Assembly (NCBI GenBank): GCA_028534125.1
Contig: CM052828.1
Span: 60,202,001 to 60,266,000 of the forward strand
DNA length: 64,000 nucleotides
DNA from: Lama glama
Lineage: Eukaryota
Reading direction: 5' to 3'
The notes beneath the pieces are model-generated. The model was not told the origin of the DNA and did not search any database. It worked only from the letters and a program-made list of their open reading frames with translations. Of the stretch, positions 1-64,000 are shown piece after piece. Numbering within the stretch: the first letter of the stretch is position 1; the number at the start of each line of letters is the position of its first letter. The translations under genes and the position numbers were made by a program.

Positions 1-111
1 GGTGTAGGAGGCGGGCTGGGAAAGGTCTGGATCACAGAGGACAGGCAGGTGTGGACCTGGACCCGGAGAGTGTGCGCCTTTGTCTGGCTGTGGCAGCAGC
101 CCTGGGAGGCT

Positions 112-218
112 GTTAGAAACACAGTGCCAGGCTCTGTCCCAGGCCTCCAGCATCAGAAGCTGGATTTGCACAAGCTGCCTGGAAAGTTTGTGTGCGCACT
201 GAAGCTCAGGAGTGTCTG
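112..218. mobile_element. MER5-like hAT-Charlie MITE fragment
   Basis: Degenerate match to the recalled MER5A/B terminal half (catcagaagctggatttgcacaagctgcctgg...tgcgcactgaagctcaggagtgtctg). Confidence 0.4.
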
Positions 219-1566
219 CCGCCATTGTATGCGGTGCTCCTTCTCGCTCCCAGCTGGGCCTGTAGGAGCGCTTTGCAGGGTTCTGATGCAGACTCTTTCT
301 CCAAGGTTACTGGGGGTGCGTCTGTGGTCTCCCCGCCCGGCTAATGTTTTGCCTAAGGCACCACAGGTGCTTCCTCACCTGCGGGTTCATTAGAAGCAGC
401 ACCTTTCTATAAGCAGACCAAGGGCTTAGTTCGCATGGAAAACAGTGTGAAAACCAGACAAAACGAAATGCCCTCTTCTTCCTTCTTCTTAGCACGGGTG
501 CTCTCCTGAGGGCATCCCCATCGGTGTGTCTGTTGGGGAGGTCTCAGCCCGGCCCACGAAGCCAGTGGGCCGGGGTCTGTGACTGCAGTCCTTGCAGACT
601 GGCCGGCGCGGGGCTGACATGCACCCGGCCACCTTGCTTAGGCAGAATTAAAGGCAGAAGCGATTCAGTTAGGGCTCAGCTGAGCTGTGCTGTGTGGCAC
701 TGAGACCAGGTCCTGCCTCTGACTCATAGGCAGTGGTGACAAATGCTCACACCGGAGCGGGGACGAGCCCGAGTGGTCTCCCCTGCCCCTGCCTGCCGCC
801 CGTTGCCTGTGACTTCAGAACAGAAGGGAGGAGCGCAGGCTCATCACAACATGCAGACATGACTATAGTGACGCTTCGTTTTTATCGTATTCCCCCTTAC
901 CACTCTGTTGGCAGGATGTGCCCACGGAGCCTTCCAACTGCCCCCTTCCGCCTGCCGCCCCGACCCCTTCCTTGCACCAGGCCTGCAGCCTGTATTTCCC
1001 AGCCCCCTCCCCGTGGACCAAGTTCTACACTTGTTTCGGTGCCCCCAGCGCCTGGCCCTGCGCCTCCACACCCCGGACCCTCAGCAGATGCTCCTGAGCG
1101 AATGTGGGATGAGTGACCATGTGGGCCTAAGCCTCAGGGGCGCTGGTCTCTGTGTCGCTAGAGGTGGTGCGTTTTCTGTTGCTTCGACGTCACTTGCCCA
1201 TCACCCTGGGCCCTCTTCTCTCCATTCCCCGTCTCCTTTTTCAGAAAAACACTCATGACTCCTGAGTGATCTTAATGAGTTGCTTGGCGCTGGCCGGGAC
1301 TCCAGATCATATAGGAGCTGGCCAGCGGTCCAGGGTGTGGCCCCTCTGTCTGCCCAGGTACCGGGGAGCAGCAAGCCTCTCCCAGCCTTGGAATGAGGCC
1401 TCGAGTAGTAAGACATTATTGACTTTTGCTGAGAACTCACATCAGACGTATTGATCTGAAAACTAAATGTTGACCAGTGACAGGCTGTGGTCAATATTTC
1501 ACCTTGAAGGACAGCACGCTTGGATGGTTTGCAGAAATATGTATTCTTCCATACATTTTGAAGGTA

Positions 1567-1961
1567 TTTTTTTTATTGAAGTGTAGTTGATTTACAATGT
1601 TGTGTTAGTTTCTGGTGTACAGCACAGTGATTCAGTTATACATATGTATATGTATTCTTTTTCATATTATTTTTCATTCTAGGCTATTACAAGATATTGA
1701 ATATAGTTCCCTGTGCTATACAGTAAGACCTTGTTGGTTATCTATTTTATATTCGGTGTGTATCTGCTAATCCCCAACTCCCAATTTATCCCTCCCCTTC
1801 CCTTTCCCCTTTGGAAGCCGTTTGTTTTTTATGTCTGTGAGTCTATTTCTATTTTGTAAATAAGGTCATTTGTATCACTTTTTTTAGATTCCACATGTGA
1901 CTATCATATGGTATTTTGTCTTTGTCTCTCTGACTTATTTCATTTAGTACGATCATCTCTA
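1567..1961 (-). mobile_element. L1 3' end (cetartiodactyl-type 3' UTR), antisense, runs into an N gap
   Basis: A T-run followed by attgaagtgtagttgatttacaatgttgtgttagtttctggtgtacagcacagtgattcag...tatagttccctgtgctatacagt, which is the reverse complement of an L1 3' terminus with poly(A). Confidence 0.9.
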
Positions 1962-2116
1962 NNNNNNNNNNNNNNNNNNNNNNNNNNNNNNNNNNNNNNN
2001 NNNNNNNNNNNNNNNNNNNNNNNNNNNNNNNNNNNNNNNNNNNNNNNNNNNNNNNNNNNNNNNNNNNNNNNNNNNNNNNNNNNNNNNNNNNNNNNNNNNN
2101 NNNNNNNNNNNNNNNN
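1962..2116. other. N gap (155 bp)
   Basis: Run of N. Confidence 1.
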
Positions 2117-3888
2117 TGTTGTGAACACCTGAATGTGTTTATTAGTGATCCCTAAGAAATAGTTTGTGTGCTTGGGATCCCACAGTGAGAGTTGTCACTT
2201 TTGCGCTTAAATCCTCTGGGAAGGGAAGTTGGAAGACTCTTACAGTGGCGACCCACTGGGGCCAGGGGACACACTGTCCAGCTTTGTTGTATTGGTCATC
2301 TTGGGGAGAGGCTTGGTGCTCTCTGTTTGAAGGACACAGAGCCAGGTTCTAAGGGAGCCAGGATGGGGCCAGCTGACCCAGAGCCTCTAGGATGAATATT
2401 CAAATGGGTCATTTCAAATTCAAGTTGACACTACATTCAAACTATGTACATATAAATATCATTCAGGTGAAGGTTCAGTAGTGTGTGACCCTGCCCCTGC
2501 ACACAGGAAGCCAGATGGGCCAGGTGGCCCCAGAGGACAAAGCTGGGCCTGAGGAGGACCCTTGGTGGGCTCTGCAGAGTCTCCCTGGGGCAGCCTGTGC
2601 CTCTTGCAGTTTCTCAGATGCCCGGGGAGCTGGGCCTGTGGTGATGTGTTGCAGACTCAGCTGAGATTCTGTCCTGGCAGTGACATGAGCGGGTGGGGTA
2701 GAGCTGGCCTTTCTGTTTCTCAAGGGGGCCCAGAAACCCCCAGCCCTGGCCCACGGGAAGGGCTGGCACACATCTCTACTCACCCCCTGTCCTGAATTCA
2801 TCTGTCTGCTTTGCCCTTTTCAACTCCAGCTTCCCTAGCAGAACCAGAGTTCAGATCAGCCAATGCTCTGCTTCAGCAGAGGTGCCACCTCCGGGGAGCG
2901 TTTCGATCCCTACGAGGGAGGAACTGGACCTTCCTCGGTGCCTGAGACAGCCCCACCCACTGGACACAGCCGGGTCCCCGTCACACACACAGCCTTCTCG
3001 TTCCTTCCTGAAGTTGGAAACCCTGCTTCTGAGTATCTGAGCCTCAGACCAGCTGCTTTTTCCAAAGCATTTTCACATAGTTCTAGTGCATGCTAAAATC
3101 TCCAGAGACGCTCGTGTTCTTAAAAGGAGGGAAGGTCATCCTTTGTGTTATTTGGAGCTTTACCAAGAGCTGGTCACAGTTTCAGAAGGCCACCTCTGAG
3201 TCACCACGGGCCCCCCGTCCCTGTGGCCATCATGTTCTCAGCAACTCGAATGTCACTGCAAACACGGGGTGACTTCATTGTGCCTTTGGGCAGGTCATGC
3301 CTGGGAACTTGCATGGTGTGAGTTGTGTTATTTCCATCTTGATTGTCTTCCTTTTCATTCTTTTAGGGCATTATGTTGATTTTTGAAACTATGACTAATC
3401 AGGGTAGATTTTACTATTTAGAGTTTCTTTTTAAGGTAGCACAGGAGATTGTGAAACTTTCCATAAACCTGGCCTGGGATCTGATGGGGTTGAGACCCGC
3501 TGTGTTGGCCCACCCTCTCAGGTGCTTCTCAACGTCCTGCCCTCGACCTGCGTCCTCTTGGAACTTAGACTCTGTCGAGGGCGTGAGTCGGGCTGGACAC
3601 TCCTCCTGGGGTTTGACTCATTTCAGGTCCTTCTCCTAACTCTGCTCTGCCCTTAGCTAAGCCGCTTTCTCTTTGTCACATTTCCACCTTCTCTCTCACT
3701 CAAATACAGGATGAGAGAGGATCTCCTGTTGCGCTGTGCATCATGACGCCATGTGAGAGCTGCACCCCCTCCTTTAGGTCTCCGTGTGGTCAGGTACCTT
3801 ATTACTTAATACGCACAGGTGTTTTCCACTTGTGTTGTCTGTAGTTTCAGGCTTTTTTTCCTGTGTTCTCATTGACCTCATCATTCAG

Positions 3889-3911
3889 ATTATGTCCATT
3901 CTAAGAAACAT
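3889..3911 (+). other. Candidate 23-nt micro-exon
   Basis: Pyrimidine-rich stretch and ttgac upstream, then tcattcag|attatgtccattctaagaaacat|gtaagt. Confidence 0.25.
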
Positions 3912-4085
3912 GTAAGTGTTTAGTTTATGACCTAAATCAGAATTTTAAATCGTACTTCATAATATAGTGGCAAAAATGTAAGCTGGCTGATTCATTATAA
4001 AATTGCCTTTGATTTTACTCTTGTATGTAGCAGTGGATATTTATAACTTAAAAGGCTTCTTTTGATTCTTTTTTTTCTCTCAAAG

Positions 4086-4162
4086 CATATAAGGTCTTAC
4101 AACGTATCTCCTGTAATTATCCAGACAGCAGGCTGTTTTGGTTCTGTGAGTTCCAGTTGTCG
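4086..4162 (+). other. Candidate 77-nt internal exon of an unidentified gene
   Basis: Strong acceptor (ttgattcttttttttctctcaaag|) and donor (tcg|gtaagt) in unique AT-rich sequence. Two frames are open: HIRSYNVSPVIIQTAGCFGSVSSSC and YKVLQRISCNYPDSRLFWFCEFQLS. Neither peptide was recognised. Confidence 0.45.
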
Positions 4163-4519
4163 GTAAGTAGTACCCTCTTCAACCTCCAGTGCCTGCGTTC
4201 CTGTGTGTGGTGACGGGGAGAAAACCGCAGTGTAAATAAGACAGCAAACAGAGTGGGGAAAGCACAACGGAGGCATTTTTGCCAAGAGGGGGTCTCCTCG
4301 ACGTGGCCCTGCCTGTTTGCTAATTCAGTTCCTGCCACTCCGTCCTCCGTCATCAGTCATCAGGAGCCAGCCCCTCCCTCTCACTCCTTCCACTTTTCCC
4401 GGGCTGGGGTCCTCTCAGCTGAGGGCAGATGGCCTCCTGCGGTGTGGGAAGCCACAGGGGACTGTGGCCGCCTGTCCTGGGCTGTGTGCGGCCGGGGAGC
4501 AGGATGGAGGCCGAGGATT

Positions 4520-5150
4520 CTCCACAGGTCCCCAGCCACTCTGTGCGGTGACTGAGAGTGGCAGTGGAGTCTCAGAAGGGGGCTCAGGGGCCCAGGAGAG
4601 AGGCCTGGCACTGGCGAGTCCGGAGGTGCACCGTGTGTGCGGCACCTGGACCCTTGAACTGCTTTTTAAGGAAAAGCAAGAGTTTTCAGGCGGGGGCGGG
4701 GGAGGGGAGTGGGGAGGCGTGCAGGTGGCAGGAACAGCATGTGTGAAGGCTCAGAGTCCCAAGGGGGCCGGCACCTTGGTGACCGCAGGAGCATGGTGGT
4801 GTGGGGTGGGGAGTGGTGCTGGAGGTGCTGGGGCTGGGACCAGGCTGGAAGGAGTCTGCTGTGTCAGGAGGAGAGTTCAGATGGCCTGGGGGACCTTGCG
4901 CAGGACCACGTCCTGACGGGTCTGTGTTCTGTAGATGGTGGTGCTGACCACCGTGCGCAGGGAGAGCCTGCTGAGGTGCCGGAGGCTGCACGGACAGCCG
5001 AAACCAGGCTGTGGAGGGGGCTGGGTTGGAGATACTTGTCACACGGCTCCACAGGTAGAACGGGTGCGGGCGGAGCAGGGGGGAAGGGACACGGAGAAGG
5101 GGAACATGAACGTTTTCAGATTTCTGGGTTGCCCAACTGAGGAGGGAGCT
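4520..5150 (-). mobile_element. L2 LINE fragment
   Basis: Purine-rich L2 antisense motifs (cttgaactgctttttaagga...caggtggcaggaacagcatgtgtgaaggctcagag). Confidence 0.6.
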
Positions 5151-5439
5151 CGATACAACAGGTTTCACTTCGTCTTTTCACTGTTTCCAGTTCTGGTTGA
5201 TCCTGTGGTTTCTAAAAAGTCAGTAGCAAGTGGATCATGGATGCACGGTGGTCCCATTGCTGAGGTCAGAGGAGGGACGTGTTTTCTGTGTGGGCTCTGC
5301 TGGTGTGGGGCCAGAACTCTGCAGAGGGGACATCCAGGGACAGATGTCGGCAAATCCATTCTTTGCAAGTCACACATCCCACAGGCCTTAAATAGACTAG
5401 ATTGTAACAGTGTACTGTGACTGACGCGGAGGCGGGTGG

Positions 5440-5615
5440 TAGATGTGTTAGGGATGGTGGGCATCCTGGGACCTCTCTGCCCATTTCACAGATGAGAATA
5501 TGGGGCCCCAAGAGGTTCCAGGAGGGTCATGCAGCTGGTTAAGGATTAGGAACGAGATTGGAGCCCATGTGGCCAGGCTCTAAGTTTACTCTGTTTTCAG
5601 TCATCCGTGCTGCTG
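5440..5615 (-). mobile_element. MIR SINE
   Basis: MIR core cccatttcacagatgagaa...ggtcatgcagctggttaag. Confidence 0.65.
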
Positions 5616-6099
5616 CGTCTTGGTTCCTCAGGACTGCAGGGTGTAACGGCCATATAGATGCTTAGGGCGAGGCCTTGACCATGAACGTGGTGGCTGTGTC
5701 AGAGGGAGGAGACAGACATTCAAGAATTGTGAGGCAAAAGGGCGTGAAGTATGCCACCTGCACTCAGTGGCCCAGGGGAAATATGTGTTTACTGCATATC
5801 TGTGTACAGACATGTGCAGATACACGTGTATATGTGCACAGATCTCCATCAGGGAGTCATCTACCTACCTGTCTACCAACCTGTCTACCTACGTGTCAAG
5901 AGAGAGGAGGCTCGGAGCGTGTAAACGTGAAACCTGGTGGTCTGGGCTGGAGCCCGCACTCTCCACCTCCTGTTACATCGTTCCTTCATGTGGGAATGTG
6001 CTACTGCTCATGGCCCGGAGGCAGCCCGTGGTGGTCACCTGCCCAGTCCTCATGGTGGGTCGATGATGGTGGCCCAGTGGTCACTTGCCTGCCATAGTG

Positions 6100-6310
6100 T
6101 TAGCACATTTCAGGTTGCTCTGACAGACGTGACCTCGTCTGTTCTCACCGAAAGCTCTCAAGCAGGTGGGACAAGATTACTACCTCTGTTTCCTATGTGA
6201 GGAAACTGGAGACGCCGGTTGAGACTGTGCCGAGACTCACAGAGCTAGTGGGAGACAGACTAGCCTTAAAGAAGGGCCCTGGTGGTTTGTCCTCTGTCAC
6301 CCTCATGCTC
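6100..6310 (-). mobile_element. MIR SINE
   Basis: MIR core tgtttcctatgtgaggaaactggag...ctcacagagctagtg. Confidence 0.65.
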
Positions 6311-8168
6311 TCCACAGGCGCCTGGTCTGCGTTCTTCCAGAGGGAGCCGGTCATGGGGTCTGTTTGGCTGCCCCTGTTTGAAAGTGCCCTGGGTGGGAGC
6401 CTCAGCGGCGGTGCCCGCAGGGAGCAGTTTCAGCCCTGGGGGGTGTCGTGCCAGGAGGGAAGATGCTGCGTCTTCCGTGGGGGCGACGGCCCTGCGGAGT
6501 CGGGCTCAGCTCGCCCCGCGTTTTCACTCGGCTCCCTCAGCAGCTTCTTCTGGAGGCCAGGCTTCCTGTGCTTCCTTCTTTCTCTTGAAAGTGACGCACC
6601 TTAGATGCCCTTGTCAGCTGTGTTTGCTTCTCTAACTATTGAGGAATCTATTCTGTCTGAAATTCAAGAATTAGTTGTTCAAAAGCACTAGAAAAATCTG
6701 GAGGAAAGGGGAGTGGAGGGTGTTTTTCTGCTTGGGTTTTGTTTGTTTGTGCACCTTGGAAAAACCTGGACGAGCAGGTGGTTAGACTTGTCCCTGGTCA
6801 TTCTTCTTCCTGGGGGACCTCATTCAAGTTCCGAGCTTTTTTCCTGCGGTTACTTGATACCAGCGTTTTCTAAACTGGGTTCTGAGAAACACTCCTCTGC
6901 AGTTAGTGTCAGATGAAAAGTTCCGAGGACAAGGAAGTCATTAACTGGTCTGCCTTCCTCGGGAAGAGTCACAGGCTCTCTGGCTCATCCAGGCCCAGGG
7001 AGGGCCTGCTGGACCTTGTTGAGCCTGGTGATTTCCAGGTCCATGGACCATAGACCCCTCTTCAGGTAACATCACTGACATCGCATGCACTCCTTTACGC
7101 ACTCTTAGGGTAACGTTTGCAGAAATACCTAGTTTGGTCGTTAGGAAAAGGAAGCCACGAGCTCCGCGTCGACTTGGGACATTCCTTCTGAGCTTCTCTC
7201 CGCGGAAAGATTCCGAGAGCACGTTTGGAGTTTGCTGATGTACATTTGAAGAAATAAAGAATGCTTTCAAAGTGTTGGTTTTTTTGGAAAGCCTGAGCTA
7301 CATGTCCCCTTCAGGCTGGCCCCCGACACACCTGGAGGGTGAGGGGTCCCTGTCCCCCTGGCTGGCCGTGCCCTCTTTCCCATCCCCACGGGCCTGTCCC
7401 CCAGCACACTTGTTTGCCTGCACGCGCTCTGCTCTCTGCCTGGTTTGTCACCTGGCTGTCTGTCTCCGTCCCCTGCTGTTGGCTTCTTCAAACCCACACC
7501 ATCTTTCTGTGTTTGATCTCTCGCACGTGCATTCATTCCTCTGTCCGCCCGCCCACCGTGTGTATGAAGCTGTGAGCAGTCTTCAAGGACAGTAGCGCTG
7601 CACTCAAGGACTGCGGAGTTGAGCTGAGAAACAGGCCGTGGAAGGACTTACTCAGACCCCACGGCTCACCGTCAAGGCCAGCTCCCGCCCAGTCTCCTCT
7701 AGGAACGAGACTCCTTCCCCTGTTTATGCTCCCCTGGTCTCCCTCCTGCTGGAATTATTTATGTCAGTACCGTCAGCTCTTGCTTGTTCCTTTACTATTT
7801 TAATGGAACTCACTTAACTTTCCTCACCTCCGTGGTGGATTGAGAACCAAGATCATACCTTAGTCCCCCCAAGTGCTGGGCAGGTCTCATGGATAATTGT
7901 TCATTTTCCCTGTAACTCACTGTGCGTTGAGCACTGCTTGGAGTTGCGGGCACAGGAAGGACTGAGAATGAGGTCCTTCATCAGGCTCTCATCACACACT
8001 GTGCGAGGTGCTCATCATGGGCTGAAAACACCTCAGTTCCCTCTAGAGCAGTGGATTCGCAGTGTTGTGGCCAAACCCAGCACAGAGTGGATTTTAAGTC
8101 GGTGCTCGGCGTGCATTCGTGCAGCCACAGACGACAGAAACAAAAGCTTCACAAAGCTTCGCAGATGT

Positions 8169-8400
8169 TGGGCGTTGGGATTAGCGGACAGAGATGGCTG
8201 TATACAAAACAGATAAACAACGAGGCCTACTATAGAGCACAGGGAGCTACATTCAGTATCCTGCAATAACCTATGATGACAGAGAATATACATGTACATG
8301 TACAACAGAGTCACTTTGCTGTACCCTAGAAACGAATACAACATTGTAAACTGACTATACGTCAATAAAAAACCGAAAAATAGAAAAAACAAACTATAAA
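8169..8400 (+). mobile_element. 5'-truncated L1 3' end with A-rich tail
   Basis: ttgggattagc...acagataaacaacgaggcctactatagagcacagggagctacattcagtatcctgcaataacc...acattgtaaactgactatacgtcaataaaaaa. Degenerate flanking duplication aaagcttcgcagatgt (8153-8168) / aaccctttgcagatgt (8401-8416). Confidence 0.85.
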
Positions 8401-8404
8401 AACC

Positions 8405-8680
8405 CTTTGCAGATGTAATCAGATTAAGGGTTGCACTGGAGTGGAGTGGGTCTGACCGATGTCCTCACAGGCAGAGGGAGATGTGGATACAGACGCATGG
8501 GGGAAGGTCTATCATGGCCCTCGTCTCAGAGGCCAGTGTAAGGATGAAGTGGGTCAGTACACATGGAGGACACAGAAGAATGCTAGGCTGGGGCAGGTGC
8601 GGGTGGGGTCCCTCCTCATGACCCTGGGCTGGGCACAGACTGGACACTGCATTCCCAGCTGTGACTAACACACATCCGGA
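8405..8680 (+). mobile_element. MLT1-like MaLR LTR fragment
   Basis: tttgcagatgtaatcagattaagg...cactggagtggagtgggt...tgtcctcac matches the MLT1 5' half; highly diverged. Confidence 0.5.
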
Positions 8681-8789
8681 CGTCTCCGTGCTCCGCGCTC
8701 TGCACCTCCCACTGGGTGCTTGCTCTGGGCACACTCAGATTCTTCGAGTTGTCAGTGGACTCACATCTCTCTCTCCTCCAGGCTTCGGC

Positions 8790-9146
8790 AAACCTCTGCC
8801 CTGCCTGGACCTCTCTTACTCCCTCTTCCTCTGACCAGCCCTTACTGATGCTTCAGCTTTGAGTTCAGCTGTCACCTCCCCTGGGAACCTTCCCTGACAC
8901 TCTTGCCCCCACATCTTGGCACGGTTCCCCACACCCACTGTAATCTCCCTTTGCTGCAGACATGTCCCCCACCAGGGCCCCCATCTACTGTAGGTCACTG
9001 ATTGCTCAGTGAAACACCTGTCCTACTTGGCAGCGAGCTCAGTGGGGACAGGTTCTGTGGCTGTTCTGTGCCTCCCTGGGTCTCCAGCACTGGTGATCTG
9101 TCTGGCACACAGTAGATCGGCTGTCCCCCAGTCTTCTTAATGAGTG
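8790..9146 (+). mobile_element. L2 3' end
   Basis: cagctgtcacctcccctgggaaccttccctgac...ctccagcact...tctggcacacagtag...taatgagtg. Confidence 0.7.
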
Positions 9147-10814
9147 TTAGTGGTGGCGTCTCACTTGCTCTGAAGAAGTGCATCGTCCATGAACAGCAGA
9201 TTTGGCAGAAAAGCTGGGTAGGGGCCCGTGATCATACAGAGACTAGTGCTCATTTCACCTCAAATGTCAAGTTGGTCTTTAAATAGCAGTCTCAGGAGCA
9301 CAAGCCGTTTTATTACCCGTTAAGTCACTTAGCGTCCACCTTGCAGGTTTCAAAGTTACTTTCCCCAGAGGGGTTGCTGGTGTACAGTATTCTTGCAAAA
9401 AGGGTGGCGGGAGGAGAAGGGAGAAATTGTTGAAAAGAGAGTATTCTGCAAGCAGTCTCTTACTGTGTTCGCTTTATCATTTAGGGGAAGTGCAGACATC
9501 GAATTTGAGACAGGAAGTGAAAAGGAAAACCTCAAGACACTGCTGTAAACTCAGGGCTGAGTGTGGTGCCGTCCGGCAAGTCTCCTGTTTTGCTGTCTTT
9601 GTTGCTTCTCCCTGTAGCCCTGCCTCCATAGGTCCAGTGCTCTGTCCCCGTTGTGAGCAGGACCCTGTATGAGGCCAGACGCTGGTCAGAAAGAAGCTGG
9701 GCCCTGCGCCTCGGCCACAGCCCTGTCTGGCTGAGGGGGTGGGGCCGCACACAGAGCAGCCCGCAGCCCTGCAGGCTGTGCGGAGGCAGCCCTCCCGGCC
9801 GGCGCTGCCTGGACCTGGGGACCTTGCCTGGGTGACCCTGAAGTGCCGCAGCAGCACGGGCTTCAGGGGTCTTCAGACACCCCGAAAGCCGCATGCCGAG
9901 TGCCCGGTATGTGTCTTTGCAGACTTCTTGTTTCCTGGGGCAAGGATCCAGGATTTATGAGACTCTCAAGAAGGTTAGTTCTCCCCACCAGAAATGAGAA
10001 GAACATGGTGCCAGAGCGTTAGACTCCCCCAGGAGGACAGGTGAAGTTGAAGTGAAAAGCTGCAGGTCAGCCTGGGGACCCCTGATCAAGTTGCTGCCCC
10101 ATGAGGGGGTCATAGGCAGCCCTGATGGGTGGGCCTGGGCTAACCCCGCGTTGGGGGGGGTTGCTTCCTCCGGCAGACACCCTCTCAGCTCCCGATCTTA
10201 AGTTGAGCCTCAGCAAGTTTGAAATGTGCACGTGTCGCAGACTTTGGACCACCGTGGACCAACTGGACTAGGGTCCCCGACACAGAGGAGGCCCGTCCGT
10301 GTGTGTCCCAGGACGTCCAGGGGTCGTGCGGCGCTCAGGTTGGTTGGGGCTGCAGAGAAGGCTTCCTCTGGGTCCCTGTCTCAGGGCCCCTTACTCTTCT
10401 AGGGTGTGGATCATTGGGGATTGTGTGAGATTTGGAAAGAAATTTCCTTTTTTGGGAGTCCATCACCAAGGTGAATCCTTGAGGTCAGCCAGAACCTGTG
10501 CAGGTTTCTTCAGTTGTGCCCTCCCCACCCATGGGGCCTTAGGGTAGCTCAGGGCGTCAGGCTGTCCCGTCTGTGCCCATTGCTGTCCTAGCCTTGCACG
10601 CGGGTAACCAGGGATCTGACTTCCTAACGTCTGGAGTTGTTCATGCCCTTTGTTCCAGCCCGGTATCTGCTGACGCCCGTTAGTGGGTCCCAGTGTCTCC
10701 CACGGCCAGGCTGGGCACGTTCACAGGTGCTGGGTCACTGAGGTCCTACTTGGCTCTAAAAATTTGCGTTGGTTTTGGGGGCACCTTCTTGGACCACTCA
10801 AGCCTGGGACTCCT

Positions 10815-11150
10815 CCAGGGTGCCGTGGTCACCCTGTTGTAACAGAATACCCAGACTGGGGCTCACAGACCACAGAGACTGACTTCTCAGAGCCCGGAGC
10901 CTGGAAGTCCAAGGTCGGGGCTCCAGCTGGTGCGCTGCCTGGTGGGGTTCCTCCTCCTCGTTGTGGGTGGCGGCGATCGCACCGGGTCCTCCCTTGGCGG
11001 AGAGAGAGATGGTCTCTCTCCAGGTTTCTGCTTATAAGGACACTGATTCCATCATGAGGGCTCCACCCACGTGACCTAATGACTACCCTCACGTTGGCCG
11101 TTAGACTTCACCACGTGAAATTTGGGGAACACAAACGCGTATTCCACACA
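10815..11150 (-). mobile_element. MLT1A/B-like MaLR solo LTR
   Basis: tgttgtaacagaatacccagactggg...ctggaagtccaaggtc...cttataaggacactgattccatcatgagggctccaccc...aatttggggaacacaaac. Confidence 0.85.
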
Positions 11151-12584
11151 CGGGGTGGAATTAGAAATACTTAATAGCTGCCGTGCTGTGGAGGCAGTGA
11201 GACAGAGTGAGCTTCGGCCGTGCCATGAGGGCACATCTGGAGCTCCTGCTGGCCAGAGGCCACCTTCTGTGGGCGTTGTGGGCACCCAGGGGGTGAGGCT
11301 GAAGCTGTGTGCTAGGCAGCGTGGGAGCATTTCAGTTCTGCATCTGGTGCAGCTGGATCACAGCTTAGGGAGCTGAGAGGTTTGAGTCTGTCTTGCTGAC
11401 CTCCCCCTGCCCCTGGCTTCTCTGAGGTTCTGCAATTCTGTGATCATCTTATTTGAGTCTGGGACTGAGTGCAGGTATGTTCCTAGAATACCTTACTTCC
11501 AGTTTGCAGAAAGACAGTGTCTAAACTGCCATCTGTTCCCTTTTACTTCCCTCTTCTCTGCAAACTTCCAAACCTCATGTCACTTTCCTGATAAATATCA
11601 CACTTTTCATCCCTCTAAATCCTGAAATTTAACAGCTCTCCTTAAAAACTCAAAGAGATGGTGGCTGTCAAGCCATTGGGTTCCCACCAGGCAAGCAACC
11701 AGATACGGGAGCCTGGAAAAGTCACAGTGTGCTTTGTCCCCGGGAGGGAGCAGGCATTCTCTAAAAGTGGGGCCCCAAAGGTAGTCGGCGGGAGGAGGCA
11801 GCCTCTGCGGGCTGGTCCTGCCCAGGAGGTGCGGTCACCTGTCCAAATGTGTGCCCATTTTGTGTCTTTGCTCGGCCGTTTCCCTGTGTGGGATGTTTTC
11901 AGCCTTCCTGCAAGTGTCCACGTACGCTTACTGTTTAAGGCTAAGTTTGAACGTCTCCGCTTGCTCACCTCCACCTGCTCTGAATTCTCTGCCAGCCCCT
12001 CTCCTGGATGCATCACTTCCCACCTGCGATTCCAGTTACTCCTCCGCACCTTCTGTCCCCCACTGTGTTGTGAGTTCTCTGAGCCTAAGGCTGTTGCACA
12101 GATCCTAATGTTCCCTGAGAGCCTCTGAGGCTGTGTCATAAGGCAGGAAACCAAGGGAAGGACAAGCCGATGTGAGTTCCTGACGTTTGTAGGCGGTGCG
12201 GGATTGACTGACACTTCGTGTGTGTGTGTGTGTTCACTTGATTCTCACAGCCACCTGTGAGCCGGGTTGATGGTGGGCTTTTTGTACTGGATAATCTGAG
12301 CAGGTTGTAGGAATTCGTTTCAGGATGAAATGGAAGCAGCCACTCTCAATGGCTGAATGAATCCTTGATAAATCTGAAGATGCACGTCAGCTGTGATCCT
12401 GGGATTAATTTGACAGATTATGAAGTAAAATCATCTTTCAGCATTTTTCCTGTGAATCGCTCTGGGTCAACTGGGCTTGTCTACAGCCGTGCGTCAGGGA
12501 CTCAGCTGCAGGGATAGAGCATTGCCTCAGCTCCCCGAGAAGCTCTCGGCTTACTGTGGGGACAAGGGAGTGGAGGTTGGAGTT

Positions 12585-13030
12585 ACCGAGTGTTTTGTTG
12601 TCTTGCTGTGTAACCCACGCCAACAGCAGCATCCCCTGTGGTCCTGCAGGTGGACTGGGCTCAGCTGGGTGGTCCTTCTGAGCGTCTCACTCAGAGTCAC
12701 TGGTTAGATGACAGTTGGGGCTGCAGCAGTTGTCTGACAGTGGAGGCTGGAGCGACAGGCCTCCTCTTTTGTGTCCCTCCCGCCCCTGCCATGGTTTCTC
12801 TTGTCTTTCCAGTAGGAGATCCCACTGTTCACACAGGGGTTCGGAGCTTCCCCAACCATGTTCCAGGAAGAGGGCACAGAGGATGCAGTCCTCTTAGCAG
12901 CTGGGCCCATGGCTGGCTAGTGTCATTTCAGCACCTTCTGCAAGTTTATGGGACTCGGGTCTGGCCAGAGTCCACATGGGGGACATGCCAGGGGGTGTGG
13001 CTTTGGGCCACATTTGGAGAAGACCTACCA
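12585..13030 (-). mobile_element. Old MLT1 (H/I/J-like) LTR
   Basis: ttgctgtgtaac...ctgggctcagctgggtggtccttc...gtgtcatttcagcaccttctg. Confidence 0.55.
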
Positions 13031-13714
13031 CACAAGATGAGTGGGTTTTAGGGCACACAGGCTGTGCTGCGGGCGCAGAGAAGCCTTCTGGGAGATAACA
13101 CACCCAGAGCTGTGCGTTTTCCAGTAGATAAGATTTAGCCAAAGGAGGGAAGAGGAATGTTTGGTGACTGAGTGAATTAACAAGTGAAGGACTCGAGTCA
13201 GAAGGGGAGTATTGGGAATTACTAGAAGAACTTTTGGTGAGGGGCATGGAGGTGACAAGCAGAGCAGTTTGGGCTCAAACCTTGGCTCGCTTCTGTAGGC
13301 TTGCTGACCTCAAGTCGGTGACTCCGTTTCACTGAGTTTGTAAGTAGACTCATGAGAGTGTGACCATAAAGGTTTGTCATGAGGCGAAAACTAAAACACC
13401 CGCCCTCCCACCTGATGATGTGTGCTCTGCGCAGCCGTCTGTTTCATTTCCAGGAGAGGCGAGACACGTCTTCGTGCACCTGGAATAGAAGAATCGCTGT
13501 CGGAGTGAAAACGTTCCCTTTCCTCCAAGCCCCGCCAGCACCACCTGTTGCTGAGAGCACAGGGGCGCCCCTTCCCTGTGCAGCTGTCCACGAGCACCAC
13601 GCGTGTTCGACCCTGCTCCACAGGTGCCGGCCAGTGGGCCAGGGCGGGAAGAGGGAAGGAGAAAGCATTTTAGAGCAGAGAAGATGATAGCATTGCTTTC
13701 AGAGTAAGATTTCC

Positions 13715-15190
13715 GATCTCGAAAACTCAAGAGAATCAACTGAAAAACTATTAGGATAATACCAAGGATGGTAGGTGGCTAGTCACAAACTGAATCTTCA
13801 AAGACGGGTAGCTTTCTTACATACCAGCGATAGCCCGAAAATACAATTAAGGAAGCATTCTGCTCATTTGGCAGTAGCTGCAAAAGTTTACCTGAGAATT
13901 AACTTGACAAAAGCTGTTTAGGACCCAACTGAAGAAAATTATAAAACTGTACCGTGAGACAAGAGAAAAACAGAAGATTTGCATGACTGGGGAGGCACAC
14001 CCTGTGCCTAGCTGGAAAACCGAATACTGCAGAGGGTGCTTTTATAGTTCCTGTACAATTCCTGTAAAAACTTCAATGAGACTTTTCTTGGAACATGAGA
14101 AAAGAATTCTAAATTCTATATGTAATAAACTGGTAGTAAAAACTTATAAAAACACATTAAATATTTTCATCGGATATTCAAACAAATTACAAAGTTATAA
14201 TAATGAAGATGGTGTTTTGCTGCTCTCAGAGCACTTGGACATACTAATAGACCAAAAAAAAGAAAATCCCCAAACGGACTCAAATGTATATTTAATACAT
14301 GAAAAGTGTAATACTTCATTCAGCGAGGAAAGATTATTTTATCTTGAAAGCTGAAATAGTTGGTTAACTGCAAGAAAAAAGTTAATTACCTAACTCCATA
14401 TATCATATATAAACAAAAACGGATTAAAAGATCAGATGTGAAAAATGAAATCAAACAGTAGGAAGAAAACACAAATGGATATTTATATAATCTTGGGGGT
14501 GTGGAGACTAAAGTGCACACATAAAGTAAATTTGAGAGCTTTGGCAACAACAACACATTTTTTTTTGTTCAAAATATATATTAACATAAAATGACCAACT
14601 AGGTGACCCATTTGCAACAGAGACATCAGCCATGACACATCTGACCCTCTGTGTAGAGGGGTTAGAAGGCGAGGAAGTGAAGATGAACAGCCTGGTGGGA
14701 AACTCAAAGGCAATGCAGAAAAGCAGAAATACAAATGGCTGGTAACCCCTGTATAAAACTCATCATCTCCAGCAGATCGTGGAACACTGGTTAAAACGAG
14801 ATGTCATTTTCATCTGTTAAACTGGCGAAGGAAAATTATGAGCGTCCCCAGTGCTGGGAGGGCAGAGAAACGGACACAGTCCTGCATTAATGACACAAGT
14901 AAAGGCTGCTACAGATATTTTGGGGTGTAATTTGACCTCAGGAGTTTTATAAAGTATAAATGTTACCTTTCAGCCTAGCAGTTTCTTGTCTCAGAAATTA
15001 CTACAAGACAAAAATCAAGAATATGCACAAGATTTTTATGGTAACATATTCACAGTGTTACATATAATTGCTAAAAAGGTAAAGATGGCCTACATGTTTA
15101 CTGAAAACATGTAAAGTGTGACAAACCCATAAAGTGCTATACTGTTCAGCTGTTAGAAATGAATGTTTAGGCTCTAAGAAGATGTGAAAA
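13715..15190 (+). mobile_element. Ancient L1 (L1M/L1ME-type) ORF2-3'UTR relic
   Basis: A-rich strand with L1 ORF2 motifs (gaaaactcaagagaatcaactgaaaaactattag; gaattaacttgacaaaa; gaagaaaattataaaac; attctaaattctatatg) and many stops. Confidence 0.8.
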
Positions 15191-15584
15191 ACCGTGTACT
15201 GCAGATGTCAAGCAGAAACAGGCCCCTTCCTGGCCATCTCGCTCTGTCTCCCTCTCTGGAGAAGGAGAAGAAGTTACATGCAGATGACGGAAGTTTGAAT
15301 AATTTTATTTTCTTCTTTGGGCTTTTTAGAGCTTACCCAGTTTTCTACAGTGAAACTGTCATTTTTCTTTTTAATCCAAGTGGAAAATGTTGCTTGAAAA
15401 TGAAATCGGCGAATGTCAGTAGTTTGCTGAGCTCCCTGAGCCGCTCGGACGTGACTTTCATACCCGACGCGGTGTGTCCGCACTGACAGTGCCCGCGTCC
15501 CTCCCGGAGACCCCGGCACAGTAGAGGCCCTGGGACACTATGCGCTTTACTTGGCATCGTGGGCCGTCCGGGCTGCTTTACACA

Positions 15585-16388
15585 CAGCGGCGGCTTAAGC
15601 AGCTGACGGTGATTCCTCACGGTTCCAGAGGCAAGAGTTTCTGGAGATGAGGCGCCGGCCCCGTGAGATTCTGGGACGTTTTCTTCCCGGCTTGCAGACG
15701 ATGACTTCTGGTGTCCTCGCGTGGAGGAGGGGGAGAGGACTCTGTCAGCAAAATAATAAACAACCAATAATAAGAATAGAAGAGAGTTTTATTTGAGCCC
15801 AACTGGGGACTAGCGCAGAAGCCCGCTTCCCAGATGACTGAGGCGCTGCTTCAGAGAAGCAGGGTTTTTAGCAGTTTTATGTCTTGTCAGAACAAAGAAC
15901 ACTACGCAAGTCAGGATTACGTTTCTTCAAGGTTTCAAAAAAAGCAACAGACCAGCACTGCGCAGCGAGTCAGCGTGGCCTTGGCACCTGGGAAGGGAGT
16001 CTCACCATCAAAGGAGGACAAGCACTGGTGTCCCAGGAAGAGGGGCATTTCACCTTTGTTTTTGATATGGACCTTCTTTACTTCTGGTCAATGTGCCCTT
16101 TTCTTTAGTAATTGTAACAATTGTACAGTGTACGTTTGATGGGCCACAAACAGCTATTTTGGTGAGCATGAAGTGCAAGTTAGCTCCCGTAAGCCAGAAT
16201 GGCTTCCCTGTATCTCAGAACTTCTTTTATCAGACCTCTCTGGGGCCTCTTTTATACGGGCACTGATCCCATCTCGGGGCTCTGCCCTGACGGCCTGCGA
16301 CCCTCCCCCACCTCCTCCTGCCATCACTGTGGGGCTAGGGTTTCAACATACGAAAGTTGGGGAGACACGAGCATTCAGACCACAGCAG
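15585..16388 (-). mobile_element. MLT1A-like MaLR LTR split by a nested LTR (halves ~15585-15742 and 16233-16388)
   Basis: The left half ends gtgtcctcgcgtggaggagggggagagg. The right half resumes ctctctggggcctcttttatacgggcactgatccc...gcattcagaccacagca, collinear with the recalled consensus. Confidence 0.8.
15743..16232 (-). mobile_element. ERV1-like solo LTR (490 bp, TG...CA)
   Basis: Starts tgtcagcaaa and ends ttttatca. Antisense AATAAA in gagttttatttgagcc. Flanks gactc / gacct(c). Interrupts an MLT1. Confidence 0.75.
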
Positions 16389-17417
16389 CTGACTTTAATG
16401 CTACGGAGTATTTGGGGGAAGGGGTTGGAGAAAGAGTCAGACTCACGATGACCAGATAGAGGGCGTCTCAGCGTAGCTGTTTCTCGGGCGCTTCACCACT
16501 AGAAGCCCGAGGCGCTGTGCCTGGTGCTCCCTGTCAGCACCTCCGGCTTGTTTTGGGAGGGGCCCTGCTGGGAAGGCCCCTGTGAGCTCGGGGGCTTCTT
16601 CCCGGGGCCCTTCTTTCTGAAAAGGGGCTTCTCCCAAAGGGCAGTTTCCACTGTTGGAAAGTCATCCCGGGAGGAACCCGAGCTCTCGATCTCAGTAACA
16701 CTGTCTCTGCTTAGAGCCGCTGGGGGTGACACTGAGTGTGGCCCACACAGCATTTTCCTCCCCGTTCCCTTCCTTGCGCAGCTCAGAGGGGGTGCATCTC
16801 GGCTCCAGGCGCCTGTGGAAGGGCCACGCGTACGTCTGCACCGAGTGCTCCGGGTGCACAGCAGCAGCTGATGGTATGTTATTCCCCCACTCGCTGAACG
16901 CAGAGGAGGAGAGGCTCAGTGCTCTGTAGGTTAATTTGGAATGTTTTTTGTTAACAAACACATCTTTTTAAAGTGCAAAAAAAAAAAGAGAGAGAAAGAA
17001 AGGCAAAATGAAATCTCTGACAACCCTAGTTGTCCTGGCTGTGTCTTTGCAGTGGAGTTGCCTGTCTCCTGCTCAAGAATTCAAATGAATTTTGAGAATC
17101 TCCTTAGAAGTGACAGCCCGAAGTGTAGGAATGATAAACGGCTTTGGCCTGGATAATTTTTATTAAGCACTAAATGTCACATTTAACCTGCATTACCGAA
17201 AGCAATTACCCGTGTATCAACAGTCAAGCCTCGCGGAGCGATGCCTGGAGCAGCACATTTGCCTCCATCTGGGAATAAGGATTTTCAATTAGGAGGCAAA
17301 TGTCTGCGGAGGGGCTGGGGTCCTCCACGGCTCCCAGAGGAGGCCCGCCGAGCCGAGGCTTCGCACCGACATCCCGCCAGTGTCAACAGATCAGCCCCAG
17401 CCATCTGCTGCCAGAGC

Positions 17418-17573
17418 NNNNNNNNNNNNNNNNNNNNNNNNNNNNNNNNNNNNNNNNNNNNNNNNNNNNNNNNNNNNNNNNNNNNNNNNNNNNNNNNNNN
17501 NNNNNNNNNNNNNNNNNNNNNNNNNNNNNNNNNNNNNNNNNNNNNNNNNNNNNNNNNNNNNNNNNNNNNNNNN
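17418..17573. other. N gap (156 bp)
   Basis: Run of N. Confidence 1.
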
Positions 17574-17837
17574 GCGCAGCAGATGAGCCGCAGCCCGGGA
17601 GGGAGACTTTATCCTGGCTAAATTGATTTCAATTGATTTTAATTTGCCGATGGCACAGTTGTAGGTTTAACGTGAGCATAGCCTGGAGCCCCGTTTTCTT
17701 CCCTTTCTGGAGGGAGCCTGTGGTTGGCTTATGTCTTGGCCCCATCACTGTGGGGAAGTGGCCTCAGCAGGAGGTTTGCCTCACAGACACAGGCTGCCAT
17801 GGGCTCCTGAAAGCGATACTTACTGTGTCTAATCAGA

Positions 17838-18032
17838 CAGGGTCATGTTGCCAGTTAACACCCAGTTAGACTGGATTTCAGATAAGCCAGGAAGAATTAG
17901 ATTTGGATTTCAGATAAACCTTGGATTATTTTTTAGTGCATATGTGTGGTATGGGTATATAGTTCTTTGTTTATCTGAAATTCACATTTAACTGGGTGTC
18001 TTGGATTTTGCCTGTTAACCCTGGCCATCCCA
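17838..18032. mobile_element. MER53 palindromic hAT MITE
   Basis: Inverted arms acacccagtta/taactgggtgt and atttcagataaac/gtttatctgaaat. Matches the recalled MER53 consensus. Confidence 0.85.
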
Positions 18033-18236
18033 GCTAGGGGCCACTTTGTCCGGGAGCAGGTTTTGCCTCTATCTGGGTAGTTCCCCTGCTGCAGAGAAGT
18101 TCTTGTCCCGGAAAATTGGAGTTGGGATCAGAATTTCTACTCCCAGGCCAGATGTTGGTTGTAATCTGCACACACATACTGTCTGAGAGTGAGAGCCATG
18201 TTTCTCAGTCGGCCGCTCGCCCTGGTGGAGCGAGTC

Positions 18237-18584
18237 TGTTACGTGCTGAGCGCTTTGTGTCCCCCCCCCCCAGACTCCTATGGTGAAGCCATAGGGGTGA
18301 GGAGATGGGGCCTTTGGGGGGTGATCAGGTCATGAGAGTGGAGCCTTGTGGTGGGGCCTGTGCCCTTAAAAGGGAAGACAGGAGACATGTCCTCTCTCTC
18401 CGCCTCCTCCCATGTGAGGACACAAAGAAGGTAGCGGTCTACAAACCAGGAAGAGGGCCCTTGCTGAACCCCGACCGTGCTGCACCCTGATCTCCGACCT
18501 CGGCCTCGGGAACTGAGAGGTACATGTGTATTGTTTATAGGCCGTCCGTCGGTGGTGCTTTGCTGTCACAGCCCAGCTAAGACA
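18237..18584 (+). mobile_element. MLT1A-like MaLR solo LTR, full length
   Basis: TG...CA (tgttacgtgctgag...cccagctaagaca) with an imperfect 5-bp TSD GAGTC/GAGTG. Internal gtgatcaggtcatgagagtggagcc and catgtgaggacaca. Confidence 0.9.
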
Positions 18585-19774
18585 GAGTGACGGGCTGGCT
18601 CTTGTCGTGCCGCACAGCTAATTAGGGTCAGGACCAGGGCCTTGGCTGGCATTATCTTCTGGTGACAAGCAAGGCTCTTCCTCGTGTCATTGTCGTGGCC
18701 CAGATGGAACCCACGTGCACGGGGACTCAGCTCCCTGTTCTGGCGTCCCTGTGGGCACCCCCTGCGCTGCCTTCCCCCCAGGCCCGTCCCTCATGGACAC
18801 AGAGGTTGTGATCCTCCCGCCTCACCCTGTTCCGTGTCTTCACTACGTCACAGGACCACTTTCAACCTGGTCCATGTCGTTACGTTCATTCTGCATTGGT
18901 ATCATCCAGATCTTAAGTTCTCTGTTTTTTTAAAAATATGTTTTTATCATTTATTCAAGGCATTTTTATTGCATACCTACTTAGACAAAATGCTGAGCTA
19001 CTTCTGAGGGAGTCAAACTAAACGTGGGGTCTAGGCCCCTGTAACAAACCCCTGGCCTGTGATGCCCAGTCATTTCATCCTGGTATTGAGACCTCAGAGT
19101 TTCCTCTTGGAAGGAGGGCTGCCTGGGTTGCTGAATGCCGCCCTGATGGTAGCCAGGAGGACAGCTTTCCAGAGCTGTTTCTTACGGTGCCTTTTGGACG
19201 GGCCACCGGTAAACCCAGGTCCAGTGCAGTAAGAGTCGTAGAAAGGGGCCCCAGAGTAACTCTGGACATGCTCGTGGGCTGGCTGGCGCTGAGCAGAGCG
19301 CTGGATGCCCACATCCTCACCAGCCTTCCTAGTGGTGATTCCTCTCGGGAACTGTGACGGGCACCCAGCAGCCCTGGCTGTCAGTCAGCCACGTACGTTT
19401 TCGCTGCCTGAACAGAGCCTGCCATGCAGCTACTTAATGGGGCTTGAAGTTGAGGGCCAGAATCAGCTGTCCCCCAGACGTCTTCATTCCTATCCACCTT
19501 CCCGGGGTTTTTGCCATCCAAGGGCCACTAGCATATAATGAGCATTTTCTTTAACTTAATTTCTGCTTTAAGACTTAAAGTGTGATTTTCTAAGTTACTG
19601 TTTTAGCTTGTAAGTGAGCAGTACCGTGAAGTCATGGGTTTGATGCCCACGTTCACTCTTCTTGTCTTGTTACTCGGTTCTCCCCCCATCACTACAATTG
19701 CTGTGTGTGTCCTGAAAATCACACGGTCCCAGGGTGGGTGGGCCATTGGGGTCCTTCAGAGAAAATGAGGGCCT

Positions 19775-20150
19775 GCATTCCCTGAGAAGCCAGCTGTCTG
19801 GGAGGGGCCACGTGCAGGACGTTTGTTCTGGAGGGCTCTGGGGCCTACCTCTGAGGACGGAAAGGAAGTGGGATTGGGGCTGGGAGAAGTCAGGCTGGGA
19901 GCAGCCTCAGGGAAGGCCCCAGCTGGCCCCACGGGTGCCCCAAACCTGGATGGCCTTTCAGAGGTTTCGGAGGGGGGCGGGAGAACCTGCACTTTCCACC
20001 CTGGGATTCAGGCTACCCTTGGGTTGCACCCCTCCCAGTGACCTTGGGTGAGGCAGCTCTCTCCCTCCAGGGCAGCTCCTGACAAGGGATGACAGCTGAG
20101 GGTGGCCCACCAGCCACACATCCCGTGTCTGGAGAGCAGGACCTTCGCCT
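19775..20150 (-). mobile_element. LTR16-like ERVL LTR
   Basis: aaggaagtgggattgggg...ggatggcctttcagag...gtgaccttgggtgaggcagctctct...cagctgag matches antisense LTR16A. Confidence 0.7.
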
Positions 20151-22854
20151 GGAGGTGAGGCTGGAGAGGACCTGCTGCCCAGGGAGGAGGCAGCGTGGTG
20201 ATGGCTGGTGCTTACTTGCCACGTGCCGCAGCCCGTTAGACCTTGTGTTACAGGCCCTCCTGAAAGACGGATGAGAAAGGCATTTTGTCACTGCCATCTG
20301 TATATGACAAAGCTTTCATGTAGAGATGGCAGAGAACCTGGCCCAAGGCTCCACACGGGGAGTGGACGAGCCACAGTGTGAAGCCAGAAGGGCTACCTCC
20401 AGGGCCCACCGCACTCTGAGGAGTTGAGTTCTGTGTCTGCACACGCACACACGTATGTATCTCCTTTATACACTTGTGCAGTTACACATCTGCACGTGCA
20501 TGTGTATGTGGTGTGGTATGTTTGTAAATATATCCCACCCTCACCTGGTATGCTAGTTCAGATGCTATCAGAGGTGATAGTACACGAAAACATCCCTTGG
20601 TTGTTGGATGAGATAAAAATATTACTTCCTATTGTGAGTTGAAGACCATTCAAAAAGGAGGGAGGCCCAGACTCCAGAGAATGAGGATGAGTCAGCTCGT
20701 GAGGGCGAGGAGGCAGGGCTCCAACGCTGGGAGTCCAAGTTTCTGGCCACCATGACCCCATCACAGCCACAACCACGGGGGCGAGTGAAGCAGCACTCGA
20801 ACATCCCCCCAGGAAGGGAGGCGCGGCACAGCGTCCACCCCAGTTCAAGGAGGAGAACCTCACAGTCCACCTGGTGAAGGAGCCGGACTCTCCAGGGAGC
20901 AGGGCTGGCACGAGGCCCCTTCCCCTCCAGACGCAGCCACTGCTGCTCCCCATCTGGCCTCCGGCGCAGAGGGTGGTCTGGGAAGCAGAGCGGTAGAAGC
21001 TGCCAGAAGAACCTGTGAAGTGTGTGTCTCTGCGGTGTCCTGTGGATGACTTGCTGTGGATTAAGGCCTTGAAATTTGGATGCAGGTCAGCATGGCTACA
21101 GCTCTTTTATCCTGGAAGAAAACCCCAAACAACTTTTATAACAGGTGCTCATCTCAGCCTTTAGGAAAAAATGTAAGTAAATTACCTGTGTAGCAGTGTA
21201 GAAAAATGCCGTACTGTGAGCCTCCAAGATAACCAGGTGGCTGATTGCCTCAGAGATAACAGAAGGCATTAACTTGCTGCTTGAGATGGTTAATTGTAAC
21301 CTAGCTGAGTAATGGTGCCTGGTATCCACACTGTGGAGCTGAATTCCGGAGTGTATCAGGTCCTTGTTAGTGACGCTAGAACCGGGCCAGCTGCAGTATA
21401 CTCGCGCTTTGATTTTCCAGGGGGCAGAGTGGGGAAGCAAGTGTTCGGGCAACTCATCCAAAAATATACGAGGTTAAAAATGTTCTCTTGTTTACCATGT
21501 GAGAAATTATCATGTGATTTATCAAAAGGGTTTTGCTACCCGTGTTGACACTTGATGTAGCATTAAGGGGCAGATTTTGAATGTGTTCATCACTCGCGTT
21601 TCTAAATTGGGCACATATAATTTAGCCCGGCTGGATTATTCTCACATATGCAAAGGTTGAGGATGAATCAATAAAAGCTGTAAATACGTTTGCTTTATGC
21701 CAGCTTGAGTTCTGCAAGTCTGCAGACAGCATCTGGTGTGCTCTTCCTGTACGTTGCTGTCCTGGGACGCGGGACTTCCCTTCGAAAAGTAAACAGGTGA
21801 CCACAGAAATGGTGTGATGGGTGTCATGGAAGGTCCTCGGCTGAAGACGGGTGTGTGATTTCCATTCTAAGAACGGCCAGGATCCCTCCAGGCAGGGCTC
21901 GTTTATTTAAGACAGTTGAACTCATGAGCGTCAGAGTTCATAATTCAATTATGGAGGCAGATAATCTTCCTGGGGTGGTTTATTTAACTTCTGATTTTTA
22001 ATTAATTCTGCTCCGTGAGGGAATCGTGAGGGAATCCTGCGGAGAGCAGCCTGGGCCCGCAGTCCCAGGGCTGCTGGTCTCGTTTTCAGCAGCTGCGCCC
22101 GGGCACGTGCACGGCGTAAAATGCTCCGCCCGGCCTCCGCCTCCTGGGGCCAGCGTCCTGTTGTAACACCTCGATCACCGTGTCACCCCAGTCTGGGGGA
22201 CGGTTGTGTTTCTCCTCAGGGGCACTTGATCCACGGTGGGCGATCACTGTGTTAATTGATCAGGTGAAACTTTCTAGAAACCATTGGGCTGCATCTTAAC
22301 CCTGCAGAACCTGCTCATGGCCCCCACCCCACTCACCTCCACCAGTGTGGACACTAAAACTAAGTAATAATGGCAGATTCAGCTCCAGGGAAGACTGTTT
22401 AGTTAGAGCCCCGTGCTCTGTGCCTGTCCTTTGGGGGCCCAGCATGTGACCCTAATTTTACCTCCTACGTGGATCCTCACTCCTGCCCCCTTCTCCTCAG
22501 GGCTAAACTGTGACTGACTTGAGTGCCCTTGGGTTCTGACTTCTCCCTTCCCAGACCTCTTGACAGAGGTGAGGGTGTCGGGTGGCCCTCACCAGTGGAG
22601 GCTGACCCCCGGGGCTGGGAGAGGGACAGTAGCTGGACCCCGAGGAGGACAGAGGCTTTGAAGTGTTGATGATGGATGCCACGTGCTGTCCAGGACAGTG
22701 ATGAGTTGGTGTCAGGTATGTTTGGGGGTGCTCACTGCAGACTTTGTTTTATTATAATTTGCTCACATAGGTGTGTGTACCTCACTCAGTCATCTGGCCA
22801 GTCTTGGGGTGACTGCACAGGACCGGGTGCTGGGCGTCCGAGGTGGGCCAGCTG

Positions 22855-23060
22855 GGAGAAGCTAACTTGTGTGGAGGGAACAGATAGACCCCAGATCTCA
22901 GAGACTGCAAACAGGAAAGGCTTATTTCTCATTCACACGATGTAGGCCTGAGGCCCCGTCGGCACTTCCCTGGGTCCTCCTCCCTCCAGGACCCCTCTCT
23001 GGAATTGCCAGCTGCCCTGGAAGTGGGGCTGGGGTCCCAGAAGGCCTTTGTCCAGCAACT
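22855..23060 (-). mobile_element. Old MLT1 (J/K-like) fragment
   Basis: aacagatagaccccagatctcagagactgcaaac...aaaggcttatttctcattcac. Confidence 0.5.
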
Positions 23061-25191
23061 CAGTGCTGTGGGTCATTATTTTCTTAGCTCCCTTGAGTAT
23101 GAAGCAGTTTTACAAAATTTACTTTGTTTTGTGGAATACACCCTATTCCAAAGTTTTCTCTTGTCTCTTTTACACATATGGTCTCCAGTTCTTTTGTTGC
23201 AGTAAAATTTTTGCAAAAATTTCAGTTTTTTTTCTTTTCCGTTCTTCCTTTTAGATTGGAGGGGAGAAATTCTGTTCAAGACTGAAAGAAAAAAGAGAAA
23301 ACAATTTTTTTTGATACAAAGTGCCTTAGCCAACATCAATAAATAGTAAGTTAGCATTTATATTCCATGAAATTAGAAAGTTAAGTTAGAAATGTAAGGA
23401 GGAGTCTTGATGCCAAAAATTTGGGGATCCAACCAGATCTGATCCAAGACAAGAGCCCGCAGTGATTCTGTCTTCACGAACCCGAGGGACAAAAGCGGGG
23501 CAAGAGCAAATGCTTGTTTCTTAATAATATAATTAATGAGTGAAAATTAAGTTTCCAAATTGTACCTAAGCTCTGTCACTTAAAAATTTTACTCTGCAGG
23601 TGTGTTCCTTTTAAGATTGAGCCTATTAGTAAAGTGTGAAGCATGCATTTAACATGGAATTCTGCTTAGACAACAACCAAAATACAGGGAGGGGACAAAG
23701 GCACAGAGAAGTTCCCAGCCCAGAAGCCCGGGGGCTCGGTGCAGAGCCACTTTCGACCCGACTGCCCCTGCACCCCCAGCTCGGCAAAGTTCTCAAAATA
23801 GAGGCCTTTTGAGGACTGAGCTTTGCAAACCCAAGCCTTTGAAGTGACAGAAAAATCACAGTGCTTGGAAGACCAGCGTCCATGCATCTCTGTAGTCCTG
23901 TTTAGAACTCCCTGTGGTTTCCCACAGTGAGTGATGGGAGCTGGTGGACCACGCTGCGGGCGTCCTCCCCTGAGGGCCCACTGTCCTTACCTGTGGCTTG
24001 TGGGGGAGACGGGTACGGAGACCCCAGCCTCTGATACTGCACGCTCCGCCTCCGTGCCCCACCCCAGGTACGTGGCAGGTGGGCTGGCAGTGCCTCCCGT
24101 GTGCCTGTGGTTGTGTTGCCTACAGAGGTTTGCTTTCCCAGGTGTGCCGACTGGAGCTGCGGTGTGTTGTCACAGAAAGCCGTTGTTAGACAGTGTTCGC
24201 CTCTCAGCAAATCGCAGAGCCTTGACGACTGCTTTGGAGACTTCATACACACACTTTTGGGAGCTAATAATTTAGTTCCATATGCAGAGCTGGAGGAGTT
24301 ATTTAAATAGGTACCATTTGAAGGAATCAAGCAATCAGAGGCTTTCTGGGGGATAATGAAGATTACTCTGAGCTGTTAAACTGGACACACAGCACTTAGA
24401 CAAGCCGTGTCCCTCAGGCATCTCCTGGCTTCCCCTCTTCAGCTGGTTTGTTTATACCAGCAGGACGTTTTTACAGTTTTATCTGGAAACCATGAAGATT
24501 TCTGGTTAATAATATTAACTTGAGAAATAATACTCCTTTAAATGTAGGGAATGAAAAATAATTCTAGTGGAGCCTAGAGCAGGGCTGGGGAGCTTTTCAG
24601 GAGGTAACTTCAGTGCTAACTCTTCAGTGGTTTCCGGCTTCTTTTTTTACTTTCTGGTTTTGTCCAGATTCCAGCTCTCCGTGTATCAGGTCCGTGGCTG
24701 GAGTAAGGGATGACACGCTGCTGTCGCCCCCGCCCTCCGCCGTGTGGGACGTGGAGATGTCTTGCACTTTCACTTTCGAGGCCCTTTAAAGCGGGGAAGC
24801 ACCGTGCGGTTGGTGGTCCGACCACAGCCCCACCAGGCTGTTCCCTCTGAGTCGGTCACTCCCCGTGGGGGCTGCAGGACCTGAAGCACAGCGCGTGGAG
24901 GCAGGCGTGTCTCGAGCCTCCGTGCTCCTGCCTGCAGGTGCCGTGCTGCTACTTCAGAACGTCGGCTGCAGTTACCAGTGTCACCTGTGGCCTCGTGTCC
25001 CCTTTGTTGTCAGTGAGCGGCAGCTGTGATGCGACGTGAGACACGCGCGTACAGACACTGCTTCCAACGACTTCACTGTCCGTGTAATCTCCAGCCACGT
25101 GTGTATGTGCCCGTGTACACTTGCGTGCGCCCACGTGCAGGGATGAGGGTAGAACTGAACTCTGAAGCTGCCATTTAGAAACCTCGGGTGT

Positions 25192-25416
25192 ACTCGAGGT
25201 CTGTCCACATTGCTGCAAATAGCATCATTTTATTCTTTTTTTTTATGGCTGAAAAGTTTCTACTGCACAAGGAACTTATATTCAGTACCTTGTAATAACC
25301 TACAATGAAAAGAATACGAAAATGAATATATGTATGTATATGTATGACTGAAACATTATGCTGTCCACCAGAAATGGACACAGTGTTGTAACTGACTACA
25401 CTCCAATTTAAAAAAA
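25192..25416 (+). mobile_element. 5'-inverted, truncated camelid-type L1
   Basis: An antisense ORF2-end piece (25192-25252) is joined to a sense 3' UTR with A tail. Degenerate TSD on both sides. Confidence 0.85.
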
Positions 25417-27127
25417 CTCTCAGATGTGAAGATCAGTTCCCGGGAAGTAGATGATGTTTGCTGGGAGGCATCGAGGACCTCCGGTGCCTCTGCAGGGCTC
25501 ACCACAGCGGGTCTTGGTTCTGCTCTTACCAGAGATGGCTCAGGCTAGAATCAGGACCTATGAAGTTGCTTCCTGGTTCCACGCCTCCTGCCACAGTTGT
25601 CTGTGAGTTTGCAGGATCTGGAACACCTTTCCCATACAGCTCAGCCTGCCTCCATCCCTGGGATCGGACTTAATTCCTCCTTTCTGACCTTTTGTTCCTC
25701 CATTAAACACCTAATCCTGCCTAGTCCTGGTTGGGCGCATATTTGCTCCTCCACTCTGTTGTCAGTCCCTGCGAGTCAGAAGTTCTCAAATTCACTTTGA
25801 ATCTCTCACCTACCCGCCAAGGCCCCGTGCACAATAGAGGCTCTCAGATACATGTTCCATTAACTCAGAGAGTGAATCACCTTCCTCCGGTAACCGCCTG
25901 AGGTTGTACCCTCTCTCCTCTCCTCTCTTTGAGCCTCCACTGACAGCGCGTGTCACCCGCATCTGGACAGGAGGCTTGAGCGAGTGATGGCTGGACCCAC
26001 ACTTGGCCTTACTCAGCCCCTGGGCTGCACCAGATGCTGAGCTCTGCTGTTCTGAGCACCTCAGTCAAGCCAGTTCCATTCAAAATTTCAGAGAAATAAA
26101 ATCTGGGTTTCTCACGAATGTTTCCGGGACGAAAGATGTTCCCTGCCTTCCCGGACACAAGACGAAGCCGCGGTTCTCTTTCCCTGCGTGAGAAGTGTCT
26201 GTGGGAGCGCGCCTTTGTTTGGAAGGGAGGAGAGTGAGCTGTACCGCGGGGTGCCCCGCCGCCGCCGCCACAGCTCCGGGAACACGTGTACCGCGGCGTC
26301 TCGTGTCACGGTGCGCTGTGGGGAATAGCAGTGAATAGCTTGGACCACAATAATGTGCATTGTTGATGTTTGTTAAAATAAAGATATTCAGTTCATAATA
26401 AAAGGGATTAAAAGCTCAATTCATGCCTATGTTAATATCTGCCTGCGAATACACAGATAAATGGTGCCGCGCCTTATCACGTTGAGCACCTGCGCGCACG
26501 AGTTCCTCCGCCGAGATCTCCGTGGGCTTGTGTGTTTCACAGAGCTTAAACTTCCATTTCCCAAAATAATGATATCATGCATTTACAGATATAGATAGGC
26601 TCTCCTCACTCCAACTCCATCCTGAAACGAGCATTGTGACTCCAGCTACAAAAACATGGGATTAATTGCAGCCGTGATACGAGCGATATTCCCGCTCCGA
26701 GAACAGATGGCTGCGCACCCAGCAGCTGGCAGCATCTGCACCTCCACTTCGGCGGGGCTGCAGGCTGCACGCGGACCAGCAGAGGGGTTCGGGCGCACCT
26801 GGCTTTGCGGGAGGTGGACGTCACAGATGCTTGTAAATCGAATCGTATTTTAAATGTTCTAGGGGAGTTTGCCCTTTGAAAGAGGTGATAAATTCTTTGG
26901 ATAACGTGCCCTGATGGAAAATTCACAAATGTATGTGAGCAAGTCTGACGTGATGATCCCTGGGCTAATTACTTAGAAGATGCAAAGATAAGCTTAGGAC
27001 CAGCTTTCACCTGGCTTCAGAAAAAACTAACATGAATCAACTACCAGAGGTGCTGAGCTACATGTTTTATTCCTCAGGGTGTACGCTGCATAGATGGCAG
27101 ATTATTAATATATTTGAAGCTCTTAGC

Positions 27128-27538
27128 TGTGTGTTCTCTTCTCGGGGCTGCCGTTATCAGTAACGAAGGACCACAGACCAGGTGCCGAAAGGTCAGAACT
27201 TCACTCTCTCACATCCTGGAGGCAGCAGTCAGGGAGGGAGGCGTGGGCAGGGCTGCTTCCTCTGCAGGTGCAGGGGAGGATCTGTCCTGGCCTCTCCGGG
27301 GCGTCTGGTGGTTCCTGGCAGCACGACTCCAGTCTTCCCGTGGCGTCTCCTGGGGTCTCTTCTGTGTCCAGACTTCCCTTTCATAAGGACACCAGTCGCT
27401 GGATTAGGGCCTCTCTCCCCCAGTGTGGCCTCAACTAATTGCATTTGCAGTGACCCTGTTTCCAAGGTCGCCTTCTGAAATACAGGGGGTTGGGGCTTCA
27501 AGATATGAGTTATCCAGGACACGATTCAGCCCATAACC
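27128..27538 (-). mobile_element. MLT1B/C-like MaLR solo LTR (copy A)
   Basis: ggggctgccgt...ataaggacaccagtcgctggattagggc...tttgcagtgaccctgtttcca...ggacacgattcagcccataac. Confidence 0.9.
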
Positions 27539-28259
27539 CTGGTGTTGGCATTTACAGTTTTGGGCAAGGCAGGTGACAGAGACCAGCATGAGGCCGGTAG
27601 GCAGAGCAGATGCTGCCACACCCAGCAAGGTTCCTGGAGGAGCAGGGCCCTGGGCCAGGCTGAAGCTGCGATCACCAGGGTGGCTTCATCTCTCAGACTT
27701 CCAGGAGCCTATGAGAAGAGGGGAACTGTGGACTGGCCCCTAGTCCCTGGGGAGTGAGCTGCCCCATGGCTGGGAGCAGAGGCAGGTGTGCTCCTAGCAT
27801 CTTGGTGGACCAGGGAGGGGACTGGTCTTGGAGTGGTAACTGTGCAGCTTCTGGAGTCAGAGAAGGGCCCCCTGGCTATGGGTTTGATGTCTTCCCTTGT
27901 GCAGGTGGTACTCCTGCCCAAACTGGCAGCTGGTGGCCCCGGGTGTGTTTCCAGGCATCGTCTCACTCTGAGCAGGATGGGAATGAGCGAAGCCCTGAGC
28001 AGTAATGGTTTCAGCTGCTCGATGAGAGGGAGCTTCCCTGCGCCCTCACGACCCGCCAAGCGCTGTGCTGAGCATGTGCGCTGTCATGGGGTCTGGCCCT
28101 CTCCTAGAGGGAGCCCTGATCCCGCTGTCTGGATAAAAGTGGGTGTTGAGTAATCCTTTGGAGGGTCTTAGCTGTGTGCTGGGCTCTGCCCCATCATTCC
28201 GGGTCCAGAGGGCATGGTCTCAGCCATGTGCTATGCTCCCTTTGCCGCAACTACTAAAA

Positions 28260-28755
28260 GATTCAGAAGGATGCCTTTGAGGAGGCCTTGCGGAGGAGGG
28301 GAAACGTGGCAGGGCTGGGCTGTAAGAGCTGGTCAAGCCTGGTGTCTGGGTTGGGTCTGAGCATCGCAGATGGTGGTGGGCGAGGTGTGCCTTCAGGAGG
28401 TGGGAGTCTGGCTCTCGTGGGCACAAAGCTGTGTGTGCAGAGGGTGGGAAGTAAGTTGGGGAGGAAAAATGGGAGTGATCAGACTGTGGAAGGCTTTGAC
28501 AGCAAGCAGTGGTGTTTAAAGTCGAGTCTGCTTGTGTGAGCAGGTGCTGTAAGTTCTTGAGAAGGGGGTTAACTTGACAAAGAGGAATAAGAGGCAACTG
28601 ACCAGAGAGTGACTGAAGGTGGAGCCCTGGGGGCCCGGCTCCCCATGGAGGACAGTGGCAGTAACCCAGGTGCAAAATGATGAGCTTTTGCAGGATCGAA
28701 AAAGAGGTAGGAACATTTTCAATGGAAGGCACTAAATTAGGAACAGACTTGCTGT
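28260..28755 (-). mobile_element. L2 fragment
   Basis: Antisense L2 motifs (gcagtaacccaggtgcaaaatgatg; gactgtggaaggctttgacagc). Confidence 0.55.
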
Positions 28756-29204
28756 AAAGAACAGGCGGTTTACATCCCTGATTATTCACAGCTATCGTAA
28801 TTTCATGTCATTTGATATTTACTGCAAAAAACCTATTGCACATGCACTCAAAGGTGATTTTAACAAATAAACACTGTGACTTTGCATACGAATAAATTCA
28901 CACCTCTGAGAAGAGTTGTCAGATCATGTGTCCTGTTACGAGTTTTGGCTTGTAGCTGAGAAAACACAAGTCCAGGAGCAGATGGATTGGGGCAGCTCTG
29001 AGCCAGCGTGTCATACCGCGGGTGGGCGAGTGTGGGGACAGGCGGCCTTGGCTGGGAGCAGGCACCACTGCAGACACACACAGCTGTGGGTGACCTTGAG
29101 GGTCTGGGGATGCAGGCAGCACGTCTCCAGTGGGTGCAGAGCCCAGAGCCCGGGAAATCAGAGAGGCCAGAAACAGCAAGTGAGAGGCAGGTGAGTCCCC
29201 AGCC

Positions 29205-29525
29205 GGGGTCAGAAGTTGGGCTTGTTTCGCTTTGTTTGGCTGGACGTGGACGAGCCTGGACGCCCAGCTGCAGACTCTGCCATTAGGATGGGAGAAGGAC
29301 GTCTACCGTAGGCTCCGAGCAGGGAGCACCGGCCGCTGGTGCGCAGGTGACCCAGACTCCCCGGTGGCTCGCCTGACTGCTTTCCTTTGCAGTCTCTCTT
29401 CTCTGGTTAAATCTGCTTTTTGGAACTCAGGGAAGGCCTAGGAGGCTAAAGCTTTTCTACAGACAAGAGGTGGGGGCCTGGGGATCTATCCCTGGGAAGG
29501 CCCCACGGGGCTCTGCTCAGTTTTG
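29205..29525 (-). mobile_element. Internally deleted ERV1-like LTR
   Basis: gacccagactccccggtggct...tttggaactcagggaaggcctaggaggctaaagcttttctacagacaagagg...gggaaggccccac...ctgctcagttt resembles laurasiatherian ERV1 LTRs. Confidence 0.6.
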
Positions 29526-30029
29526 GTGACTTCTTAAACCACCCTCTAGAGGTACGAAGTGTGTTCTTTGTTTCTCACCTCTGCTGCCAGCAGGAAGGAT
29601 GCTGGGAGGGCCAGAGCGGTAGCAGCCATCAGGGGCCAGGAGGCCTCCCTCGGGAAGCAGCTGTGTCTCTGACCTTGGGGGCTTCCTGCTCAGGGCTCCT
29701 CACCTGAAGGGGAGATTACGTCTTAATTGGGTGGAGTCACTCTCCTCGCAGATTTTTGTTGCTGTTACTCTCAGCTAAACTTGACCCCAGCTCATACTCC
29801 GGGCAGGGGCTTCCCCACACCAACCAGAAGCAGTGCTCCGTAAAGGAGGTGTTACCCGTACCCACCAGAGGGAGACCTGGGGCTTACTGTGCGGACAGGA
29901 GCCTTTGCCTCATCTCTGCTTCTAGAAAAAGCCAGCTTGAATATAAACTTCTCATTGAATCTGCCTCTATGTAAGGCGTCAAAGTATTTCTCTTCGGGTT
30001 AAGCACTCTTTTTGACAGGAATTTGGTCC

Positions 30030-30165
30030 AGCTGATCTGCTAAGCAAATTACATAATTTCCATGAACTTCAGTTTCCCTGCCTGTGGAATTGGGCACCAT
30101 AGCATCGCTGTGAGAACGGGTGGTGAGATGTGCCTGGCAGAGTGCCGAGTGGTGGGATGGACTCA
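30030..30165 (+). mobile_element. MIR SINE
   Basis: gcaaattacataatttccatgaacttcagtttccctgcctgtggaattggg. Confidence 0.55.
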
Positions 30166-30318
30166 GTTCACGGCGTTGTCAGTGCAGCAGTGTCGTCATG
30201 GAACTTCAGGGACATCGTAGATTTAAATAGAATGAAGGACGGGATATTCTGCTTTCCTAACAAAGGTCTGATTCTGATTCCTGTTTTGCTTTTGACTTTA
30301 TGTGGCTGCTCATTCCAG

Positions 30319-30366
30319 TAATTTACAATGGATTTAAATAATAGCAAAAATAATCTGCAGGTTTTG
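30319..30366 (+). other. Candidate 48-nt exon containing an ATG
   Basis: ctcattccag|taatttacaATGgatttaaataatagcaaaaataatctgcaggttttg|gtaagt. Confidence 0.3.
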
Positions 30367-30512
30367 GTAAGTGGGGCTAATCTCTAAATCCCTGGTACAA
30401 AGTAAATTCCCAAATATGTCCAGTATTCTGTATCTGAATTACTGCACTTTTGATTTTTGGTTGGTTAACTATGGTAAGCTTGCGTTTGGTCTTCTGTAAC
30501 ATGGAGGGCAAA

Positions 30513-30538
30513 TGTGTGTGTGTGTGTGCGCGCGCGTG
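30513..30538. repeat. (TG)n(CG)n alternating purine-pyrimidine microsatellite
   Basis: tgtgtgtgtgtgtgtgcgcgcgcgtg. Confidence 0.9.
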
Positions 30539-33500
30539 AGTGTGGTGGGGGCGCAGTATTAAGCAGTTTTAAATAGCTGGTCAGGCGCCATCCCAGTAAG
30601 AGAGTAAATGTGGGTTGACAGGCGCCTGTTTAAGAGCCTCTTTCTACAGGGCTTTTGCGACCCAGTCCAGACCTTTAGGCTGAACATTTAAAAGATAACC
30701 ATGTTTGTGGAAAGATGGATTCCTCCCTCTGCCCTCACACTTTCATTTACACAGAATGACTTTTCTTTAAACGCTGGATCTCCTGTTATGCTAATCAGAC
30801 AGGGGCCATTTCCAGTTCAGCTTCACCTGGGCCTGGTTAGCCAGTTCCTTTTGTGGCCTCTCTGGAGACCTTCTTCGTCTTCTAGGCTGTAGTGTGGTTG
30901 GAGCTGCTGTCAGGTTCCTGCACTCATTCCATTTGTGACGATATTGCAGACATTTCATCCTGCCATGCTGCTGGCCTGGAGAGCCGTGTGTCCCCAGGCT
31001 GGCGGCTTGCCGGCCTCAGTCTTCCTGGCCACGCAGCCGGCGCCTTGCCCAGATGCCCAGCTCTCCGGCTGATTTGCACTGACTCTGGGGCTGGAAGGTT
31101 GGCTCCGCGGAGGCTGACAAGAGACTCCGCTGCTCTGGAGTTAATTAGTGATTTCACCAAGGAGGCCGGGCTGGGGCCACTGGCCCCACTGCTCTCATGC
31201 TGACCCGTCTCGGGGGAAATGAGATTCTAAACCCACTACTTTTAAAGTCGGCACAAGAGACCCAGTCATGAAGAGTGTTCTGTGATTAGTCTTTATCACA
31301 ATTACCAGCTGTCTCGGAAACCCACAACAGCAACCTTCCTACTCCTGGTCCTGCCAGCCGGTCCCGCATCTGCGTCTGGTGCCCAGTGCTGGGAAAAAGG
31401 GGAGAACATGCCTGCCGGGTGGCGCCGGGGCTGAGCCACCGTGAACAGGCAGGGAGCCAGAGAGCAGACCGCCGGGCAGCTGGCCGTCCTGGGAGGTTTC
31501 TGTCCTGTTTGTGGGAAGAGCCAGAGTCTCCGGATCAGACCTACGCATGTCACATTGGTCTCCTAATCGTGGATGATCAGTCACGGTGGTCTTAAAAAAT
31601 CTGTCTTCCTGGAACATGTGAAGGTGCTGTTAACAAAAAACAGGAGACAGAGACAGAGAGAGAAGGATATATGTATGGGGGGAGGGAGGCTGACCTGTGA
31701 ACCTCTGGAGTGTGCCCTCCCTCTGCACTGTCCGTGCCCAGAATTGGTGTTCCTGTGCGGCCCCCTGCAGCTGCAGTCCTGACGTTGGGCCGGTGACTGC
31801 AAGTTCCCACACGGGGCTTGGTGTCCTCGCTGGTAAAATGGGGATGAGGAGCCGCCTTCTGGGGGTGTGTTCCAGGAACACTGGCCCCTCAGTCCCCGGT
31901 CCTGGCAGCCAACCCGAGGTGGTCCAAGAGCAGGTGCCGGCCTGCTCCTTTGTGCTCCATTTCTGGGGCCCATGTGTCCAGGCCTGGAGGCTGCCTGTGG
32001 CTCCGTGTCCAGGAGGCCCATTGGCCCCCATAGTTTTGGGGGTGATTCCAGAGCTCTAAAGCCGAAACCTCCTGCCTGGCCTTTTGCTAAGTGGAAATTG
32101 TAGGGACAGCTCTGCCCAGAACAGTGTCACTTGAGGTCTTGGGAAAACTGAGGAGCCGAAGACAGACGACCACCAGGGGATGCACAAAAAGCGGCTGTCC
32201 TGCAGTGACACTTGGTTCTCTGGAGACGCTGTGGACAGTGGAGAGCCTTCCACCTGCAGGCAGAATGTGGCTCTGAGCGCCAGCCTTGCCGATTGGAAGC
32301 TGGGTGACCCTAGGAGGTTCCTTAACTTCTCTGGGCCTCCATTTCCTTACGCAGGAACTGAGGGATGTACTGTCGAGTAAAACAGTAAATGGAGAAGAGC
32401 CTGCGGACAGCTGTAGGAGCGTTCACATGTCAACTATTTTTGTACTTAGAAAAGAAAGTGCCCAAATCATTTTATCACTTCAGACTAAGGGTATAGTCTA
32501 TTAATTGGACCTAAATATTACCTACTTTTTAGGAAAGTGTGCCTGTGGTGTGGTCAGAATTATGGCTGTGAGACCACCGGCCAAGTTAGAGGATAGTCAG
32601 ACCCTCAGAGTTAATTTGTTTTTATCCGGGTCCTACCTCATGGTTGATTAAGTAGTTAAGGATACGGTAGGGAACTATGTTTTGTGGTTTTGTTTTTTTT
32701 GGTGGGGGAGCAGCATCGTGCTCTGGCAGCTGCCTTTGAACTGTCTTTGTTTCCTTGCAACCAGAAGGTTGTGGTCTGTAAGCACCTTTTAAAGTGTAAT
32801 AAGCTAGAAGGTGAGAAGTGATCCTTCTTGCAGTCCATTCCCTGGAAGAATGCTTTCCGTACCTGCATCCTTTGATGGGTCTCGGTCTTTACTTCGTCTT
32901 GCACGTTACTCATGGTGATAGAGCCCCTTCCGTGTCCTGGGCACTGAGTTTTCCACCAATGGCGTCAGCATCACACGACTCTTAAACATCCGCGTCCAGG
33001 ACATAGTCTGGTTTGTTGCCACTGCCAGAAAGGACGTGGTCGGCCTCAAGGAGCGCTGTGCTCACAGCAGAAGGTGGGAACTGGAGGAGGCGGAGGCAGG
33101 CTTGGCACCGCCGCTGGGCTGTGGAGGAGGCGGGCACGACTGTTCACCCTGCTGCAGGACGGGCTTCCCAGGGGGAGAAGACCTCCATGGGGTTGGGCAT
33201 GAGCCCGTGTGTCCAGGGGAGCCTTGAGCAATGGGCAGGTGAGTGATGGAGTTAGGGAAGCAGAGAAGGTGGAACCTGCGGTGAGGACCAGGCAGAGGAC
33301 ATCAGCCACCGTGAGAGGCCGTTCAGGCACCACGGTCGACTTTCCAACAGGGACGGGCATAGAAATCCTATTGTAGTAACACTGCCTAGTGACTGGAGCT
33401 CATCACAGGGAAAGGGACTGGGACCAGGAGGAAGGCTGAGTGAGAAACACGGAGACGAGGAGCAGGACACGTGACTGGCTGGATCCAGGCGGCAGAGACA

Positions 33501-35088
33501 AGAAGAATAGAGGATGGAGAGGCCCCCACGACCCATCGTTTCTCCTGCACTTGGTGCCCCTTTGCCTTGGGTGGCAGGTCGGTTGCTGCTGATCTTCTTG
33601 AAGTGGGAAGCATTGTGAGCCACCTGGAGAGAAGGCCAGGGAACCAGGAAGGACCACTACCTGTGCAGGAGGCAATGCTGGTAGAGGCCTGGGCTCCTGC
33701 AGCAGGACCTGGCGGACAGGGACACACCCACGATGCACACTCTGCTTGGGAGGAATTCGGTGCCTGAAATGAGCAGCGACCTCAGTGCTGGTCAGCAGGC
33801 CTGTGCAGGTAGGCCGTTCGCTGGTGCAGCTGGAGCCTGGGGGCCTCTAGAGTTGTGGCAGTGTGACCAGTGTGTTTGGGGATAACCTTAGTGATTCCTG
33901 GCCAGTGAAGAGTCAGTCATTCTGTTTCAAATTTGTATTAAGTTAAAAATTCCTTTTATTTGCAGATAAACTGTTACATGTGGTGACATCTTTCTTTAAG
34001 GGGTCCCTCCTGGGTTTCCACCTTCACCTCCTTGCCGGGGCTCTGCAGGAACCCCGACCCGTCAGCACAGGGAGTCTAGACGAGCAGGCAGTTGGAATTC
34101 CGCCTGTGACGCATGCCAGCGTGTCCCGGCCGCACCGCAGACCAGCACCTCCCGCACCCAAGCACCAGGGCCCTGGGGACGAGGTGCGCCTCACCCTGCC
34201 CAGCGGACCAGCCTGCGACACCCGTCTTATGTCTGGAAACCTTTCCTTTTGCTCTGCAGTTGTAAGCAGCATCGTCTCAGTCACACACCTTTGGGGAAGG
34301 GAGTCTGGGAAGCACACTGAGCCTCGTCTTTCCGAGGTGCTTGTTCTTGTACCACAGACGGGCTTTCCCTCTGGACACTGTGAAGAAGATTGGCCATGGG
34401 GGATGGCCTCCTAGTTCAAGTTCCAACTGTCTCTCTGGGAAAGCCCCGTCCCCTTTCCTTGCAGACTCACACACAGATGCTTGCAACGGCTGTTTTAATT
34501 CAAACCTGGTTCAAATGTCGATCGTTTCAATGAACTACAATTAGTACACTATTTAAAAAAGATTATTTCATCATTTTGAGTGTAGTTGAGTATTCAGTCC
34601 TTTTCAAAATTAAATCTACTTTGGGGGCTTGAGGAAATCAAATCAGACATCGTGGTGATGAAAAAGAAAGCAAAATGTTACAATGCTGACTGTCGGGTCA
34701 ACAGACTCCTTTAGACCTACTCGCTCACTTTGACAGTCTCCTGGGGAGAATGGATTTCTGGCAACACTGTCTCTGAGCAAAACCACATTGTATTAGGGTC
34801 AAATAAAATTAAACTGAAATTGAAATGTAATTTAAAGGTCGATGGGTCTCAGTCACTAACTGCGGCACCCAGGAGAGTCCAGATACGTGCTCTGCCCCAT
34901 CGGACCTGTTCTTTTATGAGTCTCACTAACCACCAGTCGTCTGGGGACTTTGGTGGCCCGTGGACACTCGGTTAGCTCTGCTAGCACGGCAGCCACCGAC
35001 AGCAGACCGAAGTCCCAGAGGTGCAGAAACCCATCTCTGTGACCACCGCACCCTCCTGGACTAGGAGATGCGACATCTGTCTCTCAGT

Positions 35089-35110
35089 AAAAAAAAAAAA
35101 AAAAAAAAAA
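35089..35110 (+). repeat. Poly(A) tract
   Basis: About 22 consecutive A. Confidence 0.9.
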
Positions 35111-35599
35111 CTGAAATAAAGATTTGCTCTTCTCTTGTCTGAATGACAGCTCCATTTATTAATCGTGGATTAATTGATTTTCCTTCTCATTCTGAAAGAA
35201 CTCTGAGGAAGCTGGGTCACCAGCCCAGGGAGCAATTCCCATGCTTTGCCGTTCGGGTTTTGCAGAAAGCGTGAAACCAGCCCTGTTGACCTTTCTCGGG
35301 AAGCGGACTCACTTTCTCGTCCAAGGCTCAGAAGGGAGCACCCAGCCTTAGAGAGAAGAATGTGTGCTCATGCCTGCCTCCCAAAGTCTCAGCTCGCTCC
35401 TTCCCCCCAAATCTTTCTCCTCGCCAGCAGTGTCGCAACCTGAAAAAGAAAGTTCTAGCCCCCTGACTCCTTTCCCTTCAAACCCAAGTCTTAGGCAGTG
35501 GTGTTTCTACAGCTGAGAAATGGAAACAAGACATGGTCTTTAAGTGCCCACTAGAGCAGTGACTGCTTTTGACTGCTTCCTCCAAAATACAGCTGCCAT

Positions 35600-35725
35600 C
35601 TAGCACAGATGGAAACTGAGGCACGGGGTAAGTGACCTTGGTCAAGGTCACTTGGCAAGTGTGCATTGGAGCCCTGAGTATCTTGACCCGTGCAGAGCTC
35701 GGATCTGGATCTCCCAAGCCCCCTG
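35600..35725 (-). mobile_element. MIR SINE
   Basis: acagatggaaactgaggcacggggtaagtgaccttggtcaaggtcac. Confidence 0.75.
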
Positions 35726-37169
35726 GTGTGCTAGCAGGGAGGTGGTAGAGACCCCTGGGGAGGGGCAGGAAGGCCAGACACAGTCCTCTGACGGTGCATG
35801 CTGATGTCTGCGTTCATCCTCGACGGCGCGCTGCAGCGACTGGGCCTCACAGTGGGGACGCCACATGGAGCGGGAGACTGTCCTGGGGCTGGGGCTCCCT
35901 GGGCGGCCACTGAGAGGTGTTTTCATTTTGCCGGCTCGTAAAAGCTTTGTTTCGGAAAGGTAGCTTCATTGAGATGTCTTTCCCAGTGGAAACATTCACC
36001 ACACTGGAGGGAACACTTTGTTTGCAAGGTTGTTAATTTATCACCTTCTTTGATTCTTTTGAAGTAACACATGCTGGCCCCTAACCCTCTGGTCCATTTG
36101 GAAAGTCACCTGGTAGTGGCCATTTTTTTAGAATGAGAAAAAGCAAGGATGGTCTTTCTCTGACTATGGAGGAAGGAGATACGGCGATCAGGAGGGTCTC
36201 GTGTAGGTGTGCGTGCCACCAGGGACAGACACTCGCCAGACCTTGAGGAGCTCCCCACATCTTCTGCACGCCTTGAAAATACCTCAAAGGATTCACAGTG
36301 CCTTGCATGTCACCAAAGAAATATGTTCTTTTAACGAAGGTTCTTGAACTCTGTGAAAAGGCCCCAGAGAGGCAACAGCCTTCAACATTCAAGACCTTCA
36401 GGAGACAGGGCTGAGCGTGTCACTGGAGTGTGTCTGGGGACTTTTAGGTGAAAGCGTGACTATGCAGATTGTTGGTGACTTGCACATTGGATCAGTGGGA
36501 CTGTTGTGTGTCTGTCTGCATGGCCCTGAACGCAGTGACCACTGCAGTGGTGAGCTCACCCTGGTCTGTTCGCCACAGGGTCTCAGCATCCAAAGGTCAG
36601 AGTGGGTAAAGACACCTTCATGGCGCCCACGACCTTGGGGCAGCCGCTCTCCACTCTTCTGGTTGTTACTCTGGGATTTGGTGTGTATTTCTAAACACAG
36701 TGCTGTTTTTGGTTTTTCAGTGTCAGATATGATTTATTGACCTACTAAGGACAAGGAAGATTTCACTTCCTTGCATCTGCCCGGAAGCACACATCCTCTC
36801 CCCTGTCCTTTCCGTAAAGGGCTATTTTATCTTTTGGTTGCACTGACATCCAGCACCCATATTAACTTGCCGATCTACCAGCCACTCATGCTGAGTCTTG
36901 TGGTGAACAAAGGGTGAGCTTTTTTCTTATACTTTCTGTTTTTTCTGGAGTTTTGTTCCATTTGCATAATTTCCTACATCCTTCCCCTGTTTCCACCCCT
37001 AAGATTTAAATACAAGACAGTAGACTGACTCTGTCTCATCTGGGCTGCCTGCTGTCCGACCTGCCGTTTCGCTGATTCTCTGGGCTCGTCTGCTCTGGAT
37101 GTGCTGGGACGGCTTGACCCCCTACCCGCTGGGTCTCACATCAGTCCCTCACGGTTTACCTTCCTTCTG

Positions 37170-37970
37170 GTGGGGTACGTCTTCCACTCAGTTTCTAGAG
37201 AAGGTGTGTGTGGAAGATAATGTCTGGGTCATGGTCTTACTCTGCACTCGCCCTTAGCTGGTGGCTTGGCTGGGGACAGACATCTAGATTTGGCATGGTT
37301 TTCCCTCAGGTTTGAGAGTTACTGCCCCGTTGTCTTCAAGCTTCTGGTGCCCAGAGTCTTGAGGCTGTTCTAATTCTCCATCCTTTGTAACGGACTCCTT
37401 TTTATTTCCATCCCTAGAAGTGTTTGGAAGGGATCTTCTTTTGACCTGAGTATACTGAGCTCCGAGACTATGGTCCTTTTTATTTATATTATTTATGTGT
37501 GGGTGTCGGTCCATCCATTCCTTAATGGGCAACCACAGCCCAGATACGCACGTTCTTCAGTGGGGGCGTTTCCCTTAGTTCTCTTATAATTTCTTCCTCT
37601 GCATTTTCTTTCTTTACTCTTTCTGGAACCATACTGATCACATATTCTGTCTCCTGTATGGCTCATTTAATTTTTCTTATTTTGGCTCTATTTTCCGTCT
37701 TGATGATTTTTCTGACTTCTGAGTAATTTCATACTCTTTTTCTATTAAATTTTTAATTTTAATCATATTTTTAATCAATCATTTCTTGAGTGTGGCTCAT
37801 CTCCTTGTTACTAGGTTGCAATGTCTTCTCTTCTCTCTATGGTACTGTTAGTGATTAGTTGTGCTTATTTTTAAATTTCCTTCTGATCCCTGTCAAGGTC
37901 CTCTTCGCTGTTTGTTCATTTGTTTGTTTCAGCCTCTGTCTTTCTCTTGTCTGGTGACTCCTGGCTCTGG
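37170..37970 (-). mobile_element. Ancient L1/HAL1 ORF1-region relic
   Basis: T-rich strand with ttggctggggacagacatctagatttggcatggttttccctcagg...ccgttgtcttcaagcttctgg, corresponding to the antisense ORF1 C-terminus. Confidence 0.65.
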
Positions 37971-37998
37971 GCACGTTTAAGGAGAAGCACTAAGTAAA

Positions 37999-38283
37999 CA
38001 GCCATGCAGAGTTGGCTTGGAATGGCTTGGGAGAACCAGCCGTTAAATTTTCAGGAATTTTGTGAGCCCATTGGTATATGTTATTAAAAATTGAATTGTG
38101 TAAACTCACAATTATAAATTATGTGAAAAGCCAAAGTAACAAATACTTCAAACATCACTCTGTTTCCGTTCAGTGTATTTTACTGTTGTTTATGCTCTTG
38201 CGGTTACTACGTCTCCTGCGTGCTGGTCGCAGCACATGGTAGCATGTCCCGCTTTCCTTCCCAGCTCCCAGTCGGCACCACTG
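37999..38283. mobile_element. MER63-like hAT-Blackjack element
   Basis: gttaaattttcaggaattttgtgagcc...ttattaaaaattgaattgtgtaaactcacaatta...tatgctcttgcggtta; ends gcaccactg. Confidence 0.75.
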
Positions 38284-39051
38284 CAGTGGCAGCTTGACAC
38301 CAGCCCCGGTGGGGGTGTCCTCACCGTGGGGCTTGGCTGGCACTACAGAGCAGGCCTTCCCGACCCCCGACCGTCCTGGGGAGCCTGCTGCTGCGTACCA
38401 GCACTCCACTGCAAGAGCCCTCATCTTATCCTGGAGCTGGCGCTCACCTGTCCAGAGGATGTCCACTTGGTTTCCCAGTGTCAGTGTGGACTTGCATTGA
38501 CTGATGCCATGACCCCAGCCTCAGCCAGGGCTCCAGGACTCACACATTTCCCTCCCCAGCAGGCAGAAATTCTTTTTCTCCTCAGTCGAAACCCAGTTTC
38601 CTCCAATGTTGGGTCTAAACAAAGACCAGCATTTGACTAACAGTCTTTCTGAATTTCATAAAACCCTTTTATAAAAATGTTCACATTGCAGTTTTGAAAT
38701 GACTGCTTTCCAAAGACCAAGGCTGTTCCAGAGTAGCTTTTACTTCTCAGTGGGACTGTGGGTTTCAATTCTTTTGTATGTCTAAGAAACTGTAGTTTTT
38801 GTGGTATATGCATATTTTATTCTTTTATTGAAAAATATTTATAATAGTAATTAATAGCATATTCTGCAAAAAAGTGTTTAATATTTGCTGTAAAAGGAAT
38901 TATGGCTGTGAATGCATATTGCATTGTGATATTTTAAAGCAAAATGGAGAGTCCTATAGTTAAGACACAAGATAGCTTTGCATTATGGTTGATTTTCTTA
39001 AAGTGTTAAAATAAAAATTAAATCATACACATATATCATTTATAACAAAAT

Positions 39052-39207
39052 NNNNNNNNNNNNNNNNNNNNNNNNNNNNNNNNNNNNNNNNNNNNNNNNN
39101 NNNNNNNNNNNNNNNNNNNNNNNNNNNNNNNNNNNNNNNNNNNNNNNNNNNNNNNNNNNNNNNNNNNNNNNNNNNNNNNNNNNNNNNNNNNNNNNNNNNN
39201 NNNNNNN
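39052..39207. other. N gap (156 bp)
   Basis: Run of N. Confidence 1.
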
Positions 39208-39784
39208 GCTGGGTAAAGAAGGAAGCTCCTGATGATATAATAGTGTTTTCTGTAATGTCTGCTGCTGTTTAGGCTAGAAAGATATTTATTCCATTGAAAA
39301 TTCTTCTATTATGTTGTCTTAAACTTTCTCAAATATTCCTTTAGACTGGGTTTTATGTGCTTCAATTGAATCAAATGTAATAGTATTGAAAAAGTTTAAT
39401 CGAAGTCCCAGTGGATTTGTACATTAGAATGCTGTTCCCTTAACTGCTCCTGACAGGCATAGAAACACAAAATCCCCCCGCCCCCCAGTAATTAGTTTGG
39501 TATCATTTCAAAATATGAACAGTATAAACTTGAAAGGCACCAGAACTTGTTTTCTAAATACTTGGGCTGAAAATTCATTTAGAAGTTGAAGGCATTTATG
39601 TGGGTTGTATCAACTCACATAGGACTGATGTAATTATTCTGGTCTTAAGGTTTAAAAAGGTTTTGACTTACACACTTTGATTCAGCACATACATCTCATT
39701 CAGATGGTTGTCATCCAGTCAGTCATCACTTTAGAGGGAAAGCTTGGTTTCTGGAGTTATGTAGCTGAGGGGAGAATCTGTAGT

Positions 39785-40085
39785 GTGCATGTAAACAAAC
39801 GTACGCACATTCACACATACATACATACATATGAGATCTGTATACCTATTCAAGAAGTGTATTCACATGTATACATAATTATGAACATAAATGTTCATGT
39901 GCATGCACACAGACGTATAAACATGCACATCCATCAACATTTATGTACGCATTCACATATACATACTCAAGTACATGTGTGATCATTCGTACAGACACAG
40001 CCACACCGATACAGACCTGTCCATCGACACGTACATATTCATGAATATATGCACATTCACAGACGTAGCCACGTACACACAGAGA
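39785..40085. repeat. Degenerate CA/TA-rich simple repeat
   Basis: Recurrent cacatac/attcacat units. Confidence 0.75.
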
Positions 40086-40369
40086 CAGCTGGACGGAAAA
40101 GTGGTGTGTCTCAGGACTTGTGCCACCAAACTCAGGTCATAGTGTGTTTGGAGAAATCCGATGCGATGCAGCAGCTATGCAGATTTTAAGTTGGTGTGAG
40201 ATTAGTCGCGACTTGCTGACACACTCGGGCACCCGTCCCCAGTTTGATTTGTCAACGACCCTGTTAGTAAATTTACCCACAGCTGTGTTCTGCTCTCTGC
40301 TGACTTCCAAAGATTAAGCTAAAAATGTACAACTCATTCTGGATCTTTCATTTGTAAATTTGCAGCATC

Positions 40370-40950
40370 CTTTTAAAAATAAAACTTATTTTCTTATATT
40401 TAATGTAATTCCTGGTTATTATAACAGTGTGGAAAATATGGCAGAACCAGGATCAGCAGGAGCTCTTCGGCCCCGGCGGTGGTTCACGCAGCCGCAGCGC
40501 TCAGCCGGAACGCCCGTGCCTTCTCTTCCCCGGAAGCAGTTTTACAGCACTGAGGTCCTCCTGTAGTAGGGTTTTTATTCTGCCTTTCTTCTAGCTGTGT
40601 TGCAGCATTAGCATTTTCCCATGTCATTAAAATTCTTGGTCAGTTTTCAGTAACTGTAAAATCTCCCAGGTTTAGCTGCCATGAAACTCACCCCTCCCTG
40701 GCTCTGCTAGCTGGCAGCTAGAGGCTTTCCCTGCTCCGTGGTATTGCGGTTATCTCACAGTGAACACCCTTCAGTTAAGGAGCATCTTCTCAGACAGGAT
40801 CTTCAGAAATGAAGTTGCTGTGACAAGAGATACGAGCCCATCTCAGGTTCCTGATATATTGCCAAATTGCTTTCCCCTGAAAAAGGTCTGAACTTGGAAC
40901 TTGCTGTTGCTGTGTGAGCCCAGGTTTCACACTCATGCTTCTGTTGAACT
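40370..40950 (-). mobile_element. L1ME-type 3' end relic
   Basis: agcattttcccatgtcattaaaattctt...cagtgaacaccctt...agaaatgaagttgctg...tgatatattgccaaattgctttcc. Confidence 0.7.
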
Positions 40951-41863
40951 CGGTCAGTGTGGTGGTTTTTTCCATCATGCAGTTCTGTTCCACACTGACC
41001 CCAGTGTGAAACCCTAGCCTTGCGCTGTTGGCTTTCTCAAAGCAAGCACACCAGAGGCCTTTTGACTTCGTTGTTTCACAGATGAAACAAAGTACAAGTA
41101 GAAGTTCTGAGCATGGGGATGGCGCCGGAGGACTGAAGCTGCTGAGGAACACGTCCACCGGCTTTCCTCCCCTTGGTCTGCAGTGAGGGTGACATCGAAG
41201 ACCAGGAGAAGGTGGAGGGACGGTGTCGCAAAACGAGGGATAAAGCAGGAGCAGGGAGGAGGCCGCGTCGTCTCCCTGAGCTAGGAGCCGCCTCCGTCCT
41301 TGTGGGCTGTGCTGAAAAGGGAGGGAACTCTCAGGAGTGCACTGTTTAGGCCCTGGGGGCAGGCCCAGGAATCTGAGCTTGAACCAAGGCCCCAGGCGCT
41401 TCTGCGGACCCTCCAGTCAGCACCTCGGACAGCAGCCTGCCGCTCCTGAAGGGGGGCTGCTGCCTCCTGGCTGTGGCTGTGGCCCGAGGGGGTCCCCGTC
41501 CTGGGCCTTTCTGTGGTTTCTGTGACGCTATGTAAGATGTTCGGTGGGGTTGGGATGCCGGGGACAGTGCACTCCGCAGGCGCGTCACTCAGAATGGTTT
41601 ATGATGACAGAGCTGACACCTTTTTATGCAATTACAGTCCATACTTTTTCATTATTTTCTGCTTAGCTAGAGATCTATATACTTCCAGTTGATGGAGGAC
41701 ATAACATGGGAACAGTGAGTCTGTACAATGCATACGTGTGTATCCACCCACATTCAATACCTGTGCAGATAATACCTTATGATAATGTGGTACACCAGTT
41801 TTAATCAAAGCATCCTTTTGTCAGGGTGCAAAACTAATTGTGTTGTTGTGCGTTGGGGGGTCA

Positions 41864-41995
41864 NNNNNNNNNNNNNNNNNNNNNNNNNNNNNNNNNNNNN
41901 NNNNNNNNNNNNNNNNNNNNNNNNNNNNNNNNNNNNNNNNNNNNNNNNNNNNNNNNNNNNNNNNNNNNNNNNNNNNNNNNNNNNNNNNNNNNNNN
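41864..41995. other. N gap (132 bp)
   Basis: Run of N. Confidence 1.
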
Positions 41996-43224
41996 TCATG
42001 ATCCGCTGCTCCACACTGCAGGATTCTTCTTGACTAGTTAGGAAATGTAATTAATAAATGATAGGATTATTTATGGTTCACGGTGCCAGATTGGGAAACA
42101 CAGAGATACACAGAATGAGCTAAAAATGATTCTCCCTAGCAGCCAGCAGACTTTAATCCATGGATTGAATTGTCGTATCACTTGATGTAATGAAGTGAAT
42201 TCTGGGTGGAATTCATAGGACATTTCTGCACGTTGACCTTACTGTTCTGGGGGGCTGATGGAAAGCAGCCATGGTCGTTCCCAAACGGAGTTGCGGCACC
42301 GCGAGCCCTTCTTGGCCTGAGTGTGTCTAAGTAGTTCTCTTTGGTGGTGAGGGCGTGGAGGGTGGTGAAGGGATCGGCGTGCTATTGCCTAGAGTAGGAG
42401 CGCTCTCTGTAGAATGACTTCCAAACATAAAGTAGGACCCAGACTGGACTCATAACGAGAAAAGAAATCTGACATTCTCAACAAGTGTGGCTCCAGATTA
42501 TCAGATCGAAACATGTTCAGCCTGTGCTGTTTTCCCAAAAGTGATTTTTTTTGCATAAAAACAAACATTTATGTTTGTTTTCCAGGACTCTCGTGACTGT
42601 GGCACCCAGGGTGCACTTAGTAAGCACGTGTGTCCTTGAAAATGACTTGTTCGATGGGTGAGAGCCCAGAGCCCCACCCCACGTCCGCCCCCACCTCGTC
42701 CCCCCGCAGATGGTCTGGGAGGGTGGACAGTAAGCCGCAGGGCTTGCACACTCACATCAGCCCAGGAGCAGTGTCAGTGCCCACCCTGGGACGACCACGC
42801 CCGGGGCGGGGCTGGTCCCAGCAGCTGTTCCTTCAGGGGTGAGGAGTCTGGGCCCCAAACTAAGCGCTGTGTCCAGGGGGAGGCGCAGCCTGTGTGGACA
42901 CAAATCGGGCTTTGTTCTTGAGCTGCCTGGGGCGCTAAGCACTTCATCTAGGTGTTTTACCTTGTAACCCGCTAGCTACCCGTGAAGTAGGCCTGTTATT
43001 TATGTTTGTATTTAAATGTGGTCAGTAGGAGTAAAGAGGGGTGGGCGGGACTGTGAGAGAGAAGCAGCTGCAGCGCAGGTGGAGCCGCCTCAGCCGTGGT
43101 CCAGGAGGGCCCGACGGGAGGGCACTGCACCAGGGTTGGGAAGGGCTTCTTGCGGGCCAGCAGTTCTCAGCCCTTTCAGACCAGCACTCTCCCTCTCCTT
43201 GTGGGATGTCCCTGCCTGCTCTGG

Positions 43225-43358
43225 GCTAAGTAGTGCCCTCCCCCATTCACGTCCCTCAGGAGTTTGTGTGACTTTGCTTGGAAATTGGGTCTTTGCAGAG
43301 GTGGTTAGTTGAGATGAGGCCATGCTGGAATGGGGTGACTCTGGCATCCTTACAGAGG
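43225..43358 (+). mobile_element. MLT1C-like LTR 5' fragment
   Basis: tgtgactttgcttggaaattgggtctttgcagaggtggttagttgagatgaggccatgctgga. Confidence 0.7.
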
Positions 43359-44595
43359 AAAGTAATTTCTGCAAACTTCCACTTACTGTTGGAAAGTCAC
43401 AAGGGTGGGGCGTGTCTTCCTTAGATGGGGCTCTGAGGACGTCTGGACCATCAGTGTCCCTGGTCTCCACCGCCAAGCCCAGAGCAGGCTCCCCACCAGG
43501 AGGTCAGACCAGCCCACTGGTCTCCAAACGCCCTGGGCTTTCCCAGCTCCGCTGAGAACCACCGTCGGTACTGTCGATGGCGCCAGGGTACACTCCTCGT
43601 CCCGTGTGGGGCCATCTGTGGGATGCTGTGGGACTGGAAATCGTGGGTCCATTGGGGTGGAACCCGCAAGGCGGGACATGTGACTTCCTTTTGTTCGGGC
43701 GCAACTTTCGATTCCTTTGGGTGGGGCTGTGGTCGGGTAGAGGTGGCGGTAGGAGACTGTACAGCCCTGGGAGCGTTTTCCTGGCTCTGAAAAAGGAAGG
43801 TTCAGGCCAGGCAGAGGGACTCCCTGAGCTCCAGGCAGGACTCTCCAGAGGCGGGCTCCCGAGATGCAGTCGTGGGACTTGGGGGTCTGCAGGTTTTGGG
43901 CTAGATCGCTGCCTGGGTCTTAAATGGATGCTTGTAAAATCCCCTTTTGGGAGGAGAGTAGTAGACAGCTATACATTCTTCTCCACTTGGTTTTTGGGTA
44001 GGCGGCCGGGGGTGGCTGCGTTGAACGGAGCAGTCAGCTTCTCAGTGGCACCAGCTGCCACATGCCGAGTTCCCCTGTGGCACGCACGTTTATCGTCGGT
44101 TTTCTGATCTTTCCAATAAACTGGAGTATGACTATCGTCTCCTTTTTCCAGTTGAAACTGAGACCCAGAAGTTAAATATTTACCAATTCAAGGCTAAAAA
44201 TTTCTAAGTATCTGAGAGAATACCTCTGCCCCACTACCATGCTGTTTCTGCAGTGCTGCAGAATTTTCTGGCTCTTTTCTTGAGTAAAAATATTCTCCTC
44301 TGACAGAGCTAAGAAGCACAAATGCTTTCATGTCAGAAGAAGTTGCACTTACTGTTGAGTTGGTCAGGTATAAAGTGAATCAGACATAGCCTTCCATCCC
44401 TTCCTGACTTGTCAGTGCTTTCCCGAGTTTATTCACTGGCAGCTCTACCCAAACAGGAACAGCAGCTGGAGAAATAAAATTAGAGTAGTTACTGACATTA
44501 TATTGTAAAGTTCTCGTAAAATGGTTGATGGGTGATGAAGCATCCATGTGATAAAAACGGATGATTGGGAATTGATTTAGCCGTGCCCTTCCTGT

Positions 44596-44759
44596 NNNNN
44601 NNNNNNNNNNNNNNNNNNNNNNNNNNNNNNNNNNNNNNNNNNNNNNNNNNNNNNNNNNNNNNNNNNNNNNNNNNNNNNNNNNNNNNNNNNNNNNNNNNNN
44701 NNNNNNNNNNNNNNNNNNNNNNNNNNNNNNNNNNNNNNNNNNNNNNNNNNNNNNNNNNN
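44596..44759. other. N gap (164 bp)
   Basis: Run of N. Confidence 1.
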
Positions 44760-47009
44760 TTGGCAGCTTGAGAGTAGCACGTCACTGAGAGATGAAGGTG
44801 CTGGAGCTAATCAGGCTGAACAGCACTGACGTTTGCAAGAGGAGATTGCCAGTGTATTAGGATGGGGAAGATGTTCTTAAAGTTGAACAGATTCTTCTGT
44901 GAATTTAAAGGGAGAAAAAAACACTTAAAAGCACAATTAAGTTTTCCTGGAAGTATTTTCCTCCATGGAATAGAATTTTAGTGTCTGATTCCAAAATTAG
45001 TAGTTACAACACCGCTGTTCACTAAGCACCTGAGATGGGAGTGAACAGAAAGGAACAGTTTGAAAGTCTTCCGCTGTATATATTTTTTACTGAATTTTTT
45101 TAAGGTGGGGAAGGGTTATTCGAGTTTCATTTTTGATTTATCCAGCTTCCAGCTGTTACTTGGGTTTAAAAACCATCTAGTAGAGAGACACCTGTCTGGT
45201 CGCTGCCCGTGAGCTTCAGTGCCGGGGCGGGAGCCTCCAGTTCCTCCTCCGACATCGGCCAGTGCTTCGGTGGGGCCTCTGTTTTGATTTGGATGCTTGT
45301 TTTCGGGTAGGAGATTCGATTCTGCCAATTAAGGTAGAACACCTGCTTTTTCTCTGATTTTTCAGTAGATTTACATTTTGAAAAGCAAAGCAGGTGCTTG
45401 AATTCTGTGGCATTATAATGAAATGAAAATTGTCCATGTCACCAAAGGGATGGAAAAATTTCCAAAAGGAAGTTGAATTCATGAAATGTTATGAGGCTGT
45501 GAGACCAAAATTCCAACGTGGCTTTTAAGGAGAGACTCAGCTGGGGAGCCTGGTGGGAGAATCTGGAGAGACTGAGTCTTTATGCATTGACACCCTAGGA
45601 CTCGATGGATTCCCAGAAAGAGTTTGAGGGGAAAAAAAGGAGTGTCGGGGTGCAATTTTATGTAGTATATTTAATACAGCATTTTAAACGTACTGTGAAT
45701 AGCAAATTGTCAGGAACTCTTAGCAGCGCTATTATATCTGTGATTCTGGAGCCAGGAAGAGAGATCCATGGGAAATTGCGGCAATTACAGTTCCATCTCA
45801 TTGATTAACACCGATTGCAAAATAGTCACGAAAATATTGGCATTGCAGCTTCTGTCTGTTTTACCTAATAATGTTCATGCCAATCAAACCAGGCTTTTCA
45901 AAGGAAAGCATTAAAACAGCAGAGGCAGCCCATGTGCCCTCTCAGTGTGGCAGCTTAATGCACGTAAGGCGAACACAAGCACACCTCTCCTGAACGCATC
46001 TCTTTCCAGCGCTGATGCTGAATTTTCAATCACCATTTCTTGGCTTAATCACAAGACACAAAGGTAGTTAACTTTAAAATGCTGCATGTTTTGATATGTA
46101 AAAAGGCTGTCAAATGGGATAGTCCTGTTACATGTTACGCAGCGAGTCACTGGAAAGACAGAAACCTGAAACCAGATAATTTCTTCCCTGGAAAAAATAA
46201 TTAGTCCAGGAATTATGTTTCTATTTATATGTCTTTTCACCAAAAAATGAGAGGTTGTAGTTTGATGAAGTTTCCGAGCGTCTGAAAGTTGTTTACATTT
46301 CCTAGTGTTGTGCTGTGTTGTTTCACAAGTGATCTTGTTGCCTTTGTTATGCAGGAACTCTGGTTCCATCTTACCACGTTCTGCACCTTGTCCTGTATCT
46401 TGTTCTGTAACTTGTCCATGTCTTTATGCAGGGACACCTTTGGTCAAAGCAAAAACTGTAGATATAAAATTCAGCGCATTCTGCAAAGCTTTCCTTGCTT
46501 ATGTTAGTGTTCTGCCCAGCCCTTGCCCCTGTGTTTATGGTGAACCAAGAGTGACAGGGGTTGGGAAGATGGGAGACCCTTTCTTCCAGACCTCTAGACG
46601 GTGATTGTAGGGCACCATCAGCTCTCTGGAAAGACACCTCCTGAAGTTGCACATCCCCTAGATATGTTTGGTTGGGATGCAGGGAGAATGAGAGAAAGTT
46701 CTTGAAGACATTGTGGTAGCCACACTAGAGAAATCTCATCAAAACCCTCCAGTTTAGTTTGTTGCTGATTGAAAGCTAAGAAAAGAGCAATTGTGAACAA
46801 GAATTAAGCCAGTCTTACAACTATAAATTCATAAATTGCCAGTCCCCACTAAGAGGTTCGTGTGTACATGGAATCAGCAGTGACAGCACGAGGTATCCAT
46901 CTAAAGAGCCTTGGAGCCGGGGAGGCTAGCAGAAGCGCAGACAGTGGGTGGCGGAGCGCCCTCCATCCTTCAGCCTGCCCCTGCTCCTCTCCAGCTCGGT
47001 TACGTGGGC

Positions 47010-47200
47010 CCTGCAGCACTGTTCAGGCTCTTTGCACAGACTGGCTCTGGTGTTGTCTCCCTGTGAGGGAGGGGGCTGATGCTACTTTAGGGACACTAGA
47101 CTCAGAGAGGGGTGGTAACTTGCTAAGACCACATGGCCAGTAAGAGGCAGGTCTGGGATCCATGGCAAGGCTGTGTGGATCCATCTTCCATGACACACAA
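47010..47200 (-). mobile_element. MIR SINE
   Basis: gactcagagaggggtggtaacttgctaagaccacatggccagtaagaggcag. Confidence 0.65.
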
Positions 47201-47405
47201 GTGACTGCTGACTGGCGCCTTCCACCTGTAAGGTGTCCAGGGTGTACTGTGATGGTCAGCCGTACACCATTTCTTTAGCATTCAGGGCCAAGTGTTTCAT
47301 CAGAGATTAAGTCAAGCAAGTTGAGCTATTCTGAAAGATTTTGCTGGATTACAATACAGTTCGTTTTCAGAGTGAGTCTGGTCCGGAGAGTGAAATAAAT
47401 ATGTT

Positions 47406-48540
47406 AGCTGTTCTCAGATGTTTTGGTTCCAGAATCCCGTTACACTCCTAAAAATCACTGAGGACCCCCAAAAGCCTCTGTTTCTGTGGGTTCTATTCAC
47501 TGATACTGACCGTATGAGAAGTTAAAACAGAAACATCAGAAATTTTTATTTATTAACTTATTTAAAAATTATAATGATAAACCCATTCTATCAAACAAAA
47601 AACACTAGTGAGAAGAGTAGCACTGTTTTACATTTTTACAGATTTCTTTGATGTCAGGCGTAGTAAAGGCGGCTGTGTTTCCATGCTTGTTCTGCCGCCA
47701 GTCTGTTTCAATATGTTGTTTTGGTTGAAATACATGAAAAAAAATCCAGCCACACACAGCTATGTAGTTGGAAAAAGAAGTATTTTAACAACCTTTTCAG
47801 AGATTTTCAGATGTTCTTCTTTGGTGCGACACCAGAGCTCAACAAGCCAGAACACCTGCAAGGCTAGCTGCGGTGCGGCACCCGGGCACGCGCCCTCGGG
47901 CTTCCATGCTCTGCTGCGCCAAGCCCGCTGCTCTGTGAGCGGGCCTGCTTTACCCAAACGTGATTTTGTAGCACCGTGCAGTCATTGGTCATTTGAAAAA
48001 AATGTTTCCCTCAGTTGTGTAGGTCTTCCAGATGCTCCCAGATTCCATCATCCAATACTGAAAGATCATATTCGTTAAGAATGCCATCACCCATGTCGTC
48101 AGAGGCGTCCCTCGTACTGCCAGGGTGGCAGGCTCACCGAGGCCAAAACTAGTTCTGCAGCGTTTGATGTTTCCTTTGAAAGCTCACACATTTGCTTGGC
48201 AGCAGATACCCTCATTGTTTTCCCTGAAGTCACCGGGTCTCTTCTGTGTGAGTTTTTGAGAAGACGTCTGTTGGATACCCAGGTCCAAAGAGACACTGGT
48301 CTTGGTTGGTCTTGGACACTGGTGTTCTAGGGTAAAGGGTGGCTGGCGAGCTCAGACACTCGTCACATCTCGGATGCGGCTGAGAGCCCAGGAGGACCTG
48401 AGCTTTCGTTACAGTCCTTCTCCTCACTGCTTCAGCGGCAGGATGTTCCTCCTCTTGAGTTTTTAGCTCAGAGCACGTGGTGGTTAACAGTCCAGTGCCG
48501 ACCAGTGGAATCTGGTGTCAGCCTTGACTGGCACCAGGAG
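47406..48540 (-). mobile_element. Charlie1-family hAT DNA transposon relic
   Basis: gttctcagatgttttgg...ttacactcctaaaaatcactgaggacccc...tagtgagaagagtagcactgttttacatttt...tatgttgttttggttgaa...tatgtagttggaaaa matches the recalled Charlie1/1a end. The right boundary is approximate. Confidence 0.85.
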
Positions 48541-48586
48541 CCAGGGCTTTGCCTGCCTGGTGGGAAGAGAAGCTCCTTTCCTGAGC

Positions 48587-48929
48587 TGCCATGTGGGCTG
48601 AATTGTGTCCCCAGTAAGACATGCTCCACCTGACTTTATCTGGAAACAGGGTCATTGCTTATGTAATCAGTTGAGGTCACACTGGGGGAGGGAGGCCCTA
48701 ATCCAGTGACTGGTGTCCTTGTGAAAGGGAAGTCTGGGCACAGAAGAGACCCCAGGAGACGCTGTGGGGAGACTGGAGTCGTGCTGCCGGGAACCACCGG
48801 ACGCCCTGGAGAGGCTGGGGCAGACCCCCCCTGCACCTGCAGAGGGAGCGGCCCTGCCCACACCTCCCTCCCCGACTGCTGAGCCCGACCTGTGGTCCTT
48901 TGTTACTGCAGCCGCGGGACATTCCTGCA
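48587..48929 (+). mobile_element. MLT1B/C-like MaLR solo LTR (copy B)
   Basis: tgggctgaattgtgtcccc...tggaaacagggtcattgc...ggccctaatccagtgactggtgtcctt...tgtggtcctttgttactgcagcc. Confidence 0.9.
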
Positions 48930-51900
48930 CGTGGTCTACGGAGGAGGGTTCTAGGACACGTGGTGTGCTCGTTCACGTAGTGATGCATAACGTTTGACAG
49001 TCCTCCGCTGGGGTCAGCAAATCTAACGATTGTTTTGCTTTTACGCATTTTCACTTCTTTCACAAACTTAACTGAATGTGCTTATTGGCCTAAGACATAA
49101 GTGCTTACTGCACTCACCAGTGATTCTCAGCTTTTTCATCTTTGCTTCCTGTTTATTGTTATTAAGAGATTTGTTAAAACTTAAAAAATAAACTTTATCC
49201 AGCTTTTCTGTCTTGCTCTGGAGAGAACAAACCCATCCCTGATTCCTGAGGTGACTGCCTGCAGGACACATCATGCGATGTTTTGGGCAGTTTACGGTCT
49301 TTATTGTAACCACCTTCAGTGCTTTCCAGCTCCTGCTCAGGCTCCGTCGTGGCTCCGACAGTTCAGGTGTGAAGGAAAAGCTGGGCTGGGCTGGGCTAAC
49401 AAGATAACTCACAAATTTAAATATCGGAATACTGATCTGAGTTTTGCTGGACTAACTTGTAAATCTAAGTTAATTAGTGTTGGTTTGCTGCCTCCCTGCC
49501 TCCACTTTTGTGATAATGATGCTGCTAAAGCTGTTCCATGCCTATTGGCCGAATACCCCAAGCTTGTACTTTACCCAATTAAACCTCATGCGCACGTCCT
49601 GGAGGTGCTCAGAGCTTCGACGCAGAAGCGCTTCTGAGCCCGCCGGCGTAATACATCTGAGTACTCCAACCCTCCGAGTGGTGCTTGTTTCTTGGCTGGC
49701 CTGTCGTTTCTGTAACACAGGCACACGGAGGGGTCAGACACAGAGCAGGCCGGGGCCTGTGCTCTCGGCTCTCTCCCGCCGGCCCTGTACGGAGGGAGGG
49801 GAGGGCTGGGGGTTCCAGGCTGGTTCCTTTGGAAGCTGAGGGTGTCCCAGGTGCAGAAACAGAATCGCTCTTGCCCTGATGATAATGTCCCCCCGCAAAC
49901 CCAGGGAAGCCGGAGGGCCAGGGTCGCTTCGCCTCGGCACGAGGTCCGGAGGTTTTGGCATTTTCCCCCAGATTTTGCTGCCTGATACTCTACACCGTCT
50001 CTTAGAAGGACGGTCCTGGAAGCCCCGCCTCCCCTGCCAGCACCTGGCTGCAGAGTGCAGTTCCGGCTCTTCTTTCCTTTTGAGCTGGCGTGGCCGTCCT
50101 GGTTGCCATTTGGTGGGAGGCCCGTTTGGAGGGATTATCAAGTGACTTGGTGCTGCTTTACCTTCTGAGCTGCCAGGGAAGCCTCTCTGCAGAGGAACTG
50201 GAGTGGTTAATTAAAATGTTAATAGGATTTGTAGGAGGATTAAAGAGGAAATGCATGCAGGAATTTGGAGTGAAGGAGAATGAGGAGCCTGGCGTTGTCA
50301 GGAATCCAGGAAGAGGCCTCAGTGAGGAGGGGGCTCAGCCCTCCACTGCCTCCCCTCCACCCACCCCCGGGCTGCGCTGCCCTCCCTCCTGTCTCTCCAG
50401 CCCGGCCAGGGGCTCAGTTTGGCTCACTGAGAGGCAGCTGTGGGACCACCACCCACAGCCTTTCCACCGGCCCACCCAGCACCTGTGCTCATGTTGGGTC
50501 CAGCCGCTAAGTTCCCAACACGTTTGGCCTCCCTTTCAACCTGAGCTTGGAATTTAGAACACGTGACCTCCACGCTCTTATGTTCACACGTTGTGCGATG
50601 TGCTTTCACAGGAAGTGAATACGACGTTCAGCAAACCGGCAGACAGACCCTTGGCTGCAGCGGCCGCTCATGATGCCGCAGGAGGTACACAGATTTCCTT
50701 TTTTTCTGGGCAACATATGGTGCTCCTTTGACTTCAGGCATAATCGAGACAATATCTTCATGTGCATCAACTCCGAGGCCGTCCTATGTTCTGTAGGTGA
50801 AAGTGTCACTTGGGTCTAATTAAACTGATTGGAAACAGTGCTCAGGAAGCAGGTTCAAAGACGCTGTGATCCCGAAGGTGCGGGGAGCCTGCCCCCGTCC
50901 TGCGTGCGAAGCCGAGACTGTCTCCACAGCGCCTCCCCACCACCCCGGGCTCCGGCGTGGCTGACCACCGGGGTTCTGACCTGTAGGAACTTGTCCTGCT
51001 TCTTTGGGGAGCATTGCTCTGACTGCTGAGGGTCCAGGAGCAGGTGCAGCAGAATGTGCTCTTCGGCTGTGAAACAGCTCTTGGTGTTACGTTTGTTGGT
51101 GAAATGAGTCGACGCTCCAAAAGGCTGTGACATTGACTGACTCTGATGGCCTGGGGCCAGCTCTAGGGGCAGCTGGGAGAGGCTTTATATCAGGATCGCC
51201 AGCTCGCTCCCCTCTGAAGTCAGAAGAAAGCATAGCATGGCCACAAGGGGGGCGTCTGTCCTGTGCTGCCACATTGCAGCCATGCGCTCAGGGAGGTCTT
51301 TTCCAGCCCAGCTTCCTTGTTTTTCACATGGGGGTGACATGTCCCACCTCCTTCACAAGGTGGTCGTGAGGAGCAGTGGAGGATGGCTAGAAAGAGGCTG
51401 TGTGTGTCATATAGTCTGCGGGGTTCAGGGAGGTCTACCCTTGGTCTCACCCAGCAGGTGCCCCACATTCCTGTCTCTCCACGAAACTCTCTCTGCCTGG
51501 GTCCCCTGACAGCCAAGGCAGGAGGCCAGTTTTACTCAAGTGGCCCGTGGCTGTGGAGTTTCAGTAAGTGTTCCTGAGAACCACCACTCTTCTTGGCAGA
51601 CCTGCATGGTGTAGTTGTCCCCAGCCTCACAGCCGTTTTCTGGCTGGAGAGTCGGATGAATTTATTACGCTGAAAACTCTTTGTGTCGCTGAAAACGCAT
51701 CCGCGCAGTCAGTGTGGACCTCTTCCCGCGGTCCCGTGGAGGGAGCCCCTCCCTGCCCCTTCCCTGCTCCCCTCCGCGTGCCTCCCTCTGCTGCTCTCAA
51801 GTCTTCAGACCGGCTTTGATTTGGAGCCTCCTTTCTGCCCTGATGCCCCGGCCCCGTGAAGCTCACAGCTCACACGAGTTCATCAAAGAAATGCCACTGA

Positions 51901-52854
51901 CCCAGGAGTTCACTTTGGGAGCCATAAAATTGACCCCAGAGCACGGAGAGAGGCCGTGCAGAAGTCGGCTTCTAATAGTAAAGAGCCCTGGGGAACTGAC
52001 CACAGTGCGCGTCTCCATTGCAGAGACGAGCAGTGCAGGGAGAAGTGAGTGACGGAGGGCGATACGGATTCCCTTTGAAAAGGAGTTCAGTGTTCAGACA
52101 TTTTTGTTAATGGTGTATAAAAACAGCTTTCATGTTAAATGCTGCTGTTTTCTTAGCAGTGTTTCCTGCCGGTGCAGGACAAGCAGTAGGTCGACTGCCC
52201 GCTAGACACACAGGTGGGAGTACCTTGGGTACAGCGTGGGACCATGCCTGCCCCCAGGACACGGGCCATCTCGTCAGCCCGCTGCCTGGAACAGGAGGCA
52301 GAAGGACACGGGCCTCCCGACTGCGCCATTTGGCTGTCATGACCTGGACCCGCAGCCTGCCTTCCAGCTCCCATTTTTGCACGCCAGCCCGGCGGACCCT
52401 GGTGAGGTGAACGGAGACAGCAGGTTCCCAGCGTGGAGCCCCGTCTCCCTCCCAGGCCCCTCCAGGCAGTGTCCACCTCTCTTTCCCTGGCATTCCCCAT
52501 AAAGCCCTTTCCTCCTCACCGCTTCCCTTGGACCTGAGGCAGCTCCTGTATGTTTAGATGTAAGGTTATTAAATTCAGATCCAGCCACCCTTAGAAAACT
52601 GATGCTTTAGAGGACACAGAATTCCTGAAATTACATGCGGGTTTGGTATATATATGCATTTTCTGAGAAGAAAATACAGAACTACCTCCAGACTGTTCAG
52701 AACATGTTTCCCTGGTGCAGGTTCTCTCTGGAAGGAACGTACAGCAGATCGACATGGGATGTGTTCTGTCAATCTGTGTTGCTCCAAGGTTCAGGGTCAG
52801 TGTTTCCGGATCTAGGGGAGGCTGGTAGGCAGGGAGGAGCTGTCGGATGTGGTC

Positions 52855-53260
52855 TGTGATGGTTGATTCTGTGTGTCAGCTTGGCCAGGCTACGGTTCCC
52901 AGAAATTTGATCAAACACCAGTACAGACACTGTGGAAGTACTTGCTGATTGTGATGAGCATTTACATCAGCAGACTCTTGAGTAAAGCAGGTTACTCTCC
53001 CGGATGTGGGTGCGGCCTCATCTCATCACTGGAAGGTTTTAAGAGAGAAAGACTGAGTGCCTCTTGGAAGAGGGACTCCTGCGTCCCGCTCTTCCCCAGG
53101 CCTCCAGCCCCTGGCCTGCCCACAGGCTTCAGACTTGCCAGTCTTCGTAACCACAGGAGCCAGCTCCTTAGCTAAATCCATTCCTCTCCCCGTACGTACA
53201 CACAGACACATTACACCCTATTGGTTCTCTGGCCAGTCAGTGGGAACCCTGACGAATAAG
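52855..53260 (+). mobile_element. MLT2 (ERVL) solo LTR
   Basis: tgtgatggttgattctgtgtgtcagcttggccaggctac...tgagtaaagcag...ttcagacttgccag...cctattggttct...gaaccctgacgaata; imperfect TSD TGGTC/TAGTC. Confidence 0.9.
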
Positions 53261-54859
53261 TAGTCCAATTTTTCCATTTAACCCCAATTAGTAATTTCTC
53301 AGAGCTAAGTACTTCATATACACTATTTAATTCTCTAAATAACCCCCTGAGGTGATAATGGCCCAGTTCTGGGGCTGGGAAGAGAGCTCGGGTCAGGCTG
53401 CCCTGCTCCTCCCCTCAGCTCCACCAACCCTGCCGCTTTCCCATAGCTCCTGGGCGGGTAGGGGGTGGGCTGCTGCCTTAGCTTCTGGGCGGTGCTGTTC
53501 CCTTCCTTAGGGTGGAACGTGTGTTACCCGAAGCTCTTCAGGGTCAGCCGGTGCCCAGCTCCTACTTGTGTTGGTCTGAGGCCGTCTCCTCTGCAGCTTG
53601 GCCTCTGCCCCGCCTGCACAGCTCCCTTCCTCTCCCCGCTCCATCCTGGCCGGTGAGCACTTCCCAGGGGAGCCTCGGAATCGCGCTGGGCTCCTTGGAC
53701 ATGGACCCCGGCCTGCCTGGCTCGTGAGAGGCACAGACGGACTTGGCGCCAGCACAGCTGTGCAATCACTCCTGCTGGGACACAGCTCTCTTTCCTGGCC
53801 AAGGGACTTGGCAGAGCCTAGACCCCGTGGGGAGGTGAGGGTGCCTCATCGCCTCTTCTGTGGAGCAGGCATCTCCAGCACCACTCACCACGTTGACCAC
53901 ACACTTGAACATGACACCCCTCATCATCCAGTTATTCCCGGGATGAGGAGAGAAAGGACGCAGCCAAGCAAAGACGGAGGAACCCAGGCCCTCAGCCCTG
54001 CAGAGCAGCCCCTCTCCTGTCTGTTCTTGGGCTGTCACCTGTCAGAAATATTTGGCAGCACTCTGGGCTCCAGGCTTCTTCTAAACTCTTGGTTTGGTGG
54101 TCCTGGGGGCCCTGGAGGGTGGCATGACCCCCTTGCCCCGCACGCCAGTCCAAGAAAGGACAGCGGTGGGACACCACCTCTGGGCTTGAGCTTTCAAGAA
54201 TAAGCAGGGCACGCTCAAGTTGTCACTAACAGCCCAGACCCATAGGAAGTGGCTGCTTGGCTCCTTCAAGGGAGAGGCCAGGGGTGGAGAAGGAGGGACC
54301 AAGGTCAGTGACTGGGGTGATAAGGTCCAGGGGCCTGAATGTGGGGGAGGGTTGTCAGGTGCTGCCTGGGGGCCGGGGTCTCTGGCCCCATGTGTCACCT
54401 CTTAACTCCACATCAGCACCATCTTCTGACATACCTTGTACTCTTAAGTTTCTTTGGCCTCAAAGGAAAGGTCACCTGGGAGATGCAGGCTTTGCCTTCT
54501 GCGCCCTGCAGCTGCCTTCTGCGCACTCCTGTCTCTCCGGCTTCCTGAGGACCCTTTGCTGCAGACAAATGAGTTGGCTCCACCAAGCGGGGTTTGGGTA
54601 TTTGTTCCACAAGGGGCACCCTCGCACCCTGTGCCCTCCCGCTTCACTGTCCCCTACACCTGCTCACACTGCACTTCAGATTTGGTCACGGCCTGACCCT
54701 CCCTCAAGCCTCCTCCGGCCGTGTTAGGAGGACCGTCTCACCCATGTCAGTCCCCCATGGGCCTGATGCAGCAGTGGTCCCTGCCTGCATGGCGGACGGT
54801 CTCCATTGGACCCACCTCTGCTTGCATGCTCTTGGAGGCCCATGACCATGGCATGTGCT

Positions 54860-55330
54860 TCTTTGCAGGCCTGGCACAAGTGGGTGCCTGGTGAACAGTG
54901 AGACAGACTGACACGACGTGGGTGATCTGGCCCTGATAGATGTCCTCCCTGGCCAGGAGAGAGTTGTCACCGGCATCTTCAGTGACTTGGTGGCTTTCTG
55001 AGCCCAAGGCAGAGAGGAGACTGAGACTTAGATTATCATGTGTGTGGACATGGAGGGTGGAGACAGAGGAGGGAATCTGGTGGAAGGGGAAGGAAGACAG
55101 CAAGGTGATCTGTGATGTGTCCAGTTTGGGATGGAACATTCAGGCGGGGAAGACCAGTTAGCGATATGCCTAGAGATCAGGGGCGGGTTCCGGGCAACTG
55201 GGCATCTGGCTAGAGGATGGCCGACCGTGAGAACATGGACGAGATTCTGCAGGAGGAGGACAGAGCTCGGGAGACCGTGGACACTCCCGTGGATGGAGGA
55301 GAAAGAATTGGAGTGAGTCAAGGTCAGAGC
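54860..55330 (-). mobile_element. L2 fragment
   Basis: gcaggcctggcacaagtgggtgcctggtgaacagtgagacagac...tggccctgat. Confidence 0.5.
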
Positions 55331-57949
55331 GAGTTACCAGGAGGAAAAAGCGGTCGGTAGACTGACCGTGGATGCCAGGAGGTCAGGCAGCCGCCTTCCA
55401 CTGGCCCTCGGCCGCCTCTGCTGTCCTCGCCACACTCTCCCATCACTCATGGGCGCCGTAGTGAACGTGGTTGCAAGCATTTCTCAACTCTGGCTGTAGC
55501 CAATTTAGGAAACGTTTAGAAGCAGTTGCCTTTGATGGAAGTCATGGAAACTTCTACAGTTTTTGTAAACATTAAATATTAATTTTGGAGAAAAGCAAAA
55601 TTCTCCCCCCTCCCCTAGTGCTTCAGAACAGGTCTGAGAAGCTCTGTTCACTGTTTGGAACACGGCCATCACCCGCCGCACCCCCGCCACCCCGCCACCT
55701 TTGCTGCAGGAGGGTGGGCACGTCCCCATGTTTCACAGGCTGCCTCCCCCGAGGAGGTTGTACGGTCTGTGCCACAGACGGGGGGGCTGGCAGGGAGAGG
55801 GATCACGGCACGTTCAGGTTGTTCTTGCCAGCGCTCCAGGTTCCACAGCAGGGAAATCTAGAAAACGGTCCCTGATCTGGCTCCCTGTCTCGGAAGAAGC
55901 ACATAACTAAAGTGGTGAACTGTCTCCTCTGTCCTTCCTCCCTTCTTTTTCTGTGCTCCATGAAAGGACAGCGATCATGGCCATCGCGTCCCTCGGCAGC
56001 TCTGTGCCTCCTCACTGGCTGTTCAGCCAGGAATCTTCGATTGTGCCCACGTTATTTGGACGGGGGGGCTTCTGCGTGTCGTGAGTGAGCATAAAAGCCC
56101 CACGGTGCATTCGGCCATCTTGGCAGTGTCGTTCGAGACTTTTTAAAATTAAAAGTCTGCCTCAGAGTATGTCAAGTACTCCTGTGTTTTTGCCATTCTT
56201 CTTATTTCTATGGCAACGAAAATATCTCAACATTTACATGGACATCATATTCTTTGCTAATGTACCATCTGAACTGTGTGTATGCGAGAAGGGAGCCGGG
56301 AGAGGCTGCCTTTGCTGGCTGGGAAGCTGGAGTTGCCAAGACAACCCGGGGGCCCAAAGATGTCCTCACTGGGAGCATTAAATGGAAGCTTTAAATTAAT
56401 TCACTCTCGTGTGTTTTGTAGCTTATGTTGTTAATTGAAATAATAGGAATGACCTTCCCGTACGTTCAAAGCACCTGTCTTATTAAAATCATCTGTGCTG
56501 TTTCCTTAAGTACACTCATCTCTCAGGTAAAGCTAGTGTGAAATAGGAGAATGGAAGACACTTAAAAGGCTGCTGCGTATTGACTTGCAGGGACGAGGGA
56601 AGCGGCTTTCCTTGTGTCAGGCTTGAAATACTGGCAGTAAACATTTTTATTTTAAAACTTCATTTACTTCTGTTCTCTTCCTTGCTGGCTCCGAATCTGA
56701 GAACTCTGTGGGCTGTCGGATACTGGCGCTTGGTTAGAGAGAGCCTTACAGAGAGCCGCGTTTGCTGTCCCACCAGTGCGTTTAGGGAGACGGAGACACT
56801 GATGCGCCTGCTCCACCTTCCTCGCTCCACGAGCAGGAACGATTCCATCAGCCTGGCTCGTAACGACCTGGGTGCCCAGCGCCACCTCTGCCAGGCTGGG
56901 TGACCCACTTCTCAGGATCTTCTACCTGATAAGGTGACAACTTGGGGATCCTAACTGACTTTCCCTCCACCATGAAAGTCACGGGGCGTAAGTGCAGAAC
57001 ACCCTAGAAGGAAGAGTTTTCTCATCCGTGTAAATGGGGAAAGCGTGGCTCAGGGCTGCTTGAGACACCTTGCCCACAAAGAATGTTCTGTTTGCAACTG
57101 TGGATTTAGAAGCTAAGCATATAAATTCGGGAGATGAGGGGGAGGAATTAAAGCACACACTTACATGCTCCACATTTTGGATTCACTACCAGCTGTAGAA
57201 ACAAGGTTAATGGGCTGGTACCGACCAGAAGTGAACGGCCACACCAAGGGTCACCAATAAGAGCTCATCCTCCCTCACCTTCCACGAATTCCCTTTTCAT
57301 TTAATTCTGGTCATTTGGGGATGATGACTCCATCCACCATCGTTGCCTGGTAACGGCTTTCACGTGTCTGATTGCTGGAGCAGGAGGCCAGTCCTGAGGC
57401 TCCGAGGTCATGAAGCCCAGGGCAGGTGCACACCCGCGAGGGGGCGGGTCCGAGGCCCTGGCCAGACGTCTGGCCGGGTCGAGCCTGTGTGGAAGCCTCA
57501 GGCTTTGGGAGGAGGGGGAGAGGGAAGGCGAGAAGTTTCCAAAGGCGAACTTCACACGTTGCTGCTTCCTATCTTTGTATGAGACCAGCTCGCTCGTGTG
57601 TGAGCAAAAGTTATCTTTTCCTCTCTTCAGTCCCTTGCATATAGTGCAATTGAGAATTGGGAGTTTGACCCTGTAATCGACGTTTATAGCTATAGAACAA
57701 AACAAAAACGAGAAACAAAACGGCAGATCGCGAGCAAGCAGGTGTGCAGAACCCTCCACTGCATTTGGAGGGAAATTCTGATTGTCCTGGATGGATTAAT
57801 ACTACTGTTTAAGAATGTAGAGCCATGTCCTGCGGGAGGGTCTCAGTAGTTACTGTTCGTTGTCACCATAGAGTGAGAGCCCGCAGGGGAGGAGGGGGCA
57901 GTTAGGCCTTGGGGCAGAAAGGCCAGACTCCAAAGTCGGCAGCTTCCAG

Positions 57950-58380
57950 ACAGCACCCCGGCCCCCCGCCCCTGAGCTTGGCTCCTACTCTGAGTCAGTT
58001 TGAGGACCACCCACTCTCTGGGTGCTGGGCCCCTGTGAGGTTTCACCCCACCCTACCCCGCAGACAAGCTCCAGCTCCCCCCCCCGCCCCGTGTCGGCCG
58101 GTAACCCCCATCCCTGGGCCCGGGCTGCTGGTGGGTGGAGCCGGGCCGAGGGCAGCAGCGGTTAGGCCCCCGGTGGTGACGCGCAGGCTTCGGGGTGGCA
58201 CTCACCCTAACAGTCGTCTGGCTGCCGATTTGGAGGACGTTACTAGGAGGGCTTTTAAGTGACGACGTTTGCTTCAAGGCTGCAACGGCACTGCCTTTTC
58301 ACGCGTGTGACTGAACCGAGAGCCGCCCAGGCTGGGTTCAGGCAGACTCACCGGCGAGGAGGCGTGAGCTCTGCTTCTTA
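57950..58380. promoter_or_regulatory. CpG/GC-box-rich patch (possible orphan CpG island or enhancer)
   Basis: Dense CpG, ccccgcccc GC boxes and tgacg half-sites in non-repeat sequence. CpG observed/expected was not computed. Confidence 0.3.
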
Positions 58381-60264
58381 ACTGGGGGACATTTTATTTT
58401 ATGGGGGTCTAGCTTTTCTTCATCATCCAGAAAATAACGGTAAATGTTGCTTTGAAGACGTAAGATTTCTCCTCCCGATTTAAACCTTTCTCCCTCCTTT
58501 TAGGAGAATTAACAAGTCGTTGTGGCCGTATTTCAAGTAATTTAATTGACTTACTTAATTCAAATGACTTCAATGAAATGGCAATTGAAGGCAGATTTGC
58601 TGCCAGACATTATTAAATAGTAAAAGAAAAAGCAACTTGTGGACAACGTATCTGAGCAAGTCATTCACCTCACAGCGTTGTTGTTGCCACTTCAGGATAA
58701 ACTCTCCAGTTTTCCTCCAGAAAAAAAAAAATGTAAGTTTGAATGTCAACATGTGGCTGCTTTTAAAACAACAGTGTATTGCTAAGTGTACCTCTGACCA
58801 CATACACGCCTGATCACTCCTTGTTACACTGGTGTGTGCAATAGCAAAAAGAGAAAGTCTGGTGGAGATGCGGTAGAGCTTCTTAGGAGAACTAATTTGG
58901 GGGAACATATTAAAGTGAATAATTGGGCACTTGGATATCAGAGAGGCACCTCCCAGAGAGGCGCACCATTCGTTCTCCCGAAACTTGGCTCCTGCCTGAC
59001 CTGGGACATGGCCCTCGTCTGGGCGGCTCCCTCGATGCCCGCATGTGATCAGCAGGGGTCTGTGCACACACGGGTGCAGGGGGCTGCCAGCCACATCTGG
59101 GTGAAAAGTGATGAATCATGAGAAACTGAGAAGGGAGCGAAGGCTTCACGTAAGTCATCTTTCACTTTTTTCCTTGGACTTGCTGAGTTCATTATTTCCT
59201 CGTGGTGATTTTCCCATACCTTTGTATATTTAATTTCCTTTTTAATGGACAAACTGTCATGGGAGGTTACACAAGCATTATTATTCAGAGGAATGTTTAT
59301 ATCACTCAGATAAATATCATGGAGAATTATGGATCGGGGGTATATTTATTACATATACAACCGAGAAAAATGACTGTGTATTATCAAGTAAATACATGCT
59401 ATATTTAAATAACGTGATAACAATCACCAATCACTGAGCTTTTCCTTGGTGTTCTGGAATTAGAATATACAGAAAAGCAAATTAATATTTAAACTCTGTG
59501 TATGACTTCGAGAATCCGTAATATGCATAACAAAGATGACTCTGGGCTACGCTGGGGTGAGATGATATCACACGTGGATTACTGCAGGAGGCCGGTGAGA
59601 AGCCCGTGTCGGCACCGGGGCCTCAGGGACTGGAGGTGATGCCTCCACACTGAACATAATTCCATTATTATTAAGAGCGTTTGTCTCCCGTGGCTGCTGG
59701 TGAGCACCATATAAAGTACTTGAAACAAAACAACTTATGATCTTTTAGAGCTTAGAAATCAAGGCTGCAGATAGGAAGCAGGAGCTGAGGTTAACTGGCT
59801 AATTATCAGACACGCATAAGCATGTACGTTGCTTTTTGAAGCCAAAGATGGTAGCTGAAGCACAGAGTGAGCCGGGGGATGAGCAGTTTAGCCAAGGTGG
59901 GGCGTCGGCCGGCAGGCGTGCGATCCCAGCTCAGCGACTCAGGAGGCCTTGGAAGTGGCTTCGTATGTAGGATGGTCCCGTCGGAACGAGGTTCCAGCGT
60001 CTGCACTTCTGGGCTCTTCTTCACGGGGGTTTCCACCCTCAGTCTTATCCAGCATGATTTCCTGTCCACCTTGGAGGAGTTCAAGGTGCAGCTCTAAGTT
60101 CAGCTCTGCCCCCCAGGTCCCGCGAGCTGTGGTGATGCTAGCCCAGGATGGCCTGTGCTGAAGGACGCAGAGATGGAGCGAGCAACGTGATGCCCTGCGC
60201 CGCCCAGATATGTTTGTCCTTCTCCCTTCCTTAGCAAGGAAACAGGAATCAAGAAGCAGTTGTT

Positions 60265-60372
60265 GGGGCTGGGAGTGGGGATTTTAGTGGTAGAGCGCAC
60301 GCTAGGCGTGCACGAGGTCCTGGGTTCAACCCCCAGTGCCTCCATTGAGGGAAAAAACACAAAACTTTTGAA
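60265..60372 (+). mobile_element. tRNA-derived SINE, camelid Vic-1 type
   Basis: A-box-like tagtggtagagcg, B box gggttcaacccc, A-rich tail, and a 14-bp TSD aagaagcagttgtt (60251-60264) / aagaggcagttgtt (60373-60386). Confidence 0.92.
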
Positions 60373-60989
60373 AAGAGGCAGTTGTTACCAGCATACACGT
60401 CACAAGAGACCACGCAGTTGGGACTACCTGATTTACGTGCGTTTAGGGAAAGGACGAAGTTGGGGCTCCTGTGTCCAGCGAGACAGCATCTCTGCGCTCC
60501 CTGTGCGTGTCTAAGAGCAGAGACTCCAGACCAGCCACGGCGGTTCATTCCTGGGGTTGCCCCATCCTGGCAGTCACAGGTCTCCCCCCTTCAGGCTAAC
60601 CAGAACCCCATTCAGGCCACTGGAATGGCAGGACGGGCCAAAGCTTTAGAGACTACAGCACACCCCGTTATTTCCTCAGTAACCGGAGCCCCAAAAGCTG
60701 ATGCTCCCTGTGCAGGGTTCCCCGAGAGATCACGGCAGAACAGGGGCCCCTCTAATTTGGTCTACAGGGACAGACAGAACCTCCCAGAAGCCGCTCACAC
60801 CACCACACCAGTCTTCCTGGACTAGCGGCCCTGGTTCCCTGAGAACGTCCCACTGTCGTCTTTTCCCTCTCTCAAATTTTTAATCAGTGACAGATTGAAC
60901 AGAATACATGTAATATGTAAATATATAATACAACGTGGTAATGGTACATAAAGACACAATCTTTAATAACCACCTGGTAGGTCCCAGCA

Positions 60990-61170
60990 ACTTTGGAACA
61001 TTCTTTGAGACAGTATCTTCTATAATCCTCAGAAAAATCCTCGCAGGTAGATAGTATTCATATTGTAAAAGGCAAGGAAAGCGAGCCTCACAAAGGTTGA
61101 GCATTGGGCCCTGATGGAGTTAAGAAGCCGTAACAGCAGTGTGACTTCTGTCAACGTCTGATCCCGGGCT
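60990..61170 (-). mobile_element. MIR SINE
   Basis: tataatcctcagaaaaatcctcgcaggtagatagtatt...aaggaaagcgagcctcacaaaggttgag. Confidence 0.6.
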
Positions 61171-63099
61171 GCTGGTGTCGGACATGCCCATCTTCCCGAC
61201 CCCGTCCTTCTCTAGTCTCGTGCTGAGACTTAGGCACCCCAGTAGGGATGTGAGTGAGGAGGTCCCGGCGATAGCACTCCTGCCTTGCTCAGCGCTCACC
61301 TCTCAGGGCCTGCGGCGTGAGCCCGCGTCACTGACCACCCCTCTCCTAGCCCCAATCCCCGTGCTGATCCCAGTGAACGCTTCGGACCGAGGCTCGGTGA
61401 AACCACGGAGCAGGCATAGAGCGCCAGGGTTTGCACTGCGATCTAATAAAGCTCGCCAGCACGTGGGGACGCCTCACACAGCAGCCATCTTTGGTATGGG
61501 AGTTACGTGAACGGCGAGCAGTCCCATAAATGACAGTGATGAGTTCACTGCCATGGAGCCAAACCGCTTCTCCCGTTTTCCTTTACTTTATTCATGTCTG
61601 TAAGCAGCAGCGATGCAGTGGGTTCCCTAACTTTCCTGCAACCTCATCCTCTCTGCCTCGGAGCCCCCGCCCTTCCCCACGCCCTTCCTCCCTCTGTCTG
61701 TCTCCCTCTCACACTCCCGCACACTGAAGGTCCAGCACCAGGCACCTGTCTGCCCCACCCGCAGCGGGGACCCTCCCTTTTCCTCGCAGTGGTCTCCTGG
61801 TGTCCTGGTGAGGCCCTGATGCTCTGGAGCAGGAGGGCGAGGACACAGGCCAGCAGAGGGGCCAGGTCCTGGGTCTGTTCCTGCGGCCGCCCACGCCCCC
61901 TCCGCCGGGAGCCCTGGTTCGGGGCGGGGGCCTGGAGAGCACGAGGACCCAGGACTCTGCAAGTCCAGACAGAGCGGTCGCGGCAGTGCGCCGTGTTAGG
62001 TGGTGAGACAGCTCTGACTCCCCTTCAAGGCAGTAGTGCCTCCTGACCGTGTTTACTCAGTCACCACAGTCACTGAGTATCGCGTGACGGCCGTGTCTGT
62101 GTTTCTGAGAAGAAAAGTCTCAAGTGACTCTTCAAAGAGCTAGAAGAGGGCCAAGTCATTTATTTGGCCTCAAAATATTCGTTGCTGTGGCTTGGACTCG
62201 ACAGGAAATGGAAGTTGAGTGAAAGGACCCCACCCGGTCGGGAGGCACAGAGCAAGAGAGAGTCCCCAGCCAGTGCGTCTCAGGTTTGCGCTGAGCTGAC
62301 ACGAGCAGAAGGTGGCGGTGGTTAGGGGTTTGTCTGCCCTGACGGGCCAGGCCAGGAGTCCTGAGTGCCGGCTGGGCTCTGGTCCTGCCGCGCGCCGAGG
62401 AGCCCCGGTCTTTCGTGCTCTGCTTGTGTGGTTAGCACGAGCTGGTTGCCGTGTGGTCTCTGGACGGCAGAGCCACTGTCAGCACCGACTGCCTTTCAGG
62501 CAGGAATGGGGTGTGCCAACCAAGGTGCCCCTGAAAGCTTCCCTGGAGGTGCCCCTTCCCCTCAGCAGCTTCTCTACAGCCCACTGTCCGGGCCCCGATC
62601 GCACGACAGCCCTGGGGAGGCTGCGAGTGGAGCTCTCCCTGGGCGCACGGTCACCACAAGGGCCAGTCTTGCCAGTAAGGAAGAAGGGAGACCGTCCATC
62701 CCATAGGTGGCTGTGCGTGGGGTGAGGGAAGGGCTTTGGAGGTTGACTCGGGAGGAAGGGAGATGGCGGAAGACTGGGCTGGCCCAGCCAGGATGGGCCC
62801 TGCAGGGGTGACCGTTGTGGACATGGTGGCAAGCCCGCTGCAGGCAGGGCGGCGCGTGTGGGCTGGGTGCGGGATGTGGGCTTGCTTACCAAGGGCCTGT
62901 TATGTTCTAGAAGCTGCATTTTATTATGTGCACTGATTATGTCCATTTAATCACTGTAACTGGGGGGCAGTCTGTATAGTGGTTATGGGTGTGGATGGCA
63001 GTTAGAAAGCCCCAGATTAAGTCCCGGTTCTGAGTCCCTCCGTGTCGGAGTGGAGGTTATGCATAAGCAGGAGTGGCGCTGGCTGGGCTAGAGCTGGAG

Positions 63100-64000
63100 A
63101 CCTGGGTGTAAACCTGTCTTTCACTTAAGCAGACACAGGTGGTGCGCACAGAAATGCTGGTGGTGTGCTATGCAGGTGAGCACACACGCGTTTCTCTGCT
63201 GTGTCAGCTCAGAGGGCCTGGGAGCAGTGCGATCCTGGTAACACCACACACACTAGCACCTAGATCTTGGTCTCTAATAACCACTGTCCAGTGAAGGGAG
63301 CTGGGTCTCCCAAGACAAACAGCTGATTCCAAGGCGGGGAACTTGCATAGGGAACATACAAGATGAGCCTGGGGCGTTGTGTTGGGCCAGCAGGTGAGGA
63401 CGGCTGAGAAAACCCCTCATGATGACAAGGGGTGTCACAGGGACACCGAAGACCTTCCCGTGGTCAAAGCTGGAGCAGTTTGAGAAACACCCTGAATAAA
63501 GTAGCATTGGATTACAACATATAAAATAAACGTGCGGGAATCTATATGGATGTGGTCAGTGACTGACTGAGTAAACCAGTGGCGAGAAGGCAGCTCCCCC
63601 AGCAGACGAATCCGAGATGATTTACGTAGGTGCCCCCCCAGGAGGCGGAGCCTAGCCCCCCTTCCTCGAGTGTGGCGGGAGAAAGGACTGTGCCGGGGCC
63701 ATCTGACGAACACACCTCCGCCAGGTGACCGAGGCCAAGATCCATGGTCACGGTGGACGGCGTGCTCCCGAGATACCACACGGTGAGCAAGGCACCCCCA
63801 TCTAGTGGCGATGGAAACGCAGATGAGCTCCTGGCGAGCCGCACCCTGCGGAACACCTGACCATTACCCGTCCCGGTCACTGAAACGGGGAGCCTGAGAG
63901 GCCGTCACAGCTGAGAGGACCCTGAGGAGACGCGACAGCTAAATGTCACGTGGTGTCAGGATGGGACCTTCTCACAGAATAAGGACGTTAGGTGAAAACT
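63100..64000 (+). mobile_element. L1MC/L1MD-type 3' UTR relic (continues past window end)
   Basis: cctagatcttggtctctaataaccactgtccagtgaagggagc...atacaagatgagcctgg...taaagtagcattggatta...gaggagacgcgacagctaaatgtcacgtggtgtcaggatggga...aaggacgttaggtgaaaact. Confidence 0.8.

Follow-up and report, generated by a model that had tools for sequence, protein, structure and literature searches.

Introduction

Non-allelic gene conversion between neighbouring repeats is described for Alu elements, with rates that drop beyond ~10 kb and are best at 89–100% identity, according to two reports (PMC6598467, PMC8230782), which cite Aleshin and Zhi (2010) for conversion between Alu neighbours. LTR-to-LTR conversion is described for the human Y chromosome, where solo LTRs both donate and accept sequence, most exchanges stay on one chromosome, and maximum tracts are 14–450 bp (PMC4921805, in whose main text the term "MLT" does not appear). 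In a human genome, an old MLT1B LTR has been duplicated locally but not in tandem (PMC5829575), and gene conversion at the Neisseria pilE locus depends on a G-quadruplex (PMC3547852, PMC13463697).

Here, we analyzed a 64,000-nucleotide stretch of Lama glama contig CM052828.1 (positions 60,202,001–60,266,000; "the window") that contains an inverted pair of old LTR copies, A and B. This pair is half of a quartet, as two further copies of the same core, C and D, lie outside the window. From sequence comparison, we consider it probable, at roughly 0.78, that four ancient solo LTRs were inserted separately and that non-allelic gene conversion, acting repeatedly along the chromosome they share, subsequently overwrote the middle of each. 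As with neighbouring Alu elements, the repeats are mosaic, divergence is lower between same-chromosome neighbours, and the tree conflicts with the presumed true history; unlike the Alu cases, which mostly lie within ~10 kb and for which 89–100% identity is best, the four LTRs lie 21–307 kb apart, differ in their unconverted 3′ ends (57–72% identity), and have one core in common (PMC6598467, PMC8230782). The human Y case likewise concerns solo LTRs, and its tract range brackets the 210-bp core; however, as described there, it is based on polymorphism and many donors raise diversity, whereas here a closed set of four would have been made uniform, the evidence being fixed sequence (PMC4921805). 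In the MLT1B case, a decayed LTR was also copied nearby without family-wide activity, providing a model for an early C/A event, but it is one recent whole-element copy, whereas the quartet has a four-way common core (PMC5829575). Finally, a G-quadruplex–forming motif adjoins the converted tract in both pilE and the quartet, although the pilE system is bacterial, programmed, and tested, and the quartet offers a motif match (PMC3547852, PMC13463697). A literature search largely confined to open-access main texts turned up no account of this locus and none of an MLT1 core held in common by several copies. The process is thus known; its range and copy number here are unusual.

Results

The inverted pair belongs to a closed set of four copies

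A self-BLAST of the window aligned 27223–27464 with 48881–48641 on the minus strand at 89.3% identity over 242 columns (25 mismatches, 1 gap, E = 1.7e-86), in agreement with the similarity of ~89% given in a preliminary description of this DNA. The match ranked first among four off-diagonal matches, the other three being at 69–79%. Also as described there, nearly all differences were transitions (23, with 2 transversions), and each of three quoted non-consensus words was present in both copies. The shared internal shortening held up in part: smaller deletions were private to the close copies, but the large internal one also occurred in the dispersed copies L005, L008, and L015 in the alignment and is therefore a subfamily trait.

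Sequence, genome search, and alignment delimited copy A at 27128–27537 (plus strand, as aligned) as a solo LTR of MLT1 type. Copy B, at 48592–48908 on the minus strand, was delimited by sequence and alignment as a solo LTR that is shorter than A, runs in the opposite orientation, and has deletions in both end segments. We take all four copies to be MLT1 (ERVL-MaLR) solo LTRs on the basis of terminal motifs and length, and the conventional direction of LTR A is presumably opposite to the plus strand given as aligned. An old, abundant, dispersed family of ~400 bp was indeed detected, with 36 dispersed matches at 68–78% (40 scored of 213 candidates); in the core region, the dispersed copies showed a mean identity of 65% to each other. 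Inspection by eye for 5-bp target-site duplications gave 4/5 matching letters on the two sides of C, with one of the possible start points, and none clear at A, B, or D. Between A and B, nhmmer placed another old LTR fragment in the same family (43250–43386, minus strand) through weak matches (best E 9e-6), and this fragment is not homogenized.

Genome-wide, close copies numbered four, confined to 307 kb of a single contig and in a nested arrangement with two copies in each direction (C and A plus, B and D minus). Copy C lies in ARHGEF7 intron 1, 246 kb upstream of A and 268–307 kb from B and D, and copy D lies 39 kb beyond B. The region is near one chromosome end. A diagnostic 25-mer, allowing up to two mismatches, had four matches in 2.35 Gb. 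The best genome matches of A were local, as the preliminary description expected under local conversion or duplication, and the genome searches returned no dispersed close match, but its partners were three (B, C, and D), not B alone. After the quartet, the next-best genome matches were at 68% near full length or at 75–85% over 60–165 bp. A metagenome scan gave no matches. A survey of 1.46 Mb gave 35 local copies and 404 alignable pairs; when each pair was scored on its best 100 columns, the six quartet pairs reached 0.92–0.96, followed by a pair at 0.75.

The similarity is confined to a core

The ~210-bp core was 90.4–94.3% identical within the quartet and at most 65.7% identical to the 35 other copies. 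Alignment and trees placed the core of A at 27223–27432 (plus; 90–91% to B, C, and D), and alignment placed that of B at 48673–48881 (minus; 90.4% to A, 94.3% to C, and 92.3% to D). Conversely, 3′ segments within the quartet were 57–72% identical, compared with means of 60–69% and maxima of 72–81% to other copies; thus, a bounded tract is much more alike than the remainder of the element. In both alignment and trees, the far end of A (27433–27537, plus) appeared unconverted: its identity was 66–71% to the other three copies, whereas one dispersed copy matched it at up to 81%. In the core tree, the quartet formed one clade (support 100/100, stem 0.30, tips 0.027–0.042), whereas for the 3′ segment, whose tree is weakly resolved with ~100 columns, none of 200 bootstrap trees united the quartet; tract and non-tract trees therefore disagree. 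Since the cores are 90–94% alike and the 3′ ends are diverged and ungrouped, the copies are best read as separate old insertions with overwritten middles, the independence of the four insertions being inferred from the 3′ ends.

Within the quartet, tract edges differed copy by copy. A, B, and C grouped in the 5′ tree (91/89), and A–C identity was layered (core 191/210, 5′ 66/83, 3′ 70/102; core versus 3′, p = 2e-6; core versus 5′, p = 0.01). Genome search and alignment identified an apparently older tract shared by A and C at 27114–27222 (plus), comprising ~14 bp of flank and the near end of A; it was 83% identical along 109 bp, had a 7-nt insertion in common, and in a genome search matched itself and C alone. 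Two-versus-two splits inside the core were of all three kinds (AD at four sites, AC at two, and AB at one). Several of the conflicting splits fall at CpG sites and could reflect repeat mutation.

In a relative ~4% diverged, a piece of the A core differed at 9/128 letters, compared with 43/1198 and 36/875 in the flank, and the A core is therefore not specially conserved there. Changes clearly common to copies in the relative only were not seen among the 40 of 141 differences listed. Polarizing changes against dispersed copies was set aside, being confounded by element composition.

A second homogenized pair lies nearby

Another pair of old repeats, 255 kb apart in direct orientation, was 81% identical over 313 bp, compared with 72% for the next match. 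The presence of a second homogenized pair close by points to a regional process acting at the DNA level; being direct, this pair could not form an RNA duplex. Of the 176 high-identity pairs in the 1.46-Mb survey, 163 were set aside as presumably LINE-like on their AT-rich composition; the remaining 13 comprised the six quartet pairs, six from families with at least 20 local partners, and the second pair. Other high-identity pairs in 864 kb, which are LINE-1 3′ ends, were rejected as ordinary, their coding part being alike across many copies.

Discussion

Repeated gene conversion as the probable origin of the common core

Long-range conversion, one of three explanations offered in the preliminary description, is supported here, although exchange would have linked a set of four, two in each orientation, and not a single inverted pair. 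As a first step, the near end and a short piece of flank may have been copied between C and A. Break repair would then have taken nearby look-alikes as templates, every exchange easing the next, with some 30 other local copies too diverged to join. Exchange presumably slowed or stopped at an age about one- to twofold that of the divergence from the ~4% diverged relative. This explanation needs no function. A G-quadruplex–type pattern match at the left edge of the A core (27232–27252, plus) occurred in 4/4 close copies and 0/35 others; such motifs occur at 0.48 per kb in this region, a chance of ~10% per 210 bp, and in the quartet it is shared by descent. That it marks a break-prone trigger at the core edge is a guess. 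Conversion does not explain how exchange started at ~60–70% identity between copies 20–300 kb apart, which is outside the range favoured by the published rates in the Alu reports (PMC6598467, PMC8230782).

If this reading is right, conversion has unified a closed set of very old, diverged LTRs over 20–300 kb, compared with ~10 kb for Alu elements. Converted cores would distort repeat dating and could pass for young families. They would also be new substrates for deletion or inversion; a C–A deletion would take ARHGEF7 and TEX29.

Possible selection for an RNA duplex

Neutral conversion does not predict one feature of the pair. The preliminary description proposed that many transition mismatches would become G–U pairs in a co-transcribed duplex, and the direction agrees, with 19 G–U versus 4 A–C pairs in the predicted A/B plus-strand RNA. 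The arms are long and opposite in orientation, with 216 Watson–Crick and 19 G–U pairs in 242 columns. Conversion may thus have produced the similarity while selection keeps A (perhaps also C) complementary to B and D in a plus-strand duplex of ~240 bp with a 21–60 kb loop, a reading that we regard as unlikely. Such a duplex might act as an editing substrate or as an aid to splicing or circularization.

Transitions giving G–U on the predicted plus-strand RNA amounted to 19/23 for A–B and 21/28 for A–D, compared with 444/788 (56%) for a control set of 22 inverted repeat pairs elsewhere in the interval (one-sided and uncorrected, p = 0.008 for A–B and 0.033 for A–D), and the A–B value of 0.83 exceeded those of control pairs from a wider interval (0.30–0.76 in the 40 of 44 listed). 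The nested arrangement, two copies each way, would suit such pairing, and the predicted duplex energy favors the plus strand (−468 versus −422 kcal/mol), although this follows from the same sites. However, four pairs were tested and both significant ones contain A; neither C–B (10/14) nor C–D (16/26) reached significance. Of the 19 G–U sites, 8 are sites where A has the majority letter of the outgroup copies and therefore may be unconverted or CpG-reverted. Greater age and partial saturation flatten the bias of the control pairs, and the plus-strand skew that runs throughout the interval, in line with plus-strand transcription, may stem from replication. In the relative, the A core is no more conserved than its flank, and its four visible differences, among the 40 of 141 listed, include two that are wobble-compatible and two that are not. 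Copy C lies in another gene, 268 kb or more from its partners, and the second homogenized pair is direct.

A is covered by contigs from runs labelled as RNA, which are strandless and possibly DNA. In run X20, whose RNA label is a guess, one contig lies over A (27138–27588) with little else, and this sparse cover carries no weight as evidence. In run X15, 28 A>G and 27 T>C changes fit species divergence. A conserved fold of the core by itself was considered separately and rejected (z = −0.94 and −1.04; eight folds, −0.82 to +0.34; two-sided changes in 0 of 67 pairs).

A fuller version, which we consider improbable, would have conversion among four dead LTRs, driven by G-quadruplexes, build the arms of a nested long-range duplex in a putative, unannotated plus-strand transcript of the TEX29–SOX1 interval under selection that lets through mainly wobble-compatible changes. 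If the G–U bias does reflect selection, a testable long-range RNA duplex would have been born by conversion; if the fuller version is true, converted cores of ancient inverted MLT1 pairs would be a recurring mammalian route to new RNA structure.

Other explanations

Repeated gene conversion also has to be weighed against three local duplications of a single LTR long ago, after which the core, as a regulatory element such as an enhancer or CTCF site, stayed under purifying selection while the ends drifted. The flank and near end common to A and C and the A, B, C cluster in the 5′ tree would fit this account, as would a CTCF-like word one mismatch from the CTCF motif in B and C; that word is weak, since neither A nor D matches it with one mismatch and such matches occur locally at 0.19 per kb. 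We judge the duplication account very unlikely, since the quartet 3′ ends are no closer than those of unrelated copies, the core is no more conserved than the flank in the relative, and 210 bp at 90% would go far beyond the need of a binding site. The unrelated 3′ ends are likewise at odds with the plain inverted duplication raised in the preliminary description.

That description had paired duplication with inversion of the intervening 21 kb, with A and B as breakpoints. Inversions are known to arise between homologous repeats in inverted orientation, with conversion taking place at the breakpoints (PMC5829575). The skew of the A–B interval (GC +0.06, AT −0.075, TG/CA 1.26), however, has the same sign as that of the adjoining 20 kb on the left (+0.029, −0.045, 1.21) and of the B–D interval (+0.04, −0.059, 1.18), which argues against a standing inversion, and C and D would be left without explanation; we give this account hardly any credence. 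Re-amplification of a young, lineage-specific LTR family, also suggested there, would fit the star-like short tips of the core tree but is refuted by the four genome-wide 25-mer matches, the old ends, and the failure of genome searches to return dispersed, high-identity, full-element copies, unless many copies are hidden by the assembly.

The interval between A and B also contains a candidate exon of 48 nt with splice-like ends, between AG and GTAAGT (30319–30366, plus); it has stops in all three frames and, if real, would be non-coding.

A local quartet of LTRs with a common core

Self-BLAST of the window bore out exactly what the preliminary description had reported for its two inverted, old MLT1-type solo LTRs, A (27128..27537, plus strand) and B (48592..48908, minus strand): 27223–27464 aligned with 48881–48641 on the minus strand at 89.3% identity over 242 columns, with 25 mismatches (23 transitions and 2 transversions) and 1 gap. 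Since 14 sequencing runs, five of which may be sources of the assembly, contained 96–100% of sampled words from 26600–31200, A is not an assembly artefact. Genome searches with A (40 scored of 213 candidates) and with the B core (40 scored of 172) returned the same four close copies, namely A, B, and two on the same contig (CM052828.1, C13) outside the window: C (C13 59982637–59983068, plus strand; matched part 59982668–59983068), which sits in intron 1 of ARHGEF7 some 3.4 kb from the start of that intron, and D (C13 60289165–60289545, minus strand; matched part 60289231–60289486). The A/B similarity is real, but A and B are two members of a group of four. The other scored matches were 68% identical near full length or 75–85% over short pieces.

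The window (C13 60202001–60266000) lies 1.3 Mb short of the end of the 61.6-Mb contig, in a gene-poor, GC-rich interval with TEX29 on one side and SOX1 on the other. Pfam matches marked an ING/PHD exon (59.854 Mb), a CH-domain first exon (59,979,200), betaPIX coiled-coil exons (60.079–60.080 Mb), TEX29 (60.089 Mb), and a SOXp gene (60.525 Mb); the resulting gene order, ING1, ARHGEF7, TEX29, SOX1, corresponds to that of human 13q34.

The four local copies have a common core, unlike 3′ ends, and a layered A–C identity. When the quartet was aligned with 35 other family copies (10 local and 25 dispersed), core identity (27223–27432 on A) was 90.4–94.3% within the quartet and at most 65.7% to any of the 35. 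The 3′ segment (27433–27535) was 57–72% identical within the quartet, no better than against the 35 others (means 60–69%, maxima 72–81%). In the 5′ segment, A and C were 79.5% identical, with at most 68% to other copies, and C was the sole genome partner of the A 5′ segment plus about 14 bp of flank. Trees were built from 16 of the 39 aligned rows (the quartet and 12 dispersed copies). The core tree recovered the quartet as a single clade (support 100/100, stem 0.30, tips 0.027–0.042), the 3′-segment tree united it in 0 of 200 bootstrap trees, and the 5′-segment tree grouped A, B, and C at 91/89. Tract edges differed from copy to copy, and all three types of two-against-two split were present (AD 4, AC 2, AB 1), some at CpG sites. 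The quartet's common differences from most outgroups comprised 23 weak-to-strong versus 7 strong-to-weak changes, an excess that is regional because other local copies are equally GC-rich.

Probable long-range exchange in the neighborhood

Conversion between TE copies is an established process, and the quartet core is real and mostly accounted for by it; what is unusual is its range, age, and copy number. Such conversion is reported to be elevated within 10 kb (PMC6598467) and best at 89–100% identity (PMC8230782), with maximum tracts of 14–450 bp in human Y LTRs (PMC4921805), and a decayed MLT1B copied locally has been described (PMC5829575). A camelid TE survey covers conversion between paired LTRs of a single element and makes no mention of MLT (PMC8605555). 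Among the papers listed by our literature searches, we found none on this locus.

A scan of 1.46 Mb around the window yielded 35 family copies of at least 150 bp and 404 alignable pairs. Over the best 100 columns, the six quartet pairs reached 0.92–0.96 and the next of the 404 pairs 0.75, and copies without conversion were present between and beside quartet members. The scan also revealed a direct pair of old repeats from another family (C13 59717205–59717515 and 59972755–59973061), 255 kb apart and 81% identical over 313 bp (next genome match, 72% over 235 bp), which looks like an older long-range conversion. As a direct pair is incapable of forming a duplex, long-range exchange at the DNA level would appear to characterize this neighborhood. 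The ARHGEF7 promoter is no more than about 6 kb from C and from one member of this second pair. An inverted LINE-like pair 38 kb apart (C13 60434188–60435087 and 60472430–60473333), with one fully identical run of 80 columns, is probably ordinary, as other copies are likewise 86–94% alike there.

We infer that the old LTR copies inserted separately, that an early copy event linked C and A, and that repeated homology-directed repair among the quartet, self-reinforcing as likeness grew, was followed by drift. Partner choice might conceivably have depended on a G-quadruplex motif or on chromatin contacts near the ARHGEF7 promoter. By pattern match, a G-quadruplex–type motif occurred at the left core edge in all four quartet copies and in 0 of the 35 others; its presence in the quartet counts as a single origin, and the regional rate is 0.48 per kb.

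Contigs of a relative (runs X15 and X16, one study), compared over 27000–30200, were about 4% diverged (88/2224, 43/1198, and 36/875 letters) and carried A in place, plus a piece of C. The contig taken as the A orthologue differed at 9 of 128 letters (27268–27395), so the A core is no more conserved than its flank in this relative. Comparison of the core tips with 0.02–0.035 per lineage suggests that the last exchange is roughly once to twice as old as the split from this relative, presumably some 15–35 million years if that split is New versus Old World camels. A short, high-copy repeat at 29393–29476, where contig depth was very high in each of the four runs compared, is probably a young interspersed element.

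RNA duplex, inversion, and young-family explanations

An A/B RNA duplex in which transitions become G-U pairs had also been proposed. In predicted plus-strand RNA, the expected direction was seen for A/B (19/23 transitions giving G-U, against 444/788, or 56%, among 22 further inverted pairs of repeats from the interval; one-sided p = 0.008) and A/D (21/28, p = 0.033), and was not significant for C/B (10/14, p = 0.19) and C/D (16/26, p = 0.37); the A/B core alone gave 17/20 (two-sided p = 0.011). This bias is a real hint of the predicted duplex, although four such tests were made, A contributes most of the signal, and the control pairs are older. At 8 of the 19 A/B G-U sites, A carries the outgroup-like letter. 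Contigs from RNA-labelled runs are possibly DNA, and strandless. Fold analysis of the core by itself gave nothing notable. The candidate exon proposed at 30319 has stop codons in all three frames; the AT-rich block holding this 48-nt AG/GT-bounded stretch (30240–30420) could contain a candidate non-coding exon or conserved element.

A standing inversion is argued against by GC skew, AT skew, and TG/CA, all of which have the same sign in the A–B interval as in both flanks. In the skewed stretch at C13 59.98–60.38 Mb, plus-strand G+T skew peaks in ARHGEF7 (TG/CA 1.56), and TG/CA holds at 1.2–1.3 for 290 kb beyond TEX29, fades, and is reversed by 60.65 Mb; one reading of this long skew is unannotated transcription or a replication domain.

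A re-amplified young dispersed family is refuted, as a diagnostic 25-base word across a private deletion had, at up to 2 mismatches, only four matches in 2.35 Gb, at the A, B, C, and D sites (backwards control, 0 matches in 2.35 Gb).

An open 579-aa frame (C13 59999936–60001672, minus strand) runs antisense within ARHGEF7, with a CpG island (60.003 Mb) some 1 kb away. It has CENP-B_N, HTH_Tnp_Tc5, and DDE_1 Pfam domains and is possibly a domesticated Tigger-type transposase gene.
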